IMG/VR virus record: IMGVR_UViG_3300044297_000148
Location: 1 to 61,426 of that record
Source of the DNA: a virus
Taxonomy: Duplodnaviria; Caudoviricetes
Reading direction: 5' to 3' (one strand)
DNA length: 61,426 nucleotides
The notes under the pieces were generated by a model. It worked only from the letters and a program-made list of their open reading frames with translations, made no database searches and was not told where the DNA came from. Shown in pieces: positions 1 to 61,426 of this stretch. Within the stretch, counting starts at the first letter, position 1. Each line of letters opens with the position of its first letter. The position numbers and the translations under genes were made by a program.

Positions 1-141
1 TCCCGCGCTCACGCCCCCCCCCCCCTCCGGCTCGCGGGCGAGGGCGGCGTAGTCGTCAGGGAGCGCCTCAAGCAGTACACGATTCAGTCGCCCGACAAAA
101 ATGCCGCTGTTCTTCTCGAAGGCTGCTAGATCTCTAACAGC
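1..141. repeat. Terminal direct repeat, left copy (circular assembly overlap)
   Basis: Identical to 61288-61426 except poly-C of 12 vs 10; 141 nt is a common maximal assembler k-mer. Confidence 0.95.
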
Positions 142-765
142 CTGAATGACTGCCTGACGCAAAAGCTCCAATTCCTGAGCTAGCGCGAAATTGCCTTCGC
201 GCAGTGCCATCGCATCCGCTGGCGTGCAACCTTCCGGGACCGCATCCCTCGCATCCGCGCCACCGGGAGAGCGAAGGGCATTGATCGCCCAATCTTCGAT
301 TCCGTTGCCGTGATCGACATGCGGGTGGTGTTCGGCAAGGTAGCTTTGCAGTTTCACGAACGCCGCGTCTGCCTCGCGCACCTGACGCCGCAAGTTCTCC
401 AGCGCCTCTGCCTCGGGGTTGCAAGCCGGGCACGTTCTGTCCCACACCCGCATCGGGTGGTCGGAGTGAGCCAAGGATTCCTTGACTACTGCCTCGGCGT
501 CAGGGGTGGCGGGCATTTCGCAGACCTTGATCGCCATATCGCACGCGCAGCGGGGAAACGTGCAGCGAGGCATCACGCCGGGAAAATCGGCGCTATCCCC
601 CTTCGTCTCGGAGACGGCGCGCAGGAAGTAGTCAGCCATCCAGCGCATCTTGTCAGGGTGGGATAACTCAGTCGGGCAGAGCGCGTGTGCGCTCATCATC
701 ACTTGCCACGGCTCCCTCTCCTCTGGGGCGCTCATGGCTTCCTCCATCTCCGTTCCGTTGCTCAT
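1..765 (-). CDS. Mosaic hypothetical protein (MSNGTEMEEA...), runs across the circular junction
   Basis: ATG at 765 is open to position 1; shares HSDHPMRVWDRTCPACNPEAEAL with the 953-1669 gene; absent from the ORF track because its stop lies beyond the junction. Confidence 0.75.
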   Translation of the reverse strand, partial: MSNGTEMEEAMSAPEEREPWQVMMSAHALCPTELSHPDKMRWMADYFLRAVSETKGDSADFPGVMPRCTFPRCACDMAIKVCEMPATPDAEAVVKESLAHSDHPMRVWDRTCPACNPEAEALENLRRQVREADAAFVKLQSYLAEHHPHVDHGNGIEDWAINALRSPGGADARDAVPEGCTPADAMALREGNFALAQELELLRQAVIQAVRDLAAFEKNSGIFVGRLNRVLLEALPDDYAALAREPEGGGGVSAG

Positions 766-956
766 GGCTGCTGCGCCTCCCAGTTGCGGTGTCCAACAAT
801 GTTCGCTGTCGCCGTCATGGCAGAAAGTCCATTGCTGCGGTAGTAGGCGCAAAGTCTCTTTTCGTACTCGTCCAAACAATCGCCCCCAAGATAAAGCGCC
901 ACTAAATCCTCGTAATCTCTCAGGCTCATTGCTGCGGTATGGGATTGCTCGCTCAT
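762..956 (-). CDS. Hypothetical protein
   Basis: ATGA overlaps with both neighbours; AAGGAGG RBS upstream. Confidence 0.6.
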   Translation of the reverse strand: MSEQSHTAAMSLRDYEDLVALYLGGDCLDEYEKRLCAYYRSNGLSAMTATANIVGHRNWEAQQP

Positions 957-1669
957 GTAGCCTCCTTCCCCGCGAGGGCGCGAAGGGCGTCCGCAGCGAC
1001 TTCGTTGACTTCGGCAAGCGTCCATTGCCCGTTATCGCGCGTCTCAAGCTCGATCAGTTCCATTTGGTGCCTCATCGCCGCGCTGGCTGACTCGGCGGCT
1101 TCTGCCCTCGTCGCTTCCGCAGCAGCTATGCCTACGTGCCGCTCTATGTCGTGCTTTAAGGCTGCGTTCTCCCGCTCTGCGGTTTCCAGCCTCCCCAACA
1201 TTTCCGGCCGCTCGGCCTCCAGCGTCGCGCGCTTCTGCATCATTTTGTGGCGATCCTTGATGCAGTTATCCAAGCCGCGTATTGCTTCGTCCCGCTCCCG
1301 CTCGGCGGCAGTAGCCCGTTGCTCTGCGGCTGCAAGCTGCTCGCGCAGTTCGTCCACCAGCGCCTCTGCCTCGGGGTTGCAAGCCGGGCACGTCCTGTCC
1401 CATACGCGCATGGGATGGTCGGAATGAGGTGTCAAGGATTCCTTGACTACTGCCTCGGGGTGAGGGGTGGCGGCACACGCCTTGCAGCCACAATCGCAGC
1501 GCCCCGTCACAATGCAGCTACGCGGGCAAGTGCAGCGCAGCTCCCCCTTCGTCTCGGAGGCGGAGCGGGGGCGTTCCTTCCACCAAGCTGCGCAGGCAGG
1601 GCAACTATCCCCAAGCATTGGGTTGAATCCTTGCAATCCGCAAACGTGCCTCTCCGTTCCGTTGCTCAT
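953..1669 (-). CDS. Mosaic (Ea22-like architecture) hypothetical protein with Cys clusters and coiled coil
   Basis: MSNGTE start, CxxC motifs, AAEQRATAAERERDE coiled coil, shared ALRALAGKEAT end. Confidence 0.7.
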   Translation of the reverse strand: MSNGTERHVCGLQGFNPMLGDSCPACAAWWKERPRSASETKGELRCTCPRSCIVTGRCDCGCKACAATPHPEAVVKESLTPHSDHPMRVWDRTCPACNPEAEALVDELREQLAAAEQRATAAERERDEAIRGLDNCIKDRHKMMQKRATLEAERPEMLGRLETAERENAALKHDIERHVGIAAAEATRAEAAESASAAMRHQMELIELETRDNGQWTLAEVNEVAADALRALAGKEAT

Positions 1670-1989
1670 GGCTGCTCTCCTATCTTCTTGTTCCATTCAG
1701 CGTCGAATGCGTACATGGCTTCTGCAGGGGAATCGCCGAATCCGGCAACGCCTTCCTGAAGGTTTGAGCCGTACAGCGCGCACCACTTATTCCCGTCCAG
1801 CGAAAGAACTGGCTTGAACAGAATGCAAGGGCGCGAGTGTTCGTTCGCCGCTTCCTGTGCAGAACGACAGGCTTGCTCTGCATAAAAGGCGATGTTTGAT
1901 TCCCTAATGGCGTCCATCACCGCTTGAGTGATATTCCCGCCGCTTATCTTGCTGCGTACCGCGTCATAAACTGCTTGATATGTGTCCAT
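1666..1989 (-). CDS. Hypothetical protein
   Basis: RBS AAGGAGG, coupled to neighbours; WCALYGSNLQEGVAGFGDSPAEA segment. Confidence 0.75.
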   Translation of the reverse strand: MDTYQAVYDAVRSKISGGNITQAVMDAIRESNIAFYAEQACRSAQEAANEHSRPCILFKPVLSLDGNKWCALYGSNLQEGVAGFGDSPAEAMYAFDAEWNKKIGEQP

Positions 1990-2445
1990 TTATGTAGCCT
2001 CCTTCCCCGCGAGGGCGCGAAGGGCGCCCTCGAATGCTTGTTCAACCTTCATGCTCGGAAACTGAGCGGCCTTCAGTCCGGCGATGACACGCTCCTTGTC
2101 GGCACCCTCGAAAAAATCGAATCTCACCAGCGCCGCCACCGCAAACGCGAATCCGGCTTTCAGCGCCGCGCTGGCTGACTCGGCGGCATCACGTTGCTGC
2201 TTCAGAGTGCCGACATACCGCTCCTTTTCCGAAGCGCCAGCGGACAACGATTCCGATAGCCACTTCCACTCGTCCCGCTCCCGCTCTGCGGCTGCAAGGG
2301 CGCGCTCTAGGTCGCGGGCGAAGTCAGCAGCAACGTACTCCCCTTCGTCGTAACTGATCGTCACTGGCAGCGGTATCGGGCTGTCTGCGCGGATGTTGTC
2401 CGCACGCTTTACTGCGGCGGCGTCTGTCCTCGGCGTGTCGCTCAT
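1990..2445 (-). CDS. Mosaic hypothetical protein (MSDTPRTDAA...)
   Basis: ATGA overlap at 2442-2445; shares AERERDE, AESASAA and ALRALAGKEAT blocks with 953-1669. Confidence 0.7.
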   Translation of the reverse strand: MSDTPRTDAAAVKRADNIRADSPIPLPVTISYDEGEYVAADFARDLERALAAAERERDEWKWLSESLSAGASEKERYVGTLKQQRDAAESASAALKAGFAFAVAALVRFDFFEGADKERVIAGLKAAQFPSMKVEQAFEGALRALAGKEAT

Positions 2446-2549
2446 TGGGCCACCGATATCAGATAGTCCCACTGCCCCACGACAAGACAGATCAGCAGCA
2501 GGACGATTACGATGAAAACAAACTCATTCAACGGGTCGAACTTTTGCAT
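2442..2549 (-). CDS. Small membrane protein
   Basis: 35 aa with a hydrophobic helix FVFIVIVLLLICLVV; GGAG RBS. Confidence 0.5.
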   Translation of the reverse strand: MQKFDPLNEFVFIVIVLLLICLVVGQWDYLISVAQ

Positions 2550-2694
2550 TCTTTTTCTCCCACTCGCGGTACTTCGCAAAGGTCTTGCGTATGTCTGTTT
2601 GATGCGACCTTGTTGGCGTGAATCCATCCAGCACCCAGATCCCGCGCATTTTGAGGTAGGCGATGGCCTTTTCTCTTTTTTCTTCGTTGTTCAT
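2524..2694 (-). CDS. Hypothetical protein (MNNEEKREKAIAYLKMRGIWVLD...)
   Basis: 56-aa ORF read manually; AAAGGAG RBS upstream. Confidence 0.55.
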   Translation of the reverse strand: MNNEEKREKAIAYLKMRGIWVLDGFTPTRSHQTDIRKTFAKYREWEKKNAKVRPVE

Positions 2695-2714
2695 AGTTGA
2701 TTCTCCTTTGTGCT

Positions 2715-3011
2715 TTATTTCCCGGTCTGCACCCGTTCAAGCAGCGCAAGGTACCCGCAGACATCGATCTGTGAATCATAGTGAAGGGGCTGGTTATGCA
2801 GACGCGCAATCTTCAGCAGCGCCATCATCAGGCATACATCGGCAACACTGAAAGGCACACCTTTGTACGCGCCCCACATGGCAGCAATCTTCTGCAAATT
2901 CTTGTCGGGCTTACCGTAGGTTTTTTCACGGTCCCCGTAGATGATGGCTTGCGCCTTCTGGAGAATATTCTGGGCAACCTCCTGTTTTTTACTTTTCACT
3001 TGTAGCTCCAT
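2715..3011 (-). CDS. DUF6378-like protein
   Basis: ILQKAQAIIYGDREKTYG...IAAMW...MMALLKIAR...DSQIDVCGY pattern. Confidence 0.75.
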   Translation of the reverse strand: MELQVKSKKQEVAQNILQKAQAIIYGDREKTYGKPDKNLQKIAAMWGAYKGVPFSVADVCLMMALLKIARLHNQPLHYDSQIDVCGYLALLERVQTGK

Positions 3012-3289
3012 TGGGTAAAGGCTTGCTCAACTTCATGCACATTATCCTCATTGACGAGAAAAGAAAACCCCCCGCTCCTGTTTATTTTTGTCATCTCCCT
3101 TTCCTGCAACGCTGTGGGTTTGTTGCTCCCTGCCTTGCATTCGATACCAAAGAAATGCCCCCTGAAACAGCCGACAAAATCAGGAACACCCGAACGACCA
3201 TAGCCCCCTGTTGCAGGCATGAAGTAATAAGCCCCAAGTGCATCGAGAACTACCTTCACCTGTTTCTTGACTTTGCCTTCCGGTGTCAT
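2996..3289 (-). CDS. VRR-NUC family nuclease / Holliday junction resolvase-like
   Basis: GVPDFVGC...GIECKAG..KPTALQ PD-(D/E)XK motif. Confidence 0.85.
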   Translation of the reverse strand: MTPEGKVKKQVKVVLDALGAYYFMPATGGYGRSGVPDFVGCFRGHFFGIECKAGSNKPTALQEREMTKINRSGGFSFLVNEDNVHEVEQAFTQWSYK

Positions 3290-3300
3290 TCGACCCCCCG

Positions 3301-4152
3301 TTAAAAATCGAATCGCTTGAGGATTGCATCGACCTCGATCTTCAATTCCTTGCGAGCAGGTGCACTGTTGCGAAGGTCCTCGGTAGTTACACCAACCAGC
3401 AGCGATTCAAGGGACTTTCGCGTGGCTTCCAGATACGGATCGTTCACCACATTCAACTTGGTGAGCAAAGCACAAAGCTCCATCGCATTGGCGAGCATGC
3501 TTTCACGAATAACTTTGCGTTTGCCTTCATCAGCATCAGTAAGCCTGTCAGCCATGTGTTTCAAGCAGGCGTGCAGGCGCTCCCACAAATCCAGACTCGC
3601 CGCCTTGATCCTATCTTCGTAGGCTTTGCGGTAGTGCTGGTCAAGCTCTTGGCGCACTGAATCATCGCTGACCACGCGCCAGTCCCCTACGTCCGGGACA
3701 GGAGAGAAAGTGTACCGAAGCTCGAACTTGCTTGCAATACGGTCGGCGGTGGGGTAGTCGTCCCGGTCAAAAAGCGCCCCCAAAGTAAAGGCTTGCGATG
3801 AAATCAGGTTGGCGTAGCGGTCACAGAAAACCTTAACCGCGTCGTTGAACTCCTGCTCAAGCCTCACTAGTTCTTGCTTGAAATCCTGAAAGTTAGCCAT
3901 TGGCAGAAGGCGATCACCCCCATCGGACCACGGCATGGTCTGGCTTGCAAACCAAACCCGGATGCGACCGGCCACCTGCTTCACCTTCTCAAGCTCATCG
4001 ACACCGGCGAAGAGATTTTTGTTGTAATTACCCGCCCGTGTCTTGGTGGACTTGGTAACGTCAATCTCCTGTGACACTTCACGATCCAGCTTTCTGCCAG
4101 ACCACATGCTGATCGAGACGTTGACAAGTATGCTGTTTCTATCAAGGCTCAT
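3301..4152 (-). CDS. DUF3150-like protein
   Basis: VNVSISMWSGRKLD N-terminus, helical body; lies downstream of the AAA/vWA pair. Confidence 0.55.
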   Translation of the reverse strand: MSLDRNSILVNVSISMWSGRKLDREVSQEIDVTKSTKTRAGNYNKNLFAGVDELEKVKQVAGRIRVWFASQTMPWSDGGDRLLPMANFQDFKQELVRLEQEFNDAVKVFCDRYANLISSQAFTLGALFDRDDYPTADRIASKFELRYTFSPVPDVGDWRVVSDDSVRQELDQHYRKAYEDRIKAASLDLWERLHACLKHMADRLTDADEGKRKVIRESMLANAMELCALLTKLNVVNDPYLEATRKSLESLLVGVTTEDLRNSAPARKELKIEVDAILKRFDF

Positions 4153-4192
4153 TTCGTTTCTCCTTTTTTAGTTTCATCGGTAAGCGTGTATT

Positions 4193-4507
4193 TCATACGA
4201 TCCGTCCTTTATCATTCTTCTGTCTATTTGCTTCTTCTTCGCGCATCTGATCGGCCTTCCACAGCATGCGACCCATGGCGTGCACTTCGGGAGCAATAGC
4301 TTTGATTTCTACACCTGTTACAAACGGGCAAACTCTCGGTGTTGACTTATTCAAGGTACCATCCCAATGCTCGGTGTAATTTTCAAACGTATGGGCTCGG
4401 CGCATGAAGGTGTACGCAAGGTCAAGCGGCATGATGATCTGCGTGAATGAACCAATGCTCAGTATGGCAAGTGGCTCTTTGTGGTTCTGATCTTTGCTAT
4501 CTTCCAT
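4193..4507 (-). CDS. Hypothetical protein
   Basis: ATG at 4507 just after the vWA stop, GGAGG RBS. Confidence 0.55.
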   Translation of the reverse strand: MEDSKDQNHKEPLAILSIGSFTQIIMPLDLAYTFMRRAHTFENYTEHWDGTLNKSTPRVCPFVTGVEIKAIAPEVHAMGRMLWKADQMREEEANRQKNDKGRIV

Positions 4508-4508
4508 C

Positions 4509-5681
4509 TCACACCTCCACATGAAGTGTGCGGCCCGTAGTAGCACTCGCACGTTTGTTGTTGATGACACACCAAAGCACCGGTGCATTCCATCCAGACC
4601 CCCAATCCGTGCCGACATAGCCATCTGTCAACACCACGATGCACTCAGGCTTGATGCTGTGCTCAAGCAGGTACGCAGAAACACATGACGGGGCAGTACC
4701 CCCGCCGCCCTTGGGCCGGGTAGAGGACATAAGGCTTTCGTATTGTCCCTGCCCGTACTTCTCATGAGCGGCGACACGCGCATCCCAGTAGATCAAGTCC
4801 AGCAGTTCCGGGTTGATCACATTGCATATCCCAGCAACCTCACCCAAGAAGCGGCTGATCATTACCCCGTCGATAGAGCCCGAAGTGTCCACGGCGATCA
4901 CAAGCCTACCCATGGACTCGGTGAAGGATGACGGGGTGTAGACGCCGCTATCGATGCTGCGCCGGTTCGGACGCCGCCATGTGCTCATGTCGTGCCCCTT
5001 GCAAAGGGAAGTGACAAACTCCCAAAGCTCCTGCTGCCAGTTCACCTTCGGTGCCAGTATCTCCCCCACCGCACGGTCAATCTCCCCGCCCAGTACGCCT
5101 TTCAATAAACTCCCTTGGCGAAGGGCGTTCTCGATTACGGCGTCAACTTCGGCCTTCGCCTGCTTGCCCCGAGCGTTTGCCTTGCCCCACTCGTGGACAT
5201 CAAACCCCTTACTCTGATGACCGTTCCCCTCCTTGCGAAGCAGCCGGTAGACTTCCCCCGCATCCATGCCAGCAAAGCGTTCATCGAGAAGCCCCCCGAT
5301 CTTGGGCATGGCGAGAAAGCCATCCTCACAGGAACGCATGATCATCAGGTTGATGACGTAATCACACGCCGCGTTTGCCGTGCCCGGGTCTTCCTGCCAC
5401 ATGGTGTACCAAGTGCTCAGGTGGCGCAGTGCCTTGTGCAGGTTCTCGTGCAGGATGACAAAGCGTAACTCCGGGTCCGGCATGCTGGAGATAAACGCTT
5501 TGGAGTAGATGACGTTGAAGCCATCGGTTGCAGCAGTGGGTACCTCCCCTGTCTCATCCACTCTCGCCTCGCCTGACATGATGATCCCACCCAGCGAGCG
5601 ATAGTGCTTATGGGTAATGAGCGCGAGCATGTTCTTCTGCAGCCGCTGGTGCGGCGTCAGGTTACCGTCATAGTTTGTCAT
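4509..5681 (-). CDS. Metallopeptidase + vWA-like domain protein (DUF2201-type)
   Basis: TAATDG, HENLH (HExxH), NAACDYVIN, MIDAS DTSGS, GGGT, LTDG; start moved to ATG 5681. Confidence 0.9.
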   Translation of the reverse strand: MTNYDGNLTPHQRLQKNMLALITHKHYRSLGGIIMSGEARVDETGEVPTAATDGFNVIYSKAFISSMPDPELRFVILHENLHKALRHLSTWYTMWQEDPGTANAACDYVINLMIMRSCEDGFLAMPKIGGLLDERFAGMDAGEVYRLLRKEGNGHQSKGFDVHEWGKANARGKQAKAEVDAVIENALRQGSLLKGVLGGEIDRAVGEILAPKVNWQQELWEFVTSLCKGHDMSTWRRPNRRSIDSGVYTPSSFTESMGRLVIAVDTSGSIDGVMISRFLGEVAGICNVINPELLDLIYWDARVAAHEKYGQGQYESLMSSTRPKGGGGTAPSCVSAYLLEHSIKPECIVVLTDGYVGTDWGSGWNAPVLWCVINNKRASATTGRTLHVEV

Positions 5682-5683
5682 GG

Positions 5684-6757
5684 TTAAACCATCCAGTGAT
5701 TCTGAGTAGCCCACACCACGAAAGAGCGATTCTCGATGGCGATGTTGCGCTTGGGCGAGGTGAGCACCTGCATGGCAAAGACACCCTGATATTCCTTGGG
5801 CAGGCGCTGGCAATATGTCATCCACGGGGTGAAGCTTTCCTTCGTCACGGAAGAAATAGCACCAAACACCGTCACGAAGTTAGCCGCGAAGTCCTGCGCG
5901 CTTGGCACGCTTGCCGTGTCCGGGGTAGCAATGATCGACTCCCATGAAGCCAGCCGGTCAAAGGTCTGCGCGAAGCCAAGCATGTCGGTGCCCGCAGCAT
6001 CCCCTACCGTGCCACACAACCCCGCAGCCGTGGCGTTCTCACCGATCTTGTGGCGCTGATGCATGATGTGACTTGCCTTCTCAAGTGAACGCGGTGAGAC
6101 AAACGGGCGATTGGTTTTTCCCGGGTAAAAGATGTAAGGGTTGTCCTTCACGCCGTCCATGTAGGAGTCAAGGCACATGGGGAAGCGCTTAACCCATGCA
6201 AGCACTACCGGGTGGACGTTGTTGGCCATGCCCCAAGGAAGCCATTGCTCGGCGGAGGGTTTGCGAACCGTGACGAATGCAACCCGGTTCATGGCATGGG
6301 CCTGCATCATGTCGCCAAGCCCTTCAGCGGCAAGGTTTGTCGTGGCAAACCGGATGCTGCCTTTGGGCAGCGAATACTCCCCAACCTTGCCCTCGTGCAG
6401 CAGGCGCAGCATGGAATTCTGCACGGGACGCGATGCCTTGCCAATCTCATCGGCCATGAAGATCACCGGTGCCCCGTGTTGCAGGTTGAGCAGCGCATTG
6501 GGCGCGAAGCTTGTTACCTTCATGCCGTTGACTACCTCAGTGAAAGGCACTCCACCAATATCGGAGACATCGAAAGTGGGCAGGTCGGCATAGACCATGC
6601 GATACCCGGGCATGCGGCTACCCAGTACGTTGAGGATCGAAGATTTGCCCATGCCCATCTCGCCTTGAAATACAAGGGTCACTTCTGACCCAACGTACTG
6701 CACCATGTCAGCGGCTTCGGTGAGGCTTACCGATACTCCGAGCTTCATTTCGTTCAT
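5684..6757 (-). CDS. MoxR-like AAA+ ATPase
   Basis: Walker A GEMGMGKS, Walker B FMADE, sensor ATTN, SPRS motif. Confidence 0.9.
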   Translation of the reverse strand: MNEMKLGVSVSLTEAADMVQYVGSEVTLVFQGEMGMGKSSILNVLGSRMPGYRMVYADLPTFDVSDIGGVPFTEVVNGMKVTSFAPNALLNLQHGAPVIFMADEIGKASRPVQNSMLRLLHEGKVGEYSLPKGSIRFATTNLAAEGLGDMMQAHAMNRVAFVTVRKPSAEQWLPWGMANNVHPVVLAWVKRFPMCLDSYMDGVKDNPYIFYPGKTNRPFVSPRSLEKASHIMHQRHKIGENATAAGLCGTVGDAAGTDMLGFAQTFDRLASWESIIATPDTASVPSAQDFAANFVTVFGAISSVTKESFTPWMTYCQRLPKEYQGVFAMQVLTSPKRNIAIENRSFVVWATQNHWMV

Positions 6758-7292
6758 GTTGTCTCTCCTGTCGTTTTGTAAATATTTTATTAGCGAGCAT
6801 CATTTCTATGTTTGCTCTTGCTTCTTCCAAGTGATACCAAGCCATGCTTGTCGCGGGTGGGTTTTTCTTTTCTTCCTCCTTCATTCGGTTGTACTTGTCC
6901 CATACAGCGAGCATCATTTCTATGTTTGCTCTTGCTTCTTCCAAGTGATACCAAGCCATGCTTGTCGCAGGTGGGTTTTTCTTTTCTTCCTCCTTCATTC
7001 GGTTGTACTTGTCCCATACAGCGCGCACAGCGTTGATGCGCACAGTGTCTGTTGCGTGAAGCACGCGGACCGGAGCACCTTCATAGAGATGCAGCAACAC
7101 CAAAAATTGACCGCCCCGTTCAGTCAACGGGATAACCCCCAGCCGCGCACCATCGAACTTGAGCAGCGCTTCTATTTCGTCTTCACGTAGATCTATTTGG
7201 CACCTCCTCTTTTGTTTTCTCTTCCACACTTTCCTTTGCCAAGCGCTTGAAGCGGGCGATGTTATTTTTGAGGGCGCGAGGATCACCGGCAT
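6708..7292 (-). CDS. Hypothetical protein with internal 38-aa duplication (start uncertain)
   Basis: AVWDKYNR...IEMML occurs twice in frame. Confidence 0.5.
   Translation of the reverse strand: MPVILAPSKITSPASSAWQRKVWKRKQKRRCQIDLREDEIEALLKFDGARLGVIPLTERGGQFLVLLHLYEGAPVRVLHATDTVRINAVRAVWDKYNRMKEEEKKNPPATSMAWYHLEEARANIEMMLAVWDKYNRMKEEEKKNPPATSMAWYHLEEARANIEMMLANKIFTKRQERQHERNEARSIGKPHRSR
6792..7022. repeat. 114-bp tandem duplication
   Basis: Units start at 6792 and 6906, one mismatch (cgcggg vs cgcagg). Confidence 0.9.
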
Positions 7293-7428
7293 GCACAGTC
7301 AGGAACTGCGGTTCGCTGAACTCGTTGAACACAACCCGCACATGCGAGCCCCGGCTTGGCTCTAAGGTCTTCACCGTGAAGCCGTGCTTCTCGTATTCTT
7401 TTAGTTGTCTCCCAAGGCGTTTATCCAT
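7183..7428 (-). CDS. HicA-like small protein
   Basis: 81 aa; GF...RGSHVRV motif typical of the HicA fold. Confidence 0.5.
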   Translation of the reverse strand: MDKRLGRQLKEYEKHGFTVKTLEPSRGSHVRVVFNEFSEPQFLTVHAGDPRALKNNIARFKRLAKESVEEKTKEEVPNRST

Positions 7429-7966
7429 GTGCGCATCTCCATCCGCTAGTTAGATCTCCCCAATCCACCCTTGCCTCACCGAAAACCCACGCGCCCCCAG
7501 AAACCCACGCATACCCATAAACCCACGCGCCCCCTGAAACCAGCGCATTCTCATAAACCCGCGCACCCCCAGAAACCTGCGCATTCCCTGAAACCTGCGC
7601 ACCCCCATAAACCCGCGCATTCCCAGAAACCTGCGCATACCCATAAACCCGCGCATTCCCAGAAACCTGCGCATTCCCAGAAACCTGCGCATTCCCAGAA
7701 ACCAGCGCATTCTCAAAAACCCACGCATCCCCAGTAACCAGCGCATCCCCAGTAACCAGCGCATCCCCAGTAACCAGCGCATTCCCAGAAACCCGCGCGT
7801 CCCCATGAACCTGCGCATTCCCAGAAACCCGCGCATTCCCCTCGTGTGAGAGGTTGGCTTCACTTTCCAACCAGCCGCCCAAACGGCCATCAGATAAGTA
7901 TCTGATCCGGTGCAACGTCACACCATCTACGGTTTTAGTTTCATCGGTCATCTCGTACTTACGCAT
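7421..7966 (-). CDS. Hexapeptide-repeat (left-handed beta-helix) protein, copy 3 (21 repeats)
   Basis: 42-aa N-domain + 21 x G[ND]AxVx + 13-aa SGWRC tail. Confidence 0.85.
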   Translation of the reverse strand: MRKYEMTDETKTVDGVTLHRIRYLSDGRLGGWLESEANLSHEGNARVSGNAQVHGDARVSGNALVTGDALVTGDALVTGDAWVFENALVSGNAQVSGNAQVSGNARVYGYAQVSGNARVYGGAQVSGNAQVSGGARVYENALVSGGAWVYGYAWVSGGAWVFGEARVDWGDLTSGWRCAHG

Positions 7967-8396
7967 CGTTGCATCTCCATCCGCTAATTAGATGTTCCCT
8001 ATACACCCTTACCTCACCGAAAACCCACGCATTCCCATAAACCCGCGCATCCCCATAAACCCGCGCATTCCCAGAAACCTGCGCATCCCCATAAACCAGC
8101 GCATCCCCAGAAACCCGCGCGTCCCCATGAACCTGCGCATTCCCAGAAACCCGCGCATTCCCAGAAACCCACGCATCCCCAGAAACCCGCGCATTCCCAG
8201 AAACCTGCGCGTTCCCATAAACCTGCGCGTTCCCATAAACCCGCGCATTCCCAGAAACCTGCGCATTCCCATCTTGTGAGAGGTTGGCTTCACTTTCCAA
8301 CCAGCCGCCCAAACGGCCATCAGATAAGTATCTGATCCGGTGCAACGTCACACCATCTACGGTTTTAGTTTCATCGGTCATTTCGTACTTACGCAT
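7959..8396 (-). CDS. Hexapeptide-repeat protein, copy 2 (15 repeats)
   Basis: Same N-domain and tail, 15 repeats. Confidence 0.85.
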   Translation of the reverse strand: MRKYEMTDETKTVDGVTLHRIRYLSDGRLGGWLESEANLSQDGNAQVSGNARVYGNAQVYGNAQVSGNARVSGDAWVSGNARVSGNAQVHGDARVSGDALVYGDAQVSGNARVYGDARVYGNAWVFGEVRVYREHLISGWRCNDA

Positions 8397-9240
8397 CGTT
8401 GCATCTCCATCCGCTAGTTAGTTGCCCCCGATTTACCCTTGCCTCACCGAAAACCCACGCATTCCCAGAAACCAGCGCATTCCCAGAAACCAGCGCATTC
8501 TCATAAACCCGCGCATTCCCAGAAACCCGCGCATTCCCAAAAACCCACGCATCCCCAGTAACCAGCGCATCCCCAGTAACCAGCGCATTCCCAGCAACCT
8601 GCGCATTCCCAGAAACCAGCGCGTTCCCATAAACCCGCGCCTTCCCAGAAACCCGCGCGTTCCCAGAAACCTGCGCATTCCCAGAAACCAGCGCATTCCC
8701 AAAAACCCACGCATTCCCAGAAACCAGCGCATCCCCAAAAACCCACGCATTCCCAGCAACCTGCGCATTCCCAGAAACCAGCGCATTCCCAGAAACCAGC
8801 GCATTCCCAGAAACCAGCGCATTCTCATAAACCCGCGCATTCCCAGAAACCCGCGCATCCCCATAAACCACCGCATTCCCATGAACCATCGCATCCCCAG
8901 AAACCCGCGCGTTCTCATAAACCTGCGCATTCCCAAAAACCCACGCCTTCCCAAAAACCTGCCCATCCCCATAAACCCGCGCATCCCCAAAAACCCACGC
9001 ATCCCCAGTAACCAGCGCATTCCCATAAACCCGCGCATCCCCAGAAACCTGCGCATTCCCAGAAACCTGCGCATTCCCAGAAACCAGCGCATTCTCAAAA
9101 ACTCCCGCATCCCCGTCTTGTGATAGGTTGGCTTCACTTTCCAACCAGCCGCCCAAACGGCCATCAGATAAGTATCTGATCCGGTGCAACGTCACACCAT
9201 CTACGGTTTTAGTTTCATCGGTCGTCTCGTACTTACGCAT
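8389..9240 (-). CDS. Hexapeptide-repeat protein, copy 1 (38 repeats)
   Basis: Same N-domain and tail, 38 repeats; ATG at 9240 by analogy with the paralogs. Confidence 0.85.
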   Translation of the reverse strand: MRKYETTDETKTVDGVTLHRIRYLSDGRLGGWLESEANLSQDGDAGVFENALVSGNAQVSGNAQVSGDARVYGNALVTGDAWVFGDARVYGDGQVFGKAWVFGNAQVYENARVSGDAMVHGNAVVYGDARVSGNARVYENALVSGNALVSGNALVSGNAQVAGNAWVFGDALVSGNAWVFGNALVSGNAQVSGNARVSGKARVYGNALVSGNAQVAGNALVTGDALVTGDAWVFGNARVSGNARVYENALVSGNALVSGNAWVFGEARVNRGQLTSGWRCNDA

Positions 9241-9254
9241 CTTGTTTTCCCCTT

Positions 9255-10346
9255 TCACTGATACTGTTTATCAAGATCGGTTGCCATGTCCATGAGCAAG
9301 TCCGCAATATCCTCGGGGTGAGCCGTGCGCACGTAGTTCACCAGTTCCTGAAAGCGCATGTTGACGATATCCCCCGGCTCCAGATACTCGTAACCCGTGA
9401 ACCCGTTGCTTTTGCCTGACTCGTTAGCGGCGAAACTGTTGTACGCCGAGCCTTTCCTGTAGAACCAGCCATTCGTATCGAACCCGCCACCATAGTCCAC
9501 CACGCTTGGGTCACGCTTGGCAGGGAGCTTGTCGCGTACCTTGGGATCACTGAAGACCGCGATGAAAGCATCGGTCAGACGCCGCAGATAGTCAATGTCC
9601 AGATACTCATCGCCCGAGTGCTCGTTCTCATAGCCAACGGAAATGTTGGTGCATTCTGAAATGACGTCGGTGTAGTTGGCAGTGTCAGTGAAGACGCCGG
9701 TGTCGTCGGGATGCAGGTCAACCTCGGGCTGCGCCGCGTGCAGCAAGTCACCAAGCGCAAGTGCAAACGCCTGCGATGCGCATACCCCGGTCATCTGTTC
9801 CGTGATGATGGCGTTCGTCCCGCGCCTGTCAAAGGCAATGGCGATATCGAACTGCGCGAGGAACTCCCTGTGATGCAATGACATGCCGCGTGAACCGATA
9901 CCGCCACGCTCTTCGCCCCTGTGAAAAATATAAGTACCGGGCACCCCGGCGCTGATCATGCGCCGCATCAACCACACCCCCGCAGCATCATCAGCACCGA
10001 GCGGGCGCTTGTCATCCTTGTACACAAGCTGTGTCTGTTCATCGAACATGACATCTTGGCGCACGGGGTCGGTCATCGAATGCACGGTGTCGATGTGGGA
10101 CGAGAAAAGAATTCCGTGTGACAAGTCACACGCAGGCACGCCCACCTGCACGACATAGGCAAGCGCATTGCCCCCCGGATCAGTGTAGGTTGTCGGTTCC
10201 AGCGGCGCGATATAGTTCTTGTAGAACAGTTGCTCGCCTTCGCTGCCGTGGCAGCGCGTGAGCGTGAGCATTTCCAGCATTTCAGCGGTTGTCGTTTCCG
10301 TTTCCATGTTGTATCCCTGTTTCATTGTGTGTCGGTCAGAGGGCAA
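9255..10346 (-). CDS. M28/M20-type Zn peptidase
   Basis: SHIDTVH, GADDAAG, GEERGG, AFDRRG, HSGDE metal-ligand motifs. Confidence 0.85.
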   Translation of the reverse strand: MPSDRHTMKQGYNMETETTTAEMLEMLTLTRCHGSEGEQLFYKNYIAPLEPTTYTDPGGNALAYVVQVGVPACDLSHGILFSSHIDTVHSMTDPVRQDVMFDEQTQLVYKDDKRPLGADDAAGVWLMRRMISAGVPGTYIFHRGEERGGIGSRGMSLHHREFLAQFDIAIAFDRRGTNAIITEQMTGVCASQAFALALGDLLHAAQPEVDLHPDDTGVFTDTANYTDVISECTNISVGYENEHSGDEYLDIDYLRRLTDAFIAVFSDPKVRDKLPAKRDPSVVDYGGGFDTNGWFYRKGSAYNSFAANESGKSNGFTGYEYLEPGDIVNMRFQELVNYVRTAHPEDIADLLMDMATDLDKQYQ

Positions 10347-11991
10347 GTGCCATCTGGGTTTTCACTGCCTGCGCCTCAAGCTCCTCCGGCGCTTCGTCCC
10401 GGTAATCCTCCTCGTTGTCGTTCTCATGGATCACGCGCCCATCGTCAAGGGTTACCGCATCGTTCTCATGGATCAAGCGGCCATCACAGGTAGTCACCGT
10501 ATCATCCTTGTGTGCGAAGTCATTGCCGTCGCTATCCTCCACGTCAAGCCGCGCGGCACAATCAACATGGATAAGCCCGCGTGAGGTACCCACAAGATCG
10601 TCGATGCTGTACCAGTCTTGGGTGTCCTCATCCTGCACGAGATTGTTATCCGCAGCGTAGCGAACAAGGTAATACTCCCCATCACTCTCGCAATAGATAA
10701 CATCCGGGCTGTCAATAGCAACCAGCACTTGGTCCATTCTTCGCCCATACGCGCTCACGTAGTTACGCTCCGCGCAGTTCTGGCACACGTTGCGCTCGTG
10801 GTAGTCCACGTACACCATGTCATCCTCGTCCACCATGTCCCCGCAATCGTCACACTGCTCACCGCTTTGCTCGCGCAGTACGCCATTATTCTCGTACCCC
10901 GCCATGGTGCTGTAGTCACCGTCAGAGCCCAATACCCACCACTCACCCTTACGGCTGACAGACAGGCACCCCCCGCCACTACGGGTGCCCGCATCCACAT
11001 AAGGCATGATCCAGCCATCGCCATTCTTGTTGTCAATCACCTCCAGCCTGCAACCCACAAGCGCGCCGCGTTCCTCCACATACCCCAGAGCCTGCATCGC
11101 AGGCAGCAGGCGGTTAGCGTCACCGTAGCAGCGGGCCATCTTCATAGTACGGGCGTTGCAGACCACGCGCGCTGTTACCTCACCTGCATCGTTCTCGATA
11201 TAACCCACTTCAATATCGCCCGAAGCCGCGTATACGGCGGCAGGATGGACGTGGCCGCTCCAGTAGGAATAATCAGTGCGCTTGTTGCAATGGTACTTGT
11301 TGCTCATGCAGGAGTCATCAGACCCTTCGGCAATCGCGCGGATAATCTCGTCCTTGGTGCGGGCGAACTTCACATTCACGGGGGCCTGCTCTTTCATGAA
11401 GTGCTCAACCCACGCCTTCATCTCGCACTGGGGGAATATCTCGCCAAAGAACCGCGTGAGATAGCGCCCGGGTTTGCAGCGCGTCTCCCTGCTCTGCATC
11501 ATGTGCTCGATGCTCTGGTAGAACGCCACCTGCTGCGGGTCAACGGTGGAAACATGGAGGAAATGATGCGCGTAGAAGAGGGGCTTGTTCTCGTTTCCTC
11601 TGCGCTCCTGAACCATGCCGTAGCAATTCATTGCCACGGAAGAATCAAACTTCCCGAACGGGGGCACGCGCCAACGACCTGAATTAAACTCTTCTTGCAC
11701 CTCATCGAACCGGGCACCAAACCAACTGCCCATGATCGAGTCCATGCATGACGCCATGAAGGCGTAGCCAAAACCGAAGCCGACCGTGCCATCGCGTACC
11801 ATGGCCAGCTTTTCCTCCAGTGTCAGAGGACGATCCAACGCCTTGCGGTGCCGCGCCATTTTGGCACCGATTTCGTGGCCCACGCGCTTGAGGTCGTCTC
11901 GCGCAGTGAGAATGCCGTGCTCCAACCTATACATCGCACGCTGTTTCTCATAGCTACGCGCGGGCTCTGCGTATTTCATGTCGATAATCAT
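10336..11991 (-). CDS. Large hypothetical protein with C-terminal Zn-ribbon-like repeats
   Basis: 551 aa; SCMS, MPYVD, CDDC/CQNC, acidic repeated C-terminus; ACGGAG RBS. Confidence 0.75.
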   Translation of the reverse strand: MIIDMKYAEPARSYEKQRAMYRLEHGILTARDDLKRVGHEIGAKMARHRKALDRPLTLEEKLAMVRDGTVGFGFGYAFMASCMDSIMGSWFGARFDEVQEEFNSGRWRVPPFGKFDSSVAMNCYGMVQERRGNENKPLFYAHHFLHVSTVDPQQVAFYQSIEHMMQSRETRCKPGRYLTRFFGEIFPQCEMKAWVEHFMKEQAPVNVKFARTKDEIIRAIAEGSDDSCMSNKYHCNKRTDYSYWSGHVHPAAVYAASGDIEVGYIENDAGEVTARVVCNARTMKMARCYGDANRLLPAMQALGYVEERGALVGCRLEVIDNKNGDGWIMPYVDAGTRSGGGCLSVSRKGEWWVLGSDGDYSTMAGYENNGVLREQSGEQCDDCGDMVDEDDMVYVDYHERNVCQNCAERNYVSAYGRRMDQVLVAIDSPDVIYCESDGEYYLVRYAADNNLVQDEDTQDWYSIDDLVGTSRGLIHVDCAARLDVEDSDGNDFAHKDDTVTTCDGRLIHENDAVTLDDGRVIHENDNEEDYRDEAPEELEAQAVKTQMALAL

Positions 11992-12025
11992 GTCGTCTCT
12001 CCGTTAACTACAGTTTTATTTTGTT

Positions 12026-12041
12026 GGGTCAGATCTGACCC
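12026..12041. promoter_or_regulatory. Palindrome family B, GGGTCAGATCTGACCC (also 13151-13166 and 13647-13662)
   Basis: 16-bp palindrome in three non-coding copies (13151 copy has one mismatch). Confidence 0.7.
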
Positions 12042-12068
12042 GGTGTTACTTCCTTTATTTCACTTCCT

Positions 12069-12281
12069 TTATTTCACTAACCCTCCCTTGTTGTTGAGAC
12101 CAACCAAGTCTTTCCTATCCGTTATCAGCATGTAGTTCCCCTTGTGCATCGGTGCCACGGTGTGCCGGATCTGCTTTGCTTGCTTCTCCCCGCACTCAAG
12201 GCATGTGCGGTAACCCAACACATAGCGGCGCGGGTCGATATCTTCCCCGCACGAACAGAACATGAACCCACCATTTCCCAT
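12069..12281 (-). CDS. TraR/DksA-type C4 zinc-finger small protein
   Basis: CSCGEDIDPRR...RTCLEC; TGATG coupling with the upstream gene. Confidence 0.6.
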   Translation of the reverse strand: MGNGGFMFCSCGEDIDPRRYVLGYRTCLECGEKQAKQIRHTVAPMHKGNYMLITDRKDLVGLNNKGGLVK

Positions 12282-13081
12282 CACATCGCTCCCTCGAAAC
12301 ACTCGTTGACCAATCGCGCAAATTCCGCGCGAGGGGCAGCGTAAGCAGCAGCGCCAGCAGCGCCAGCAGCGCCAGCAGCGCCAGCAGCGCCAGCAGCGCC
12401 AGCAACGCCAGCAACGCCAGCAACGCCAGCAACGCCAGCAACGCCAGCAACGCCAGCAACGCCAGCAACGCCAGCGGCGCGAGCAGCAGCGTAAGTATCA
12501 GCGGCGCGAGCAGCAGCGTAAGCAGCGCGAGCAGGGCGAGCAGCAGCGTAAGCAGCGTAAGCAGCGTAAGCAGCGCGAGCAGGGCGAGCAGCAACGTAAG
12601 CAGCGAAAGCAGCGTGAGTAGCAGCGTAAGCAGCGCGAGCAGCGCGAGCAGCAACGTAAGCAGCGAGAGCAGCGTCCGAAGCAGCGGCCCTTAGTTTCTC
12701 ATCGCCGGTCATTAGAAAGCCCAGCACCACCTCAGGCGGGTCTTGCTTCCACAGGTCAATCACGCTCAACGCCTGCATCCGCGCGAAGAACCGCAAAAGC
12801 TCCGTTGCGTCCATTCGCATCACGATCCGGCGCTCGGTGCAGGCGAGCTTGTCATTCTGGCGCACCACTTTTCCCCCACACTCAACAAGGCAAAGGGTTG
12901 CGCCCGGCGCGTATATCAGGGCGTCAAAGGGGTCGATTGAGGCGTGTAGCCCCTGTTGGCAGGGGATGGGTTCCCCGCGAAATACAAGCTTCTCCCCGTC
13001 TTTCGGGATGGGTTGACCATCGCGCAGGGTCTTGTCTACGAAATGCCATGCACGGATCGGTCTACGGGTTGTCATTGTCAT
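12281..13081 (-). CDS. Hypothetical protein with C-terminal Ala-rich repeats (DUF7666-like N-domain)
   Basis: AWHF...CQQGLHAS..PFDAL.YAPG domain, then AAYAA/AARAA and 9-bp (VAG/AAG)n tandems. Confidence 0.7.
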   Translation of the reverse strand: MTMTTRRPIRAWHFVDKTLRDGQPIPKDGEKLVFRGEPIPCQQGLHASIDPFDALIYAPGATLCLVECGGKVVRQNDKLACTERRIVMRMDATELLRFFARMQALSVIDLWKQDPPEVVLGFLMTGDEKLRAAASDAALAAYVAARAARAAYAATHAAFAAYVAARPARAAYAAYAAYAAARPARAAYAAARAADTYAAARAAGVAGVAGVAGVAGVAGVAGVAGVAGAAGAAGAAGAAGAAGAAAYAAPRAEFARLVNECFEGAM

Positions 13082-13107
13082 TGTCGTTTCTCCGTTTAGT
13101 TATGGGT

Positions 13108-13123
13108 GTGTGACATGTCACAC
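13108..13123. promoter_or_regulatory. Palindrome family A, GTGTGACATGTCACAC (also 13768, 14480, 14611 with 1 mismatch, 14676; core at 15396)
   Basis: Six copies, all non-coding, two next to sigma70 promoters. Confidence 0.75.
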
Positions 13124-13739
13124 GGCTTTACGCTGCGCTTTAAGGGCGTTGGGTCAGTTCTGACCCAGCGCAAACCCGAGCAAACCCAACCCAAAGCGCA
13201 TCGCAAAACCGGACCTTGCGGCCCGGTTCCCTTTAATTAATCTACTGAAGATGTCTGTATTGTTTCGGCGCTGGCGTTTCTACCAGTGGGGTTCTAGCCC
13301 ATAGTAGGCAGAGTGATCTGCCTTGTTAGCCACGCGGGGGGAACGGAACCGGGCTCCTGTCACGAGACACCGATTAAAGGGTCGACACATGCTAGCCGTA
13401 CTGCTCCGATCCCCTTTGTCGTTACCCGTTCCCTGCCGCCCCTGCAAGCCTTTCCATCACGTCAGCTTTCGCACTCCAACCGCGTTTCGTATCCGGGGAA
13501 TTAGCTGGCTGGTACGGGTTTGCTTTGCTCTCGTGCATGGTGTTGCCGTGTCATGCACTACCCTAAGCTACTACCGAAACCCGCCGCCCCTTTTGAGCCA
13601 CGCCGCTAGCCTCTCATATGGGCATCAGAGGTGCCTCCGATGCGCTGGGTCAGATCTGACCCAACGCGATAAACTAACCCATGCGAGCCGTGCTACTACG
13701 CCAAAGCTCTGGCATTGCATTGCAGGTTGTTGCACCAAA

Positions 13740-13752
13740 TTGTTAAAGAACG
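13740..13752 (-). promoter_or_regulatory. boxA antitermination element (CGTTCTTTAACAA)
   Basis: Matches the rrn-type boxA consensus, about 65 nt after the leftward promoter. Confidence 0.65.
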
Positions 13753-13824
13753 AGCGGAGCGCAGCGCGTGTGACATGTCACACGGCCTTTACTTGCGCCT
13801 TACTTATACTTCTACTACACCCCC

Positions 13825-13853
13825 ATTCTAACATAGGTCAAGGTATTTGTCAA
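13825..13853 (-). promoter_or_regulatory. Strong sigma70 early promoter
   Basis: TTGACA-17 nt-TAGAAT on the minus strand. Confidence 0.85.
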
Positions 13854-13929
13854 GTGTTTTAAAAGTAATCCTGAGCGTGATTTGTGGGTATTTTGCGTGA
13901 TTGGGCACGTAAAAAAGTGCCGAAACCAC

Positions 13930-13974
13930 TTGACGGGCGGCGAATTTGGGTGCTAACCTGCGCGCAGGTTAGCA
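13930..13974 (+). promoter_or_regulatory. Promoter-like element overlapped by palindrome C, TGCTAACCTGCGCGCAGGTTAGCA (also 14423-14467, 14540-14584)
   Basis: TTGAC[GA]-18 nt-(TGC)TAACCT in all three copies; perfect 24-bp palindrome. Confidence 0.65.
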
Positions 13975-14107
13975 GTTAGAGAGCGAAGAAGGGGCACGGG
14001 TTTTGAGGGGGAAAGGGCGAAAAGGGCCATGCAATCATAGATGTGGCGAAATGTTCCTAGAGTGTGGTGTGAAGTGTGTGGGGCAAGTGGCTGAATGCGT
14101 TGAGAAG

Positions 14108-14325
14108 TTCAATTGTTCCAATTGTTCCAGAGGCAAAACACGTTCTGGCAAAAAATCGCGGGTGGGGCCGTTCTAAAAAAACATTTTAAAAATAGAACTT
14201 TTTCTGGGGGGATATATATATCTAAAAAGTAAGAACAATTGGAACAATTGAAACAATTAGAACAATAACAACAACTTAGCGCTGGAACATCATAAGAACA
14301 TTTCGGAACAATTAAGAACAATTGG
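14108..14325. repeat. GAACAAT iteron-like repeats around an AT-rich core; putative replication origin
   Basis: 2 inverted plus about 8 direct (some degenerate) copies flanking AAAAAACATTTTAAAAATAG...GATATATATATC. Confidence 0.55.
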
Positions 14326-14405
14326 CAAGTGCCTGATTGCATTAAAAAAAGTGCCTCCTCCCTCGCATAGTGACCACTAACTTACTTTAGCTCCAGCCCG
14401 GAAAA

Positions 14406-14589
14406 CGGCTTGCTATTGCCACTTGACAAGCTCGCAGTCTGGGTGCTAACCTGCGCGCAGGTTAGCAGTTACCCTCGCCGTGTGACATGTCACACGCCTT
14501 TCCGCCTCACCCTGCTCTATTCCGGCTTGCTATTGCCACTTGACAAGCTTGCAGTCTGGGTGCTAACCTGCGCGCAGGTTAGCAGTTAC
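14406..14589. repeat. 67-bp direct repeat (14406-14472 / 14523-14589)
   Basis: One mismatch; each copy contains TTGACA and palindrome C and is followed by palindrome A. Confidence 0.85.
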
Positions 14590-14827
14590 AACGCAACCAA
14601 AAACCACCCCGTGTGACATGTTACACGCCCGCCCTTTGCATCGCCAGTTCCCGCGCAACGCGCGGCATTCTCCCCGTGTGACATGTCACACGGCCCCCTC
14701 ACGCACTCGCACACACACTCTCACACCCGCGCACTCTCACACACTCACACTCTCACACCCGCGCACTCACCCTCTCTCGCTCTCCCGCCGCCAGAGAACT
14801 GGCGAGAAGCCCGCGCAACGCGCGGGC

Positions 14828-14855
14828 AAAAAAACCCCGGCGAAAGCCGGGGTTT
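14828..14855 (-). terminator. Rho-independent terminator
   Basis: CCCCGGC-TTTC-GCCGGGG stem plus U7 just after the 14860-15306 stop. Confidence 0.85.
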
Positions 14856-14859
14856 AGTG

Positions 14860-15306
14860 CTACTTTTTGGCCTTGGCCGGGAGCAGCGCTCCCAAGGCCT
14901 CAAATGCCGCCAAAACCCGGGGGATATCAACCCCCGGAACCCCTTCTTGCTGTTTCCAGTATTCTACGCTCGGGCCGACATCGGCCCGTGAACGGATCGC
15001 GCTGGCCACGCGACCAGCCTTCTTCTTCCCGCCTTTCTTCTTTCCGGGAAAAAGCCTTGAGTACGCTTGCCTCGCGGCATCGTACGCTTTCCGGGCGCGA
15101 TCCGACAGCGCCTTGACACTCTTGACCTTACCCCCCGCGAGGCCATCGGCCTCGCGAATTGCTAGGTAAAATGCGGCGCGGACATCGCCCCGTTTCGCTG
15201 GGGGTACTCCGGTGAACAAGTCGCGGACATCGTCCGCGACTTTCGTTTCACCATCAGCGTACGCATAGCAGGACAAAACTGCCATGCGCATTAAGCTTCT
15301 ATCCAT
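14860..15306 (-). CDS. Basic hypothetical protein in its own transcription unit (likely immediate-early)
   Basis: AGGAG RBS, own promoter and terminator; Lys-rich patch KKKGGKKK. Confidence 0.75.
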   Translation of the reverse strand: MDRSLMRMAVLSCYAYADGETKVADDVRDLFTGVPPAKRGDVRAAFYLAIREADGLAGGKVKSVKALSDRARKAYDAARQAYSRLFPGKKKGGKKKAGRVASAIRSRADVGPSVEYWKQQEGVPGVDIPRVLAAFEALGALLPAKAKK

Positions 15307-15360
15307 TCCAATCTCCTGTATCGGTGCGCTTCCGTTCGGTTCGCATTTCCGACGCCCCGA

Positions 15361-15388
15361 ATCATACTCCTATAAAATGTTTTGTCAA
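15361..15388 (-). promoter_or_regulatory. Sigma70 promoter for the 14860-15306 gene
   Basis: TTGACA-16 nt-TATGAT; palindrome A core at 15396-15407 just upstream. Confidence 0.75.
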
Positions 15389-15640
15389 ACTTTTTGTGAC
15401 ATGTCACGTAAGTTGACCCCACTACCCCGCCACCCCCCGCTGTAATTTTGGAGTCCCGCCCGCGCGCTCCTTGCTGTGTTTTGCACCCACGTCCCCCACT
15501 TCCTTCACTTTTTCCCACACATTTTTTCTACAGACGACCCCACCCCCCTCAATATAGAAACCCACCCCCTTTGTTTTTTGGTTCCATGTTTTCATGGTTT
15601 TATGTTATTTTCTGCATGCAAATTAAACTAGGGGCAACCC

Positions 15641-16285
15641 TTGCAAAGCCAACCTGAGCCTTTACTGGTGCACCCAGAGCCCAACGTGGCTCCTGATCCG
15701 GTGTCCCTGAAATCGATGTCGCTCTTTGAGCGGGCGCATCTTGCGTGCAGCACCATCAAGGCGCTTTTCCCCGAGGACTATGAGTGCCCACCCGACGAGG
15801 CCGAACAGCAATACGCACGCTCGGCTTTCACTTCAATCGTCGGTGTCGACCCCGACAAGGGCGAAAAAGTACCCACTCCCAAGGAGTTCACCCCGGACTT
15901 CTCCGCGCCTGCGCTGCGCATGCTCGATACCCTTCTTTCCGAGTACGACAAGGAGTTGGTCAATAGCGCTGCACGCATCCGGGAGTACGTGAAGAACAAG
16001 CTCCTTGAGGAATCAAGCAACCCGGACGGGAAAATCAGGATCAGGGCACTTGAACTGCTTGGCAAGATGCGTGATGTCGGCCTTTTCAGCGACCGCATTG
16101 AAATTACGCACAAATCCAAGTCTGACGACGAACTGACTGACGAATTGACCAAGAAAATAGAGCACTTCATGGGCGATGCCGTGCTCGTTGACCCCGATAG
16201 CGACGAGAACCCGGAGGATGAAGACGAAGAAGACCGGCCCCTGTCCTCTGCCAAGCACCTGCAGATTGAATCGATCCTTTCCTGA
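15641..16285 (+). CDS. terS: Terminase small subunit (putative; start uncertain)
   Basis: Directly upstream of TerL; RIRALELLGK...GLF motif. Confidence 0.65.
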   Translation: MQSQPEPLLVHPEPNVAPDPVSLKSMSLFERAHLACSTIKALFPEDYECPPDEAEQQYARSAFTSIVGVDPDKGEKVPTPKEFTPDFSAPALRMLDTLLSEYDKELVNSAARIREYVKNKLLEESSNPDGKIRIRALELLGKMRDVGLFSDRIEITHKSKSDDELTDELTKKIEHFMGDAVLVDPDSDENPEDEDEEDRPLSSAKHLQIESILS

Positions 16286-16293
16286 CGCCAAAA

Positions 16294-17886
16294 GTGTCCT
16301 TGCAACTTACCCCGCAGGTGCTCGAACAGGTCAAGAAAAACCTGCACAAGCTCAATCCGGCACAGAAAACGCAGATTCTTGAGTTGATCGACGAGTTGGA
16401 GACGCGAAAAGCGGTCAAGCGCGCCCGGGTAAGCCTGCTTTCCTTCATCTGCCACATCGATCCGAACTACAAAGTCGGTGCCCACCACCGCAAACTGGCC
16501 TCTTTGCTTGAGGACCTTGCTTTTGGCCGCAAGGATCGCATCGCCGTCAACATCGCACCCCGGTTTGGCAAGTCCCTGATGGTGTCGATCTACTTCCCGG
16601 CGTGGTTTCTGGGGCTTTTTCCCGATAAAAAGGTGATGATGGTGTCCCACACGGCGGATCTTGCCGTGGATTTTGGCCGCAAGGTGCGTAACCTGATCGC
16701 AAGCGCTGCCTACCAGTCCATTTTCGGCGGTGATGACGGGGTGCAACTCAGTCAGGACTCAAAAAGCGCCGGTCGCTGGCACACAAACCATGGCGGTGAG
16801 TATTTTGCGGTAGGTGTGGGCGGTGCCATTGCCGGTCGCGGTGCTGACCTTCTCTTGGTGGATGACCCGCACAATGAGCAAGACATCATCAACGGCAATC
16901 TGGATGTCTTTGACAAGGCATATGAGTGGTTCACCAGCGGTGCTCGCACCCGTTTGATGCCTTCAGGAAGGGTGGCAATCGTACAGACCCGCTGGGCGTT
17001 GAACGACCTGACGGGACGCCTGACAAAAGACATGGTGATGAACGAGGGGGCTGACCAGTACGAGGTGGTTGAGTTCCCGGCGGTGCTTGAGAAGGAAGAA
17101 GAAGACAGCGAAGGCAACTTGCAGGTTATCCAGAAGTCCCTGTGGCCCGAGCAATGGCCCCTTGAGGCGCTGCTTCGTACCAAGGCGTCGATGCCCACCT
17201 ACCAGTGGAACGCCCAGTACCAGCAAAACCCCACCAGCGAGGAAGGGGCCATCGTCAAGCGCGAGTGGTGGCGCATATGGCAGGAAGACATCCCTCCGAT
17301 GTGTGACTTCATCATCCAGTCTTGGGACACGGCCTTTGAGAAGCACAACCGCGCTGACTTCTCCGCCTGCACGACGTGGGGGGTATGGTGGCCGGAGAAA
17401 GAGCCCAACGACGGCACCACGGGCAGTGCCAACATCATCCTTCTGGACTCTTTCAAGGACCGCATGGAGTTTCCAGAACTCAAGGCCGTTGCCTTCAAGC
17501 ACTACACCGAATGGAACCTTGAATCCCGCCCGGTGAGCCTGATCGTGGAGAAGAAAGCCTCCGGTGCCCCGCTTATCTATGAGCTTCGTGCCATGGGCAT
17601 TCCGGTGCAGGAGTTCACCCCGAGCAAGGGCAACGACAAGATTTCGCGCCTGAACGCGGTATCGGACCTGTTTGCAAGCGGCATGATCTGGGCTCCGCAG
17701 ACGCGCTGGGCCGAGGAAGTAATCGATGAGGTGGCAAGCTTTCCCGCCGGGGACCATGACGATCTGGTTGACGCCACTACACTTGCGCTCATGCGCTTTC
17801 GGCAAGGCGGCTTTGTGCGTCTGGGCAGTGACTACAAAGACCCGGTGCGCCAATTCAAGTCCCGGCGTGGAGCCGGGTACTACTAG
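16294..17886 (+). CDS. terL: Terminase large subunit
   Basis: APRFGKS Walker A, LLLVDDP Walker B, SWDTA and HDDLVDA RNase H-like nuclease motifs. Confidence 0.95.
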   Translation: MSLQLTPQVLEQVKKNLHKLNPAQKTQILELIDELETRKAVKRARVSLLSFICHIDPNYKVGAHHRKLASLLEDLAFGRKDRIAVNIAPRFGKSLMVSIYFPAWFLGLFPDKKVMMVSHTADLAVDFGRKVRNLIASAAYQSIFGGDDGVQLSQDSKSAGRWHTNHGGEYFAVGVGGAIAGRGADLLLVDDPHNEQDIINGNLDVFDKAYEWFTSGARTRLMPSGRVAIVQTRWALNDLTGRLTKDMVMNEGADQYEVVEFPAVLEKEEEDSEGNLQVIQKSLWPEQWPLEALLRTKASMPTYQWNAQYQQNPTSEEGAIVKREWWRIWQEDIPPMCDFIIQSWDTAFEKHNRADFSACTTWGVWWPEKEPNDGTTGSANIILLDSFKDRMEFPELKAVAFKHYTEWNLESRPVSLIVEKKASGAPLIYELRAMGIPVQEFTPSKGNDKISRLNAVSDLFASGMIWAPQTRWAEEVIDEVASFPAGDHDDLVDATTLALMRFRQGGFVRLGSDYKDPVRQFKSRRGAGYY

Positions 17887-17895
17887 GAGAATTCG

Positions 17896-20310
17896 ATGGC
17901 AACCAACATGGATAAGGCTCTCTACGAGGCCCCGCAGGGCATTGAGTCACTGGCGCAGGAAAACCCCGCCATAGAGATTGAAATTGAAGATCCCGAGAGC
18001 GTGCGCATTGACGCAGATGGGTTGGAGATTGAGATTTCCAAGGAAAGCGAGGTTGCGGGGGATTTCGATGAGAATCTTGCGCAAGTGCTGCCCGAATCGA
18101 CCCTTGCCACCCTTGCAAGCGACCTGCTTGGTGATTACGAGGCGGACCTTTCGAGCCGCAAGGACTGGCTGGATACCTACGTTCGCGGGTTGAAGCTTCT
18201 GGGCCTGAAGTACGAAGAGCGCACCGAGCCTTGGCCGGGGGCTTGCGGGGTGTTCCATCCGCTGCTCATGGAGAGCGCGGTCAAGTTCCAGTCCGAGACG
18301 ATCATGGAGACATTCCCCGCGATGGGTCCTGTCAAGACCCTGATCGTCGGCAAGGAAACCCCGGAGAAGAAAGACGCCGCCATCCGTGTGCAGGATGACA
18401 TGAACTACGAATTGACCGAGGTGATGAAGGAGTATCGCCCCGAGCACGAGCGCATGCTGATCAACCTGTGCCTTTCGGGCAATGCGTTCAAGAAGATCTA
18501 CTACGACCCCTCGCTTGAGCGCCAGACGGCGATGTTCATCCCGGCAGAAGACATCGTGGTGCCCTATGGTGCGGCCAACCTTGAATCAGCCGAGCGCGTC
18601 ACTCACCGCATGCGAAAGACCAAGAACGAGTTGGTGAAGTTGCAGTACGCCGGGTTCTACCGGGACATCGATCTTGGCGAGCCCGCCCATGTGATGGATG
18701 AGGTGGAGAAGCAAAAAGCCCTTGAGCAGGGATTCAACGCGAGTGTCGACAACCGTTTTCAGGTTCTGGAGATGCACGTCAACCTTGATCTTGCAAACTA
18801 CGAAGACAAGGACAAGGACGGTAACCTCACGGGCATCGCGCTTCCCTACGTCGTCACTATCGAGAAAGGCACCCAGACCGTACTTGCGGTCTATCGTAAC
18901 TGGGAAGAAAACGACCGCCTGAAGGCAAGACGCCAGCACTTTGTGCATTACGGCTACATCCCGGGATTCGGGTTCTACTACTTCGGGCTTATCCACCTGA
19001 TTGGCGGGCACGCCAAAGCTTCCACTTCGCTGCTTCGCCAGCTTGTCGATGCAGGCACCCTTGCCAACCTGCCCGGAGGGTTGAAGAGCCGGGGGCTTCG
19101 CATCAAGGGCGATGACACCCCGATTGCACCGGGTGAGTTTCGTGATGTGGACGTGCCAAGTGGGGCAATCCGCGACAACATCCTGCCGCTTCCCTACAAG
19201 GAGCCAAGCCAAGTCCTGATGACCCTGATGGACAAGATCGTGATCGACGGCCAGAAGTTTGCCGCCACTGCCGAATTGAATGTCTCGGATATGTCGGCAC
19301 AGGCTCCTGTCGGTACCACTCTTGCCATCCTTGAGCGCATCCTGAAGGTCATGTCCGCTGTACAGGCGCGCATCCACTACGCGATGAAGCAGGAGTTCAA
19401 GCTTCTCAAGGGGATCATCCGGGATAACACCCCCACCGAGTACAGCTACCAGCCCGAGACGGGCAATCGCAAGGCCAAGCAGTCTGACTACGACGCGGTT
19501 GATGTCATCCCGGTGTCAGACCCCAACGCGGCCACGATGGCACAGAAGGTAGTGCAGTACCAAGCGGTGTTCCAGATGGCGCAGTCGGCTCCGCAACTGT
19601 ATGACATGGCTTACCTGCACAGGCAGATGATCGAGACACTGGGTGTGAAGAACGCCTCCAAGATCGTACCCATGCCCGAGGACATGAAGCCTGTCGACCC
19701 GGTGAGCGAGAACATGGCGATCCTCACAGGCAAGCCTGTCAAGGCGTTCATCATCCAAGACCATGACGCCCATATCGCCACCCACATGGCAATGATGCAG
19801 GACCCCAAGATCGCCGCGATGATCGGCCAATCCCCCATGGCGCAGCAGATGCAGGCTGCTGTCATGGCCCACGTCGCGGAGCACCTTGCGTTTGCCTATC
19901 GTGCCGGTATCGAGCGCCAGCTTGGTGCGGCGCTTCCGCCTCCGCCTGACAAGGATCAGGACAACCTGCTCTCGCCTGAACTGGAAGTCCAGCTTGCTCC
20001 GCTTGTTGCACAGGCTGCACAGCAGCTTCTTACCCAGAACCGCGCCCAAGCCGCGCAGCAGCAGATCCAGCAACAGATGCAAGACCCCCTCATCCAGATG
20101 CAGCAAGAGGAGCTTGCCATCAAGAAAGCCGAGGTCAGCCGCAAGGCAACCAAGGACCAAGCCGACACCATCATCCGCGAAAAGGAGCTTGCCATACGGG
20201 AACAGGAAGTCGCCAACAAGACCCATACCGAGGGGGTTCGCATCGGGCTTGATGCCGCAAAGCACCGCGATCAGATGGCCCGTCCACAACCAGCAGGAAA
20301 AACCCAATAA
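17896..20310 (+). CDS. Portal protein (P22-like, long C-terminal coiled coil)
   Basis: 804 aa directly after TerL; GNAFKKIYYD motif; Gln-rich tail. Confidence 0.9.
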   Translation: MATNMDKALYEAPQGIESLAQENPAIEIEIEDPESVRIDADGLEIEISKESEVAGDFDENLAQVLPESTLATLASDLLGDYEADLSSRKDWLDTYVRGLKLLGLKYEERTEPWPGACGVFHPLLMESAVKFQSETIMETFPAMGPVKTLIVGKETPEKKDAAIRVQDDMNYELTEVMKEYRPEHERMLINLCLSGNAFKKIYYDPSLERQTAMFIPAEDIVVPYGAANLESAERVTHRMRKTKNELVKLQYAGFYRDIDLGEPAHVMDEVEKQKALEQGFNASVDNRFQVLEMHVNLDLANYEDKDKDGNLTGIALPYVVTIEKGTQTVLAVYRNWEENDRLKARRQHFVHYGYIPGFGFYYFGLIHLIGGHAKASTSLLRQLVDAGTLANLPGGLKSRGLRIKGDDTPIAPGEFRDVDVPSGAIRDNILPLPYKEPSQVLMTLMDKIVIDGQKFAATAELNVSDMSAQAPVGTTLAILERILKVMSAVQARIHYAMKQEFKLLKGIIRDNTPTEYSYQPETGNRKAKQSDYDAVDVIPVSDPNAATMAQKVVQYQAVFQMAQSAPQLYDMAYLHRQMIETLGVKNASKIVPMPEDMKPVDPVSENMAILTGKPVKAFIIQDHDAHIATHMAMMQDPKIAAMIGQSPMAQQMQAAVMAHVAEHLAFAYRAGIERQLGAALPPPPDKDQDNLLSPELEVQLAPLVAQAAQQLLTQNRAQAAQQQIQQQMQDPLIQMQQEELAIKKAEVSRKATKDQADTIIREKELAIREQEVANKTHTEGVRIGLDAAKHRDQMARPQPAGKTQ

Positions 20311-20319
20311 GGGGTACTA

Positions 20320-20514
20320 ATGGATTTCGCAGAAGCCCTGCGCAAAGCAATCCGTGATGACATGAACAACTACGCCGATGACATCGCCGGTGGTGGTTGC
20401 GGTTCTTTCGAGAATTATCGTTACCTCTGCGGGGTAGTTCGGGGTCTCGCCCAAGCAGAGCGCCATCTCCTTGACCTCCAACAATCCGCTGAGGAAGCGC
20501 AAGACCATGAGTGA
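20320..20514 (+). CDS. Small hypothetical protein
   Basis: YRYLCGVVRGL motif; sits between portal and GroES. Confidence 0.7.
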   Translation: MDFAEALRKAIRDDMNNYADDIAGGGCGSFENYRYLCGVVRGLAQAERHLLDLQQSAEEAQDHE

Positions 20515-20887
20515 TGTCAACGTCGAACTGACGCAGGAAGAAGCAGCAGAGAAAGCAAAGCAGGTTCCGGTTCCCAAGGGCTACAAGATTCTTTGCATGG
20601 TCCCGCATGTAGAGGATCAGTTCTCCAACGGGATCGCCAAAGCCGATTCAACCAAATCCATTGAGGAGCACAGCACGCTGGTGCTCTTTGTAGTGGAACT
20701 TGGTGACCTGGCCTACAGGGATCCTGAGAAATTCCCGACCGGTGCTTGGTGCAAGAAAGGCGATTTTGTTCTGGTCCGGGCCTATTCCGGTACCCGCTTC
20801 AAGATCCACGGGCGTGAATTTCGCATCATCAACGACGACACGGTTGACGCGGTGGTGGATGACCCGCGCGGCCTTACTCGCGCATAG
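20507..20887 (+). CDS. GroES-like co-chaperonin
   Basis: PKGYKILC...GIA...VVELG...KKGDFVLV..YSGT.FKI.G.EFRIINDD.V.AVV. Confidence 0.85.
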   Translation: MSDVNVELTQEEAAEKAKQVPVPKGYKILCMVPHVEDQFSNGIAKADSTKSIEEHSTLVLFVVELGDLAYRDPEKFPTGAWCKKGDFVLVRAYSGTRFKIHGREFRIINDDTVDAVVDDPRGLTRA

Positions 20888-20895
20888 GAGAGACC

Positions 20896-21879
20896 ATGGC
20901 TGCACAACCTGATCTGCAGGAATTCAAGTTTCCTGACGAAGTAGAACCTCCCAAGGACGAGGTAAACACCGTTACACTGACCGACCCCAAGGAGCTTGAA
21001 GTTGAAGTAGTGGATGACACCCCGCCGCAGGACCGCGACCGCGCTCCCATGCCCAAGGAAGTCGTGCAGGAGCTTGAGGACGATGACCTTGAGGAGTATT
21101 CCGAAAAGGTGAAAAAGCGCCTGTCCCAGATGAAAAAAGTCTGGCATGACGAGCGCCGGGAAAAGGAACGCGCCCTTCGGGAACGCGAGGAAGCCCTCAA
21201 CTATGCCGCCGCCCTTGACCGCAAGGCAAAGGAGCTTCAAAAGCGTATCGGCCACGGTGAGCAGCTTTTCGCCACCGAGATGACCAAGGCGGCGACCAAT
21301 GACATTGCCGCTGCCAAGGAGCGCTTGAAGAAAGCCTACGAGGCGGGGGAACCCGACCAGATTGCAGATGCGCAGGAAGCCCTGACCGATGCCAAGCTGC
21401 GCTTGCGTGAATATGAGAAAAGCAAAACCACTGGACAACCTGAAGAAACCAGTGTACAAGCTGCAACTGAACAAGTACCAGCACCCCGTCAGGTAGTTGA
21501 CCCCAAAGCTGAGGCTTGGAGACAACGCAATACTTGGTTCGGCGTGGACAGGGCGATGACCGGCTTTGCTCTGGGCTTGCACGAAGATTTGGTCAACTCG
21601 GGTGTAGACCCTCGCAGCGACGCCTACTACAAACAGGTAGACGAAACGATGCGAAAGACCTTCCCTGCTCGGTTTGAAACCGAGGAGACGGTCGTCACGA
21701 AGGTTGAGGAAAAACCCAGCCCTCGCACAAAGCCACCAGTCGTAGCTTCGGTGTCGCGTTCTACTGCGCCAACCCGCATCCGTCTTACGCAGACTCAGGT
21801 TGCCCTTGCAAAGAAGCTTGGGTTGACTCCTGAAGCGTATGCCAACGAGCTTATCAAACTGGGAAATTACAATGGCTAA
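20896..21879 (+). CDS. Capsid scaffolding protein (putative)
   Basis: Acidic coiled coil; C-terminal LTQTQVALAKKLGLTPEAYA; position before the capsid genes. Confidence 0.7.
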   Translation: MAAQPDLQEFKFPDEVEPPKDEVNTVTLTDPKELEVEVVDDTPPQDRDRAPMPKEVVQELEDDDLEEYSEKVKKRLSQMKKVWHDERREKERALREREEALNYAAALDRKAKELQKRIGHGEQLFATEMTKAATNDIAAAKERLKKAYEAGEPDQIADAQEALTDAKLRLREYEKSKTTGQPEETSVQAATEQVPAPRQVVDPKAEAWRQRNTWFGVDRAMTGFALGLHEDLVNSGVDPRSDAYYKQVDETMRKTFPARFETEETVVTKVEEKPSPRTKPPVVASVSRSTAPTRIRLTQTQVALAKKLGLTPEAYANELIKLGNYNG

Positions 21880-22345
21880 TGACCAAGCTGGAACCAGACT
21901 TACTCGTGATCTGAACACCCGTGATATGACCCAACGGCCCCAGACATGGATGCCGCCTCAGTCACTTCCTGAGCCTTCCCCGCGTCCGGGTTGGGTTCAT
22001 CGCTGGATTCGGACGAGCTTGATGGGGCAAAACGACCCTACCAACGCCTCCGCAAAAATGCGTGAAGGATGGGAACCCGTTCGTGCGGAAGACTATCCTG
22101 AGTTGATGTTCACCCCCACGGGCAACCCCGCCAACTCCCGTTTCAAAGACAACGTGGAAATCGGTGGTCTTGTCCTGTGTAAGGCTCCTGAAGGTCTGAT
22201 GAAGCAGCGCGCGGAATTCTACGCAAAGCAGACTCAAGCCCAAGCCGAAGCGGTGGATAACAACTTGATGCGCCAGAACGATGCGCGCATGCCTCTCTTT
22301 GCCGAGAAGCGTTCGTCAACTTCGTTCGGGCGAGGTACCAAATAA
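21872..22345 (+). CDS. Head-module hypothetical protein
   Basis: PRPGWVHRWIR...REGWEPV...GGLVLCK. Confidence 0.75.
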   Translation: MANDQAGTRLTRDLNTRDMTQRPQTWMPPQSLPEPSPRPGWVHRWIRTSLMGQNDPTNASAKMREGWEPVRAEDYPELMFTPTGNPANSRFKDNVEIGGLVLCKAPEGLMKQRAEFYAKQTQAQAEAVDNNLMRQNDARMPLFAEKRSSTSFGRGTK

Positions 22346-22372
22346 CCCTTTCTTTGAATCTAGGAGCTAAAA

Positions 22373-22984
22373 ATGGCGTATCCGACCGTTAGTGCTCCGT
22401 ATGGCTTTCGTCCCGTCAACCTGCTTGGTGGCCGCGTTTTCGCGGGTTCCACCCGGCAAATGGCGATTCAGAACGCCCACGGAACTAACATTTTCTACGG
22501 CGATGTCGTGATCCTGTCCTCCAATGGCTGCATTACCGGTGCTGTCCTGACCGCAACTGCCGTCAACGTGGCGGGCGTTTTCCTTGGCTGTTCGTTCATC
22601 AACAGCAGCGGCCAGCGTGTTTATTCGCAGTATTTCCCGTCTGGCACGACCGGTACGGTTGATACTTCGACGGGTATCACGGCCTATGTTGCTGATGATC
22701 CTCAAGTGCTGATGAAGGTTGCCATTGTGTCCAGTGGTACGACGATCAGCGGTCGCACCCGTGATGTCGTGGGTGAGAACGTGGCGATTGTCTACAACAC
22801 GGGCAGCACGGTGACTGGCGACGGCGCTGCTGGCGTTTCGTCGGTGGGTGCTACCACCACGACTCTGCCGCTTCGGGTGGTCGATGTGGTTCCTGAGACG
22901 GTCAACTCTTCGGGTTCGTTCACCGAAGTGATCGTCATGTGGAATCCGACGATCAATATGTACACCTCCAGTTCTGGCGTCTAA
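22373..22984 (+). CDS. Minor capsid / decoration protein (putative)
   Basis: Beta-rich, directly before MCP; AGGAG RBS. Confidence 0.6.
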   Translation: MAYPTVSAPYGFRPVNLLGGRVFAGSTRQMAIQNAHGTNIFYGDVVILSSNGCITGAVLTATAVNVAGVFLGCSFINSSGQRVYSQYFPSGTTGTVDTSTGITAYVADDPQVLMKVAIVSSGTTISGRTRDVVGENVAIVYNTGSTVTGDGAAGVSSVGATTTTLPLRVVDVVPETVNSSGSFTEVIVMWNPTINMYTSSSGV

Positions 22985-22995
22985 GGGGATAAACC

Positions 22996-23910
22996 ATGGC
23001 TATTTCACGCGCACAGCTACTGAAAGAGCTTCTCCCCGGACTGAATGCCCTGTTCGGGATGGAGTACAAGCGATACGGCGAAGAGCACAAGGAAGTGTAC
23101 GAAACCGAAAGCTCCGAGCGTTCGTTTGAAGAAGAAACCAAGCTGTCGGGCTTCAGCGCAGCGCCTGTCAAGAACGAAGGCAACGCGATTGCGTATGACA
23201 ATGCGCAGGAAGCTTGGACGGCTCGCTACCAGCACGAGACTATCGCCCTTGGGTTCTCGCTGACCGAAGAGGCGATTGAGGACAACCTGTATGACAGCCT
23301 CTCGGCTCGTTATACCAAGGCCCTTGCTCGTGCGATGGCGTACACCAAGCAGGTGAAAGCGGCGAACGTGCTGAACAACGCCTTTGCGGCCTCTGGCTAC
23401 AACGGTGGTGACGGCGTTTCGCTGTGCAATACTGCTCACCCGCTGGTGTCTGGTGGTACGAACAGCAACACCTTCACGACCCAATCGGACCTGAACGAAA
23501 CCTCCCTTGAGGCGGCAACGATTCAGATCGCGGGTTGGACCGATGAGCGTGGCCTGCTGATCGCCGCCCGCCCCCGCAAGCTTGTTGTTCCTCCGGCCCT
23601 GATGTTCGTTGCCAAGCGACTGCTCGACACGGAACTGCGTGTTGGCACGACTGACAACGACATCAACGCGCTGAAGGCAATGGGTACGGTGGCGGAAGGT
23701 TTCACCATCAACCACTTCCTGACGGACACCAACGGCTGGTTCCTGACCACCGATGTGCCCAACGGACTTAAGCACTTTGTTCGGATGCCGCTGCAGAACT
23801 CGATGGATGGAGACTTCGACACCGGCAACGTCCGCTACAAGGCGCGCGAGCGCTACTCGTTTGGCTGGAGTGACCCGCTCGGTATCTTCGGTTCGAGCGG
23901 TTCGTCCTAA
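22996..23910 (+). CDS. Major capsid protein (Mu gpT-like HK97 fold)
   Basis: MAISRAQLLKELLPGLNALFG...LVVPPAL...YKARERYSFGWSDP; followed by a terminator. Confidence 0.9.
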   Translation: MAISRAQLLKELLPGLNALFGMEYKRYGEEHKEVYETESSERSFEEETKLSGFSAAPVKNEGNAIAYDNAQEAWTARYQHETIALGFSLTEEAIEDNLYDSLSARYTKALARAMAYTKQVKAANVLNNAFAASGYNGGDGVSLCNTAHPLVSGGTNSNTFTTQSDLNETSLEAATIQIAGWTDERGLLIAARPRKLVVPPALMFVAKRLLDTELRVGTTDNDINALKAMGTVAEGFTINHFLTDTNGWFLTTDVPNGLKHFVRMPLQNSMDGDFDTGNVRYKARERYSFGWSDPLGIFGSSGSS

Positions 23911-23930
23911 AAATCAAGCACTTGCAGTAC

Positions 23931-23963
23931 AAAAGGCCCGGCAACCCCGGGCCTTTTCTTTTT
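23931..23963 (+). terminator. Rho-independent terminator after MCP
   Basis: AAAAGGCCCGG-CAACC-CCGGGCCTTTT then a T-rich run. Confidence 0.85.
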
Positions 23964-23964
23964 C

Positions 23965-23993
23965 TTGACGTTTGGGCCTCCATAAAGTACATT
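23965..23993 (+). promoter_or_regulatory. Promoter for the HNH gene
   Basis: TTGACG-17 nt-TACATT. Confidence 0.55.
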
Positions 23994-24023
23994 CCCTGTT
24001 ACTAAGTCTCTTAGAGGGAAACT

Positions 24024-24623
24024 ATGGACATCGCCAAAATGCCCCGTACCCGTAAGGAAGCCCAAACGCTGGGGGCCAAATACTATTTCACTGGAGAGCC
24101 GTGCAAGCACGGGCACATCGCCCCGCGTAAGACCAAAGGAGCCTGTGTTGAATGTCTTAAGGCCGAATGGGCTAAGGCAGCGGGGGATCGCGCGGATTAC
24201 TTCCGTGAGTACAACCAGCGTACCGAAGTAAAAGAGGCCAAACATGAATGGTACGTAGCTAACCATGAGCAAGTGAAAGAAAGCGCCAAAATACGACCCG
24301 CCCATGTTCGGAGGGTGTATCAGGCTGCATGGAAAAAAAGAAATGTTGTATGGGTCCGTGCGGATACCAAAGCCCGCCGCCGCAAACACCGTGCGGCTAC
24401 CCCACCTTGGCTGACCCGCGCCCAAAAGTCCGAGATACGCCAGCTTTACCAAATCGCAATCACCATGACCAAGACCACCGGGGAGCAGTACGTGGTTGAC
24501 CACATCATCCCGTTGCGAGGGGAGGATGTCTGTGGGTTGCATGTGCCGTGGAATCTACGGGTGGTTACTCAGAAAGAGAATCTGGAAAAGTCTAACAAGT
24601 TGGTTGACACCCCTCCAACCTGA
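24024..24623 (+). CDS. Free-standing HNH endonuclease
   Basis: YFTGEPCKHGH...CVEC N-domain; VDHIIPL...GLHVPWNL...EN. Confidence 0.9.
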   Translation: MDIAKMPRTRKEAQTLGAKYYFTGEPCKHGHIAPRKTKGACVECLKAEWAKAAGDRADYFREYNQRTEVKEAKHEWYVANHEQVKESAKIRPAHVRRVYQAAWKKRNVVWVRADTKARRRKHRAATPPWLTRAQKSEIRQLYQIAITMTKTTGEQYVVDHIIPLRGEDVCGLHVPWNLRVVTQKENLEKSNKLVDTPPT

Positions 24624-24632
24624 GCGTATAAC
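24604..24632 (+). promoter_or_regulatory. Promoter at the HNH 3' end
   Basis: TTGACA-17 nt-TATAAC. Confidence 0.65.
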
Positions 24633-24644
24633 GCCTTTCAAGAC

Positions 24645-24717
24645 CAAGACTTTTTAGCCATTCCAGCCCGCTTGGGGGACGATGCACCGATGGAATGGCG
24701 ATCTTGTGCATAAGGAG
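24645..24717 (+). promoter_or_regulatory. Candidate cis-regulatory RNA (hairpin + pseudoknot next to RBS)
   Basis: GCCATTCCA/TGGAATGGC stem; loop ATGCAC is complementary to GTGCAT directly 5' of AAGGAG. Confidence 0.5.
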
Positions 24718-24723
24718 ATTTCA

Positions 24724-25251
24724 ATGGGATTCGCTACCCATCTTGGTCCGTGGCTGCTTGGCACGATCAAGAACACGACCGGTACCACTGTCGGCACCAA
24801 CGTCGCTAATACCGGCAACACGATTGTCGAGCAGACTTTCAAGAAAGACTACACGGGTCTGACCACTGCAGGTCGCACGGACACTGTTGCGGTTCTTCCG
24901 GCTGGCTCGATCATTGTCGATATCAAGATTGACACGCTGGTTGCGTTCACGGGTTCCACTGCTGCCAACATGACCCTTGGCGATGGCACGACGGCCAACC
25001 TCTTCTGGGCTTCGACCGATATCACTTCGCAAGGCCGTCTGGCGTACACCAACGCTGCTACCAAGCTCGCCAACTGGTTTGGCGCGGCAACCACCGCTGC
25101 TCCGGCGGGTAAGGGCATTGGCGCTACTGACGTAGCTGTTGTTGCGACGCTGACCCCCACTGTTGCTTCGGTGACGGCTGGTACGGTGCAGTACACGATC
25201 ATCTACGCGGTGAACGGTCCTGACGGCGCGCCTGATCCGGCTTCGGCTTAA
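24724..25251 (+). CDS. Virion structural protein (Thr-rich, beta-rich)
   Basis: AAGGAG RBS before ATG 24724 (MGFATHLGPW). Confidence 0.7.
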   Translation: MGFATHLGPWLLGTIKNTTGTTVGTNVANTGNTIVEQTFKKDYTGLTTAGRTDTVAVLPAGSIIVDIKIDTLVAFTGSTAANMTLGDGTTANLFWASTDITSQGRLAYTNAATKLANWFGAATTAAPAGKGIGATDVAVVATLTPTVASVTAGTVQYTIIYAVNGPDGAPDPASA

Positions 25252-25273
25252 TTTCTAACGGAGGTTAGCAGTC

Positions 25274-25771
25274 ATGCAAACCGACGTTAAATCAGGACAC
25301 CTCAACGCAAGCGGGTTCATCTATACCCAACGCACTCGTTTGAAGGGCCTTATTGCTGTAGGTAGCGGTACCGCTGGAACCGTGAATGTGTGGGACACCA
25401 CAAGTGCCCCCACTTCGGTGACATACGGGCGTTCTGGTACCACGATTACCATTACGCACAGCGCCCACGGGCTGCAGACCGGTCAATCGATTGGGTTGAC
25501 GTTCGCTGCGGGTACCGGCGGTACTGCTACCAATGGCAATTACATTGTCACGGTCGTTGATGCCAACTCCTACACGGTAACTGACATCAACTCTGGCAGT
25601 ATCACTGCCGGGGCTGCGGCTACCGAGGGGGTTCGTTGGCTTACTTCTACTGACAGTGCCAATAACTCGGGGGTCACCACGCTCCTGATCCCAAGCGAAG
25701 GTGTGCTTGCCTTCAACGGCATCTACCTTCAGATTTCCAACCAGACCGGTGTAACGGTTTTCTACGGGTGA
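25274..25771 (+). CDS. Virion structural protein
   Basis: GGAGG RBS; contains a small beta insert (ITITHSAHGL...NGNYIVTVVDANSYT). Confidence 0.7.
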   Translation: MQTDVKSGHLNASGFIYTQRTRLKGLIAVGSGTAGTVNVWDTTSAPTSVTYGRSGTTITITHSAHGLQTGQSIGLTFAAGTGGTATNGNYIVTVVDANSYTVTDINSGSITAGAAATEGVRWLTSTDSANNSGVTTLLIPSEGVLAFNGIYLQISNQTGVTVFYG

Positions 25772-25774
25772 TTT

Positions 25775-26560
25775 GTGCAACAACAAAAAGGTTTTGACCT
25801 CGCTGGCAAGAAAATCATGATTGGCCTGCCCGCCTACGATCACAAGGTGGGCGTCAAGATGGCAATCTCTCTTGCGCGTCTTGCTCAGGACGTTCTTGAG
25901 CACGGCATTACCATCCAGATCAGTAGCATCTGCGGTTGTTCTGTCGTGTCTCGGGCGAGGAACCTGATTGCCCACGAGTTCCTGAAATCCAACTGCGACC
26001 ATCTGCTCTTTATTGATTCGGACATTTGCTTTGAGCCCGACTCAGTGCTGCGGTTGCTTGCTTGGAATCAGGATCGTGGCGTTGTTGCCGGTGCCTATGA
26101 ATCCCGTAAACCCGGCAAAATCTTTATCCTGACTCTGGATCACGATAAAGATGAAAACATCATCATGGACGAAATGGGGCTTGTAAAAGCCCGCCGTGTT
26201 GCCACCGGCTTCATGATGATTCGCCGTGATGTTCTGGAGACGCTCGCAAAAAACCATCCAGAGTGGGAGCATCCAGACAACATCGCGGAATCCAAGCTGT
26301 TCGGTTTCTTTGACTTTGCCCTCACCCCTGAAGGCTATATCGGTGAGGATTTCCTCTTCTGCAAGCGTGTGATTGATGCGGGTTTCGATGTCTGGATTGA
26401 CCCGACCATCAAGTTGAGCCACATGGGCATCCACGAGTATCACAGCGACTTTGGCGAAGAAGTAATCTACCCGAAGTTGAAAGAAATTGCGCAGGCCCAG
26501 CGCCAGTTGAAGCTGGATTTCGAGGATGACGAAAAGGAATTGAAAGTAGCCTATGGCTAA
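25775..26560 (+). CDS. GT-A fold glycosyltransferase-like protein
   Basis: VSRARN, HLLFIDSD (DxD), TGFMMIRR, GEDFLFC. Confidence 0.8.
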   Translation: MQQQKGFDLAGKKIMIGLPAYDHKVGVKMAISLARLAQDVLEHGITIQISSICGCSVVSRARNLIAHEFLKSNCDHLLFIDSDICFEPDSVLRLLAWNQDRGVVAGAYESRKPGKIFILTLDHDKDENIIMDEMGLVKARRVATGFMMIRRDVLETLAKNHPEWEHPDNIAESKLFGFFDFALTPEGYIGEDFLFCKRVIDAGFDVWIDPTIKLSHMGIHEYHSDFGEEVIYPKLKEIAQAQRQLKLDFEDDEKELKVAYG

Positions 26561-26807
26561 AACTCCAGCATGGCAAAGAGCAGAAGGCAAAAACCCGAAA
26601 GGTGGTTTGAACGCGAAGGGGAGGGCTTCGTACAACGCGGCAAACCCCGACAAACCCGGTTTGAAGAGGCCGCAGCCGGAAGGCGGCTCCCGGCGCGATT
26701 CTTTCTGTGCCCGGATGACGGGGGCGAAGAAGAAATTGACGTCTGCAAAGACCGCTAAAGACCCCAATAGCCGGATCAACAAAAGCCTGCGGGCTTGGAA
26801 TTGTTAG
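26553..26807 (+). CDS. Small basic protein (DUF6321-like)
   Basis: GGLNAKGR...RRDSFCARM...SLRAWNC. Confidence 0.7.
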   Translation: MAKTPAWQRAEGKNPKGGLNAKGRASYNAANPDKPGLKRPQPEGGSRRDSFCARMTGAKKKLTSAKTAKDPNSRINKSLRAWNC

Positions 26808-26815
26808 GAGCTTTT

Positions 26816-28177
26816 ATGCGCCCTGAAGCACGAAAGACTGGTGGCAAGGTCCAAAAAGTGATGCACGAGTTTGGCTCGGGCAAGCTTCGCTCTTCCTCCG
26901 GCCAGAAAGTAACCAACCCCAAACAGGCGATTGCGATTGCCTTGTCCGAGCAACGCAGGGCGAAGAAATATAAGGAAGGCGGCGACGTAGTTGCGGAGAA
27001 CAAACGGCTGGAAGATCTGGCTCGTAGAGCCCGCGAAGAAGCTGCGCGCATGAAGTCCCCCACGCCGACCCCTGCCGAAAAAGCAGAAATGCAACGGCAA
27101 GCTGACGAAGCCAAGCGTCAGGCAGCGGAAGACGCAGCTTACGAAAGGTCAAAAAGACCTTTCGCCCGGGGCGGTGCCATTGGTAAACAAAACACCCAAC
27201 ACGGGAGAATGGACATGCCATTCAAAAAGCTTGGTAAGTTTGCTGGCATGAAGCACGGCGGCAAGGTCAAGCGCTACGCTGGGGGTGGAGATGTGGGTAG
27301 CCTTGACGATATGACCTTCAACGAAGCGTTCAAAACCGCGCGTGATGAACAGGGTGCGGGCAAGATCTTTACATGGCGCGGCAAAAAGTACACAACTAAC
27401 TACGCCTCTGAAACCCCCGCCAAGAAAACCACTGACTACGGCGATGAGTCGGCCCGTATGGCTGCTCGCGCACCTGCTCCTAAAGCGGAAGCCAAACCCA
27501 CTCCCTCTGGTACTACCGATGCCGGTGCGGTTACCGGTCGGGCAAGCCCGCTTGCGAGTAAAGCTCGTTCACTGGCTGAAAAGGAAGAAACCGCCAAGCG
27601 CCTGCCGGGTGCGGTTGCTCAGGGGGCTGCGGAGGCAGCAGGTACTATGGCTGGGCTGGGTGCTCTTTCCAAGGTACCTGCGGCGGTCCGGGCGTTGCGG
27701 GGGGCTGGCTCTCGTGCAGAAGCAGCGATGGAGAAGGTCGCAGAAGGCACTGCGCGCACCCGGGCGAATCGTGGTGAGTCCAACCCGCGTGGTTGGGAAA
27801 ATATGTCCATTGAAGAACGTGCAAAAGCCTACGGCTACCGCAAAGGAGGCAACGTGGAATCCAAGAAAATGATGGCAAAGGAAGTGGCGTTCATGAAGAA
27901 AAAGGGCGCTCCGAAGTCGATGCTCAAGCATGAGATGGCTGAGATGAAGGGCTACGCCCGTGGTGGCAAGATCAAGGAAGTCATGGGTCCGAGCACTATG
28001 GCTAAGGATGTCGAAGGCGGCAGCAAAGCCCGTCATCTTGCGCATGGCGAGCACAGTGAACAAAAGCGCGGTCACACCCGTGGCACGGTGGTGAAGATGG
28101 CCTCTGGTGGCAGCGTGCGTGCGCACGGTGAGCATTCGATCCAAAGGAGCGGCCATACCAAAGGAAGGATGGTTTAA
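26816..28177 (+). CDS. Basic multi-module internal virion protein with 8 xxxGGx[VI] motifs
   Basis: AGGAG RBS before ATG 26816; DUF6496-like KVMHEF...PKQAIAIALSE; TFNEAFKTAR...FTWRGKKYTT module. Confidence 0.75.
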   Translation: MRPEARKTGGKVQKVMHEFGSGKLRSSSGQKVTNPKQAIAIALSEQRRAKKYKEGGDVVAENKRLEDLARRAREEAARMKSPTPTPAEKAEMQRQADEAKRQAAEDAAYERSKRPFARGGAIGKQNTQHGRMDMPFKKLGKFAGMKHGGKVKRYAGGGDVGSLDDMTFNEAFKTARDEQGAGKIFTWRGKKYTTNYASETPAKKTTDYGDESARMAARAPAPKAEAKPTPSGTTDAGAVTGRASPLASKARSLAEKEETAKRLPGAVAQGAAEAAGTMAGLGALSKVPAAVRALRGAGSRAEAAMEKVAEGTARTRANRGESNPRGWENMSIEERAKAYGYRKGGNVESKKMMAKEVAFMKKKGAPKSMLKHEMAEMKGYARGGKIKEVMGPSTMAKDVEGGSKARHLAHGEHSEQKRGHTRGTVVKMASGGSVRAHGEHSIQRSGHTKGRMV

Positions 28178-28180
28178 GCC

Positions 28181-28375
28181 ATGAAAGAACATTACAAGCA
28201 CGTTGAGCACGGCGACTCCCACCTGCCTCACGAACACAAGCACCATGTTGACCATATGAAAGGCCATGAGGAAGGCGGGCATGTCCACCATAGCGAACAC
28301 TTTGGCAAACACGCTGCGGGCCACGCGATGCACCACGATCATGTGAAGAAAATGAAACGCGGCGGGATGTGCTAA
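28181..28375 (+). CDS. His-rich small protein
   Basis: 19 His in 64 aa; ends MKRGGMC. Confidence 0.7.
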   Translation: MKEHYKHVEHGDSHLPHEHKHHVDHMKGHEEGGHVHHSEHFGKHAAGHAMHHDHVKKMKRGGMC

Positions 28376-28666
28376 ATGCGTCCCTCGCGCGGCATGGGGG
28401 CGATTGCCCCCAGCAAGATGCCAAAAGCAAGGCCCCGTACTATCGTTAAACGCGATGGTCCTGAGCCGGTTGAGCTTTATAAACGCGGGGGTAAGGTTTC
28501 CAAGGTCAACCAAGCTGGTGTGTACACCAAGCCGGGGATGCGAAAGTCGCTGTTTGAGTCAATCAAGTCCCAAGCCGTACAGGGCACCAAGGCAGGTCAG
28601 TGGAGCGCAAGGAAAGCACAGCTTTTGGCAAAACGCTACAAGGAAAAAGGCGGGGGATACAAGTGA
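28376..28666 (+). CDS. Small basic protein (DUF5872-like N-part)
   Basis: YTKPGMRK...GQWSARKAQLLAKRYKEKGGGY. Confidence 0.7.
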   Translation: MRPSRGMGAIAPSKMPKARPRTIVKRDGPEPVELYKRGGKVSKVNQAGVYTKPGMRKSLFESIKSQAVQGTKAGQWSARKAQLLAKRYKEKGGGYK

Positions 28667-28896
28667 AAAACCCGCAGCAGTCGCTGAAAGACTGGACTGC
28701 GCAGAAGTGGCGTACCAAGTCCGGTAAACCGTCGAGCAAGACGGGGGAACGATACTTGCCGGAAAACGCAATCAAGGCATTGTCCCCTTCAGAATACGCA
28801 GCAACAACCCGTGCCAAACGGGCAGGAAAAGCCGCAGGAAAACAGTTCGTCAAGCAGCCTAAAACCATTGCGACGAAAACAGCGAGGTACAGGTAA
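28663..28896 (+). CDS. Small basic protein (DUF5872-like C-part)
   Basis: GTGA overlap start; QQSLKDWTAQKW...RYLPE. Confidence 0.65.
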   Translation: MKNPQQSLKDWTAQKWRTKSGKPSSKTGERYLPENAIKALSPSEYAATTRAKRAGKAAGKQFVKQPKTIATKTARYR

Positions 28897-29072
28897 TGGC
28901 AACTAAATGGATTCAGAAGGCGATCAAGAAGCCCGGTGCTCTGCACAAGCAGCTTGGCGTGCCCGCAGGGCAGAAAATCCCCGCCAAGAAGCTCTCCGCT
29001 GCCGCTGAGAAACCCGGCACGCTTGGCCGTCGCGCTCGCCTTGCCCAGACCCTGAGCAAACTGAAGAAGTAG
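28896..29072 (+). CDS. Small basic protein (MATKWIQKAIKKPGALHKQLG...)
   Basis: 58-aa ORF read manually; TAATG coupled and fills the gap exactly. Confidence 0.7.
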   Translation: MATKWIQKAIKKPGALHKQLGVPAGQKIPAKKLSAAAEKPGTLGRRARLAQTLSKLKK

Positions 29073-29798
29073 ATGGCAACATACAAGACGACAGATTTAT
29101 CGGACTTCAACCTTGACCTGAATACGCTGGTCGAGGAAGCCTTTGAGCGCTGCGGGCAAGAGCTTCGCTCGGGGTATGACCTTCGTACTGCTCGTCGCTC
29201 GCTCAATCTGCTGACAATCGAATGGGCTAACAGGGGCATTAACCTTTGGACCATCGAGCAGGGTTCGGTGCCTCTTGTCTACCAGCAGGCTGAGTACGAC
29301 ATCCCGGTAGATACCATCGATTTGCTGGACCACGTTGTTCGCACGGGCTCAGGTGTCACCCAGCAGGACATCAACATCACGCGCATTTCATCGAGCACCT
29401 ACGCGATGATCCCCAACAAGAATGCAACGGGCAGACCGATTCAGGTATGGATCAGGCGGCTTACCGGGGCTACTGACTCAGTGGGTACGGTTGTCAACCC
29501 CAAGATCGTGGTGTGGCCTACGCCGGATAACTCCATTCCCTACACGTTCATCTACTGGCGGCTGCGTCGGATTCAAAACGCCGGGGATGGTGTGAATGGG
29601 CAGGACATCCCGTTCCGGTTCCTGAACTGCATGGTGGCGGGACTTGCCTACTACCTGTCGATGAAGCTGCCCGGGGTTGATCCGGGGCGGCGCATGGAGT
29701 TGAAAGCAGATTATGAGCAGCAGTTTGCTCTGGCTGCTGAAGAGGATCGTGAGAAGGCGGCGGTGCGCTTTGTGCCGCGTGAGACGTTCTTGAGGTAA
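29073..29798 (+). CDS. Head-tail adaptor / tail tubular protein A-like
   Basis: TGRP...VWPTPD...IPFRF...AGLAYYL pattern. Confidence 0.6.
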   Translation: MATYKTTDLSDFNLDLNTLVEEAFERCGQELRSGYDLRTARRSLNLLTIEWANRGINLWTIEQGSVPLVYQQAEYDIPVDTIDLLDHVVRTGSGVTQQDINITRISSSTYAMIPNKNATGRPIQVWIRRLTGATDSVGTVVNPKIVVWPTPDNSIPYTFIYWRLRRIQNAGDGVNGQDIPFRFLNCMVAGLAYYLSMKLPGVDPGRRMELKADYEQQFALAAEEDREKAAVRFVPRETFLR

Positions 29799-29801
29799 GC
29801 C

Positions 29802-30212
29802 GTGCCTAATCGGTTTTCCTCCGGTAAGTTTGCAATAGCGGAATGTGATCGCTGCGGGTTTCGCTACAAGCTGACGCAACTGAAGAACTTGGTCATCAAG
29901 ACCAAGAACGTGTCGATCAAGGTTTGCCCGACTTGTTGGGAACCGGATCAGCCGCAGTTGCAGCTTGGGTTGTACCCCGTGAACGACCCGCAGGCCGTAA
30001 GGGAACCAAGGCCCGATGTGAGCTACCGCACCTCCGGTACCAGCGGGTTGCAGTTGAGTGCCAATGATGCAGGTACTCCAGAAGGCGGTAGCAGGATCAT
30101 CCAGTGGGGCTGGGCACCCGTTGGTGGCGCAAGGGGTATTGATGCCGGATTCACGCCCAATGATCTGGCGCTTGTTATTTCCATCGGTACCGTTACGGTA
30201 GCCACTACTTGA
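29802..30212 (+). CDS. Zn-finger hypothetical protein
   Basis: CDRCG...CPTCWE..QPQL. Confidence 0.7.
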   Translation: MPNRFSSGKFAIAECDRCGFRYKLTQLKNLVIKTKNVSIKVCPTCWEPDQPQLQLGLYPVNDPQAVREPRPDVSYRTSGTSGLQLSANDAGTPEGGSRIIQWGWAPVGGARGIDAGFTPNDLALVISIGTVTVATT

Positions 30213-30222
30213 GGAGTAAGTC

Positions 30223-30414
30223 ATGCAGGCCAAGCAGGTAAAGCGTATCGCTGATGTGGAAGCCCGTAAGGAAGTCAAGATGCACGAGAAGCGCATGCAC
30301 CACACCAAGGGCATGAAAGCTGGTGGCGTGACTTCTCTGGAAATGAAAAAATACGGGCGTAATGTTGCTCGCGCCATGAACCAGCGCAGCGCCACCAAAC
30401 CGCGAGGTGTGTGA
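30223..30414 (+). CDS. Small basic protein with MKAGGV motif
   Basis: GAGGAG RBS. Confidence 0.65.
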   Translation: MQAKQVKRIADVEARKEVKMHEKRMHHTKGMKAGGVTSLEMKKYGRNVARAMNQRSATKPRGV

Positions 30415-30653
30415 TGGATCAGGAATTCAAGTATTTTGGTTGGGGTGAAAAAGACCCGACTAACAAGTACACGCAGCCCAAGCCCAACACCAACCCGTTG
30501 CCGCCTGAGAAAGACATTGGCTATCCTGACGAGTTGAATAAAGCAGGGGTTATGGTGAAAGGCCGTTGGCCCTCCGATACGGGCACCAAGACGCATATCG
30601 ATATGCGCGGGTATGGTGCTGCCACCAAGGGCCGCAAGTTTCTGAAGGACTAG
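30411..30653 (+). CDS. Small hypothetical protein
   Basis: Ends MRGYGAATKGRKF. Confidence 0.6.
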   Translation: MMDQEFKYFGWGEKDPTNKYTQPKPNTNPLPPEKDIGYPDELNKAGVMVKGRWPSDTGTKTHIDMRGYGAATKGRKFLKD

Positions 30654-30654
30654 G

Positions 30655-31320
30655 ATGAACTACGCTGCTCTTAGCCAAGCAATTCAGGACTACACGGAAA
30701 ACACCGAGTCATCCTTTGTTGCCAATATTCCGCTGTTTGTGGAACAGGCGGAGCAGCGTGTTTTCAACACCATGCAGTTCCCGTCGCTTCGCAAGAACGT
30801 GACGGGCGTGACCACGGCTTCAAACAAGTACCTTTCCTGCCCGGATGATTTTTTGTCTGTCTACTCGCTGGCTGTCATCGATGATGCGGGTGACTACAAC
30901 TATCTCCTCAACAAGGATGTCAACTTCATCCGGGAGGCATACCCCTCGGCAACCAGCACGGGGTTGCCCGCTTACTACGCTTTGTTTGGACCTACGGTAA
31001 CCGGCGGTGCCATTACCAATGAGCTTTCTTTCATTCTTGGACCGACACCTGACACCCAGTACAGTGTGGAACTGCATTACTTTTATTACCCGCAAAGCAT
31101 TTCTGTGTCTGGCACTTCTTGGCTGGGTGATAATTTTGATTCGGTTCTTCTCTATGGGTCGCTGATCGAAGCGTATACGTACATGAAGGGCGAGGCGGAC
31201 ATGGTGGCCCTGTATGACGGGAAGTACAAGGAAGCTCTTGCTCTTGCCAAGCGCCTTGGCGATGGTATGGAGCGTCAGGATGCCTACCGCAGTGGTCAAT
31301 ACCGTCAGGCGGTGACTTGA
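30655..31320 (+). CDS. Phage adaptor / tail tubular-like protein
   Basis: GLPAYYA...GPTPD..YSVELHY...LLYGSLIEAY. Confidence 0.65.
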   Translation: MNYAALSQAIQDYTENTESSFVANIPLFVEQAEQRVFNTMQFPSLRKNVTGVTTASNKYLSCPDDFLSVYSLAVIDDAGDYNYLLNKDVNFIREAYPSATSTGLPAYYALFGPTVTGGAITNELSFILGPTPDTQYSVELHYFYYPQSISVSGTSWLGDNFDSVLLYGSLIEAYTYMKGEADMVALYDGKYKEALALAKRLGDGMERQDAYRSGQYRQAVT

Positions 31321-31321
31321 A

Positions 31322-31765
31322 ATGGCTTTCACCGGAAACTACGCCACTAACACCTTCAAGACTGGACTGCCAAGTGGTACGTTCAACCTTGCTGCGGGCA
31401 CGACTGATGTGTTCAAGATCGCGCTGTACACGAATAACGCCACTCTGGATTACACGACGACGGCCTATACGTCATCGGGTGAGGTAAGCGCCTCTGGCTA
31501 CACGGCTGGTGGGCAAACCCTAACTGTGACCCAAGTACCTACCACGGGATCTTCGGGCACGACATCGTATTTCTCCTTTGCGGATGTCACTTGGAGCGGT
31601 GCAATCACCGCCCGGGGTGCGTTGATTTACAAGTACAACGGGTCGACCAACCCGGCCATGGTGGTACTGGATTTTGGTTCCAATAAGACTTCCCAGACTT
31701 CTTTTCAGGTGCAGTTTCCCTCTTCCACCAACACAACCGCAATCGTGAGGATATCGAGCCAATGA
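31322..31765 (+). CDS. Tail-associated structural protein (paralog of 31967-32422)
   Basis: FKIALYT...GEVSASGYTAGG motif. Confidence 0.7.
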   Translation: MAFTGNYATNTFKTGLPSGTFNLAAGTTDVFKIALYTNNATLDYTTTAYTSSGEVSASGYTAGGQTLTVTQVPTTGSSGTTSYFSFADVTWSGAITARGALIYKYNGSTNPAMVVLDFGSNKTSQTSFQVQFPSSTNTTAIVRISSQ

Positions 31766-31953
31766 TTGTCACCACCACAAAAGGGGACATGGATGACTCC
31801 CTACTGGAGAAGAAGACTGGTTCGCTCGACAACGACAAGGAATACACCGAGTGGGTCGAATACTGGCTTGAAGGTGAGCTTGTCCACCGCTCTGTCCACG
31901 TTCATCTCAAAACTAACGTCTTTGCCGATGGTGTTGCGGCGATGCTTGGGTAA
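31762..31953 (+). CDS. Small hypothetical protein
   Basis: ATGA overlap; WVEYWLEGELVHRSVHV. Confidence 0.65.
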   Translation: MIVTTTKGDMDDSLLEKKTGSLDNDKEYTEWVEYWLEGELVHRSVHVHLKTNVFADGVAAMLG

Positions 31954-31966
31954 AAAGGAGCAGTAA

Positions 31967-32422
31967 ATGGCTAATTCGCAGGCGATGACGACTTCGTTCA
32001 AGGGCGAGCTTCTGACGGCTACACATAACTTTGGTACAGCCCCTACCCGTGGCGCTTCCACGGCGGATACTTTCAAGGCGGCGCTGTATCTCACTACGGC
32101 TTCACTCGGTGCGGGTACCACTGCTTATTCAGCAACCGGAGAAGTTTCGGGTTCGGGCTATTCAGCAGGTGGGGTTACCGTTACTAACGCCACGGCTCCT
32201 ACAACGAGCGGTACGACCGCCTATTGGACCCCTTCGGCCAGCATCACTTACACCTCGGTAACCTTGTCGACCGCGTTTGATGCCGTGCTGATCTATAACA
32301 GCAGCCAGTCGAACAAAGCGGTGAGCGTGCATACGTTTGGATCACAGACGGTGACTGCCGGTACCTTTGCCCTGACCATGCCGACGAACGCTGCCGGTAC
32401 CGCCCTGCTGAATATTGCCTAA
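31967..32422 (+). CDS. Tail-associated structural protein
   Basis: FKAALY...GEVSGSGYSAGG; AAGGAG RBS. Confidence 0.7.
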   Translation: MANSQAMTTSFKGELLTATHNFGTAPTRGASTADTFKAALYLTTASLGAGTTAYSATGEVSGSGYSAGGVTVTNATAPTTSGTTAYWTPSASITYTSVTLSTAFDAVLIYNSSQSNKAVSVHTFGSQTVTAGTFALTMPTNAAGTALLNIA

Positions 32423-32436
32423 GTTGAGTTTGCTTT

Positions 32437-33156
32437 GTGGCGCAAACCGGATGGGGTATTGATGGCTGGAGTGTAGATGCTTGGGGAGGGCTAAACCCCG
32501 AAGCATTGACTGGTGTAACCGCTACCGGTTCAGTTAGGTCTGTTGGTGTAAATGTTACCCTTGCGCTTACCGGCGTCACGGGGACGGGATCAGTTGGAAC
32601 AGTCGGAGTCAGTTCGACCTGTGTTCTGAGTGGTGTTACCAGTACAGGATCAGTTGGTAGCATCGTTGCAAGCCCCTCGGTTAGTATTACGGCAGTATCA
32701 GCTACCGGTTCAGTTGGGTCTGTTGGTGTCAGTTCCTTACTTGCGCTTTCCGGGGTCACGGGTACAGGTAGCGCCGGGACCGTAGTAGCTAGTGATACGG
32801 AGTCAGAGTCTGGTGTAATCGCTACCGGCTCGGTAGGTAGCGTCGGGGTCAGCCTATCCAAGGGTCTTACGGCAGTTTCCGCTACTGGCTCAGTTGGTAG
32901 TGTTACGTTCACCTACGTTGTTGCCATTACGGGGGTTACTGCTACTGGTAGCGCAGGCAGTGTTGGCAAGACAAGCTCCCCGGCTCTGAGCGGGGTCACG
33001 GGTACCGGGATGATAGGTACGGTAGCCAAGTTCTACTGGACGACGATTGACGACTCACAGACACCGAACTGGGTGCTCTTGAATGATGCAGACACGGCAA
33101 ACTGGAGTAATATAAATACCAGTCAAGTGCCTGATTGGAACAAAGTAGTAACGTAG
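32437..33156 (+). CDS. Fibre-like protein with ~19-aa TGVTATGSVGSV repeats
   Basis: About 9 repeats; Trp-Gly N-terminus. Confidence 0.7.
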   Translation: MAQTGWGIDGWSVDAWGGLNPEALTGVTATGSVRSVGVNVTLALTGVTGTGSVGTVGVSSTCVLSGVTSTGSVGSIVASPSVSITAVSATGSVGSVGVSSLLALSGVTGTGSAGTVVASDTESESGVIATGSVGSVGVSLSKGLTAVSATGSVGSVTFTYVVAITGVTATGSAGSVGKTSSPALSGVTGTGMIGTVAKFYWTTIDDSQTPNWVLLNDADTANWSNINTSQVPDWNKVVT

Positions 33157-33169
33157 ATAAGGAACCATT

Positions 33170-34522
33170 ATGGCTTCTACTTACAGCACCAACCTTGCAC
33201 TGGAACTCATCGGTACCGGTGACCAGTCGGGTACGTGGGGTACGACGACCAACACCAACCTCGGGACCCTCATCGAGCAGGCCATCTCCGGGTACGTAAC
33301 CCAAGCCATTACCGATGGCGCGGATACCGTCATTACCATCCCCAACGGTGCCACGGGTGTAGCTCGCAATATGTACATCGAGTGTACCGGAGCGCTGACT
33401 GCGAATCGCAACCTGCTCGTCCCCACCAACAAGAAGCTGTACTTCATCTACAACAACACCACGGGTGGGTACAACGTCACGGTGAAAGTCTCCGGGCAAA
33501 CGGGTGTCTCAGTACCCAATGGAGCAAAAATAGTGCTGGTCAGCAACGGCACTGACATTGTGAGTGCCCAAAGTTATCTGGCTTCCCTTTCTCTTGGCTC
33601 TCAACTTACGGTTGCTAACGGCGGCACAGGTGTAAATACTTTTACCACTGCTTATGGCGTACTGTGCGCTGGTACTACGGCAACTGGATCGGTTCAGACG
33701 CTCAATAGCCTTGGAACTTCAGGACAGGTTCTTACCAGCAATGGCGCTGCCGCACTTCCTACTTGGCAAACTCCATCGGCGGGTTCGTCCATTTCAAACG
33801 GAACGTCCAATGTAACCGTTGCTTCTGCTAACGGTTCAGTAACAGTAGCAACAAATGGAACTACTGCGCTCACTATAAACACTAGCCAAAATGCCACGTT
33901 TGCGGGGTCTGCTACGGCAACGGCGCTTATACCTTCCGGTTCAAGCGCACCTACCAATGGAGTTTTTCTTCCTGCCTCCAATCAAGTTGCGGTTTCATGC
34001 AACAGCGCAGAGCAAGCTCGTTTTACTACGGGTAAAACTCTGCTCATTGGCACGACCGCCACAGATGGTTACGGCATAACGCTTTGTGGTGCAGACGGTG
34101 TACGGCAGTATTGGAACTCTCTGGTTTCTTCTACCGGAAACTATAAACACCTTGTATTCAATAACGGTAATGGCGAAGTAGGGTCTATCCAGACTTCTGG
34201 CTCTGGAACGAATTTCAATACTTCTTCTGATTATCGACTGAAAGAAAACATAGTCCCCATGACGGGTGCTTTGGCAAAGGTAGCGCAACTTCGTCCGGTA
34301 ACTTTTACTTGGAAAGTTGATGGAGCTTCTGGCCAAGGTTTTATTGCACATGAGCTTCAAGCAATTGTTCCTGAATGCGTATCAGGCGAAAAAGACGCAG
34401 TAAAGGAGGACGGCAAACCTGATTATCAGAGTGTTGACCATTCAAAGTTGGTAGCCACTCTAACCGCAGCCATTCAAGAGCTAAAAGCAGAGTTTGATGC
34501 TTATAAAGTAGCGCACCCTTAA
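33170..34522 (+). CDS. Tail fibre/spike with C-terminal peptidase S74 chaperone
   Basis: SSDYRLKENI...GFIAHEL...LTAAIQEL. Confidence 0.85.
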   Translation: MASTYSTNLALELIGTGDQSGTWGTTTNTNLGTLIEQAISGYVTQAITDGADTVITIPNGATGVARNMYIECTGALTANRNLLVPTNKKLYFIYNNTTGGYNVTVKVSGQTGVSVPNGAKIVLVSNGTDIVSAQSYLASLSLGSQLTVANGGTGVNTFTTAYGVLCAGTTATGSVQTLNSLGTSGQVLTSNGAAALPTWQTPSAGSSISNGTSNVTVASANGSVTVATNGTTALTINTSQNATFAGSATATALIPSGSSAPTNGVFLPASNQVAVSCNSAEQARFTTGKTLLIGTTATDGYGITLCGADGVRQYWNSLVSSTGNYKHLVFNNGNGEVGSIQTSGSGTNFNTSSDYRLKENIVPMTGALAKVAQLRPVTFTWKVDGASGQGFIAHELQAIVPECVSGEKDAVKEDGKPDYQSVDHSKLVATLTAAIQELKAEFDAYKVAHP

Positions 34523-34534
34523 GAGTATTATTAA

Positions 34535-34762
34535 ATGGCCGAAATTGATCCGGTTCGCTATGGCGTCCTCTGGCAGAAGGTGGAGGATTACGAGCGCCGT
34601 TTCGATGACATGAGCCGCAAGATGGACAAGATGGAAGCTCAACTGGAAAGTCTCATTGGGCTTGCCAATCAGGGCAAAGGCGGTTTTTGGGCGGGGATGG
34701 CGCTCGTTTCTGCTGTCTCGTCTTTCATTGGTTACTTCGCTCATTGGTTTAACAAAGGCTGA
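34535..34762 (+). CDS. Coiled-coil + TM small protein (holin/lysis-associated)
   Basis: C-terminal hydrophobic helix, upstream of the endolysin. Confidence 0.5.
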   Translation: MAEIDPVRYGVLWQKVEDYERRFDDMSRKMDKMEAQLESLIGLANQGKGGFWAGMALVSAVSSFIGYFAHWFNKG

Positions 34763-34765
34763 CAC

Positions 34766-35029
34766 ATGAGTTGGTCAGATGTTCTGAAGGCGGTAATCCC
34801 AATAGTGGTTGCCGCGCTTGCTTGGTTGTTGGGCCAAGTGGCGTCCTTTTCAGAGCGCCTGACCAAGATTGAAGGACAGATCCCTGCATTGATTACACCG
34901 CAAGGCGTTCCTACTGACTCCCCAATTTCGGCAGAGGCAAGGCATAAGCTGAAAGAAGAAATCTTCAAAGAAGTGAACGATCTTCATGTCCGGGTAAAGC
35001 TACTTGAAGAAAGAGCAAAAGCAAAATGA
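34766..35029 (+). CDS. Membrane-anchored small protein
   Basis: N-terminal TM helix + coiled coil. Confidence 0.55.
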   Translation: MSWSDVLKAVIPIVVAALAWLLGQVASFSERLTKIEGQIPALITPQGVPTDSPISAEARHKLKEEIFKEVNDLHVRVKLLEERAKAK

Positions 35030-35514
35030 ACGACCTTATCGGGCTACTGAAAAACATTGCCCCGGGGCTTGCGACTGCCGTTGCGGGTCCTCTTGGGGGT
35101 GCCGTCGTTACCGCGATTGCGTCCAAGTTTGGCGTTGAAGATTCTGTTGAAAAAGTGACGCAAGCTGTTGCTGCGATGAAAAACGACCCGCAAATGATGG
35201 CTAAACTTCAGGAATTGGAGCTTGAGTACGCGAAGCTGGCGCAGGAAAACACGGCTAATGCCCGTGCCATGCAGATTGCGGCACTCCAGCAGACTGACGC
35301 CTTCAGCAAGCGGTTTGTGGCCTATCTGAGTGCCTTTTGGTCGATCATGGCGGTGAGCTACATCGGTTTCGTGACCTTTGTGGACATTCCCGAAAAGAAC
35401 GTGCGTTTTGTGGACACCATCCTCGGGTTCATGCTTGGGACGGTGGTAGCGACAGTGCTGAACTTCTGGCTTGGATCGTCTGCTGGCAGCAGGGCTAAGG
35501 ACACGCCCAAGTGA
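35026..35514 (+). CDS. Holin-like protein
   Basis: Two C-terminal TM helices, NFWLGSS motif, coupled to the endolysin. Confidence 0.65.
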   Translation: MNDLIGLLKNIAPGLATAVAGPLGGAVVTAIASKFGVEDSVEKVTQAVAAMKNDPQMMAKLQELELEYAKLAQENTANARAMQIAALQQTDAFSKRFVAYLSAFWSIMAVSYIGFVTFVDIPEKNVRFVDTILGFMLGTVVATVLNFWLGSSAGSRAKDTPK

Positions 35515-35948
35515 ACCTCTCGCCTCATTTTGCCTATGAGGAACTTATCCATTCCGACGTAGCCGTTCGCAACGGTTGGGATAACACACCCAGTGAAACC
35601 GAGAAGGCAAACCTCGTGCGCTTGGCCGACCTGCTGGAGCAGGTGAAATTGGCGCTGGGTGGCAAGCCTGTGATGGTGAATAGCGCCTACAGGTCCAAGC
35701 AAGTCAACGACGCCGTAGGAAGCAAGGATACGTCTCAGCATCGCCTCGGATGCGCGGCTGATTTGCGGGTGCCGGGGATGACGCCAAGAGAAGTTGTTTT
35801 GGCCTGTATCGGTGCGGGGCTTCGCTTTGACCAGATCATCCTTGAGTTTGATTCATGGACGCATATCAGCGTACCTAATGAAGTAAGCCAGACCCCAAGA
35901 GGTTCCAAGCTCATCATCGACAAGCAAGGCACGAGACTCTTCACTTAG
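35511..35948 (+). CDS. Endolysin, peptidase M15A family
   Basis: LSPHF, NSAYRS, SQHRLGCAAD, WTHIS. Confidence 0.9.
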   Translation: MNLSPHFAYEELIHSDVAVRNGWDNTPSETEKANLVRLADLLEQVKLALGGKPVMVNSAYRSKQVNDAVGSKDTSQHRLGCAADLRVPGMTPREVVLACIGAGLRFDQIILEFDSWTHISVPNEVSQTPRGSKLIIDKQGTRLFT

Positions 35949-35956
35949 GACGCGCC

Positions 35957-38050
35957 ATGCCGCTTCAGAAAATCCAGTTGCGACCGGGGATCAACCGCGA
36001 GGGTACCAACTACTCCAACGAGGGCGGGTACTACGAGTGCGACAAGGTTCGCTTTCGTTCGGGCTACCCTGAGAAGCTCGGGGGCTGGGTGCGTCTGTCA
36101 AGCAACACCTTCAAGGGTGTATGCAAGACCATGTGGAACTGGGTTTCCCTGAGTGGCTACAACCTCAACGCCGTAGGCACCAACCAGAAATACTACATTG
36201 AGTCAGGCGGGGTCTATAACGATATCACCCCTCTCACCGCAGCTTCGCCCGTGGCGCTTGCCGCCAACCCCTTTGCTACTACCAGCGGCAGTTTGCTGGT
36301 TACTGTCACGGCGGCTGCTCACGGTGCAACTGCGGGTACGTTCGTCACATTTGCCGGGGCTAGCGCCGTGGGTGGGCTGACGCTGAACGGTGAGTACGAA
36401 ATTGTGCTGGTGGTCGATACCAACACCTACCAGATCATTGCTTCCAGCACGGCTAGTTCCACGGCTACCGGTGGTGGCGCAGCCGTCACGGCCACCTACC
36501 AGATCAATGCGGGGCTTGCTACTTTTGTTGGCGGCACGGGCTGGGGTGCAGGTAGCTGGGGGCGAGGCGGCTGGGGCTCCGGGGTTGCCATCACGGCGGG
36601 TCTGCAACTTCGGCTGTGGAGCCAAGACAACTTCGGCCAAGACCTTGTGTTCGCACCACGCGGCGGACCCTTGTACTACTGGGCAAACGACACGACCACA
36701 TGGGCGCGGGCGATCCTGCTTTCTTCTGCTGCTACCACGGCGGGGTATGTGGGTGCCGATGTCCCGGTCCAGACCAACCAAGTGATTGCCTCTGATGTGC
36801 AGCGCTTTGTGATTTGTCTTGGGGCCAACCCCTACGGCACCACGACCACGGCAGACTTCAACCCGATGCTGGTGCGCTGGTCGGATCAGGAAAACGTCTA
36901 CGACTGGACCCCTACTTCTACTAACCAGTCTGGCGAACAACCACTGCAAAACGGGTCCTATCTTGTCTGCGGGCGGATCACCCGGCAGGAAATCTTGATT
37001 TGGTCGGATTCAGCACTTTACTCGATGCAGTACCTCGGGCCTCCTTACGTCTGGGGCTTTCAGCTTCTGATGGATAACATCTCCATCATCTCGCCTAATT
37101 CGGCTATAACGGTAAATAACATTACCTATTGGATGGGCTGCGACAAGTTCTACCAGTATTCAGGCCGGGTGGAGACGCTGCCATGCAGCCTTCGTCAATA
37201 TGTGTACAGTGATCTGAATCAAGATCAGGCGTGGCAGATCGTGTGCGGTACCAACGAGGGTTACAACGAAGTGTGGTGGCACTACCCCTCCAACGAATCC
37301 TTGGTCAACGACCGCTACGTAATCTATAACTATCTTGAGCGTGTCTGGTACTACGGCACCTTGAACCGCACCGCTTGGCTTGATAGCCCGCTTCGTCAAT
37401 ACCCGATGGGCGTGATCAGTACCCAGACGAGCTATTTGAACAACGCGATCAATAGCTCCGTGACAACCGTTTCACTGCTCAACGCTTCAAGCTACCCGGA
37501 TGTCGGTACAGTCACCATTGACTCGGAAACCATCACCTATACGGGCAATGATGGAAGCAACCTTACAGGCTGCACTCGCGGAGCGCTCGGCTCTACGGCT
37601 GCATCTCACATCGCCTATTCAACAGTTTCACCCTACGCTTCCAACGGCATCCTGTACCACGAGTATGGGTTGGATGATGCTTCCACTGGAACGAACGTGG
37701 CGATTGCAGCTTATGTGGGATCTTCGGATTTTGACATTGGTGACGGGCATAACTACGGTTTTGTCTGGCGCATGATCCCGGATATCAACTTCACTTCCTC
37801 CACGTCGAACGCTCCGTACATCACGCTGACGGTCAAGCCCCGGACATTCCCCGGTGCCCCTTACGGCTATGGCGCAGCCCCGACAGTAACCCGCACGGCA
37901 ACCATTCCCGTGGAGCAGTACACGCAAGAAGTCTACACTCGCATTCGCGGGCGGCAGATGTCCATGCGTATTGATTCCGATGATCTGGGGGTTGCATGGC
38001 AGTTGGGCGTACCCCGGATCGATATTCGGCCCGATGGCAGGAAGACGTGA
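35957..38050 (+). CDS. Tail nozzle / stabilisation protein (P22 gp10-like position)
   Basis: 697 aa, beta-propeller-like; VRWSDQEN; ends TRIRGRQ...DIRPDGR. Confidence 0.65.
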
Positions 38051-38913
38051 GTTTTACTTACAACATCGTTCGGCCCCCTAAAGCACCCAATCTTCCCGTT
38101 GGGCCAACGGACTACAGCCAGCAGTATCAGGATCAGTTCAGTAATGTCCTGCGGTTGTATTTCAACCAACTGGATAATTGGTTTGCTTCAATCAACGCCG
38201 AAGGTGGGGGCAAATATCTGCGTTTTCCGTATGGGGCGTTTCAGGATGGCACCACGCAAACCATCCCTGCCAATACCGCGCAGGTCATGCGCTTTAATCA
38301 GACGGATACATCGAACGAGGTGAGTCTTGGTTCGCATACGGCTTCATTCACTGCTTCACAAGCAACCACCACGCTGACGGTAACCGCCGTTGCCTCTGGC
38401 ACTATCTACCTTGGCATGACGGTGAGCGGCACGGGGGTTACGGCTGGCACCATGATCACGGCTTTTGGCACAGGTACCGGAGGCGCGGGCACCTACACAG
38501 TCAGCACTTCGGCTACGCTTTCTTCTCGCGCCATGACCGGCACCATCCAGTCCAAGATCGTTGTCGCCAACGCAGGGATTTACAACCTGCAGTTCAGTTC
38601 CCAATTTCAAAACTCCGACACCCAGCTACACGACGTGGATATATGGCTGCGCCAAGACGCCTCTGGAACAGCAACTGACGTTTCAGGTTCTAACGGTCTG
38701 GTTTCTGTAGCCAACAGCCATGGCGGCACTCCCGGGCATGTCATCGTTGGGTGGAATTATTTTGTACAGCTTGCCGCAAACGATTACGTAGAGCTTTGGT
38801 GGTCCACGGACAGTGCTCAAGTCGACATGCACTATTACGCCGCCGGGACTAGCCCTACTCGGCCAACTACAGCCTCGGTAATTGCTACAATGTCTTTCGT
38901 TTCAGCGTATTAA
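38047..38913 (+). CDS. Tail-associated structural protein
   Basis: GTGA overlap start; LRLYFNQLD; beta-sandwich-like C-domain. Confidence 0.65.
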
Positions 38914-38943
38914 GTACGCAAGAAAGGCTTGGAGGATTTTTAG

Positions 38944-40941
38944 ATGCCACAAGCAGGTGACACAACTACTTACACAGGCGTTGATGGGGACGGAAACCCG
39001 GTTACCCAAACTCTGTATTGGGACCCCGCCATTGAAGGTGGCGGCGGTTGGTCGCCTAATGCCCCTGCCCCTGCTCAAACAACACCAGACGCCGTTTACG
39101 GACAATATGGCAATATTGGCGGGGGGCTGCAAGGGGCGCTGAATGCGTTTGTGCAATCCTCTGGTGCTGATCCTACTACAGCATTGCAAGCAGCGGATGC
39201 GTATGTCAATACTTATGGACTTTCTACAACTGAAAATCCGTATGACCTTGCTCAAAAAATAATTCGCGGTACTGACTGGGGTAGCACGGCAAATCAATAT
39301 AAAGAGCCGTTCATCTCCAATATGTTTGCCGACCCCGGCGTTCAAGCGGTTGGTCAACAAGTCCAGCAGGCATGGCAAGCACAGAACCAGCCTGATACTT
39401 GGCTGGGTGGGCTTTCAAATGCTATTAGTGATGCAGGTCCTATAGCAAACCTTGCTGTCGCCGCCGCTGCGCCGGAGGCACTGCCTTGGGTATTGGGTGC
39501 TGAAGGTGCGACACAAGTAGCCGCAGGCGCAGATCCTTTGAAGGTAGCTGGAAATCTTGCGCTCTCTTATGGTCTTTCTCAAGGTCTTGGTTCACTGGGC
39601 GGTGCAGGTGACGTAGTAGATATCGGGGGGCAACCGGTGGATCTGCCCCCGGGTAATGTCATGGGTGGGCAACAACTAGCGGAAGCCAATATATACCCCG
39701 GCCCCGCATACTCTCCCGACCTCCCTGCTGGCATTTCTTCTACTGGGACAGAAGCAGTAGACCCTCAAATGCTGCAAGCTTATAAAGACGCGGGCTTGCT
39801 TGCACAAGACGCTGTTGACTTTTCTTCTCTTAGTCAACCGATGGCGTATACGCCTAGTGGCGGAGTTATTCAAGCATCCGATCTTTCTGTGCTGGGTGGA
39901 GCGGGGGACGTTAGTACCGGGTTTGCAGGGCGTTCTGCTGGACTCGGTGGGGTTTTAATTGGCGACACTACCGGCGCTGGAATGAGTGGAACGGATTTTT
40001 TGGGTGATATCCAAAAAATAAATAGCCTTCAAAGTGCTGGGCAATTTGCCAAGCTGTACCCCGGTTCTGTTGGTGCAGCCCTTGGTTTCCTGAAATCCGG
40101 CAATCTTGCCGGTGCGCTTGCTGGCGCTTCACTGGGTTCCGGTATTGGCGGTTTATATAATTCGTATAACGCTCCTCCCGGAAGTGACACAAACTGGGTG
40201 TCCAGTGGGTTGAAAACAGGTCTAGGTCTTCTAGGACTCGCTTCCACACCCAGCACGGGGCTGCTTGGTAAACCCCTTGGTGCTGTTTTTGGTGGCACGG
40301 CTGCGCCGGGTGCAGGAGGTGCGGGCGTTGGTGCAGGGGGTGCCGGTAGTGCAGGGGCTGGCTTGCCGGGGACGATCCGCCCGTATCAATTTACCCAAAT
40401 CCGCAACCCCAACTGGGGCAAACCCGGTGAGCCGTATTTCCTCCAGCAATATAGTGCGCAACCCACTTTCCGGGCAGCAAACGGCGGGCAAATCCCCGAC
40501 CTTGACAACATGTACCCGCAGTCCTCGATTGACCATTCCTCCTACGCCACTCCGCTGCAAAGGCCGATGCAACAGGCTGTAGTGAGTAGCGGGTATGGTC
40601 CCCGGCTCAACCCTTTTACGGGGGAAGAGCAGATGGCTGGTGGAGGGTTGGCTGACCTCACGCCTACTTACGCCGCAGGCGGCAGGCTTTTGCGGGGGCC
40701 CGGAGACGGGGTTTCTGATAGTATTCCTGCGGTTATCAGCGGCAAACAGCCCCAGCGCGCGGCGCTGGCGGATGGGGAGTTTGTGCTCCCGGCAAGGATT
40801 GTCTCAGAGATTGGCAACGGGTCTACCGAAGCGGGTGCCCGCAAATTGTACGCAATGATGGACCGTATCCAGAAACGACGCGGCTCCACCCTCAAAAACG
40901 TTGCGGCAGATACCAGAGCAGAAAAGCTGCTCCCCGCGTAA
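38944..40941 (+). CDS. Internal virion / DNA ejection protein 1
   Basis: Gly/Ala-rich hydrophobic stretches; YAAGG..RGPGDGVSDSIPA...LADGEFV C-domain. Confidence 0.65.
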   Translation: MPQAGDTTTYTGVDGDGNPVTQTLYWDPAIEGGGGWSPNAPAPAQTTPDAVYGQYGNIGGGLQGALNAFVQSSGADPTTALQAADAYVNTYGLSTTENPYDLAQKIIRGTDWGSTANQYKEPFISNMFADPGVQAVGQQVQQAWQAQNQPDTWLGGLSNAISDAGPIANLAVAAAAPEALPWVLGAEGATQVAAGADPLKVAGNLALSYGLSQGLGSLGGAGDVVDIGGQPVDLPPGNVMGGQQLAEANIYPGPAYSPDLPAGISSTGTEAVDPQMLQAYKDAGLLAQDAVDFSSLSQPMAYTPSGGVIQASDLSVLGGAGDVSTGFAGRSAGLGGVLIGDTTGAGMSGTDFLGDIQKINSLQSAGQFAKLYPGSVGAALGFLKSGNLAGALAGASLGSGIGGLYNSYNAPPGSDTNWVSSGLKTGLGLLGLASTPSTGLLGKPLGAVFGGTAAPGAGGAGVGAGGAGSAGAGLPGTIRPYQFTQIRNPNWGKPGEPYFLQQYSAQPTFRAANGGQIPDLDNMYPQSSIDHSSYATPLQRPMQQAVVSSGYGPRLNPFTGEEQMAGGGLADLTPTYAAGGRLLRGPGDGVSDSIPAVISGKQPQRAALADGEFVLPARIVSEIGNGSTEAGARKLYAMMDRIQKRRGSTLKNVAADTRAEKLLPA

Positions 40942-40951
40942 AGGATAGGCT

Positions 40952-43585
40952 ATGGCAACTCTTGCTGATCTTCTCGGTCTGGGCTCCCTCACCCAGACCC
41001 AAGCGCCGACGACCCCCACTTCCGTCCAGACCCAAGCGCAGCAGATCCCTGCTTTTGCGCAGCCCTATGTTGAAGACATCCTTGGTCGAAGCTACGCGCT
41101 GACTACTCAGACCCCCTACACGCCCTATGCGGGTGAGCGGGTTGCCGGGTTTACCCCGATGCAGGAACAGGCGTTCCAGCAACTTCAAGGCATGCAGCCC
41201 TCGGCGCAACTGGGCCAAGCTACCGACCTCGCAACCCAAGCAGGCCAATACGGTCTTGGCGCGGGGCAACAGTACACCCAAGCAGTCACCTCCCCCGGCA
41301 CGCTGCAGTCCTATATGTCCCCCTACATGCAGGACGTAGTGGACTACCAGAAGCAGCAGGCAATCAAGGACTACGCCCGTGCGCTACCCGGAATGCAAGC
41401 TCAAGCAGTGGGGGCCGGTGCCTATGGTGGGTCACGCCAAGCTGTTCAACAAGCCGAGGCGCAGCGCAACCTGCAAAACCAACTCGCCGGAATCCAAGCC
41501 ACAGGCACTCAGAACGCCTATCAGCAAGCGCTTCAAAATATACAGTATGGCGCAGGGCTCGGGATGCAAGGCGCGCAGCTTGGTTCTCAGGTAGCAGGCC
41601 AGCTTGGTCAACTGGGACAAACCCAGTTCGGCCAGCAAATGGGCATCAACACCGCGCTGCAACAAGCCGGTGCCCAGCAACAAGCCCTTCAACAGCAAAA
41701 CCTTACCAACGCCTACCAAGATTACCTCACGCAGCTTCAGTACCCCTACCAGCAACTGAGCTTCCAGAAAGGCATCCTCTCTGGCTTGCCGGGTATCAGC
41801 CAAGGCACGACTACGACTACGGGATATCAGGCTCCGCCTTCGATGTTGCAGACTTTTGGTGGGCTGGCAGCTACCGGGCTGGGTGCGTATATGTCAGGGC
41901 TGAATAAAAAAGAAGGCAGTGAAGTCAAAGCATTTGCGGTGGGTGGAACTGTAAGCGGGGTAAACGATCTTGATAAGCAGACGAACAACCTTGTGCAACT
42001 GGCGCTTCAAAGCCAGAACCCGCGTGTCTTCCTGAGCAAGTACCTGCTTGACCCAGAAACCAGACTGGCTGCTTCACTTGCTCAAGGGATCGTTGACAAG
42101 CAACAGTCAGCGGCGTCTAACCAAGAAGCCTTGGCTGCGTACAACCCCAATCAGCCTACGGTGTTGGACCAAAAGCGGCAAATGGCGCTGGCCGCATTGC
42201 CCGTTAGCGGGTTTGATCTTGACAGCCCCCGTATGGCGCGCGGTGGGATCGTTGCATTTGCGGGTGAAGAAGAAAGCCAGTTGGTCAGGGAAGTTGAAAC
42301 GCAAACAGAACGTGCCCGTAAAGCAAGCGAAAGGGATGCCGCACGTATTCGTAAGATGGCAGAGGATGCCAAGGCTCGGGCTGGAAAACTACCGGCGGGA
42401 ACGATTGAATACACACCCCCTGCCGCTCCTGCCGCTCCTGCCACTCCTGCCGCTCCTGCCGCTCCTGCCGCTCCTGCCGCTCCTGCCGCTCCTACTGCTA
42501 CGGAAACTGAAAATATTGCTGAACGGGCGCGTGCGGCTAGAAAAAATGTGGCTAAACGGCCTTTTGGTATAGGTTCTGGTGAAGGTGTAAAAATTGGTAG
42601 CAAACTGGCAAAAGGGTTGACCCGTTGGGGGCTTCCAGCCGCAGCTTATGGAGCATGGGAAGCGGGAAGTGCCTTGGGTGAAACCAAAACGGGGCAAAAG
42701 CTTGCGAACCTTCTTGGAGGTTATGCGGCTGGTTTTGACCCTAATGTTCGTCGGGCTGAAGAAGAACTCACCCGGGACGTAAATCTTTCTCCCATTCAGG
42801 TTGAAACAAGGAGGCGAGCAAAAGAGCAAGGAATATCCTTGCGCCCTTCGGTTCCTTCTAGAGAAACGTATGAAGAATCCGCTCGTATTAATGCCCCCGC
42901 TGGCCTGCCTACTACCGAAGGATTTTTCGCTGGTTTAATGACTCCTGAAGGTCGGGAGCAGGCCCGTACCAATTTTCTCGACTATCTTGGTTATCCGCAG
43001 GCTCGCCCTGCTACCCCTACCGCTCCTACCACTTCTGACGCCGCTGCTAATGCTTCTCCCCCCGTGCCCACTGCTACGGAGATATCAAGGGTTATAGAGC
43101 AAGGCAAGCAAATGGCGGCAACTGCAGCTACACAGCGACAGCAGGATCAGGGGTTGGCGCTTATGATGTTTGGTTTGAATCTGCTGTCGCAGCGGGGTAG
43201 CCAGACTCCGCTCCAAGCGGCGGGAGTAGCAGGTGAAGAAGGACTCAAGACTTACCTTGGTCTGCAAAAAGCCCGAGAAGAGCGTGAACTTAAAGAAACG
43301 ACCAAAGCACAGGAACTGATGCAAAAACGGTTTGACACTCTAGTAAAACTGAAGACCGCGCAACTTAAATCACGCCTCCCCACGCTTACTCCCGAAGATG
43401 CAGAAGGGCAGGCGTATATTCAGGTTCTTAAACAACTTACACCGCGTGAACTTTCGTTGATGGGGGTAAGTCGGGAAGAGCTTATTCGCATGGAACGTGA
43501 AGCCACAACACCGCAGAGTAAGCCAACCTCCGCTCCAACTGTGTACAACGGGATGGCTATAGTTGGGCAACAACCCCGTCAATAG
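40952..43585 (+). CDS. Internal virion / DNA ejection protein 2
   Basis: Gln-rich, YMSPYMQDV, GAYGGSR; (PAA)n linker. Confidence 0.65.
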   Translation: MATLADLLGLGSLTQTQAPTTPTSVQTQAQQIPAFAQPYVEDILGRSYALTTQTPYTPYAGERVAGFTPMQEQAFQQLQGMQPSAQLGQATDLATQAGQYGLGAGQQYTQAVTSPGTLQSYMSPYMQDVVDYQKQQAIKDYARALPGMQAQAVGAGAYGGSRQAVQQAEAQRNLQNQLAGIQATGTQNAYQQALQNIQYGAGLGMQGAQLGSQVAGQLGQLGQTQFGQQMGINTALQQAGAQQQALQQQNLTNAYQDYLTQLQYPYQQLSFQKGILSGLPGISQGTTTTTGYQAPPSMLQTFGGLAATGLGAYMSGLNKKEGSEVKAFAVGGTVSGVNDLDKQTNNLVQLALQSQNPRVFLSKYLLDPETRLAASLAQGIVDKQQSAASNQEALAAYNPNQPTVLDQKRQMALAALPVSGFDLDSPRMARGGIVAFAGEEESQLVREVETQTERARKASERDAARIRKMAEDAKARAGKLPAGTIEYTPPAAPAAPATPAAPAAPAAPAAPAAPTATETENIAERARAARKNVAKRPFGIGSGEGVKIGSKLAKGLTRWGLPAAAYGAWEAGSALGETKTGQKLANLLGGYAAGFDPNVRRAEEELTRDVNLSPIQVETRRRAKEQGISLRPSVPSRETYEESARINAPAGLPTTEGFFAGLMTPEGREQARTNFLDYLGYPQARPATPTAPTTSDAAANASPPVPTATEISRVIEQGKQMAATAATQRQQDQGLALMMFGLNLLSQRGSQTPLQAAGVAGEEGLKTYLGLQKAREERELKETTKAQELMQKRFDTLVKLKTAQLKSRLPTLTPEDAEGQAYIQVLKQLTPRELSLMGVSREELIRMEREATTPQSKPTSAPTVYNGMAIVGQQPRQ

Positions 43586-43594
43586 ACCACATCT

Positions 43595-46500
43595 ATGCCA
43601 ATCTATAAAGTAAGCGCCCCGGACGGTAATATCTATGACATCCAAGGACCGGAGGGTGTATCTCAAGAAGAAATTTTTGATGCACTCCTTCACCTGAACC
43701 CCGATGCGGGCAAACCTAAAAGCGTGCTTGGGTACGCTAAAGAATCAGGTAAAGCCCTGATTAGCGGCGGTGTTGGAGCGCTGGCGTCAATCGGAAAAGG
43801 TGCAGCCGCTGCGCTGCCGGAAGAACTCGAAACCAAGGCACGAGAACAGATCTCCAAAGCAGCACAACGGGTTTCTCCAAGACTCAGCCCCACATATGCG
43901 GATACCTTGCCAGTAGAGATTGCCTCTGGTGTAGGCAGTATGCTTGCTCCTGCCCTTATTCCGGGTGGGGTCCCCGCAAGAATTGGGGCGTTCGGTGCCA
44001 TGGGCGCAAGTCAGGCCCGTGAAGCCGCAGAAAAATTCGGTGCTACTGAAGAAGAGCGTCGCCAAGCTACCATTCTTGGTATCTTCCCCGGTGCGACTAA
44101 TATCATCCCACTTGAGCGGCTGCTTGGGCGGTTTGGGGCGACACCGGTCAAAGGGATGGTATCTCGTGTAGCCCGGGCATTTGAGACAGGCGGGCTGGAA
44201 GCGGCGCAAAACGCTGCCGAAGAAATGGGCCAGCAAGCGGTCAAGCAAATTACCTATGACCCTAACGCGCCATTGCTTGAAGGTTCAGAAGACGCACTGC
44301 GGCAGGGGTTTGAAGCGGGTGCGGCTGCACAGCTTCTTTTGGACGCCGTAATTCCGGGCAGAGGCCGTGCAGTCAAGGGGGCACCTGCTCCTGAAAAACA
44401 AATGTCCGCCCCTGCGCAGGAAACACCGGAAGAACTAAAAGCGCCCGTAAAAAGTGCGGTTGACGAGGTGTGGCCCCATCTGGTCCAGCAAGAATCAGGT
44501 GGTAAGCAGTTCAAACCCGGCACCAAAGAGCCTCTTACGTCGCCCAAGGGAGCGGTAGGCGTTGCTCAAGTCATGCCTGATACCGCCAAAGAAGCCGCAA
44601 AACTTGCTGGCGTTCCATTCGATGAGAAAAAGTATAAAACGGATAGAGCGTATAACGAGTTATTGGGCAAAGCTTATTTTGAAAAACAGCTTCAAGATTC
44701 CAACGGGGACGTAGCGCAAGCCCTTGCACGATATAACGCAGGTCCCGGTGCTGTCGATGATTTTTTGAACGGTACTAATAATTCGGGAAAAAACCCAAAG
44801 AAAATAAAAACTGAAAATGGCATACCTCCGTTCAAAGAAACCCAGAAGTATGTAAAAACCATCATGGCAAGGATGGCTCCCGCCGCTCCTGCCGCTCCCG
44901 CCGCTCCCGCCGCTCTTACTTTGGCTAAAGCCAAAGTTGGTGAAGCTCAACAGGTTGCACCTAAAGTAACCCCGGAAGCTGCGCCTGAAGTAACCCCGGA
45001 AGCTGCACCTGAAGTAACCCCGCAAGCTGCGCCTGAAGCCGCGCCTGAAGTAACCCCGGAAGCCGCGCCGCCTGCCGTTGGTGTCATCACTGATGATGTC
45101 CTTAAGTCTTTCGGGATTAAAGGATACGGTTCAACGAAAGCCAAGGAAGCTTTGCGCGGTCTTGACCTGAACACAGAAGAGGGTCAAAAAGTCTATGACG
45201 AGGTGTTCAACGGGCCAAAGTTCAAGCAGTTGAAGTACGATGCGGCCAAAGTTGAAGAATTCTCGAAAGCTGTACCTGTACTCTATGCACCTTCCGGTGT
45301 AGCTGCACCTGTCCAACCCCAACCTAGCGGACCCAAAACCAATGCACCCGCACCTATTGTTGGAGAACCTGACGTTGCCGCAGGTGGAAGAGGCGCTGGC
45401 GAACCTGTACTTCCAGAAGCTGCCGAGGGAGCCGCGTCTGCAGCAGTTGAGCGAGGAGGAGTGGCAGGTCCTGAGCAACCTGTTGGTGGCCCTGTTGAGG
45501 GAGAAAAACCAGTCACCGCTCCAGTAAAAGAAGAAGTCCTGCGTGCAGAGCCCAGACCCGCTGTAGCAAAAAAAGCTAAAAAAGAAACTACACCACCCGA
45601 GATTGATGCGTCTCTTGCTGCGCTTGATACCAACATCAGCCAACAACTATACGAAGCGCATCTTGATTATCTGGTAAGCGAAGCTACTTACAACGACCGC
45701 GATGGCAGGTACGCCAAAACAAAACTTGAAGAAGCACAGGTTCCGGCGGCTGATCTTTTTGCTGCTCAATCGCGGGTAGCAGGTCGCACGGCAAAAATTG
45801 AATCCGCAGACCGTGCTAGGGTCATTACCAAACTTGAAGAAATAGACGACCAACTTTCAGGAATCAGCCACGATCTTAATGAGGCTATCGAGAATAAGAA
45901 AGATACTAGTGCCCTGCGTAGCCAGCAGCAGAAACTGCTTGCCCAGAGAAAAGATGTAACCAAGGAAGCCAAGCGGCTTGGTATTTCCCCGAAAGCAAAA
46001 CGGGTTGATGTTCGCCATATCCGCACCGCGCGTAAAAGCGTTGGAGAAGTTGGTGCGCCTACCGGCAACACTGCTGATCGTGTTGCGAAGGAAATAGAAC
46101 GTGTCATGCGTCCGGGTTCCGGGTTTGAGCGCATCACGACCGTTGTGCAAACCGAAGAAGGATTGCCTGATGCAGTGCGCAGTGCTCCTGACTATGCACC
46201 GGGTGTGCGGGGCGTTGCCTATAAAGGGCGTATCTGGCTTGTAGCGGACAATATTCCGCAGGGGCGTGAACTGGGCGTATTCCTGCACGAAGCGGGTGCC
46301 CACCTTGGATTCGATCAAGTCCTGAAACCCGGTGATCGTGAGCATCTCGCCCGCACCGTAAAGAACTGGTCAAAAGGCTCCGACCTCAAGGCCCAAGCAG
46401 CCAAGATTGCCCTTGCCAAGGGCGGCAAATCGAACGACGAAATCATCGCGTACACGGTCGAAGAGCTTGTCAATCGAGGTGTAAAACCGCAGGGACTTCG

Positions 46501-49333
46501 CCCGGAATCCACTTGGCTCGCCCGGGTAAAAGCAGCGTTCAAGCGGGCGATGGCTAAGTTGGGCCTGCGGGGAGAATTTACAGAACAGGATCTGGTGGAC
46601 GCTGCGTTCGGCGCGGCTCATATCGCCGTGAAGGCCCCGGGCAAAACGCAGGAAGGGCCAAGATTTTCAACCGCCAACGCGGCAATGGACGGAGTGAGCG
46701 AACGGGATTTCAGGACATTCACTGGTCCGACTGCCACCAAGAGCCTTGTAAAAGACGCAATCAACACCGCTGTCGGTCCCGGTGGTGGTAGTGTTATCCA
46801 GAAAATCCGCCAAAACATGGCGAGCCGATACACTTGGTGGGAGGACTTTCTTACTTCAATCAACGGCAATAGCGCCACTGACGCCGCAGGTATGGCAAGT
46901 GCCTACGACCGGCTGCATGCGTCTTCCAAAATCACGGGTATCCAGCTTTCCACGCTTGAACTAGGTGGTTTTGGCAAAGCAGAAAACGGTATGTGGGAAG
47001 CCCAGAAGACCGATGCAAGCTTCAAGGATGTCATCAGTGAAGTAAACAAGATGGTCGGTAAGTATCGCCGTACCCCCACATTCGAGGATGCACAGACTTT
47101 CTTTAATATGGCCGCGATTGCCAAGCGTGAAGAGGGTTTAATCGCTTCTGGAAAAATTGAAGCCGGGGAAATCAAACGTACCATCAGCGATGAACAGTTG
47201 AAACAAGGGCTGGCGATCTACGAAAGCACCCCCGAAATCCAAAACGCCCTTCGTCTGTATGAAAAGTTCAATAACCGCAATGTCGATTCGATGGTTACGG
47301 CGGGTCTGATTGACGCGGAAACGGCCAAAGACCTGAAGGGTGCGGCTGGCTACGTACCGTGGTTCCGGTTCACCGAGGACAAAGAAGGCAATATCAACAT
47401 CAAAGCCGTGAAGGACTACGCAAAAGGACTCATCAACCTGAGTAACATGCGAGACCTTGAAGGTGGCAAGATTGAAGATATCCAGATCAATAACATTCTG
47501 GATAACATGGCTAAACTCAGCAACTGGATGGTCAACAAATCGATTGGTAACGACACGGCTGAGTATATGCTTCGTTACGCTTTGAAGTATAAGCAAGCCC
47601 GAAAAGTCGGTTCGTTCGATGCCTCCGGTGTCGACCCTCGTAAAGTCGTGCAAATCATGCGCGAAGGTAAGCCTGAATTTTACGAATTTGCCGACCCAAT
47701 GGCTCTACCGGCCTTCAAGGGTTATGAAACCGCTCACGGTGCGATGGTCAGTGCCATGGCTGCACCTGCGAACCTGCTTCGTAAGGGTGTCACCCTGTAC
47801 CCGGTGTTTGCGCTGGGGCAGCTTCCCCAAGACTCGTTGAGGGCGTTTATCTTCAGTGGTTTGAAAAATCCGTTTGCTATTTTTCCTAAAGTGCTCACCA
47901 ATTTTGTCAAAGAAGTATTTGGCGGGACCGAGACCAGTCACAGGCTTGCCCAGTACGGGATTGTGGGAAGGGCGCTGGACATCCCCCGGGGTGAAGTCAC
48001 CAAACATTTCCGCAAAGAACTTGGCCTTGATCGCAGTGCGTTTGGCGCAGGGCTCGGGTTTTTTGAGAAGTGGAGTAACGCTTCCGATGCGGCTATCCGC
48101 ACGACGCTTTATGAACTGACCCTTAAGGAAGGTGGCAGCGAAGCTCTTGCAATCCGCAGGGCGCGTGACATCATCAACTTTGATATTCAAGGCTCAAGCG
48201 GGTATTCAAGTTTCCTGCGCCAGACCGTGCCGTTCATGGGTGTGTACATGAATGACCTTAACAACCTCTACAAGGGGTTGGTGCTTGGCAGGGGGCGTTT
48301 GAGCGAGACCGAAGCGGGAGCGGTACGCCGCGCCATTCTGTATAGGGGCATGCAACTTGGGGCGTTGACCGCGTTGTACACGCTCATGGCTTCTGATGAT
48401 GACGACTACAAGAATCTTGATGACGCAACCCGTAACCGTAGCTTCATCATCCCCGGGGCTAATTTGCGTATTCCAGTGCCCAGTGACGGTGTGGGGTTCA
48501 TGTTCAAAGTCATACCCGAACAGATCATGCGCTACATGCTCGCCGAAGGGATCGAATCGGAAGATGCGGGTTCTCGTGTAGGAAGAGCGCTTTTCACCGG
48601 GTTTTCTCAACTCGGTAGTTTTGAAAACTTCTTGCCCCTTGCGGTGCGCGTGCCTATTGAATTGGCACTTAACCGCAGCTTCTACACACAGAATCCAATT
48701 GTAGGGAAATCAAAGGAGCATCTTGAACCGTACAATCAGTTCACGGACTCCACAGGCGAAATAGCCAAGCAACTTGGCCTTGCCTTGAATGTATCACCGC
48801 TTAAACTTGAATACTTCCTGCGGGGATACTCAGGGCAGATGGGGGGTGCGGTCTACGCAATGACGAATGCTCTTATGGACGCCGCTGAAGGTAAAGTCAC
48901 GCCGTCCCTGCGCCTTGAAGATTACCCGGGGCTGAAACAATTCACCTATAGTTCGTCGGATAAGGCTGATCTTGAGAACTTTTACGAGATGCGCGACCAG
49001 ATTGACCGCGTAGCACGCACCTACAACGACATGATCAAGTCCGGGCGTGGCGAAGAAGCCATTGCGTACATGAACGACCCGGAAAACCAACAGACCTTTG
49101 CGCTTCGTAAGTACCAAACGCAAGTCGATGGTGTCATGCAAAAACTCCGGGAACAGCGCAAGCTCATTTTTGCAAGTAAAGACCTCAGTGCAGATGAGAT
49201 GCGGGATAAACTTGACCAGCTTGATGAATTCCAAACCAAGTTCCTGCGCAGCCTGCAGCTTCCCCGTGCACGAGCCTTTGCTGGAGTGGAGCCCAATATC
49301 AATGACTGGGCGCTGCTGCGGATGTTCAAGTAA
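43595..49333 (+). CDS. Large polyvalent ejection protein: lytic transglycosylase + zincin metallopeptidase + LPD38-like C-terminus
   Basis: QESGG...GAVGVAQVMPDTA...YNAGPG...ETQKYV (SLT); LHEAGAH...EIIAY; ELALNRSFY...SPLKLEYFLRGYSG. Confidence 0.8.
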   Translation: MPIYKVSAPDGNIYDIQGPEGVSQEEIFDALLHLNPDAGKPKSVLGYAKESGKALISGGVGALASIGKGAAAALPEELETKAREQISKAAQRVSPRLSPTYADTLPVEIASGVGSMLAPALIPGGVPARIGAFGAMGASQAREAAEKFGATEEERRQATILGIFPGATNIIPLERLLGRFGATPVKGMVSRVARAFETGGLEAAQNAAEEMGQQAVKQITYDPNAPLLEGSEDALRQGFEAGAAAQLLLDAVIPGRGRAVKGAPAPEKQMSAPAQETPEELKAPVKSAVDEVWPHLVQQESGGKQFKPGTKEPLTSPKGAVGVAQVMPDTAKEAAKLAGVPFDEKKYKTDRAYNELLGKAYFEKQLQDSNGDVAQALARYNAGPGAVDDFLNGTNNSGKNPKKIKTENGIPPFKETQKYVKTIMARMAPAAPAAPAAPAALTLAKAKVGEAQQVAPKVTPEAAPEVTPEAAPEVTPQAAPEAAPEVTPEAAPPAVGVITDDVLKSFGIKGYGSTKAKEALRGLDLNTEEGQKVYDEVFNGPKFKQLKYDAAKVEEFSKAVPVLYAPSGVAAPVQPQPSGPKTNAPAPIVGEPDVAAGGRGAGEPVLPEAAEGAASAAVERGGVAGPEQPVGGPVEGEKPVTAPVKEEVLRAEPRPAVAKKAKKETTPPEIDASLAALDTNISQQLYEAHLDYLVSEATYNDRDGRYAKTKLEEAQVPAADLFAAQSRVAGRTAKIESADRARVITKLEEIDDQLSGISHDLNEAIENKKDTSALRSQQQKLLAQRKDVTKEAKRLGISPKAKRVDVRHIRTARKSVGEVGAPTGNTADRVAKEIERVMRPGSGFERITTVVQTEEGLPDAVRSAPDYAPGVRGVAYKGRIWLVADNIPQGRELGVFLHEAGAHLGFDQVLKPGDREHLARTVKNWSKGSDLKAQAAKIALAKGGKSNDEIIAYTVEELVNRGVKPQGLRPESTWLARVKAAFKRAMAKLGLRGEFTEQDLVDAAFGAAHIAVKAPGKTQEGPRFSTANAAMDGVSERDFRTFTGPTATKSLVKDAINTAVGPGGGSVIQKIRQNMASRYTWWEDFLTSINGNSATDAAGMASAYDRLHASSKITGIQLSTLELGGFGKAENGMWEAQKTDASFKDVISEVNKMVGKYRRTPTFEDAQTFFNMAAIAKREEGLIASGKIEAGEIKRTISDEQLKQGLAIYESTPEIQNALRLYEKFNNRNVDSMVTAGLIDAETAKDLKGAAGYVPWFRFTEDKEGNINIKAVKDYAKGLINLSNMRDLEGGKIEDIQINNILDNMAKLSNWMVNKSIGNDTAEYMLRYALKYKQARKVGSFDASGVDPRKVVQIMREGKPEFYEFADPMALPAFKGYETAHGAMVSAMAAPANLLRKGVTLYPVFALGQLPQDSLRAFIFSGLKNPFAIFPKVLTNFVKEVFGGTETSHRLAQYGIVGRALDIPRGEVTKHFRKELGLDRSAFGAGLGFFEKWSNASDAAIRTTLYELTLKEGGSEALAIRRARDIINFDIQGSSGYSSFLRQTVPFMGVYMNDLNNLYKGLVLGRGRLSETEAGAVRRAILYRGMQLGALTALYTLMASDDDDYKNLDDATRNRSFIIPGANLRIPVPSDGVGFMFKVIPEQIMRYMLAEGIESEDAGSRVGRALFTGFSQLGSFENFLPLAVRVPIELALNRSFYTQNPIVGKSKEHLEPYNQFTDSTGEIAKQLGLALNVSPLKLEYFLRGYSGQMGGAVYAMTNALMDAAEGKVTPSLRLEDYPGLKQFTYSSSDKADLENFYEMRDQIDRVARTYNDMIKSGRGEEAIAYMNDPENQQTFALRKYQTQVDGVMQKLREQRKLIFASKDLSADEMRDKLDQLDEFQTKFLRSLQLPRARAFAGVEPNINDWALLRMFK

Positions 49334-49360
49334 AAAATTCCCCCGGCATTGCACCGGGGG
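49334..49360 (-). terminator. Terminator at the convergence of the late and replication operons
   Basis: CCCCCGG/CCGGGGG stem; U-run on the minus strand. Confidence 0.65.
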
Positions 49361-49409
49361 TAAGGGGAGGGGAGAAACAACATTACAACGGGGGCGATAA
49401 TAGCAGAGG

Positions 49410-49607
49410 CTATGGCAAACGCCAAACGCGAACACCCAGAATCCCGTTTTCCACTACCGGCTTGATATCCACCCGGATATGCAAACGCCGCATTTCTTTT
49501 CCAATACTCTCTGTTAGCTGTTCAAGGCGGGTCCCGGGAACAAAGAACGACGTGCCAAGCAGGAACTTGGAAAAGTCAAGGACGACTGGCCTCCCGTGCG
49601 TTTCCAT
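49410..49607 (-). CDS. Small hypothetical protein
   Basis: METHGRP...GTSFFVP...GVRVWRL; GAGGAG RBS. Confidence 0.6.
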   Translation of the reverse strand: METHGRPVVLDFSKFLLGTSFFVPGTRLEQLTESIGKEMRRLHIRVDIKPVVENGILGVRVWRLP

Positions 49608-52404
49608 CGAATAGCTCCTCGTTCTCGTAGGCGAACTCAAGAGCAATTTCCGGCTGAGTGGAAACCATGCCCTTGCCCATACGCATCTTCCTTTCCCCAA
49701 AATACTTTTTCTGGTTGCCGAGGATGGTAAGCACGCTGGAGTACGATATCTGGCGCTCGGCGCAAAATTGCCGGAATATGCTTTTGTTGATGTAGACACG
49801 CTTGGTATCGGGCTCGATGCGGATGTAGAGCTTGCCCCGAGGGATCATGATAGGGGCTTCCTGCGGCCCGCCGCCCGTGCGTGACACGCCGCTATTAATC
49901 ATCAGGGTGTCGTTGATATGGGAGGACATGAATTCCCCCACCGCCGTGACATTGGCTGGCACGACTTCCCGGGTCTTGCTGCTTTTAGCCTTCAGGTCAG
50001 CGGTGAACCAATCAAACACGCGCTTGATGTCGGCATTGGAGATATCCAGTACCTTGGCCTCGCGCGCGAAGATCCCTCCACCCATCCCAATCGTGCCCAT
50101 GGCAGACCAAAACCGCTCTCGTTGTACCAACTGTGCTGCCCGGTCAATAGAGCGTTGCGTGTCGTTCAAGCAGCTTTCAATGCTCGGCATGTTGAGCAGT
50201 AGGTAACGGATATAGGGCACACAAGCCACGCCATAGTTGGAGTAAAGCGGCCTGAAAAGCTCGTCAGACTCTTCCTTGCTCATGCCGGTAATCGGGTCCA
50301 ACTGATATTCAAGCAAGCGGGCAAGCTCGCCATCGGGGGAACTTTTCTTTTGGTGCAACTTGTCCTGAAGTGAAGAATTAGCGGTTACAACTCCAATTGA
50401 TTTCCATGTGATGTTGTTAGAACGCTCGATGTTGAAGCTGCCCTGCATCCGGTGTTTGCCGCGCCCGTGCAGGAATTGATACAGGAAGTTGGAGGTTGCC
50501 TCCGGGGTTTCGTTGGTGATTTCATCCACGGTTGCGGCGATATTCTGTAGCACCCCCACGCGGTTGATACGGGAATTCTGGGTGTCCTCCTTGATCAGCA
50601 TGGTGTCATCAGGGTGCCCAAAAACGCTGTTGATCATACGAAGGATCGTGGTCTTGCCTGTGCCTGATTCAGGACTGAAGAAATTCACGATACCGCAGCG
50701 CTCGCTCATGAACGCGGCAAGCGGAGAACCAAACGCAAGAAAAAGCCCAAACATATAAGGCTCCATGCCCGGGCGGTTGTAGGTATTGGCAAGCTTTTTC
50801 CATTCTTCAAGCGTGCCCTGCTTGCGATAAGGGTTCATCAGGGAAATTGTCACCGATGACGGCGGGCTGTACAGGGTTGCAGTGGCCGTGATCTGTCTGT
50901 CACCAACAATAAAGGAAGTGTAGTTATCCGCCCAGCCAAACTGCACCCGAGAGCGGGCGGCTCGGCTACTGGCTTGGTACTTTTTAACTGACATATTTGA
51001 ATACGCCATGAGAGATTCGACTTGTTTGCCGATGGTGCTAACACCCTGCTCGGCTATGCGCTTGCCAAAAAGATCCCGGCTGATCATCTCCTTGAGCGGG
51101 ATCATGAATTCTCGAACACCGTCTTGGGGCAGATGCAGCCGGAACAACCCCGACATCCCCTGCAATGGGTCATCGATAGTCTGTACGAGGTAAAAATCGT
51201 TCTCATAGATCATGTCATCGTCGGGATTGCCGTCTTCATCTTTTTTCTTGACGACAATTCCACCATGCGCGCCACGAGCAAAAGGAAACGGGTACTCCGG
51301 GATCGTATAGGTAACTTGAGCCGCTTCTGGCTTGGGGTTGGGGATTACATTATCTTCGGGCGAAGCAGTCGCAAGCTCACCACGACCAAGTGCTATGGGG
51401 TTGGTGATCTTGCCTTTGTGAACGCAACCTTCGCACCCATCAGGGTTTTCTTCCCAGTACGCCGTGCAGCTATAGGGACCTTGGATCGCGTCGGCCTTGG
51501 CTTGTGTCTGCACCGCGTTGTAGTCGGGGTGCTTGCTTGAAACGATATGAATGGCCCGTTCCCCGTCTTTGCAGAACTTGGCCGTTGACAACACTGCCCG
51601 CCAAAGCGGTTCAAGCACCTCCTCCTGATGCTGCACCGCATGCAGAATCTGATTACAACCTTTGCCCTCTGCGCTTTTCTTCAGGATCAGCCTGAAACTC
51701 GAAGGAGCAACATCGTTTTTCTGCTCGATCAACGCTTTGGTTACTTCGTTGATAGGACGCTCGGTGGCTGATTCAAGCATTTCATCGTTCACACCAAGTA
51801 CCGCCCGGAACGAGGCGACATCTACCGCTGGCACAAGGTTCAGTACACTTACAGGTAGCGGGTTACCCGGGTTTTTCCAGTTGTTTGACCCGACCGCGCG
51901 CAAGATACGCGCAGCATCGCTTGTCACTTTGGCGTCGATTTTCACGCCCGCCATCAGGCAAGCCATCTTCAACCGGGTGGCAATAACCTTCCACTGCGGC
52001 CTTGCGAGTGGCTCGGTTAGCGGCCAATAGACGTGCACCCCGTTGCCGGAATTCACCAGCATCGGGCGCGGCAGGCGCAGTTCTTTTACAAAACGCTTTA
52101 CGTCAGCAACAGCACTTTGCTGGTCCGGGTATTTCTTATCGTTGCCCCCTCCGACATCCAAATCAAGAAAAAACGACTTCAGGTATTTGACGTTGGCAGC
52201 AGTGCGGTCGGTGTCGTTGTTGTAGCTTGCTACCGCCACAAACGAATTTACCTGCTGTGCCTCCAGTTCATCCACCGCAGCGTCAACTTGCGTCAACGTG
52301 TCAAAGAATCTCTGGCTTGGTGCGCCTTTGCCTGATATGCCGACTACACAGTATTTACCCTCCGGGGCGAGTACCGCACCCAGAAATTGTTGGCGTGTGA
52401 GCAT
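49576..52404 (-). CDS. Primase-helicase (AEP/RepB-like primase + DUF927 helicase)
   Basis: FFLDLD, NSGNGVHVYW, CEGCVH; Walker A ESGTGKTT, VDE. Confidence 0.85.
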   Translation of the reverse strand: MLTRQQFLGAVLAPEGKYCVVGISGKGAPSQRFFDTLTQVDAAVDELEAQQVNSFVAVASYNNDTDRTAANVKYLKSFFLDLDVGGGNDKKYPDQQSAVADVKRFVKELRLPRPMLVNSGNGVHVYWPLTEPLARPQWKVIATRLKMACLMAGVKIDAKVTSDAARILRAVGSNNWKNPGNPLPVSVLNLVPAVDVASFRAVLGVNDEMLESATERPINEVTKALIEQKNDVAPSSFRLILKKSAEGKGCNQILHAVQHQEEVLEPLWRAVLSTAKFCKDGERAIHIVSSKHPDYNAVQTQAKADAIQGPYSCTAYWEENPDGCEGCVHKGKITNPIALGRGELATASPEDNVIPNPKPEAAQVTYTIPEYPFPFARGAHGGIVVKKKDEDGNPDDDMIYENDFYLVQTIDDPLQGMSGLFRLHLPQDGVREFMIPLKEMISRDLFGKRIAEQGVSTIGKQVESLMAYSNMSVKKYQASSRAARSRVQFGWADNYTSFIVGDRQITATATLYSPPSSVTISLMNPYRKQGTLEEWKKLANTYNRPGMEPYMFGLFLAFGSPLAAFMSERCGIVNFFSPESGTGKTTILRMINSVFGHPDDTMLIKEDTQNSRINRVGVLQNIAATVDEITNETPEATSNFLYQFLHGRGKHRMQGSFNIERSNNITWKSIGVVTANSSLQDKLHQKKSSPDGELARLLEYQLDPITGMSKEESDELFRPLYSNYGVACVPYIRYLLLNMPSIESCLNDTQRSIDRAAQLVQRERFWSAMGTIGMGGGIFAREAKVLDISNADIKRVFDWFTADLKAKSSKTREVVPANVTAVGEFMSSHINDTLMINSGVSRTGGGPQEAPIMIPRGKLYIRIEPDTKRVYINKSIFRQFCAERQISYSSVLTILGNQKKYFGERKMRMGKGMVSTQPEIALEFAYENEELFDGNAREASRP

Positions 52405-52489
52405 GGGTTGCGCATTTTAATCAGGTTGTGGGTTTCATATATCCCTCCAGAAATGGGGTACGCAGGTCATGCGTACCCCAAGACACCCG

Positions 52490-53389
52490 TTACTCGTCGT
52501 CCCACTCATCCAGAAGTTTGCTGATATCAGCTTTGGCCGGAGCGGCTTCGGACGCGCCTGCCTTTTCCCGCTTCTTGGGGGCAGGGGTCTCTTCTTCATC
52601 CTCTTCAACAGCAGGGGCCGGGGCTCGTTTTGCCTTTGGCGCAGGTGCAACAGCAGTGGCAGGAGCTTGCGGTTCGTCGTCTTCGGCTTTGTATTCGATC
52701 GTGACAAGATCCTTGGCTTCCTTGCTTGCACCGCGCTCGGTGCAGGTACCGTGCTCTTCTTCGGTAAGCGGGCGCACTGCCTTGAAGAAAAGTTTTGGCG
52801 TAGCACTGTCGGTGTCGAAGCGCATCTCGGTCACGACATCGGTGACGTTGACATTGAATCCGGCGAGAAACTGCGCGTATGCGTTAAGCGGCATGTTGCC
52901 GTTATCAGATTTGCCAAAGATCGACTGCGCGGGAAGCGAAAGTGCGTAAAGATCCCCGTCCAAATCGTTCTCAAGCAGCACGGCGATTGCACGGCTGAAC
53001 TTGCAGGCTCGGGAGTTCTGCTGGCCTGAACCCTTTACGTTCTGCGGACAATCCGCGCAGTTGGTATGTTGGGGGGTCTTTGACTTGGCATTCGGCGTGT
53101 TGCCGTTGGCTGACCAGCAAATGGGGGAAGCTTTGGAGCCAGCGACGTACTGCTTGTCATAATAGGAACGTGAGACTTCCGGGGCCACATTCACGATCAC
53201 TACCTTCATCGTGCGCTCATTGCTGACCGCGATTTCCTCTCCGTTCACGATCATGCGAAAGGCATTGCCACGGATGGAGATGCGCTTGCTCTGGGTACCG
53301 CCAAGCAGCGATTTGGTGACAGCGTTCAACTCCTTCTTGCGAAGGTAGTCAGGCACACCATTCTTGAACAGCGTAACGTCATTACTCAT
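52490..53389 (-). CDS. Single-stranded DNA-binding protein (putative)
   Basis: CADCPQN...RAC Zn motif; acidic tail ending EWDDE; replication context. Confidence 0.6.
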   Translation of the reverse strand: MSNDVTLFKNGVPDYLRKKELNAVTKSLLGGTQSKRISIRGNAFRMIVNGEEIAVSNERTMKVVIVNVAPEVSRSYYDKQYVAGSKASPICWSANGNTPNAKSKTPQHTNCADCPQNVKGSGQQNSRACKFSRAIAVLLENDLDGDLYALSLPAQSIFGKSDNGNMPLNAYAQFLAGFNVNVTDVVTEMRFDTDSATPKLFFKAVRPLTEEEHGTCTERGASKEAKDLVTIEYKAEDDEPQAPATAVAPAPKAKRAPAPAVEEDEEETPAPKKREKAGASEAAPAKADISKLLDEWDDE

Positions 53390-53403
53390 GGATTACTCCT
53401 AGA

Positions 53404-53808
53404 TTATTTGCGGTAAATGCGAAGGTCGTATTCACGTTCTGCATTGAGTCCGGGGGGCACGAGGTCTGGGTGTTCCTCCAAAAAAGACTTCATGTTGGTC
53501 TGATGGATGCGCCGCTCAAGCAGATCAGCGGCGTCGTTATCCTTTATAAAGCGGTGCATCGATTCCCAGTCGGTAGTCCAATAACGTGTTTTGAGAGTGC
53601 GTGTCAGGCGACCGAACGGAGTATTGAGACTGTTAGCACCAATCTCATTGCAGGCATCAAGCAAGTTTGCCTTCACCTTCTTCATCTGTTCGTCCAGATC
53701 TTCCTTCTGCGCCTCAAGCTCTTTCAGGCGTTCGCGCATCTTGATGTATACCTTGATGAGCCTTCCAAACTGCGAAGACTGACCTTCTTGCTGTGCTTCT
53801 TCGCTCAT
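53404..53808 (-). CDS. Conserved replication-module protein
   Basis: Coiled coil + DW..M..FI...LLERRI...PPGL. Confidence 0.65.
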   Translation of the reverse strand: MSEEAQQEGQSSQFGRLIKVYIKMRERLKELEAQKEDLDEQMKKVKANLLDACNEIGANSLNTPFGRLTRTLKTRYWTTDWESMHRFIKDNDAADLLERRIHQTNMKSFLEEHPDLVPPGLNAEREYDLRIYRK

Positions 53809-53817
53809 GTGTTTCTC

Positions 53818-55377
53818 CTAAAGATTTACAACTTCCCCAAGTTCTTCCTTGTATAGATCGACCAAGCGTTGGTGTACATCTATTTTGTTCTGCAGCATTT
53901 TGTACATCCGTCGCTCAACTCTACTGCCCTGCAAATGCACTACTGTTACCTTGTTCACCTGACCCGCCCGATGCACCCGGGCGTTGGCTTGCAAGTACGT
54001 CTCCACGCTCATCACCGGCGACCAATACACAATTACGTTGGCAGCGTGAAGTGTTACCCCGTGCGATGCAGCCTGCGGCTGGATCACCAGCACCTGCGGC
54101 TCGCTTGTGGTCTGGAAGCGGTTAAATATCTCAGTTCGTTTGTTTGGTGCGACAGCGCCGTTGATGATTTCGTTTGTTATATTTTTGGTCTTGAGCCAGC
54201 CTGAAATCATCTCCAGACTATGCGTGTAAGGCACGAATATAAGCACCTTATGGCTTGCCTCGTCAATCACTTCTTTGAGCGCCTGCAGTCGGTTGTTGCA
54301 GTCAAACTCAATTACTTCGCGGGTGTCTGAATAAACTGCTCCACCGGAAATCTGAAGTAATTTACTCAACATTGCCGCAGCGTTCGGTGCGCTGATTTCC
54401 TCGCCCGCCGCCACGACTAGCTGTTGCCGCAAGAATCGCTCGTAGTATTCCTCCTGCTGCTTGGTAAGCTCGACATCTCGCGTGACATACATCATCTCAG
54501 GCAGGTCAAGGCATTCTTCTTTGGTAAACCTGATTGCCGGTTGCAGCGCGTTAAATACGATGTCGCTTGCATTGGGCTTAGGCACATACTTGAAGCGCGT
54601 GATCTGCGTCATCACCGAATCCCTGAACGCACCAAAGAATTTCGGCACTTTGTTCGGGTTGATGATCTTGGCAAGTCCATAGGCGTCCACGGGCGACTGC
54701 GAAGCGGGGGTACCCGTCATCATCCACACCCACGTATGCGGCTTGATCAGTTTGGTGAGGGTTTTCCAGCGTTTGCTGGTATGGCTTTTGAAATTGTTTG
54801 CCTCGTCAATAACGAAAAGATCAAAGTCACCTGCCTCTTCAATAGCCTCAGCAACTATATCAAGTCCTTCAGGATTGATGATGACAAACTCTGCGTTGCC
54901 CTTGATGATACGACTGCGTTTTTCTGAACGCGGATGGTGGGCTATGTCACAACTGCGGTGCATGGCGAACTTAAAAAGATCCCCTTGCCATGCAGACCCC
55001 ATGATGGACACGGGACAGACCACAAGCACGCGACGAAGGCGCTTTACGTTCATGAGGAAGTCTGCTGCCCATATCACGCTTGCGGTCTTGCCCGTGCCTT
55101 GGCTGTTGAAGCAGAAACACCGCCTGTGAAGCGTAAAGAATTCAGCCGTGGTTCGTTGATGCGCAAAGGGCTTGTGCATCCCGGGCCAATCGTAACTGCG
55201 AAGAATCGGGGAAGGGACGTTCTTCACCTGCAGATTCTTCAATACCTGCACTTCCTCCAGTCCCCAGCGCACCAGCACCTCATGTTCGCCAACCTGTTTG
55301 CTGCATGGAATGACTGACGTGATGCGCTGCGGGTCGCGCACGCGAAGGTGTAGAGCTTTATTTTCTATTATCTGCAA
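53818..55377 (-). CDS. SNF2-family helicase
   Basis: QGTGKT, IDEA, MTGTP, HGVTL, QANARVHRAGQ. Confidence 0.9.
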   Translation of the reverse strand: MQIIENKALHLRVRDPQRITSVIPCSKQVGEHEVLVRWGLEEVQVLKNLQVKNVPSPILRSYDWPGMHKPFAHQRTTAEFFTLHRRCFCFNSQGTGKTASVIWAADFLMNVKRLRRVLVVCPVSIMGSAWQGDLFKFAMHRSCDIAHHPRSEKRSRIIKGNAEFVIINPEGLDIVAEAIEEAGDFDLFVIDEANNFKSHTSKRWKTLTKLIKPHTWVWMMTGTPASQSPVDAYGLAKIINPNKVPKFFGAFRDSVMTQITRFKYVPKPNASDIVFNALQPAIRFTKEECLDLPEMMYVTRDVELTKQQEEYYERFLRQQLVVAAGEEISAPNAAAMLSKLLQISGGAVYSDTREVIEFDCNNRLQALKEVIDEASHKVLIFVPYTHSLEMISGWLKTKNITNEIINGAVAPNKRTEIFNRFQTTSEPQVLVIQPQAASHGVTLHAANVIVYWSPVMSVETYLQANARVHRAGQVNKVTVVHLQGSRVERRMYKMLQNKIDVHQRLVDLYKEELGEVVNL

Positions 55378-55512
55378 GTTTCACCCATAATGGCTCCGCG
55401 AGGCCGAAGCGGTCGTTTGCTTCGTCCTTTGCTTTTTATGAAGCTCACCTCTTGGCGGGCGAGTCGAACAACTATCATCCCCCTTTTTCGGGGGGATGTC
55501 AAACAGGTTTGG

Positions 55513-55788
55513 TTACTTCTTCGGGCGGTTGCGCTTGACCGTGTGATCGCTGTTACGGCTGAAAGAGCGGTTGGAGCTTACTGTCTTCAGGCGCAGATTA
55601 CCCGGCGCGTTGGTGCCACCTTTGGACAAGGGCACGATATGGTCAATATCCTTACCCTTGCGGTCCACACCTTTTTTGTCCATGGCATACCGCGCACGGG
55701 CACGCGCTGCACGCTCAGGTTTCTCACCGCGTTGCTTTTCCATCTGCCATTCGTGCTTATAGGGCCGAGGGGATTTTGTATAGGGCAT
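55513..55788 (-). CDS. Small HNH endonuclease
   Basis: DIDHIVPLSKGGTN...NLR....SNRS. Confidence 0.85.
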   Translation of the reverse strand: MPYTKSPRPYKHEWQMEKQRGEKPERAARARARYAMDKKGVDRKGKDIDHIVPLSKGGTNAPGNLRLKTVSSNRSFSRNSDHTVKRNRPKK

Positions 55789-55797
55789 TGCTGTCTC

Positions 55798-56460
55798 CTA
55801 TCGTGCTTTGCCATTGTGTTCACAAGAGAGCACCGGGCACCACGCCTTGCAAGTGAAATTCTGTTTGGGGTTCCATATGTCAAACTGGTACGCCGTATCA
55901 AGTTGGTTTGACTGATCCAACCATTTTTTCCACCGTTCTTCCTGCTCCACTGTCTCAAACCGCTCCCTGACGAACGCGGGATGCACGACAAAAAGGAGTC
56001 CTGCTTTTACTACCTCTACTTCGGGGAAATGCTTGAAAACCGCGAGTGACAGCAACTCAAGCTGTTTCGTATCGGGGTAGGTATTTTTGCCGGTCTTGTA
56101 GTCGATCAGACTCGCTTTGGGGCCGTTGACCACCAGCAAATCCGCGATTCCACGCCACCATACTTCCTTATCAAAAAACCCACACGGCTGAAGTTGCGCA
56201 GTGAGCCCCATGCGATGCTCACAATACACCTGTCCTTGCATGGCCTTCAGCCGGTCAAGCGGTTCTTTCATGTAGGCAAGATACCCGGGCAGGTCCTTGC
56301 CATCCCTCACGTAATCCTCGGCAGCTTTATGCGCGTCAAGTCCGTAACGCATTTGTGCTGACTGCGGCTCTACAATGTCCTTTGCTACTCTCAGATGGTA
56401 GTATTTTTTGGGGCATTGCTGGAACAGCGACATGCTGCTGTAGGACCACGCCTTGGGCAT
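55798..56460 (-). CDS. PD-(D/E)XK (Cas4/RecB-like) exonuclease
   Basis: WSYSS...CP; GIADLL...IDYKTGK; C..CP...C. Confidence 0.85.
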   Translation of the reverse strand: MPKAWSYSSMSLFQQCPKKYYHLRVAKDIVEPQSAQMRYGLDAHKAAEDYVRDGKDLPGYLAYMKEPLDRLKAMQGQVYCEHRMGLTAQLQPCGFFDKEVWWRGIADLLVVNGPKASLIDYKTGKNTYPDTKQLELLSLAVFKHFPEVEVVKAGLLFVVHPAFVRERFETVEQEERWKKWLDQSNQLDTAYQFDIWNPKQNFTCKAWCPVLSCEHNGKAR

Positions 56461-56473
56461 CTATGCTTCCTTG

Positions 56474-57424
56474 TTAACACTGACCATAGTTTTCCCCTAT
56501 CCCTGACTCGCAATTAAGCGGCAAGCCTTGCGCCCATTCCGGAGCCCAGCGCATGCACTCTTCTACGTAAGCTTGCGATTCAAGGGCTTCTTCTTTCTTT
56601 ACGACACAGCCAATAGCATCGTGCACAGTCAAAACTACCCGGTACCGTTTAGAAATACGAATCATCTGCAGCCCGATAATTATGCGGGCTAAATGCTGCA
56701 CAATATTTTCCGTGAGCTTACCGCCCCAGATGTCGGTCTTCCCGGTACGAGAATCATACAGGAACTTTTCCTGACCCTTGGGGTCACGCCAACGCCGAAG
56801 CCGATGATACTTAATAGGTATCCCCAGAGGGGTGTGAAACATCCCAAAAGCAAGTTTGATTACTTCTGGCCTGCCAAACGGGGCCGTCTGCCCATCGATT
56901 GCAGCGGCGATAGCAGTGTTACCCTGATCCCATAGTTTAGGAATCTTGAAGTAGTTCCGGCGGTAGGTATCCACGATGTGACGGCATTCATCCAGCGTCA
57001 TCTCAATGGAAGGAGTAGCCCCTTTCAGAAACACCTGCAACTTTGCCGCACCAGTCCCATACCCGCAACCGAGGATTACCGTTTTTCCAACAAAGCGTTC
57101 CTGCTTGGTAATCTGATCCACCGGCTTGGCGTAGATGAGGCTTGCCATGATCGAATAAACGTCCTGTTTATTCCTGAACGCTTCTACAAGATCGGTTTGC
57201 CCGGAGAGCCATGCAAGAATGCGGGCCTCGATCTGGGCTGAGTCTGCGTCGATGATGACGTACCCGGGCGGAGGCAAAATGGAGCTTTTCAACGTACCAG
57301 CGTTTTCGCCCCGGCTTGGTAGATTCTGAAGATTTATCTTGTCTGAGTTATGCACCAACTTACCGTTGGCGACAAATCGATGGCGGGGTCCGCAGTTTTG
57401 AATGTCATACACCGCGACGAGCAT
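56474..57424 (-). CDS. polA: DNA polymerase A, C-terminal fragment, with 26-aa IntC of a split intein
   Basis: MLVAVYDIQNCGPRHRFVANGKLVHN|SDKINLQNLP; motif A DSAQIEAR, B RFVGKTVILGCGY, C TVHD; own GGAG RBS. Confidence 0.92.
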   Translation of the reverse strand: MLVAVYDIQNCGPRHRFVANGKLVHNSDKINLQNLPSRGENAGTLKSSILPPPGYVIIDADSAQIEARILAWLSGQTDLVEAFRNKQDVYSIMASLIYAKPVDQITKQERFVGKTVILGCGYGTGAAKLQVFLKGATPSIEMTLDECRHIVDTYRRNYFKIPKLWDQGNTAIAAAIDGQTAPFGRPEVIKLAFGMFHTPLGIPIKYHRLRRWRDPKGQEKFLYDSRTGKTDIWGGKLTENIVQHLARIIIGLQMIRISKRYRVVLTVHDAIGCVVKKEEALESQAYVEECMRWAPEWAQGLPLNCESGIGENYGQC

Positions 57425-58169
57425 ATTTTCTCCGGTTCAAAATTTCTTCGTCAGTTGTACCTTGCGTAATCCACAGCCGCAAGGTTTCATACGTTAAATC
57501 ATCGCGCAATGCTTTGAGACGACGGATGCGTTCTCCGTTCTGCGTTCTTTTGTACGCACGCTTGTTACGCGCTTGCTCCGTGCGCGACGCCCACCGTAAG
57601 TTGCCCGGCTCATAGTGGCGGTTGTTGTCTACGCGGTCTATGCTATGAAACGGTGACGGACGCACCCCCAAGTTATCTAACACCCACTCTGCGAACGCCC
57701 TGACAGACACAAACTTAAACGCGATACCACGCCCCCCATAGTTGGAGTACCCGAGACTATTTGGGTTAGTACAACGCTGCTTTGCGCCAGCAGCGATATT
57801 GAGCACATGGCTCAATGCCTCTTCGTACTTTTCTTTGTAAGGATCGCGGCGGTCAGCTAGTTTTAGTACAGCCGCTAAAGAAGCTTTTTTAGCCGCTGCA
57901 ATACGTTGCTCCACTGGTACGCGCAACATTCTCAACTTCACTGAGCAAGAACGACAACATCGGGATTTCTGGTCCAGAAGCTCGCGTACCCGCACCAACC
58001 GTTCCCGCCCACACTGGCACTTACACCTGAGCTTGTCTTTTGTTGTCACCCACAAAGAGTCTTGCGGTGTCCACATCGTCTTGGGAAGGGCATCCTCCAA
58101 CCTTGATTTTGTGTTGTCCCTGCATCGCCTCTCGTAAGCTAATCTCTCCGGCGTCTGTAAATACGGCAT
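57405..58169 (-). CDS. HNH homing endonuclease between the split-intein halves (start 58169 or 58076)
   Basis: CKCQCG...CRSC; KQRC.NPN...YGGRGI...SIDRVDNNRHYEPGNLRWA...Q..N. Confidence 0.88.
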   Translation of the reverse strand: MPYLQTPERLAYERRCRDNTKSRLEDALPKTMWTPQDSLWVTTKDKLRCKCQCGRERLVRVRELLDQKSRCCRSCSVKLRMLRVPVEQRIAAAKKASLAAVLKLADRRDPYKEKYEEALSHVLNIAAGAKQRCTNPNSLGYSNYGGRGIAFKFVSVRAFAEWVLDNLGVRPSPFHSIDRVDNNRHYEPGNLRWASRTEQARNKRAYKRTQNGERIRRLKALRDDLTYETLRLWITQGTTDEEILNRRKYARRGV

Positions 58170-59340
58170 GGTCTTCGGTCCCTTTTACCCCGTCCCACTC
58201 GATGACTTCAGAGAAGCCGCTGAACACCACCCCTTCGTGGGGTACGAACGCTTCTCCGTCCCATACAAGGTCATCCAGCAATACGTCCACAATCCTTTTG
58301 GTTTCTACCCCGTTGACCAAATTGTAGACCGTAACCTCCGTATCGGCAACTAAACAACCGCCCCATCTCCCCGTGTGTGCGGCAAAGTATTTCAACGGTA
58401 TGGGCAGCGGGCCACGCTGCGCGATGTCAAGAAACCGCTCGGTACGTGTCTCCTCAATGGTTGACTTCACGCCAAGGCGCACCCCCACGAGCGTCTGCAC
58501 ACCAACATCGGGGTGCTCCAGCAAGTTTTTCATTGCCTGATCGGTCTTGGCGAAAGCAAATGTCGGCTTACCCGTGCGTGCGCTAATCTTGGTCGGCGGG
58601 TTTACCCCGTGCTCAATCAGCAACTGCGCGAACTTGGCGTTGCTCATGAGGGATTTCTTGTTGGTTTTCTTTTCTTCCTCGTCCTCCACTGAGCCGAAGA
58701 GTGAAGCAAGCAGGACTTCTTTCTTCTGGCGTACCTCATGCAGATGCTGCTCAAGGAGCAGTGCGTCCAGCCGCAACACAGGCTCGGTGAACATCTTGAG
58801 AGTCAGGTCAATGAGCTTTAACTCAGTGGGGGGAAACCCCTCCACCATCTTCTGGAAAAGCTTATAAGTAAGCTCGGTGTCGTTGCAGCAGTACCTACCA
58901 TACGCAGCAAGCTCTTCCGGGGTGAAACCCACGCGCCGCTTGCCAAGCGCGTTCTGGACCTCCGTGCCTTTCACGCCAACCCCATAGTGCTCGACCAGCT
59001 TTGCCAAGCTACCCCCGACTTCAATGCCATGCAGGGGGCGTGACATGCTCAAGGTATCAGCCAGAACCCTTGGGTGAATATCAAAAATCCAGCTAAGGAT
59101 GGCACCATCAAACAATGCGTTGTGAGCAAGCGCTATCGAATCCGCCCAAGGAAATTGCATGAGAAAGGTCTTGGTCTCTTCCTTGGTGCCGCTGAACCAA
59201 CTGACTGTACTATTATTCTGCTTGACGGATACCCCGATTACTTCAAATCGGTCATCACGGATGTATTGCTCGGTAGTCAGTTTCGATAGGGAGTATTCCT
59301 TGTCGTAATACGTCTCAAAATCTACTGTAAGCAGTGGCAT
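58021..59340 (-). CDS. polA: DNA polymerase A, N-terminal fragment (3'-5' exonuclease), with 111-aa IntN
   Basis: DFETY, AHNALFD, YCCND exonuclease motifs; HTGRWGG|CLVADTEV block A; GTEDHAV block B. Confidence 0.92.
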   Translation of the reverse strand: MPLLTVDFETYYDKEYSLSKLTTEQYIRDDRFEVIGVSVKQNNSTVSWFSGTKEETKTFLMQFPWADSIALAHNALFDGAILSWIFDIHPRVLADTLSMSRPLHGIEVGGSLAKLVEHYGVGVKGTEVQNALGKRRVGFTPEELAAYGRYCCNDTELTYKLFQKMVEGFPPTELKLIDLTLKMFTEPVLRLDALLLEQHLHEVRQKKEVLLASLFGSVEDEEEKKTNKKSLMSNAKFAQLLIEHGVNPPTKISARTGKPTFAFAKTDQAMKNLLEHPDVGVQTLVGVRLGVKSTIEETRTERFLDIAQRGPLPIPLKYFAAHTGRWGGCLVADTEVTVYNLVNGVETKRIVDVLLDDLVWDGEAFVPHEGVVFSGFSEVIEWDGVKGTEDHAVFTDAGEISLREAMQGQHKIKVGGCPSQDDVDTARLFVGDNKRQAQV

Positions 59341-59342
59341 CC

Positions 59343-59552
59343 CTATCCCCTGTACTTATGCCGCTTGGCAGCTTCGTTTGCTGCCTTGAATGAAAGGATG
59401 AACGAAGTGGAGGTGCGCTTGTAGCACGCCATGCAACGCCAGCGGGTGGCGCGTCCGTTCTGCACTTTGACTTTTTTGACCCCCGGTGCAATCCAACAGG
59501 TTTGGCACATGGGTTGCAGGGAGCTAGGCGTTTTGGTGGACATCAATTTCAT
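59343..59552 (-). CDS. Small Zn-ribbon protein
   Basis: CQTC...WRCMAC. Confidence 0.55.
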   Translation of the reverse strand: MKLMSTKTPSSLQPMCQTCWIAPGVKKVKVQNGRATRWRCMACYKRTSTSFILSFKAANEAAKRHKYRG

Positions 59553-59754
59553 TCAAACAGTAAAGTTTTACAGAGCGCGCGGCCAGCACAATTTCATCGG
59601 CCAGATCAGCGGCTTTCTTCCAGTCTTTTTTCAACAGGGCGTCGTGCGCTTCCAGCCTCAACTGCCTGATCCTGATCATCCCTTCCGAATAGTCCGGGAT
59701 ATTTTTCGTAAAGTTTTGCCTTGAAGTAGTCGTTGCCTGTACCTGTCCAGCCAT
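59524..59754 (-). CDS. Hypothetical protein
   Basis: GGGAG RBS; DYSEG...helical. Confidence 0.55.
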   Translation of the reverse strand: MAGQVQATTTSRQNFTKNIPDYSEGMIRIRQLRLEAHDALLKKDWKKAADLADEIVLAARSVKLYCLNEIDVHQNA

Positions 59755-59787
59755 AAACGATGCTCCCTATACCAGTCCATTTGTCCA

Positions 59788-60117
59788 TCACTTCACCCTG
59801 AGAAGCCAAGTCATCTGCGCAGCAGATATCTTCTGCAGCGATTGCCTTGTCCCCACTAGATCACCGTCCTTGTCCCGGCCAAACGTCACGCAGGGCCACA
59901 TGCAGCGGTCTTCTTTTTGCATCTGGGCCTTGAATTCGGGAGTGCAGTCCTCGCAGTAACTGTTGCGGTAATCTACATTACCGGCAGTCCGGGCAAGTTT
60001 TCGCCATTCAAACCACTGCTCTTGGTCTGTGAAACAAGGCGGTGGTGTGGTCAGCAGTTTACCCCGCAGATCGATATACTCCTCTTCCGACAAATCAAAA
60101 TCCTTGCGTCTTGTCAT
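59788..60117 (-). CDS. Cys-containing hypothetical protein
   Basis: PPCF....W..W...YCEDCTPEF...RC; start at ATGA overlap 60117. Confidence 0.65.
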   Translation of the reverse strand: MTRRKDFDLSEEEYIDLRGKLLTTPPPCFTDQEQWFEWRKLARTAGNVDYRNSYCEDCTPEFKAQMQKEDRCMWPCVTFGRDKDGDLVGTRQSLQKISAAQMTWLLRVK

Positions 60118-60251
60118 GCACCCGCCTTCATTTTCAAGTACCAATACAAAACCACGCCAAGCAAACTGCAAAGCGTAGCAGCGAAAAACCCAAGATAGTA
60201 CGCCTTGAGCAGCGCACCTTTTTCCACCACTATCATGTCGGTTATCTTCAT
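60114..60251 (-). CDS. Small membrane protein
   Basis: 45-aa ORF read manually with YYLGFFAATLCSLLGVVLYW helix. Confidence 0.45.
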   Translation of the reverse strand: MKITDMIVVEKGALLKAYYLGFFAATLCSLLGVVLYWYLKMKAGA

Positions 60252-60396
60252 TTATCACTCCCCCTTCCCCCGGACTCTCGCTGCGCGGCTTCCCGTCCCC
60301 AACATACACAGTGGGCAGACGCCATTCTTACGGCGCACGGGTAAACCGCAGCGGCATCGGTAAATAGGCCTGTCGTTCATCGCTCGTCTCCAGTGT

Positions 60397-60756
60397 TCAT
60401 AGCTTTAGCCCCTTGCATAGCTCAAGCGTCAGCCGTTCAGCTAGTTCACCGAATATTTGGCGGGCGATCTCGGGCTTTCCTTGGTGGGCGAATGCCTTGC
60501 CCTTGATCTCCTTGCGCTGGCCGTTCAGTTCGTAGTGGAACGAGTAGCGGATGCTGTCGTCCATATCGTCTTTGTAAGTGATGCACCGCCCCTTGAACGT
60601 GTTGCTCTCCAGCAGGAAGGACTCAGTTACCTTCTGCCGGGCGGCATCCTCCATTTCCTTGAGCAACCGGACGCTCTCATCCGTAGGTGCTCGTTTCTCG
60701 GTGAAATGAACATCGACCGAGGACGGGCCATGCTGGACGCGATAAGTGTCAAACAT
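60397..60756 (-). CDS. Hypothetical protein
   Basis: GGAGG RBS before MFDTYRV; EKRAPTDESVRLLKEME. Confidence 0.6.
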   Translation of the reverse strand: MFDTYRVQHGPSSVDVHFTEKRAPTDESVRLLKEMEDAARQKVTESFLLESNTFKGRCITYKDDMDDSIRYSFHYELNGQRKEIKGKAFAHQGKPEIARQIFGELAERLTLELCKGLKL

Positions 60757-61204
60757 CCGCGCCTCCAGTGTTCTGCGAGCCAGTCGGCGGCGGGGGAGGG
60801 GGCAAGGGAGTTTTGTAGTAGGCAATGATTTCAACCTTGGTACTTGTAGCAGGGTATCCATACCCTGCCCAATATTTCGTCCAGCGATGATCACCGTCAC
60901 GAAGTAAAAGCCAGCAAGGCGGTTCCGCGCAGACGTATTCATTCGCGGATACTCGCGTCGAAATCCACCCTTCCTGCCGCGCCGGGTGGGCGAAGAGGGG
61001 TTCAAACTCGCGGTCTGTGAATGGCGTCTTTTCCTCGCAGAAGTTCCAAGTTTGGTAGCCCTTCCAACGCCAGCGCCACGCCACCGGCTTTCCCTCCGGC
61101 GCGAGAGAGGCGAGCGCTTGGTCTAGGATCGCCTGTGCGCCGTCCAGATCGGCGGCTCGAACGGCGGTTTCAAAAGCTAGTTGCTGCTCCCGCGTGAGTG
61201 TCAC
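60749..61204 (-). CDS. Mosaic hypothetical protein (PVAWRW, EPLFAHP and PLPPPP modules)
   Basis: AAGGAGG RBS before GTG 61204. Confidence 0.6.
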   Translation of the reverse strand: MTLTREQQLAFETAVRAADLDGAQAILDQALASLAPEGKPVAWRWRWKGYQTWNFCEEKTPFTDREFEPLFAHPARQEGWISTRVSANEYVCAEPPCWLLLRDGDHRWTKYWAGYGYPATSTKVEIIAYYKTPLPPPPPPTGSQNTGGADV

Positions 61205-61287
61205 GGCTTCCTCCTTATCAGAAACTTTTCGATGGCGACCCCAATGACTGCCCCGCCAAGCGACGCGAGAACAAGGATCACCCAATC

Positions 61288-61426
61288 TCCCGCGCTCACG
61301 CCCCCCCCCCTCCGGCTCGCGGGCGAGGGCGGCGTAGTCGTCAGGGAGCGCCTCAAGCAGTACACGATTCAGTCGCCCGACAAAAATGCCGCTGTTCTTC
61401 TCGAAGGCTGCTAGATCTCTAACAGC
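61288..61426. repeat. Terminal direct repeat, right copy
   Basis: Matches 1-141 with 2 fewer C. Confidence 0.95.

Follow-up and report, generated by a model that had tools for sequence, protein, structure and literature searches.

A new conserved two-domain RNA fold in the untranslated early-operon leader of an uncultured freshwater phage group

The window, by which we mean the whole stretch of DNA analysed here, is a virus record of 61,426 bases with an estimated completeness of 97%. Its leftward genes run from ~15,300 down to position 1 and include those for an HNH endonuclease, a primase/helicase-like protein and an ATPase as well as several without known function, and their far end encodes helicases and part of a polymerase; the genes for terminase, portal and structural proteins point rightward from 15,641 on. 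Judged by the large terminase, the closest cultured relatives, though distant, are the Pelagibacter phages HTVC027P and HTVC023P, at ~47% identity, and the group to which the window belongs is uncultured and freshwater, its DNA having been found in metagenomes labelled freshwater, with no RNA run listed for the region. The window proteins that were scanned include no recognised integrase or repressor, and ARAGORN found no tRNA or tmRNA genes in the window.

At 13825-13853 on the minus strand, where the initial annotation had placed a leftward consensus promoter, there is a sigma-70-type early promoter (TTGACA-17-TAGAAT, with TG before the -10) that agrees with the consensus at 11 of 12 positions, from which transcription would start near 13818. 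The first credible open reading frame lies at 12281-13081 (minus); it matches DUF7666 from residue 10, and a Shine-Dalgarno GGAG (13093-13090) stands 8 nt before its ATG (13081-13079), the two together occupying 13079-13093. With this start at 13081, the untranslated stretch, previously given as about 740 nt, measures ~737 nt and constitutes the leader of the leftward early operon. That leader had been described as some 0.7 kb of structured non-coding RNA, of which a non-coding leftward leader with a conserved minus-strand fold has stood, but it is composite and not one 0.7-kb structure: the conserved parts are ~200 nt near its 3' end (13451-13253) and a promoter-proximal hairpin/boxA module of ~100 nt, with a variable middle of ~285 nt (13452-13735) for which no alignable counterpart was found in relatives. 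All helices listed for the gap are readable in the sequence. Those of the middle, namely the hairpin 13622-43 and the helix 13515-21/13577-83 enclosing the local hairpin 13533-58, are visible as putative pairings in the window's own sequence and lie in the part that is not conserved in the relatives.

Relatives were sought in several ways. With 12900-14100 as query, blastn matched none of 50,697 records of cultured phages, and with the 551-aa protein alone as query no related loci were found in viral contigs, whereas an alignment of four homologues of that protein retrieved 15; in pattern scans of the viral contigs, the palindrome pattern yielded one contig and the core pattern two. Syntenic loci were collected from viral and metagenome contigs by exact-pattern and protein-anchored scans. 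The core pattern also matched six stretches in species genomes, none of which was confirmed by the covariance model R1 described below, and these chance matches are uninformative on the host. Complete leaders came from L009, L010, L014, L106, L107, L108, L110, L111 and L116; L095 lacks its 5' end, the contigs L114 and L115 stop right after the fold, and the remaining contigs repeat others (L113 and L092 repeat L014, L109 and L096 repeat L009, and L094 repeats L010). Every complete leader follows a common plan, which from 5' to 3' comprises a consensus sigma-70 promoter, a phage-specific palindromic hairpin, a boxA-like element, a segment too divergent to align between lineages, the conserved block, at least one hairpin (among these a second copy of the phage's own palindrome) and the first gene, with 590-740 nt between promoter and first gene. 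A consensus promoter occupies the equivalent relative place in L009, L010, L014, L106, L107, L108, L110, L111 and L114-116.

About 70 nt into the transcript lies the boxA (GUUCUUUAACA; 13741-13751, minus strand), an exact match to GYTCTTTAANA, the working consensus for the gamma-proteobacterial boxA in PMC5725501, with conservation spanning 13736-13753. Read on the minus strand, GTTCTTTAACA at 13751-13741 is the sole match to this consensus in the 61-kb window. As 16 of 100 shuffles held at least one match, a single match in 61 kb is not significant by itself, and what gives it weight is where it lies in the transcript and that relatives carry it at the same position. The element is exact and in the same position in five leaders (the window, L009, L010, L107 and L108), carries one mismatch in the L106/L111 type and two in the L014 type, and in L095 the contig is truncated 5' of the boxA point; in L009, L010, L107 and L108 it lies 20-110 nt from the -10. 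BoxA-like strings in five more distant related virus records were chance-like. As read from the alignments, the ~15 nt 3' of boxA are likewise similar across lineages. A hairpin adjoins boxA in all complete leaders, at a spacing of 2 to ~47 nt and with the order reversed in L009. For comparison, boxB, boxA and boxC of the nascent rrn RNA assemble a terminator-resistant polymerase, and in lambdoid phages boxA acts with a phage-specific boxB hairpin and the protein N (both from PMC10250234).

In the window, the hairpin upstream of boxA is palA-5' (GUGUGACAUGUCACAC; 13768-13783, minus strand), a perfect 16-nt palindrome that could be a phage-specific hairpin or an operator. The palA sequence (GTGTGACATGTCACAC) occurs seven times in the window when up to one mismatch is allowed, where 0.1 would be expected, and six of these matches fall within 13,108-15,409. 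A second sequence, palB (TGGGTCAGNNCTGACCCA), has four matches at up to two mismatches against 0.02 expected; its leader copy, palB-5', is a near-palindrome of 26 nt (13642-13667, minus strand) and its partner palB-3' lies at 13146-13171 (minus strand), the repeat being 27 nt long and 96% complementary. Copies of palA also occur outside the transcript at 14480-95, 14611-26, 14676-91 and 15394-409, beside the other early promoter and near iteron-like repeats, and hairpins resembling palA or palB stand between genes of the operon (10115-32, 12025-42 and 6675-92), some with U-rich tails. Each relative has a different palindrome sequence at the same place, and in every lineage the palindromes flank the conserved RNA; they may be operators, RNA processing sites or both.

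Of the conserved RNA itself, BLAST similarity between the window and L009 covers just 83 nt. A covariance model of this core, R1, confirmed 10 of 12 metagenome stretches in addition to the window and L095, two of the ten being the L009 and L014 contigs again; the stretches L112 and L117 were not confirmed. The 3' domain recurs in 10 related metagenomic loci, representing ~6 lineages in all. In the alignment of close relatives, conservation reaches ~100 nt further upstream than the core, and a second model, R2, was built from five sequences of the L014/L106 type only, that is from one lineage, with their minimum-energy fold and with the window left out. R2 matches the window at 13451-13253 (79.2 bits, E 1.2e-22) and also L009, L095, L107, L108 and L010 (E 2e-17 to 8e-10). 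The family is narrow, and R2 gave no match in five more distant related virus records.

The fold occupies 13253-13451 on the minus strand of the window (199 nt, or ~200 nt), ranges from 150 to 225 nt across the family and consists of two domains. Domain A is a three-way junction in which Pa (13417-12/13381-76; AAAGGG/CCCUUU) and Pb (13372-13350) are closed by P0 (13441-36/13337-32) and P0b (13433-26/13346-39; GGGAACGG/CCGUUCCC), the last of which, read off the alignment, is a distinct helix with every position paired in each lineage. Pb contains an internal loop, UGU/C, and is capped in most lineages by the hairpin loop GUGACAG, which the window shares; the loop of Pa is UGGUCAA in most lineages, in place of which the window carries a 30-nt insertion. 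Domain B begins directly after the 3' strand of P0. Its closing helix P1 (13331-28/13270-67; GGCU/AGCC) encloses P3 (13301-13287) and P4 (13286-13271) in the L014 type, while the window, L009 and the L095 type have P2 (13323-06) as an extra helix, and in L010 the whole domain is one hairpin; where four-way, the junction is closed by a helix of just 4 bp. An A/C-rich tail follows to 13253, reading AAACAAAACCGAC or similar across lineages. The window displays the candidate traits of the family, with P0, P0b, Pa, Pb, P1, the GUGACAG loop and a position downstream of promoter and boxA, although its copy has a weaker P0 and P1, with one mismatch each. A kissing interaction between the loops of Pb (UGAC) and Pa (GUCA) is possible in four lineages and was dropped because it is impossible in the L095/L107/L108 type; nor was covariation seen between the Pb loop and palA.

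Covariation was assessed on an alignment of 11 rows, 10 of them distinct, from ~6 lineages of one phage group. In this alignment 95.1% of 408 cells, over 43 pairs, are canonical against 79.5% in shuffles, and 21 of the 43 pairs show changes on both sides; the observed values were reached by none of 500 shuffles for four of five measures and by 2 of 500 for the fifth, statistics that overstate independence since the alignment was fitted to the model structure and holds only ~6 lineages. Sliding the partner by 1-3 columns lowers pairing to 34-46%. RNAalifold recovered the same fold from the 11 rows, with 21 of 40 pairs compensatory, and a plain MAFFT alignment, independent of the model, gave compensatory changes in 10 of 29 pairs. 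Three of the helices first proposed from the window, those now named P0b (13339-46/13426-33), Pa (13376-81/13412-17) and P2 (13306-23), are kept in relatives with compensatory changes. The alignment also identifies the strand: 53 cells hold G·U and 1 holds A·C, and the complementary strand would pair in 82% of cells. The structure therefore belongs to the minus-strand RNA, which is the sense strand of the early operon, in agreement with the strand first suggested. The conserved two-domain fold on the sense strand is real, as covariation shows.

Folding energy contributes nothing to this conclusion. The whole gap folds better than its shuffles (minus strand z -5.81, plus strand z -5.51; 20 shuffles per strand), but these values stem from the palindromes and inverted repeats, and because both strands fold equally well on that account they are no evidence for RNA here; the 199-nt domain alone scores z -1.20 on the minus strand, with 22 of 200 shuffles as good, and +0.04 on the plus strand. 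What carries weight is covariation together with strand asymmetry, not energy. The fold is new and matches no catalogued RNA family: a search with Rfam 15, with riboswitches, pRNA and 6S among the families covered, returned nothing at the gathering score anywhere in the window, no match with E <= 10 within 13082-13825 and nothing at E <= 1 in the leaders of L009, L010, L014, L107 and L108, which bears out the initial annotation in assigning no known family. The same absence of matches, together with the wrong size, speaks against the ROOL/GOLLD-scale RNA that had been considered. A limited literature search found no earlier description of a comparable phage leader RNA.

Between the fold and the first gene of the window, 25 nt after the tail, starts a GC-rich terminator-like hairpin (13203-13228, minus strand; arms CCGGGCC and GGUCCGG, loop GCAA, followed by UUUU), which had already been listed at 13207-28 and which a simple terminator scan missed because it has only four U residues. 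It is followed in order by palB-3', palA-3' and the ribosome-binding site. Terminator-like hairpins occupy this interval in the window, L014, L009 and L010, with differing sequences. The gene downstream is not constant either, since eight leaders are followed by seven unrelated proteins; because the first gene differs between phages, the fold goes with the head of the operon and not with a particular gene.

These elements may together form a boxA-protected leader with a new cis-acting RNA element that would govern read-through into the early genes, a reading that draws on the sequence and to which we assign a probability of roughly one half. Host RNA polymerase would read the leader from the consensus sigma-70 promoter. 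A long ribosome-free transcript is a classic Rho target, and if the leader has to be transcribed to its end, known biology would lead one to expect a boxA at its head. On the strength of the sequence match and of rrn and lambda biology, the hairpin and consensus boxA would load NusB, NusE(S10) and other Nus factors, and the polymerase so loaded would probably resist Rho, which would otherwise abort the 0.7-kb ribosome-free RNA. The last 200 nt would then fold into the three-way junction (P0/P0b, Pa, Pb) abutting a three- or four-way junction (P1, P2-P4), and the fold, with the downstream hairpins and U-rich stretches, may set the amount of transcription, or of intact mRNA, that reaches the early genes. 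A put-like antiterminator had been among the first suggestions. The theme of anti-termination is sensible, given the exact boxA consensus ~70 nt into the transcript, but the signal is of the Nus-factor boxA type, and only the position in the leader links the RNA to HK022 put; likewise, nothing beyond that position links it to the other suggested role, that of a protein sponge.

The main rival, a tentative one, is that the leader yields a stable non-coding RNA made like rRNA, in which the flanks would pair as a leader-trailer helix, RNase III would cut, and the 0.2-kb fold or the enclosed RNA would work in trans against a target of host or phage during early infection. In the window, the palindrome copies are predicted to pair over long range, with equilibrium probabilities of 0.97 for palA-5'/palA-3' and 0.96 for palB-5'/palB-3'. 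The complementarity goes past the palindromes, as GCGCUGCGCU (13758-67) followed by palA-5' faces AGCGCAGCG (13131-39) and palA-3' (13108-23; together 13108-13139, minus strand), the 9-nt flank pairing at 0.45, and palB-5' forms 25 of 26 Watson-Crick pairs with palB-3', better than either does with itself. The palindrome copies of L107 are exact reverse complements, asymmetric centre included, and in the minimum-energy folds of L107 and L108 the copies are again paired with each other. Hairpin, boxA and leader-trailer helix follow the order of an rrn operon, as described in PMC10250234, and the independence of the fold from the downstream gene would suit an excised RNA. However, long-range pairing appears in the minimum-energy folds of three of seven leaders (the window, L107 and L108) and is absent from those of L009, L010, L014 and L106, the copies of L014 and L010 are direct repeats with mismatched centres, and palindromes alone guarantee some long-range complementarity. 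A more elaborate version, in which promoter, boxB-like hairpin, boxA and processing helix mimic an rRNA operon, would mass-produce and excise a stable trans-acting RNA in the first minutes, for example a decoy or guide directed against host defence or the transcription machinery, while the terminator-resistant polymerase continued into the early genes; this we regard as rather doubtful.

It seems unlikely that the fold is a riboswitch-like sensor, which would bind a small molecule or host factor and control either the terminator-like hairpin or the loading of Rho onto the A/C-rich tail. A multi-junction architecture suits such a role, and the lineages share many unpaired positions, namely those in the loops of Pa (UGGUCAA), Pb (GUGACAG) and P4 (AGAAAC) and in the tail (AAACAAAACCGAC), but among close relatives conserved loops may just reflect short divergence time, no known riboswitch class matches, and a domain B that ranges from one hairpin in L010 to a four-way junction would be unusual for a ligand pocket. 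In the window, the 5' arm of the 13203-13228 hairpin is also complementary to 13342-13354 within the fold (13 nt, 92%), which would allow a switch; this alternative pairing is not conserved, however, as no counterpart of it was found in the relatives and no terminator/anti-terminator alternative common to all lineages was found. A crude test of a conserved switch, in which the domain was folded over its whole length as a duplex with the downstream region, gave z of -1.0 to +1.7, not above shuffles. The tail 3' of the fold is A/C-rich and G-poor in all lineages, but the strongest C-over-G windows usually lie elsewhere, and the skew is for that reason not used as evidence of Rho loading.

It is very unlikely that control operates at the level of DNA only, with the palindromes serving as operators of a phage regulator that loops between sites 660 and 496 bp apart beside a replication origin, and with the RNA fold functionless. 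The palA copies outside the transcript, by the other early promoter and the iteron-like repeats, would fit such operators, and a phage-specific palindrome is what a cognate DNA-binding protein would lead one to expect. This explanation nevertheless leaves unaccounted for both the compensatory changes seen in six helices clear of the palindromes and the 53:1 ratio of G·U to A·C, and the palindrome-like hairpins between operon genes suit RNA hairpins better than operators. Finally, a gap tiled by small protein-coding frames can be set aside as extremely improbable: minus-strand frames of 33-55 codons exist (for example 13280-13447) and one domain-B frame gives similar peptides in the window and L009, but they start with TTG or GTG and have no ribosome-binding site, all three frames meet stops inside the domain in one member or more, the shared frame being open for 13 codons in L014, and the substitutions preserve base pairs, not amino acids.

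The leader can be set against several known systems. Like the rrn leader (boxB, boxA, boxC; rrnTAC), the phage leader has a hairpin and then an exact gamma-proteobacterial boxA, followed by a long structured transcript that is not translated, and in the window and two relatives its flanks pair round the structured part as in the leader-trailer helix of pre-rRNA (helix and order as given in PMC10250234). It differs in heading a phage early operon with protein genes on the same transcript, in enclosing an RNA unrelated to rRNA, and in a hairpin-boxA spacing and order that vary among relatives (2 to ~47 nt; reversed in L009). Lambdoid nut sites similarly have a promoter-proximal boxA by a hairpin, with the hairpin variable between phages and boxA constant (for the role of nut, PMC10250234). 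A lambda-type nut site, however, has its boxB hairpin after boxA, at a short and fixed spacing, and goes with an N-family protein encoded downstream. Here, in contrast, the hairpin precedes boxA in most members, the window included, at a spacing of 2 to ~47 nt; the hairpin is a perfect palindrome of 16-18 nt, of which further copies lie outside the transcript and at a distance from any boxA, and boxA is the full rrn-type consensus. Such a full rrn-type boxA is not known to need N.

Among RNA-based systems of phages, the HK022 put RNAs are cis-acting anti-terminators of early leaders, ~70 nt long with two stem-loops. Like the present fold, they are structured, lie in early-operon leaders of phages and act without a dedicated downstream gene product, but the fold has 150-225 nt, two multi-helix junctions and an accompanying boxA. 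The P4 CI RNA and the P1/P7 C4 RNA are immunity RNAs processed from the leader of the operon that they control, and thus likewise functional RNAs within the untranslated leader of a phage early operon; in contrast, the window gave no Rfam match, the C4 family presumably being included in Rfam 15, and its scanned proteins yielded neither an integrase nor a repressor. Salmonella CRISPR arrays reportedly carry a boxA upstream of a long non-coding transcript, which resembles the present case in that boxA heads a long untranslated transcript otherwise open to Rho, and differs in that here the transcript is a phage leader followed by protein-coding genes.

To our knowledge, little is known outside the lambdoid phages of how host polymerase is kept going through early regions, and RNA-based control of early operons is confined to the handful of cases of which we know (put, P4 CI and P1 C4). 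An uncultured freshwater phage group here joins a full-consensus host boxA to a new, covariation-supported fold of 150-225 nt. If the fold controls read-through, it would represent a new class of leader regulator, and if it is excised, a new phage non-coding RNA made in the manner of rRNA; either way, it is a concrete RNA element with defined ends and helices that is open to reporter study.

Just upstream of the leftward early promoter, the window carries inverted and tandem 9-bp repeats resembling GAACAATTG (14108-14127 and 14224-14274), four of them tandem copies. An alternating TA stretch at approximately 14205-14215 is flanked by these 9-bp repeats, and together the repeats and the TA stretch look like an iteron-type replication origin. 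The same place in two related contigs, L009 and L014, is occupied by a TA run and short repeats of different sequence. A 22-bp perfect palindrome, GCTAACCTGCGCGCAGGTTAGC, is also present in three copies (13951-13974, 14445-14466 and 14562-14583), two of which fall within a direct repeat of approximately 60 bp that runs on into CTTGTCAAGTGGCAATAGCAAGCC.

Additional copies of palA, the 16-nt perfect palindrome of the early leader, were identified at 14480-14495, 14611-14626, 14676-14691, 15394-15409 and 10115-10132. Three of these lie beyond the 148-aa gene's terminator, one sits directly upstream of the -35 element of a second leftward promoter (15388-15361), and one, a variant, is intergenic within the operon, with a U-rich tail after it. 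Past the 148-aa gene and its strong terminator, the window also contains a GT-rich imperfect microsatellite (GTGAGTGTGTGAGAG...; 14700-14800), the place of which is taken in L009 by a GGGTGAGC repeat (3700-3800).

The leaders of the relatives contain further elements. For example, an 11-nt unit, CAGCTATTCAA, is repeated three times in tandem on the minus strand of L009 (2478-2510), between the conserved two-domain RNA fold and the 3' palindrome. L009, L010, L095, L107 and L108 share a module in the ~100 nt that precede the first gene, in which a GCACCC box leads into a long hairpin and then a U-rich stretch directly upstream of the ribosome site; in L009 this module recurs before the second gene. 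The window itself does not carry the GCACCC box, hairpin and U-rich module seen in these five contigs.

The first early gene of the window (12281-13081, minus strand) encodes a DUF7666 domain joined to an Ala-rich tail with GVA/GAA repeats. This tail gave weak matches to collagen and tail-fibre proteins, which are probably low-complexity matches. A 77-aa protein with two CxxC pairs is encoded at 12069-12302 (minus strand) and is conserved in both L009 and L014, where its gene comes second or third among the early genes. Searches of this protein against Pfam and PHROG returned no match, and its CxxC spacing is reminiscent of TraR/DksA-type zinc ribbons. Hairpins similar to palB, the 26-nt near-palindrome of the leader, occur at gene junctions within the early operon (12025-12042 and 6675-6692), one between the genes for the 77-aa and 551-aa proteins and the other at the overlap of the ORFs at 5684-6757 and 6708-7292. 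These junction hairpins may represent sites of intercistronic processing or attenuation.

Follow-up and report, generated by a model that had tools for sequence, protein, structure and literature searches.

We find that the family A DNA polymerase (PolA) gene of a freshwater phage is divided in two, each part bearing one half of a split intein, and that a free-standing homing-endonuclease-like gene lies between the parts. The gene lies on the minus strand at 56474-59340 of the window, by which we mean the whole stretch of 61,426 nucleotides that was analyzed (IMG/VR record IMGVR_UViG_3300044297_000148). Since its two pieces carry split-intein halves, the full enzyme is most likely stitched together post-translationally, and the HNH-type homing-endonuclease-like gene that lies between these halves and overlaps them makes the locus a "fractured gene" as Dassa 2009 uses the term. 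A fractured PolA gene with a split mini-intein, trans-splicing and endonuclease-driven homing is the best explanation of the locus, and we consider it highly probable. The first-pass annotation had likewise read the locus as a naturally split intein, a reading now supported by the insertion site, the catalytic residues, the conserved stop and start, contigs free of indels, the fold of a homologue and the predicted binding of the halves. More tentatively, and with more doubt than confidence, we suggest that the locus may represent a large and as yet undescribed group of naturally split inteins within phage PolA, with a 26-aa IntC followed by Ser+1, an endonuclease gene overprinted on IntN, and a 1010-nt element that may still be homing among freshwater phages.

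The locus consists of three co-oriented minus-strand ORFs, each with its own start codon and each in a different frame (Table 1). ORF1 reads ...AAHTGRWGG and then CLVADTEV, with Cys1 encoded by TGT at 58356-58354; block B (GTEDH) occupies IntN residues 59-63, and the reading frame closes after 111 aa of IntN with a TAA at 58023-58021. ORF3 is preceded by GGAG at 57433-57430 and opens with MLVAVYDIQNCGPRHRFVANGKLVHN (26 aa), after which it continues as S-DKINLQNLP. The first-pass annotation had claimed the break from HTGRWGG into CLVADTEV, the TEDH of block B, the stop after 111 aa, and the separate downstream gene with its GGAG, blocks F and G, His-Asn end and Ser+1, and all of these were found in place; its statement that the halves are in different frames also holds, with ORF2 occupying the third frame. 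The two-part split that it described therefore stands, while the 254-aa ORF2 between the halves had been left undescribed. The region of the IntC ATG overlaps the 3' end of ORF2 by 20 nt, and an in-frame TGA four codons upstream of this ATG makes a longer IntC impossible in this phage. Considering that the three ORFs run in the same direction and overlap, their co-transcription is probable. In a scan of 55300-60400, promoter-like sequences were not above chance (4 seen vs 3.5 expected), and no convincing terminator was found between ORF1, ORF2 and ORF3. Among public sequencing runs, none from RNA was listed for the locus.

Table 1. Features of the fractured polymerase locus, in coordinates of the window.
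Feature	Coordinates	Strand	Description
ORF1	58021-59340	-	439 aa; PolA N-extein (328 aa) + 111-aa IntN
PolA N-extein, 328 aa	58357..59340	-	3'-5' exonuclease domain + polymerase N-terminal part; ends ...HTGRWGG
IntN, 111 aa	58024..58356	-	Cys1, block N2 DDLVWDGE, block B GTEDH; then TAA 58021-58023
ORF2, 254 aa plus stop	57405..58169	-	Free-standing homing-endonuclease-like gene; PHROG 'HNH endonuclease'
IntN/ORF2 overlap, 149 nt	58021..58169	-	IntN in frame f, ORF2 in frame f+1
ORF3	56474-57424	-	26-aa IntC, then Ser+1 + PolA C-extein
GGAG Shine-Dalgarno-like site	57430..57433	-	5 nt upstream of IntC ATG
IntC, 26 aa	57347..57424	-	Blocks F and G; last residues His25-Asn26
PolA C-extein, 290 aa plus stop	56474..57346	-	Ser+1, then DKINLQNLP; polymerase catalytic domain
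Whole mobile element (IntN + endonuclease gene + IntC), 1010 nt	57347..58356	-	Compared with the empty-site contig of run X7

By its domain matches, the host protein is a family A DNA polymerase, as both the catalytic and the 3'-5' exonuclease domains were found. ORF3 matches PF00476 (DNA_pol_A, 3e-35) and ORF1 matches PF01612 (DNA_pol_A_exo1, 2.6e-07) in Pfam; the C-extein matches DNA polymerase I in NCBIfam at 3.3e-30 and the PHROG family phrog_17 at 8.6e-60, and the N-extein also matches phrog_17, a DNA polymerase. An intein-free homologue of 636 aa, annotated as DNA polymerase I, is found in Rhizobium phage RHph_TM3_14A, and N-extein identity to related loci ranges from 38 to 66%. The IMG/VR record, which is an estimated 97% complete phage genome, contains this one polymerase match, and a second polymerase was not found in it.

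The position and extent of the insertion can be read from alleles that lack it. Among 80 related IMG/VR loci there are 76 in which the residue aligned to N-extein residue 328 leads in frame to that of C-extein residue 1 or 2, and all 76 of these intein-free loci read HTGR(W/F)GG followed by x-D-K/Q. Excision of both intein parts had been predicted to restore TGRWGG-SDKINLQNLP, and alignment to intein-free PolA homologues bears this out, given that the 76 loci are contiguous exactly at this join point. In a contig from another study (run X7), 27 other letters separate 57334 from 58372, which means that exactly the 1010-nt element is missing, from the Cys1 codon through the Asn26 codon. This intein-free, near-identical allele is represented by a single Logan contig with a depth of about 8; its differences from the window amount to 37 over 1250 flanking positions and to 13 within the 27 nt around the site. 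The boundaries of the element are therefore exact, and its presence or absence is polymorphic among close relatives. The residue following the insertion differs as well: among the 19 intein alleles, 18 have Ser and one has Cys, and the 76 empty alleles have D (64), A (8), T (2), L (1) or Q (1), so that a +1 nucleophile is tied to the presence of the intein (19/19 intein alleles vs 2/76 empty alleles, both with Thr; Fisher p = 5e-18). Other states of the same site were also found, namely contiguous mini-inteins (P0126, P0129, P0133, P0136, P0148 and locus L111) and, in locus L085, a split form that lacks the endonuclease gene but in which IntN still ends at its stop and IntC still has its own start, in a different frame.

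The split itself is genuine and not an assembly error, and the split allele is not rare but widespread in metagenomes. Of the 120 best protein relatives, 117 have Cys1 and block B; these 117 all terminate as IntN does, 105-155 aa past Cys1, and none of them contains the IntC motif. Separate ORFs for IntN, ORF2 and IntC are present in 23 of 26 same-site IMG/VR loci, the other three being one locus without ORF2 and two that are cut off by the contig end; the frame order f, f+1, f+2 recurs in 22 of the 23 three-ORF loci, with a different frame relation in L110. The start Met of IntC is retained in 18 of 19 loci, and purine-rich equivalents of the GGAG precede the conserved ATG in related loci; an alternative upstream GTG, TTG or ATG in the IntC frame would allow an IntC of 35-64 aa in 9 of the 19. 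Contigs from two further studies (X4 and X6) show no insertions or deletions relative to the window where they cover it. Mean identities were 68.5% for IntN, 59.2% for ORF2 and 87.5% for IntC, as against 51.8 and 44.5% for the exteins, and IntN identity exceeded N-extein identity in 16 of 16 loci; we read this higher conservation of the element than of its host gene as a signature of mobility. In the GenBank phage collection no record of the split allele was found; 15 records matched ORF1 and none of the 15 covered 80% of it. Two candidate variants were discarded: P0077 (764 aa), considered as a contiguous form, proved to be split, with an additional intein in its exonuclease domain, and a three-piece polymerase, considered for loci with a second intein, was rejected for L093, whose second intein is contiguous.

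The intein halves carry the residues expected for splicing. C1, D29-E35, H40, T60 and H63 are invariant among 17 aligned IntN sequences; among 13 IntC sequences, V5, Y6, D7, C11, G12, P13, R16, A19, N20, G21, H25 and N26 are invariant, and H15 and S27 are near-invariant (at least 90%). Family models were of less help. The first-pass annotation had proposed searching both ORFs with Hint and Intein_splicing HMMs, but the intein models of Pfam and NCBIfam detect neither ORF1 nor ORF3 at E <= 1, nor any of the 17 IntN sequences even at E <= 10. IntN matches phrog_26005 in PHROG (6.5e-27). When PDB sequences were searched with a profile, no hit was significant; the IntN of Nanoarchaeum PolB ranked best among inteins, at E = 0.9. 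We therefore turn to structure prediction for P0124, the contiguous same-site homologue in L111, which is 48% identical to IntN. Its AlphaFold model reached a pLDDT of 83.6 with a 40-row alignment and only 32.6 from the single sequence, and all 18 Foldseek PDB matches of the model at E <= 0.001 are inteins or intein-like (BIL) Hint domains, with the Ssp and Npu DnaB inteins and gp41-1 at the top. The contiguous homologue is thus modeled with a Hint (horseshoe) fold, and for the window's own halves a complex is predicted: IntN (317-439) and IntC (1-42) gave an ipSAE of 0.67, with 0.00 for the best of 3 controls. A value of 0.67 is attained by 58 of 80 solved complexes and by 2 of 110 mismatched pairs, and the prediction runs agreed in at least 88% of contacts with a partner pLDDT of at least 62. 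Co-folding, which had been suggested as a check, thus predicts binding, although this result may mirror likeness to known complexes, because split-intein complexes have already been solved.

ORF2 is a putative HNH-type homing-endonuclease-like gene. It matches phrog_374 (7.5e-32) and phrog_3377 (2.7e-27), both annotated as 'HNH endonuclease', and 826 phage records match it, many with an HNH endonuclease annotation; in Pfam, it has no match, HNH included, at E <= 10, and no significant HNH signature came up in NCBIfam or among PDB sequences either. Its motifs are a four-Cys zinc ribbon and a SIDRVDN...GNLRWA core. The gene is conserved over its full length in 16 loci, with S176, D178, R179, D181, N182 ... 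G189, N190, L191, R192 and W193 invariant among 16 homologues, and the column of the expected first His, before S176, holds H in the window and H, Y, F or R across the homologues. Some clusters of atlas look-alikes, which we treat as leads only, have a minority of members carrying I-HmuI-type NUMOD modules. The ATG of ORF2 spans the block-B His codon of IntN, and the 49 codons that open the gene share their DNA with the last third of IntN. The start Met of ORF2 lies 149 nt upstream of the IntN stop and has an aligned counterpart in 17 of 19 sequences, and codon-position entropy, followed through the overlap, changes over from the frame of IntN to that of ORF2. Some relatives also show decay of the endonuclease gene: in P0080 IntN is fused to the tail of ORF2, and in L085 ORF2 has been deleted.

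The predicted tight binding between IntN and IntC would fit equally well if the halves acted as a non-covalent dimerization module, holding PolA-N and PolA-C together as a two-subunit polymerase without splicing, and intein-less fractured genes that work as complexes are described in the available part of PMC2677866, the split NrdA of phage Aeh1 being an example. We nevertheless consider this improbable, given that all class-1 splicing residues are invariant or nearly so and that Ser or Cys at +1 in 19/19 intein alleles, against mostly Asp in empty ones, can be accounted for only by selection on the transesterification step; about 137 foreign residues retained within a highly conserved polymerase motif would moreover be expected to be disruptive. 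A single contiguous IntN-HNH-IntC intein, whose three frames would be an assembly artefact or would be read through by two +1 ribosome shifts, seems to us very improbable. While two such shifts could formally link the f, f+1 and f+2 steps of 22/23 loci, and out-of-frame endonuclease genes are nested in contiguous inteins at another site of this polymerase family (Javan113, L093), the contigs of two other studies are identical to the window over the junctions that they cover, the stop recurs at the same place in 117/120 best relatives, and both the IntC Met, with its SD-like site, and the ORF2 Met within IntN are conserved. The endonuclease-less L085, with its retained stop and out-of-frame start, and the different frame relation of L110 point in the same direction.

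A decaying element or a defective phage, in which the endonuclease gene has simply broken the polymerase gene and left it non-functional, would account for the degraded endonuclease genes of P0080 and L085, yet coding-type conservation extends over both exteins, both intein halves and ORF2 across loci with N-extein identities of no more than 38-60%, and the nearly complete phage genome holds no other polymerase, so that we regard this as highly unlikely. Removal at the RNA level, by a group I intron with an endonuclease ORF, has precedents in phage family A polymerase genes in the accessible portions of PMC2677866 and PMC7497331. However, no Rfam intron family was found in 56300-59500 at E <= 1, the only sub-threshold match being to an unrelated family, and the sequence flanking both junctions is in the extein frame and bears conserved intein blocks, which leaves an intron barely credible.

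The fractured PolA gene with a trans-splicing split intein would then have arisen and would operate as follows. A mini-intein would have occupied the conserved TGRWGG / (D)DKINLQN site of a family A polymerase, and a homing-endonuclease gene would have broken it into IntN (111 aa) and IntC (26 aa), itself coming to lie in a third frame between them. After translation, IntN and IntC would associate into one Hint-fold domain and undergo class-1 trans-splicing by means of Cys1, the block-B Thr and His, the block-F Asp and His, the terminal His-Asn and Ser+1, releasing the intein halves and yielding a 618-aa polymerase with the junction GG-S-DK. The endonuclease, if active, would cut intein-free alleles of co-infecting relatives, so that the whole 1010-nt element spreads by homing.

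Should this be correct, this group of phages would make the only DNA polymerase detected in it by protein trans-splicing. The states of the site (empty, contiguous mini-intein, split with endonuclease, split without it) offer a natural series for the gene-breaking model of split-intein origin, and the overlap of endonuclease gene and splicing domain couples the two selfish parts. Because standard intein HMMs miss this family, such polymerases are annotated as hypothetical or truncated proteins. Protein ligation relies heavily on natural split inteins, and the Cys1/Ser+1 pair, with its C-fragment of 26 aa and its natural variants in the hundreds, merits testing as a tool; if the pair splices fast, it would provide a new orthogonal ligation tool whose C-fragment can be made as a synthetic peptide.

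The closest known systems are the fractured genes of Dassa 2009 (PMC2677866), in which, as far as the available text of that study goes, a host replication gene is likewise divided into two co-oriented IntN and IntC ORFs with an endonuclease gene between them, again in environmental phage-like DNA. Under the model given there, a free-standing endonuclease gene invades a mini-intein and is later lost, and its states (contiguous mini-intein, split with the gene, split without it) are all found here. The hosts named in the same text are gp41, IMPDH, DnaE, NrdA, NrdJ, ligase and terminase, with family A polymerase not among them, and the endonucleases are GIY-YIG or Vsr-like, whereas the one described here belongs to a PHROG 'HNH' family and has its first 49 codons overprinted on IntN. 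Both host protein and insertion site appear to be new for a fractured gene; a limited literature search did not turn up a published case of a split intein within a family A polymerase, although survey tables may list sites. The split intein of a phage family B polymerase, which we compare by its description, likewise has an HNH-type endonuclease ORF between two polymerase ORFs, and its blocks are similar in style, with TEDH in B, VYDI in F and VHNS in G, but it starts with Ser rather than Cys, and its insertion site is unrelated.

With Npu/Ssp DnaE, gp41-1 and NrdJ-1 the system shares the class-1 type, with Cys1 and a terminal Asn, and, as judged from top Foldseek matches of the contiguous homologue's model, the fold, while sequence similarity to characterized split inteins lies below HMMER and Pfam detection. 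Typical split-intein fragments are an IntN of about 100-120 aa and an IntC of about 35-40 aa in the accessible part of PMC12707363; the IntC described here, at 26 aa, is below this usual size, which would place the break just before the block-F strand. Contiguous inteins are known from family A polymerases of Staphylococcus phages Remus and Romulus (PMC7497331, in its available part). The polymerase intein of Streptococcus phage Javan422 belongs to the same sequence family, being 42% identical to IntN over 88 aa, and Javan113 has a related HNH-like ORF with 39.5% identity to ORF2. Unlike the element described here, the Javan422 and Javan113 inteins are contiguous and sit at another polymerase site, in front of CGYGG; the endonuclease ORF of Javan113 is nested in a different frame from that of the intein, which stays open.

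The family A DNA polymerase of this phage, which the first-pass annotation had proposed to be encoded in two genes and rejoined by a naturally split intein, lies in a 61,426-bp virus record with an estimated completeness of 97%. The two-gene arrangement with N- and C-terminal intein halves (IntN and IntC) was confirmed in the sequence, as three co-oriented, overlapping ORFs, each in its own frame. The N-extein ends in HTGRWGG and matches the Pfam 3'-5' exonuclease model (2.6e-07); IntN, which includes DDLVWDGE and GTEDH, follows and closes with TAA. IntC ends in VHN and leads through Ser and DKINLQNLP into the polymerase domain (Pfam DNA_pol_A, 3e-35). The ORF3 ATG has a GGAG 5 nt upstream, and its frame is closed by a TGA four codons upstream. 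ORF2, between the halves, shares 149 nt with the end of ORF1 and 20 nt with the start of ORF3.

Coordinates of the features discussed, in the window, in nt from the first intein residue (Cys1), or in related DNA loci (L-handles)
Feature	Position	Strand	Description
Replication module	~49.6 kb to end	-	Primase/helicase-like protein, SNF2-type helicase, small HNH protein, Cas4/RecB-like exonuclease, polymerase (order as given)
ORF1	58021-59340	-	439 aa: N-extein (328 aa) plus 111 intein residues
Cys1 codon	58356-58354	-	Start of IntN
ORF2	57405-58169	-	254 aa; PHROG HNH endonuclease families
ORF3	56474-57424	-	316 aa; 26-residue IntC, then C-extein
Small separate ORF	55513-55788	-	91 aa, between exonuclease and SNF2 helicase genes; matches phrog_4590, with a weaker hit to an HNH endonuclease family (6.6e-07)
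Very long ORF	43595-49333	+	1912 aa
Before ORF2 start	nt 0-186 from Cys1		IntN-frame entropy, positions 1/2/3: 0.3-0.6 / 0.3-0.5 / 1.26-1.36; IntN third position most variable
Overlap, first part	nt 186-231 from Cys1		0.32 / 0.31 / 0.79; constraint at all three positions
Overlap, second part	nt 231-321 from Cys1		1.03-1.08 / 0.68-0.77 / 0.74-0.81; peak variability now at ORF2-frame third position
Downstream of IntN stop	nt 336-420 from Cys1		1.63 / 0.91 / 0.84; ORF2 pattern alone
L085 (same contig as L005)	3001-3410		Split allele without endonuclease gene
L093 second intein	~4300-5000		Contiguous in polymerase frame
L095 third insertion	2933-3775		Intein-like, near C-extein residue 210
L101 third insertion	3472-4359		As L095
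L001, Moraxella phage Mcat21	2806-3738		310-aa hypothetical protein, phrog_26005; same-family contiguous mini-intein
L123, Streptococcus phage Javan113	673-3555		'DNA polymerase I', 960 aa; annotated CDS runs through an intein
L113, L114, L117	3001-4230		Related-intein IntN and IntC, same frame, ~0.9 kb apart, stops between

Scanning IMG/VR with ORF1 gave at least 581 relatives, the best 80 of which were kept and compared by tblastn with the five parts of the locus (N-extein, IntN, ORF2, IntC and C-extein). In line with the earlier claim that intein removal restores a conserved polymerase segment, 76 of the 80 loci pass directly and in the same frame from N-extein residue 328 to C-extein residue 1 or 2; the remaining four carry the intein. 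All 76 empty alleles read HTGR(W/F)GG followed by x-D-K/Q-I/V/L-N/K. A further empty site comes from a run of a different study (X7; one contig, depth ~8), which joins window position 57334 to 58372 through 27 other letters. These stand for 15 nt of N-extein and 12 nt of C-extein, so that the absent stretch is exactly the 1010 nt that begin with the Cys1 codon and end with the Asn26 codon; the alignment to intein-free homologues yields exact boundaries. Between the X7 contig and the window, 37 of 1250 flanking positions differ, but so do 13 of the 27 positions adjoining the site. Local divergence of this sort is common around homing sites. Across 16 distinct loci, mean identity to the window was 68.5% for IntN, 59.2% for ORF2 and 87.5% for IntC, against 51.8% for the N-extein and 44.5% for the C-extein, with IntN more similar than the N-extein in every locus. 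This greater conservation of the intein parts, together with the empty-site contig, fits horizontal spread of the element by homing.

Pfam and NCBIfam intein models, the check suggested in the first-pass annotation, gave no match to ORF1, ORF3 or the IntN sequences, and a profile of 17 IntN sequences had no significant match among PDB sequences (Nanoarchaeum PolB IntN at E = 0.9). Within this family, C1, T60 and H63 of IntN (17 sequences) and D7, H25 and N26 of IntC are invariant, and H15 and S27 nearly so. The +1 residue is Ser in 18 and Cys in one of 19 intein alleles, versus Asp (64), Ala (8), Thr (2), Leu (1) and Gln (1) in the empty alleles (Fisher p = 5e-18, for loci that are mutually related); a nucleophile tied to intein presence is what would be expected under selection for splicing chemistry. 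The same site holds a contiguous mini-intein of this family in locus L111 and in five related proteins (P0126, P0129, P0133, P0136 and P0148). Folded with its flanks and a 40-row alignment, the L111 intein reached a pLDDT of 83.6 overall and >90 across the intein, and each of its 18 Foldseek PDB matches at E <= 0.001 was an intein or an intein-like Hint domain; the DnaB inteins of Ssp and Npu, gp41-1, Npu DnaE and NrdJ-1 were among them. The proposed co-fold of the window's own IntN and IntC gave an ipSAE of 0.67, while the best of 3 controls scored 0.00; 58 of 80 solved complexes and 2 of 110 mismatched pairs attain this mark. At least 88% of contacts were common to the runs, and partner pLDDT was at least 62. 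The predicted interface comprises the N-splice junction (residues 327-332), the IntN strand KIKV (412-416) and IntC residues 1-27, and lies outside the last 23 residues of IntN. As split-intein complexes are present in the PDB, the score indicates likeness to them and is no proof of binding.

Three frames within one polymerase locus could stem from indel errors in the assembly, the case that the first-pass annotation had set against its own reading, or be bridged by recoding. A protein search with ORF1 residues 300-439 returned 290 matches at E <= 0.001 among 444 candidates. Cys1 and block B, an end 105-155 residues past Cys1 and no IntC motif were found in 117 of the 120 relatives listed, the other three falling outside the motif pattern used. 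When IMG/VR was scanned again with IntN as the only query, 38 loci were returned, 26 of them (L085-L110, several being contigs or duplicates from the first scan) with the intein at the same polymerase site: 23 have IntN, ORF2 and IntC, one (L085) lacks ORF2 and two end at a contig edge. Frames f, f+1 and f+2 are used by 22 of the 23 three-ORF loci. IntC starts with Met, behind a purine-rich stretch, in 18 of 19 sequences compared, and all six contiguous alleles lack this Met. In nine of the 19, IntC could be longer if translation began at an upstream GTG, TTG or ATG. Contigs from two further studies (X4 and X6) show no inserted or deleted letters against the window where they cover it, which takes in the ORF2 and IntC starts, and for X4 also the IntN stop. 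The conserved IntN end, frames and IntC Met, with these indel-free contigs, therefore exclude assembly error and make recoding unlikely. Together, the conserved split, the invariant catalytic residues and the L111 fold support a naturally split intein.

The PHROG hits of ORF2 (7.5e-32 and 2.7e-27) are to families annotated as HNH endonuclease, and the protein is conserved end to end in 16 loci at 50-71% identity, with four invariant Cys and the core S-x-D-R-x-D-N ... G-N-L-R-W-A ... E-Q-A-x-N. The candidate catalytic His position holds H, Y, F or R among homologues and a Pfam scan found no HNH domain; the label HNH-type for ORF2 therefore reflects PHROG and annotation evidence alone. Among its language-model look-alikes, some viral clusters have a minority of members with NUMOD modules, which is a lead only. 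Of 19 sequences, 17 have the start Met at the aligned position and only 12 a downstream ATG (MWTP); in the window, the ATG of this start Met straddles the block-B His codon of IntN. Codon-position entropy over 18 sequences (see table) supports the view that the overlap is translated in the IntN frame and in the ORF2 frame. In L085, 8 nt separate the IntN stop from the IntC ATG, which is in another frame, and the ORF2 remnant is the overlapped first ~44 codons only. Protein P0080 (474 aa) has IntN joined in frame to the endonuclease C-terminal tail, apparently through a deletion within ORF2.

We consider it very probable that the locus encodes a functional split intein. The three ORFs are probably co-transcribed, since a terminator scan of the region found none convincing between them, and each would be translated on its own. 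IntN and IntC would then associate and undergo class-1 trans-splicing, giving a 618-aa polymerase in which Ser takes the place of the Asp of empty alleles, and the endonuclease would spread the whole element.

Other inteins occur in the same polymerase family. A second related intein precedes the CGYG motif in L089, L090, L093, L112, P0126 and P0129; in L093, an apparently broken HNH-like ORF is nested within it in other frames. The third insertion, in L095 and L101, has IntN-like, HNH-like and IntC-like matches. P0077 (764 aa), which also has the split IntN, carries a further large intein in the exonuclease domain, between AHN and (C)AFDGA, that the closely related P0126 lacks; this brings the insertion sites of the family to at least four. 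In Mcat21, the polymerase-like N-flank AHTGRYGG precedes Cys1 within a short non-polymerase protein, and this intein seems to have moved along with a piece of its extein. The middle of the Javan113 intein resembles out-of-frame filler, with an HNH-like match in another frame. L113, L114 and L117 gave no ORF2 match in the DNA between IntN and IntC, which may hold a different gene.

A full-text literature search, with intein registries and supplementary tables outside its scope, did not turn up a family A polymerase with a split intein. Contiguous inteins are known from family A polymerases of bacteria (PMC4760082) and Staphylococcus phages (PMC7497331), and actinobacteriophages are reported to have endonuclease ORFs out of frame within inteins (bioRxiv 10.1101/2025.01.02.630785). 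The split allele is widespread among environmental phages and overlooked by standard HMMs. Its arrangement is a known one, described as the 'fractured gene' (Dassa et al. 2009, PMC2677866); the host protein and the site are new. That paper names seven host protein types, none a family A polymerase, and GIY-YIG or Vsr-like endonucleases, whereas the enzyme here is HNH-type by PHROG and annotation. Less usual are the overprinted endonuclease gene and the short IntC, of 26 aa compared with ~35-40 aa in typical split inteins (PMC12707363).
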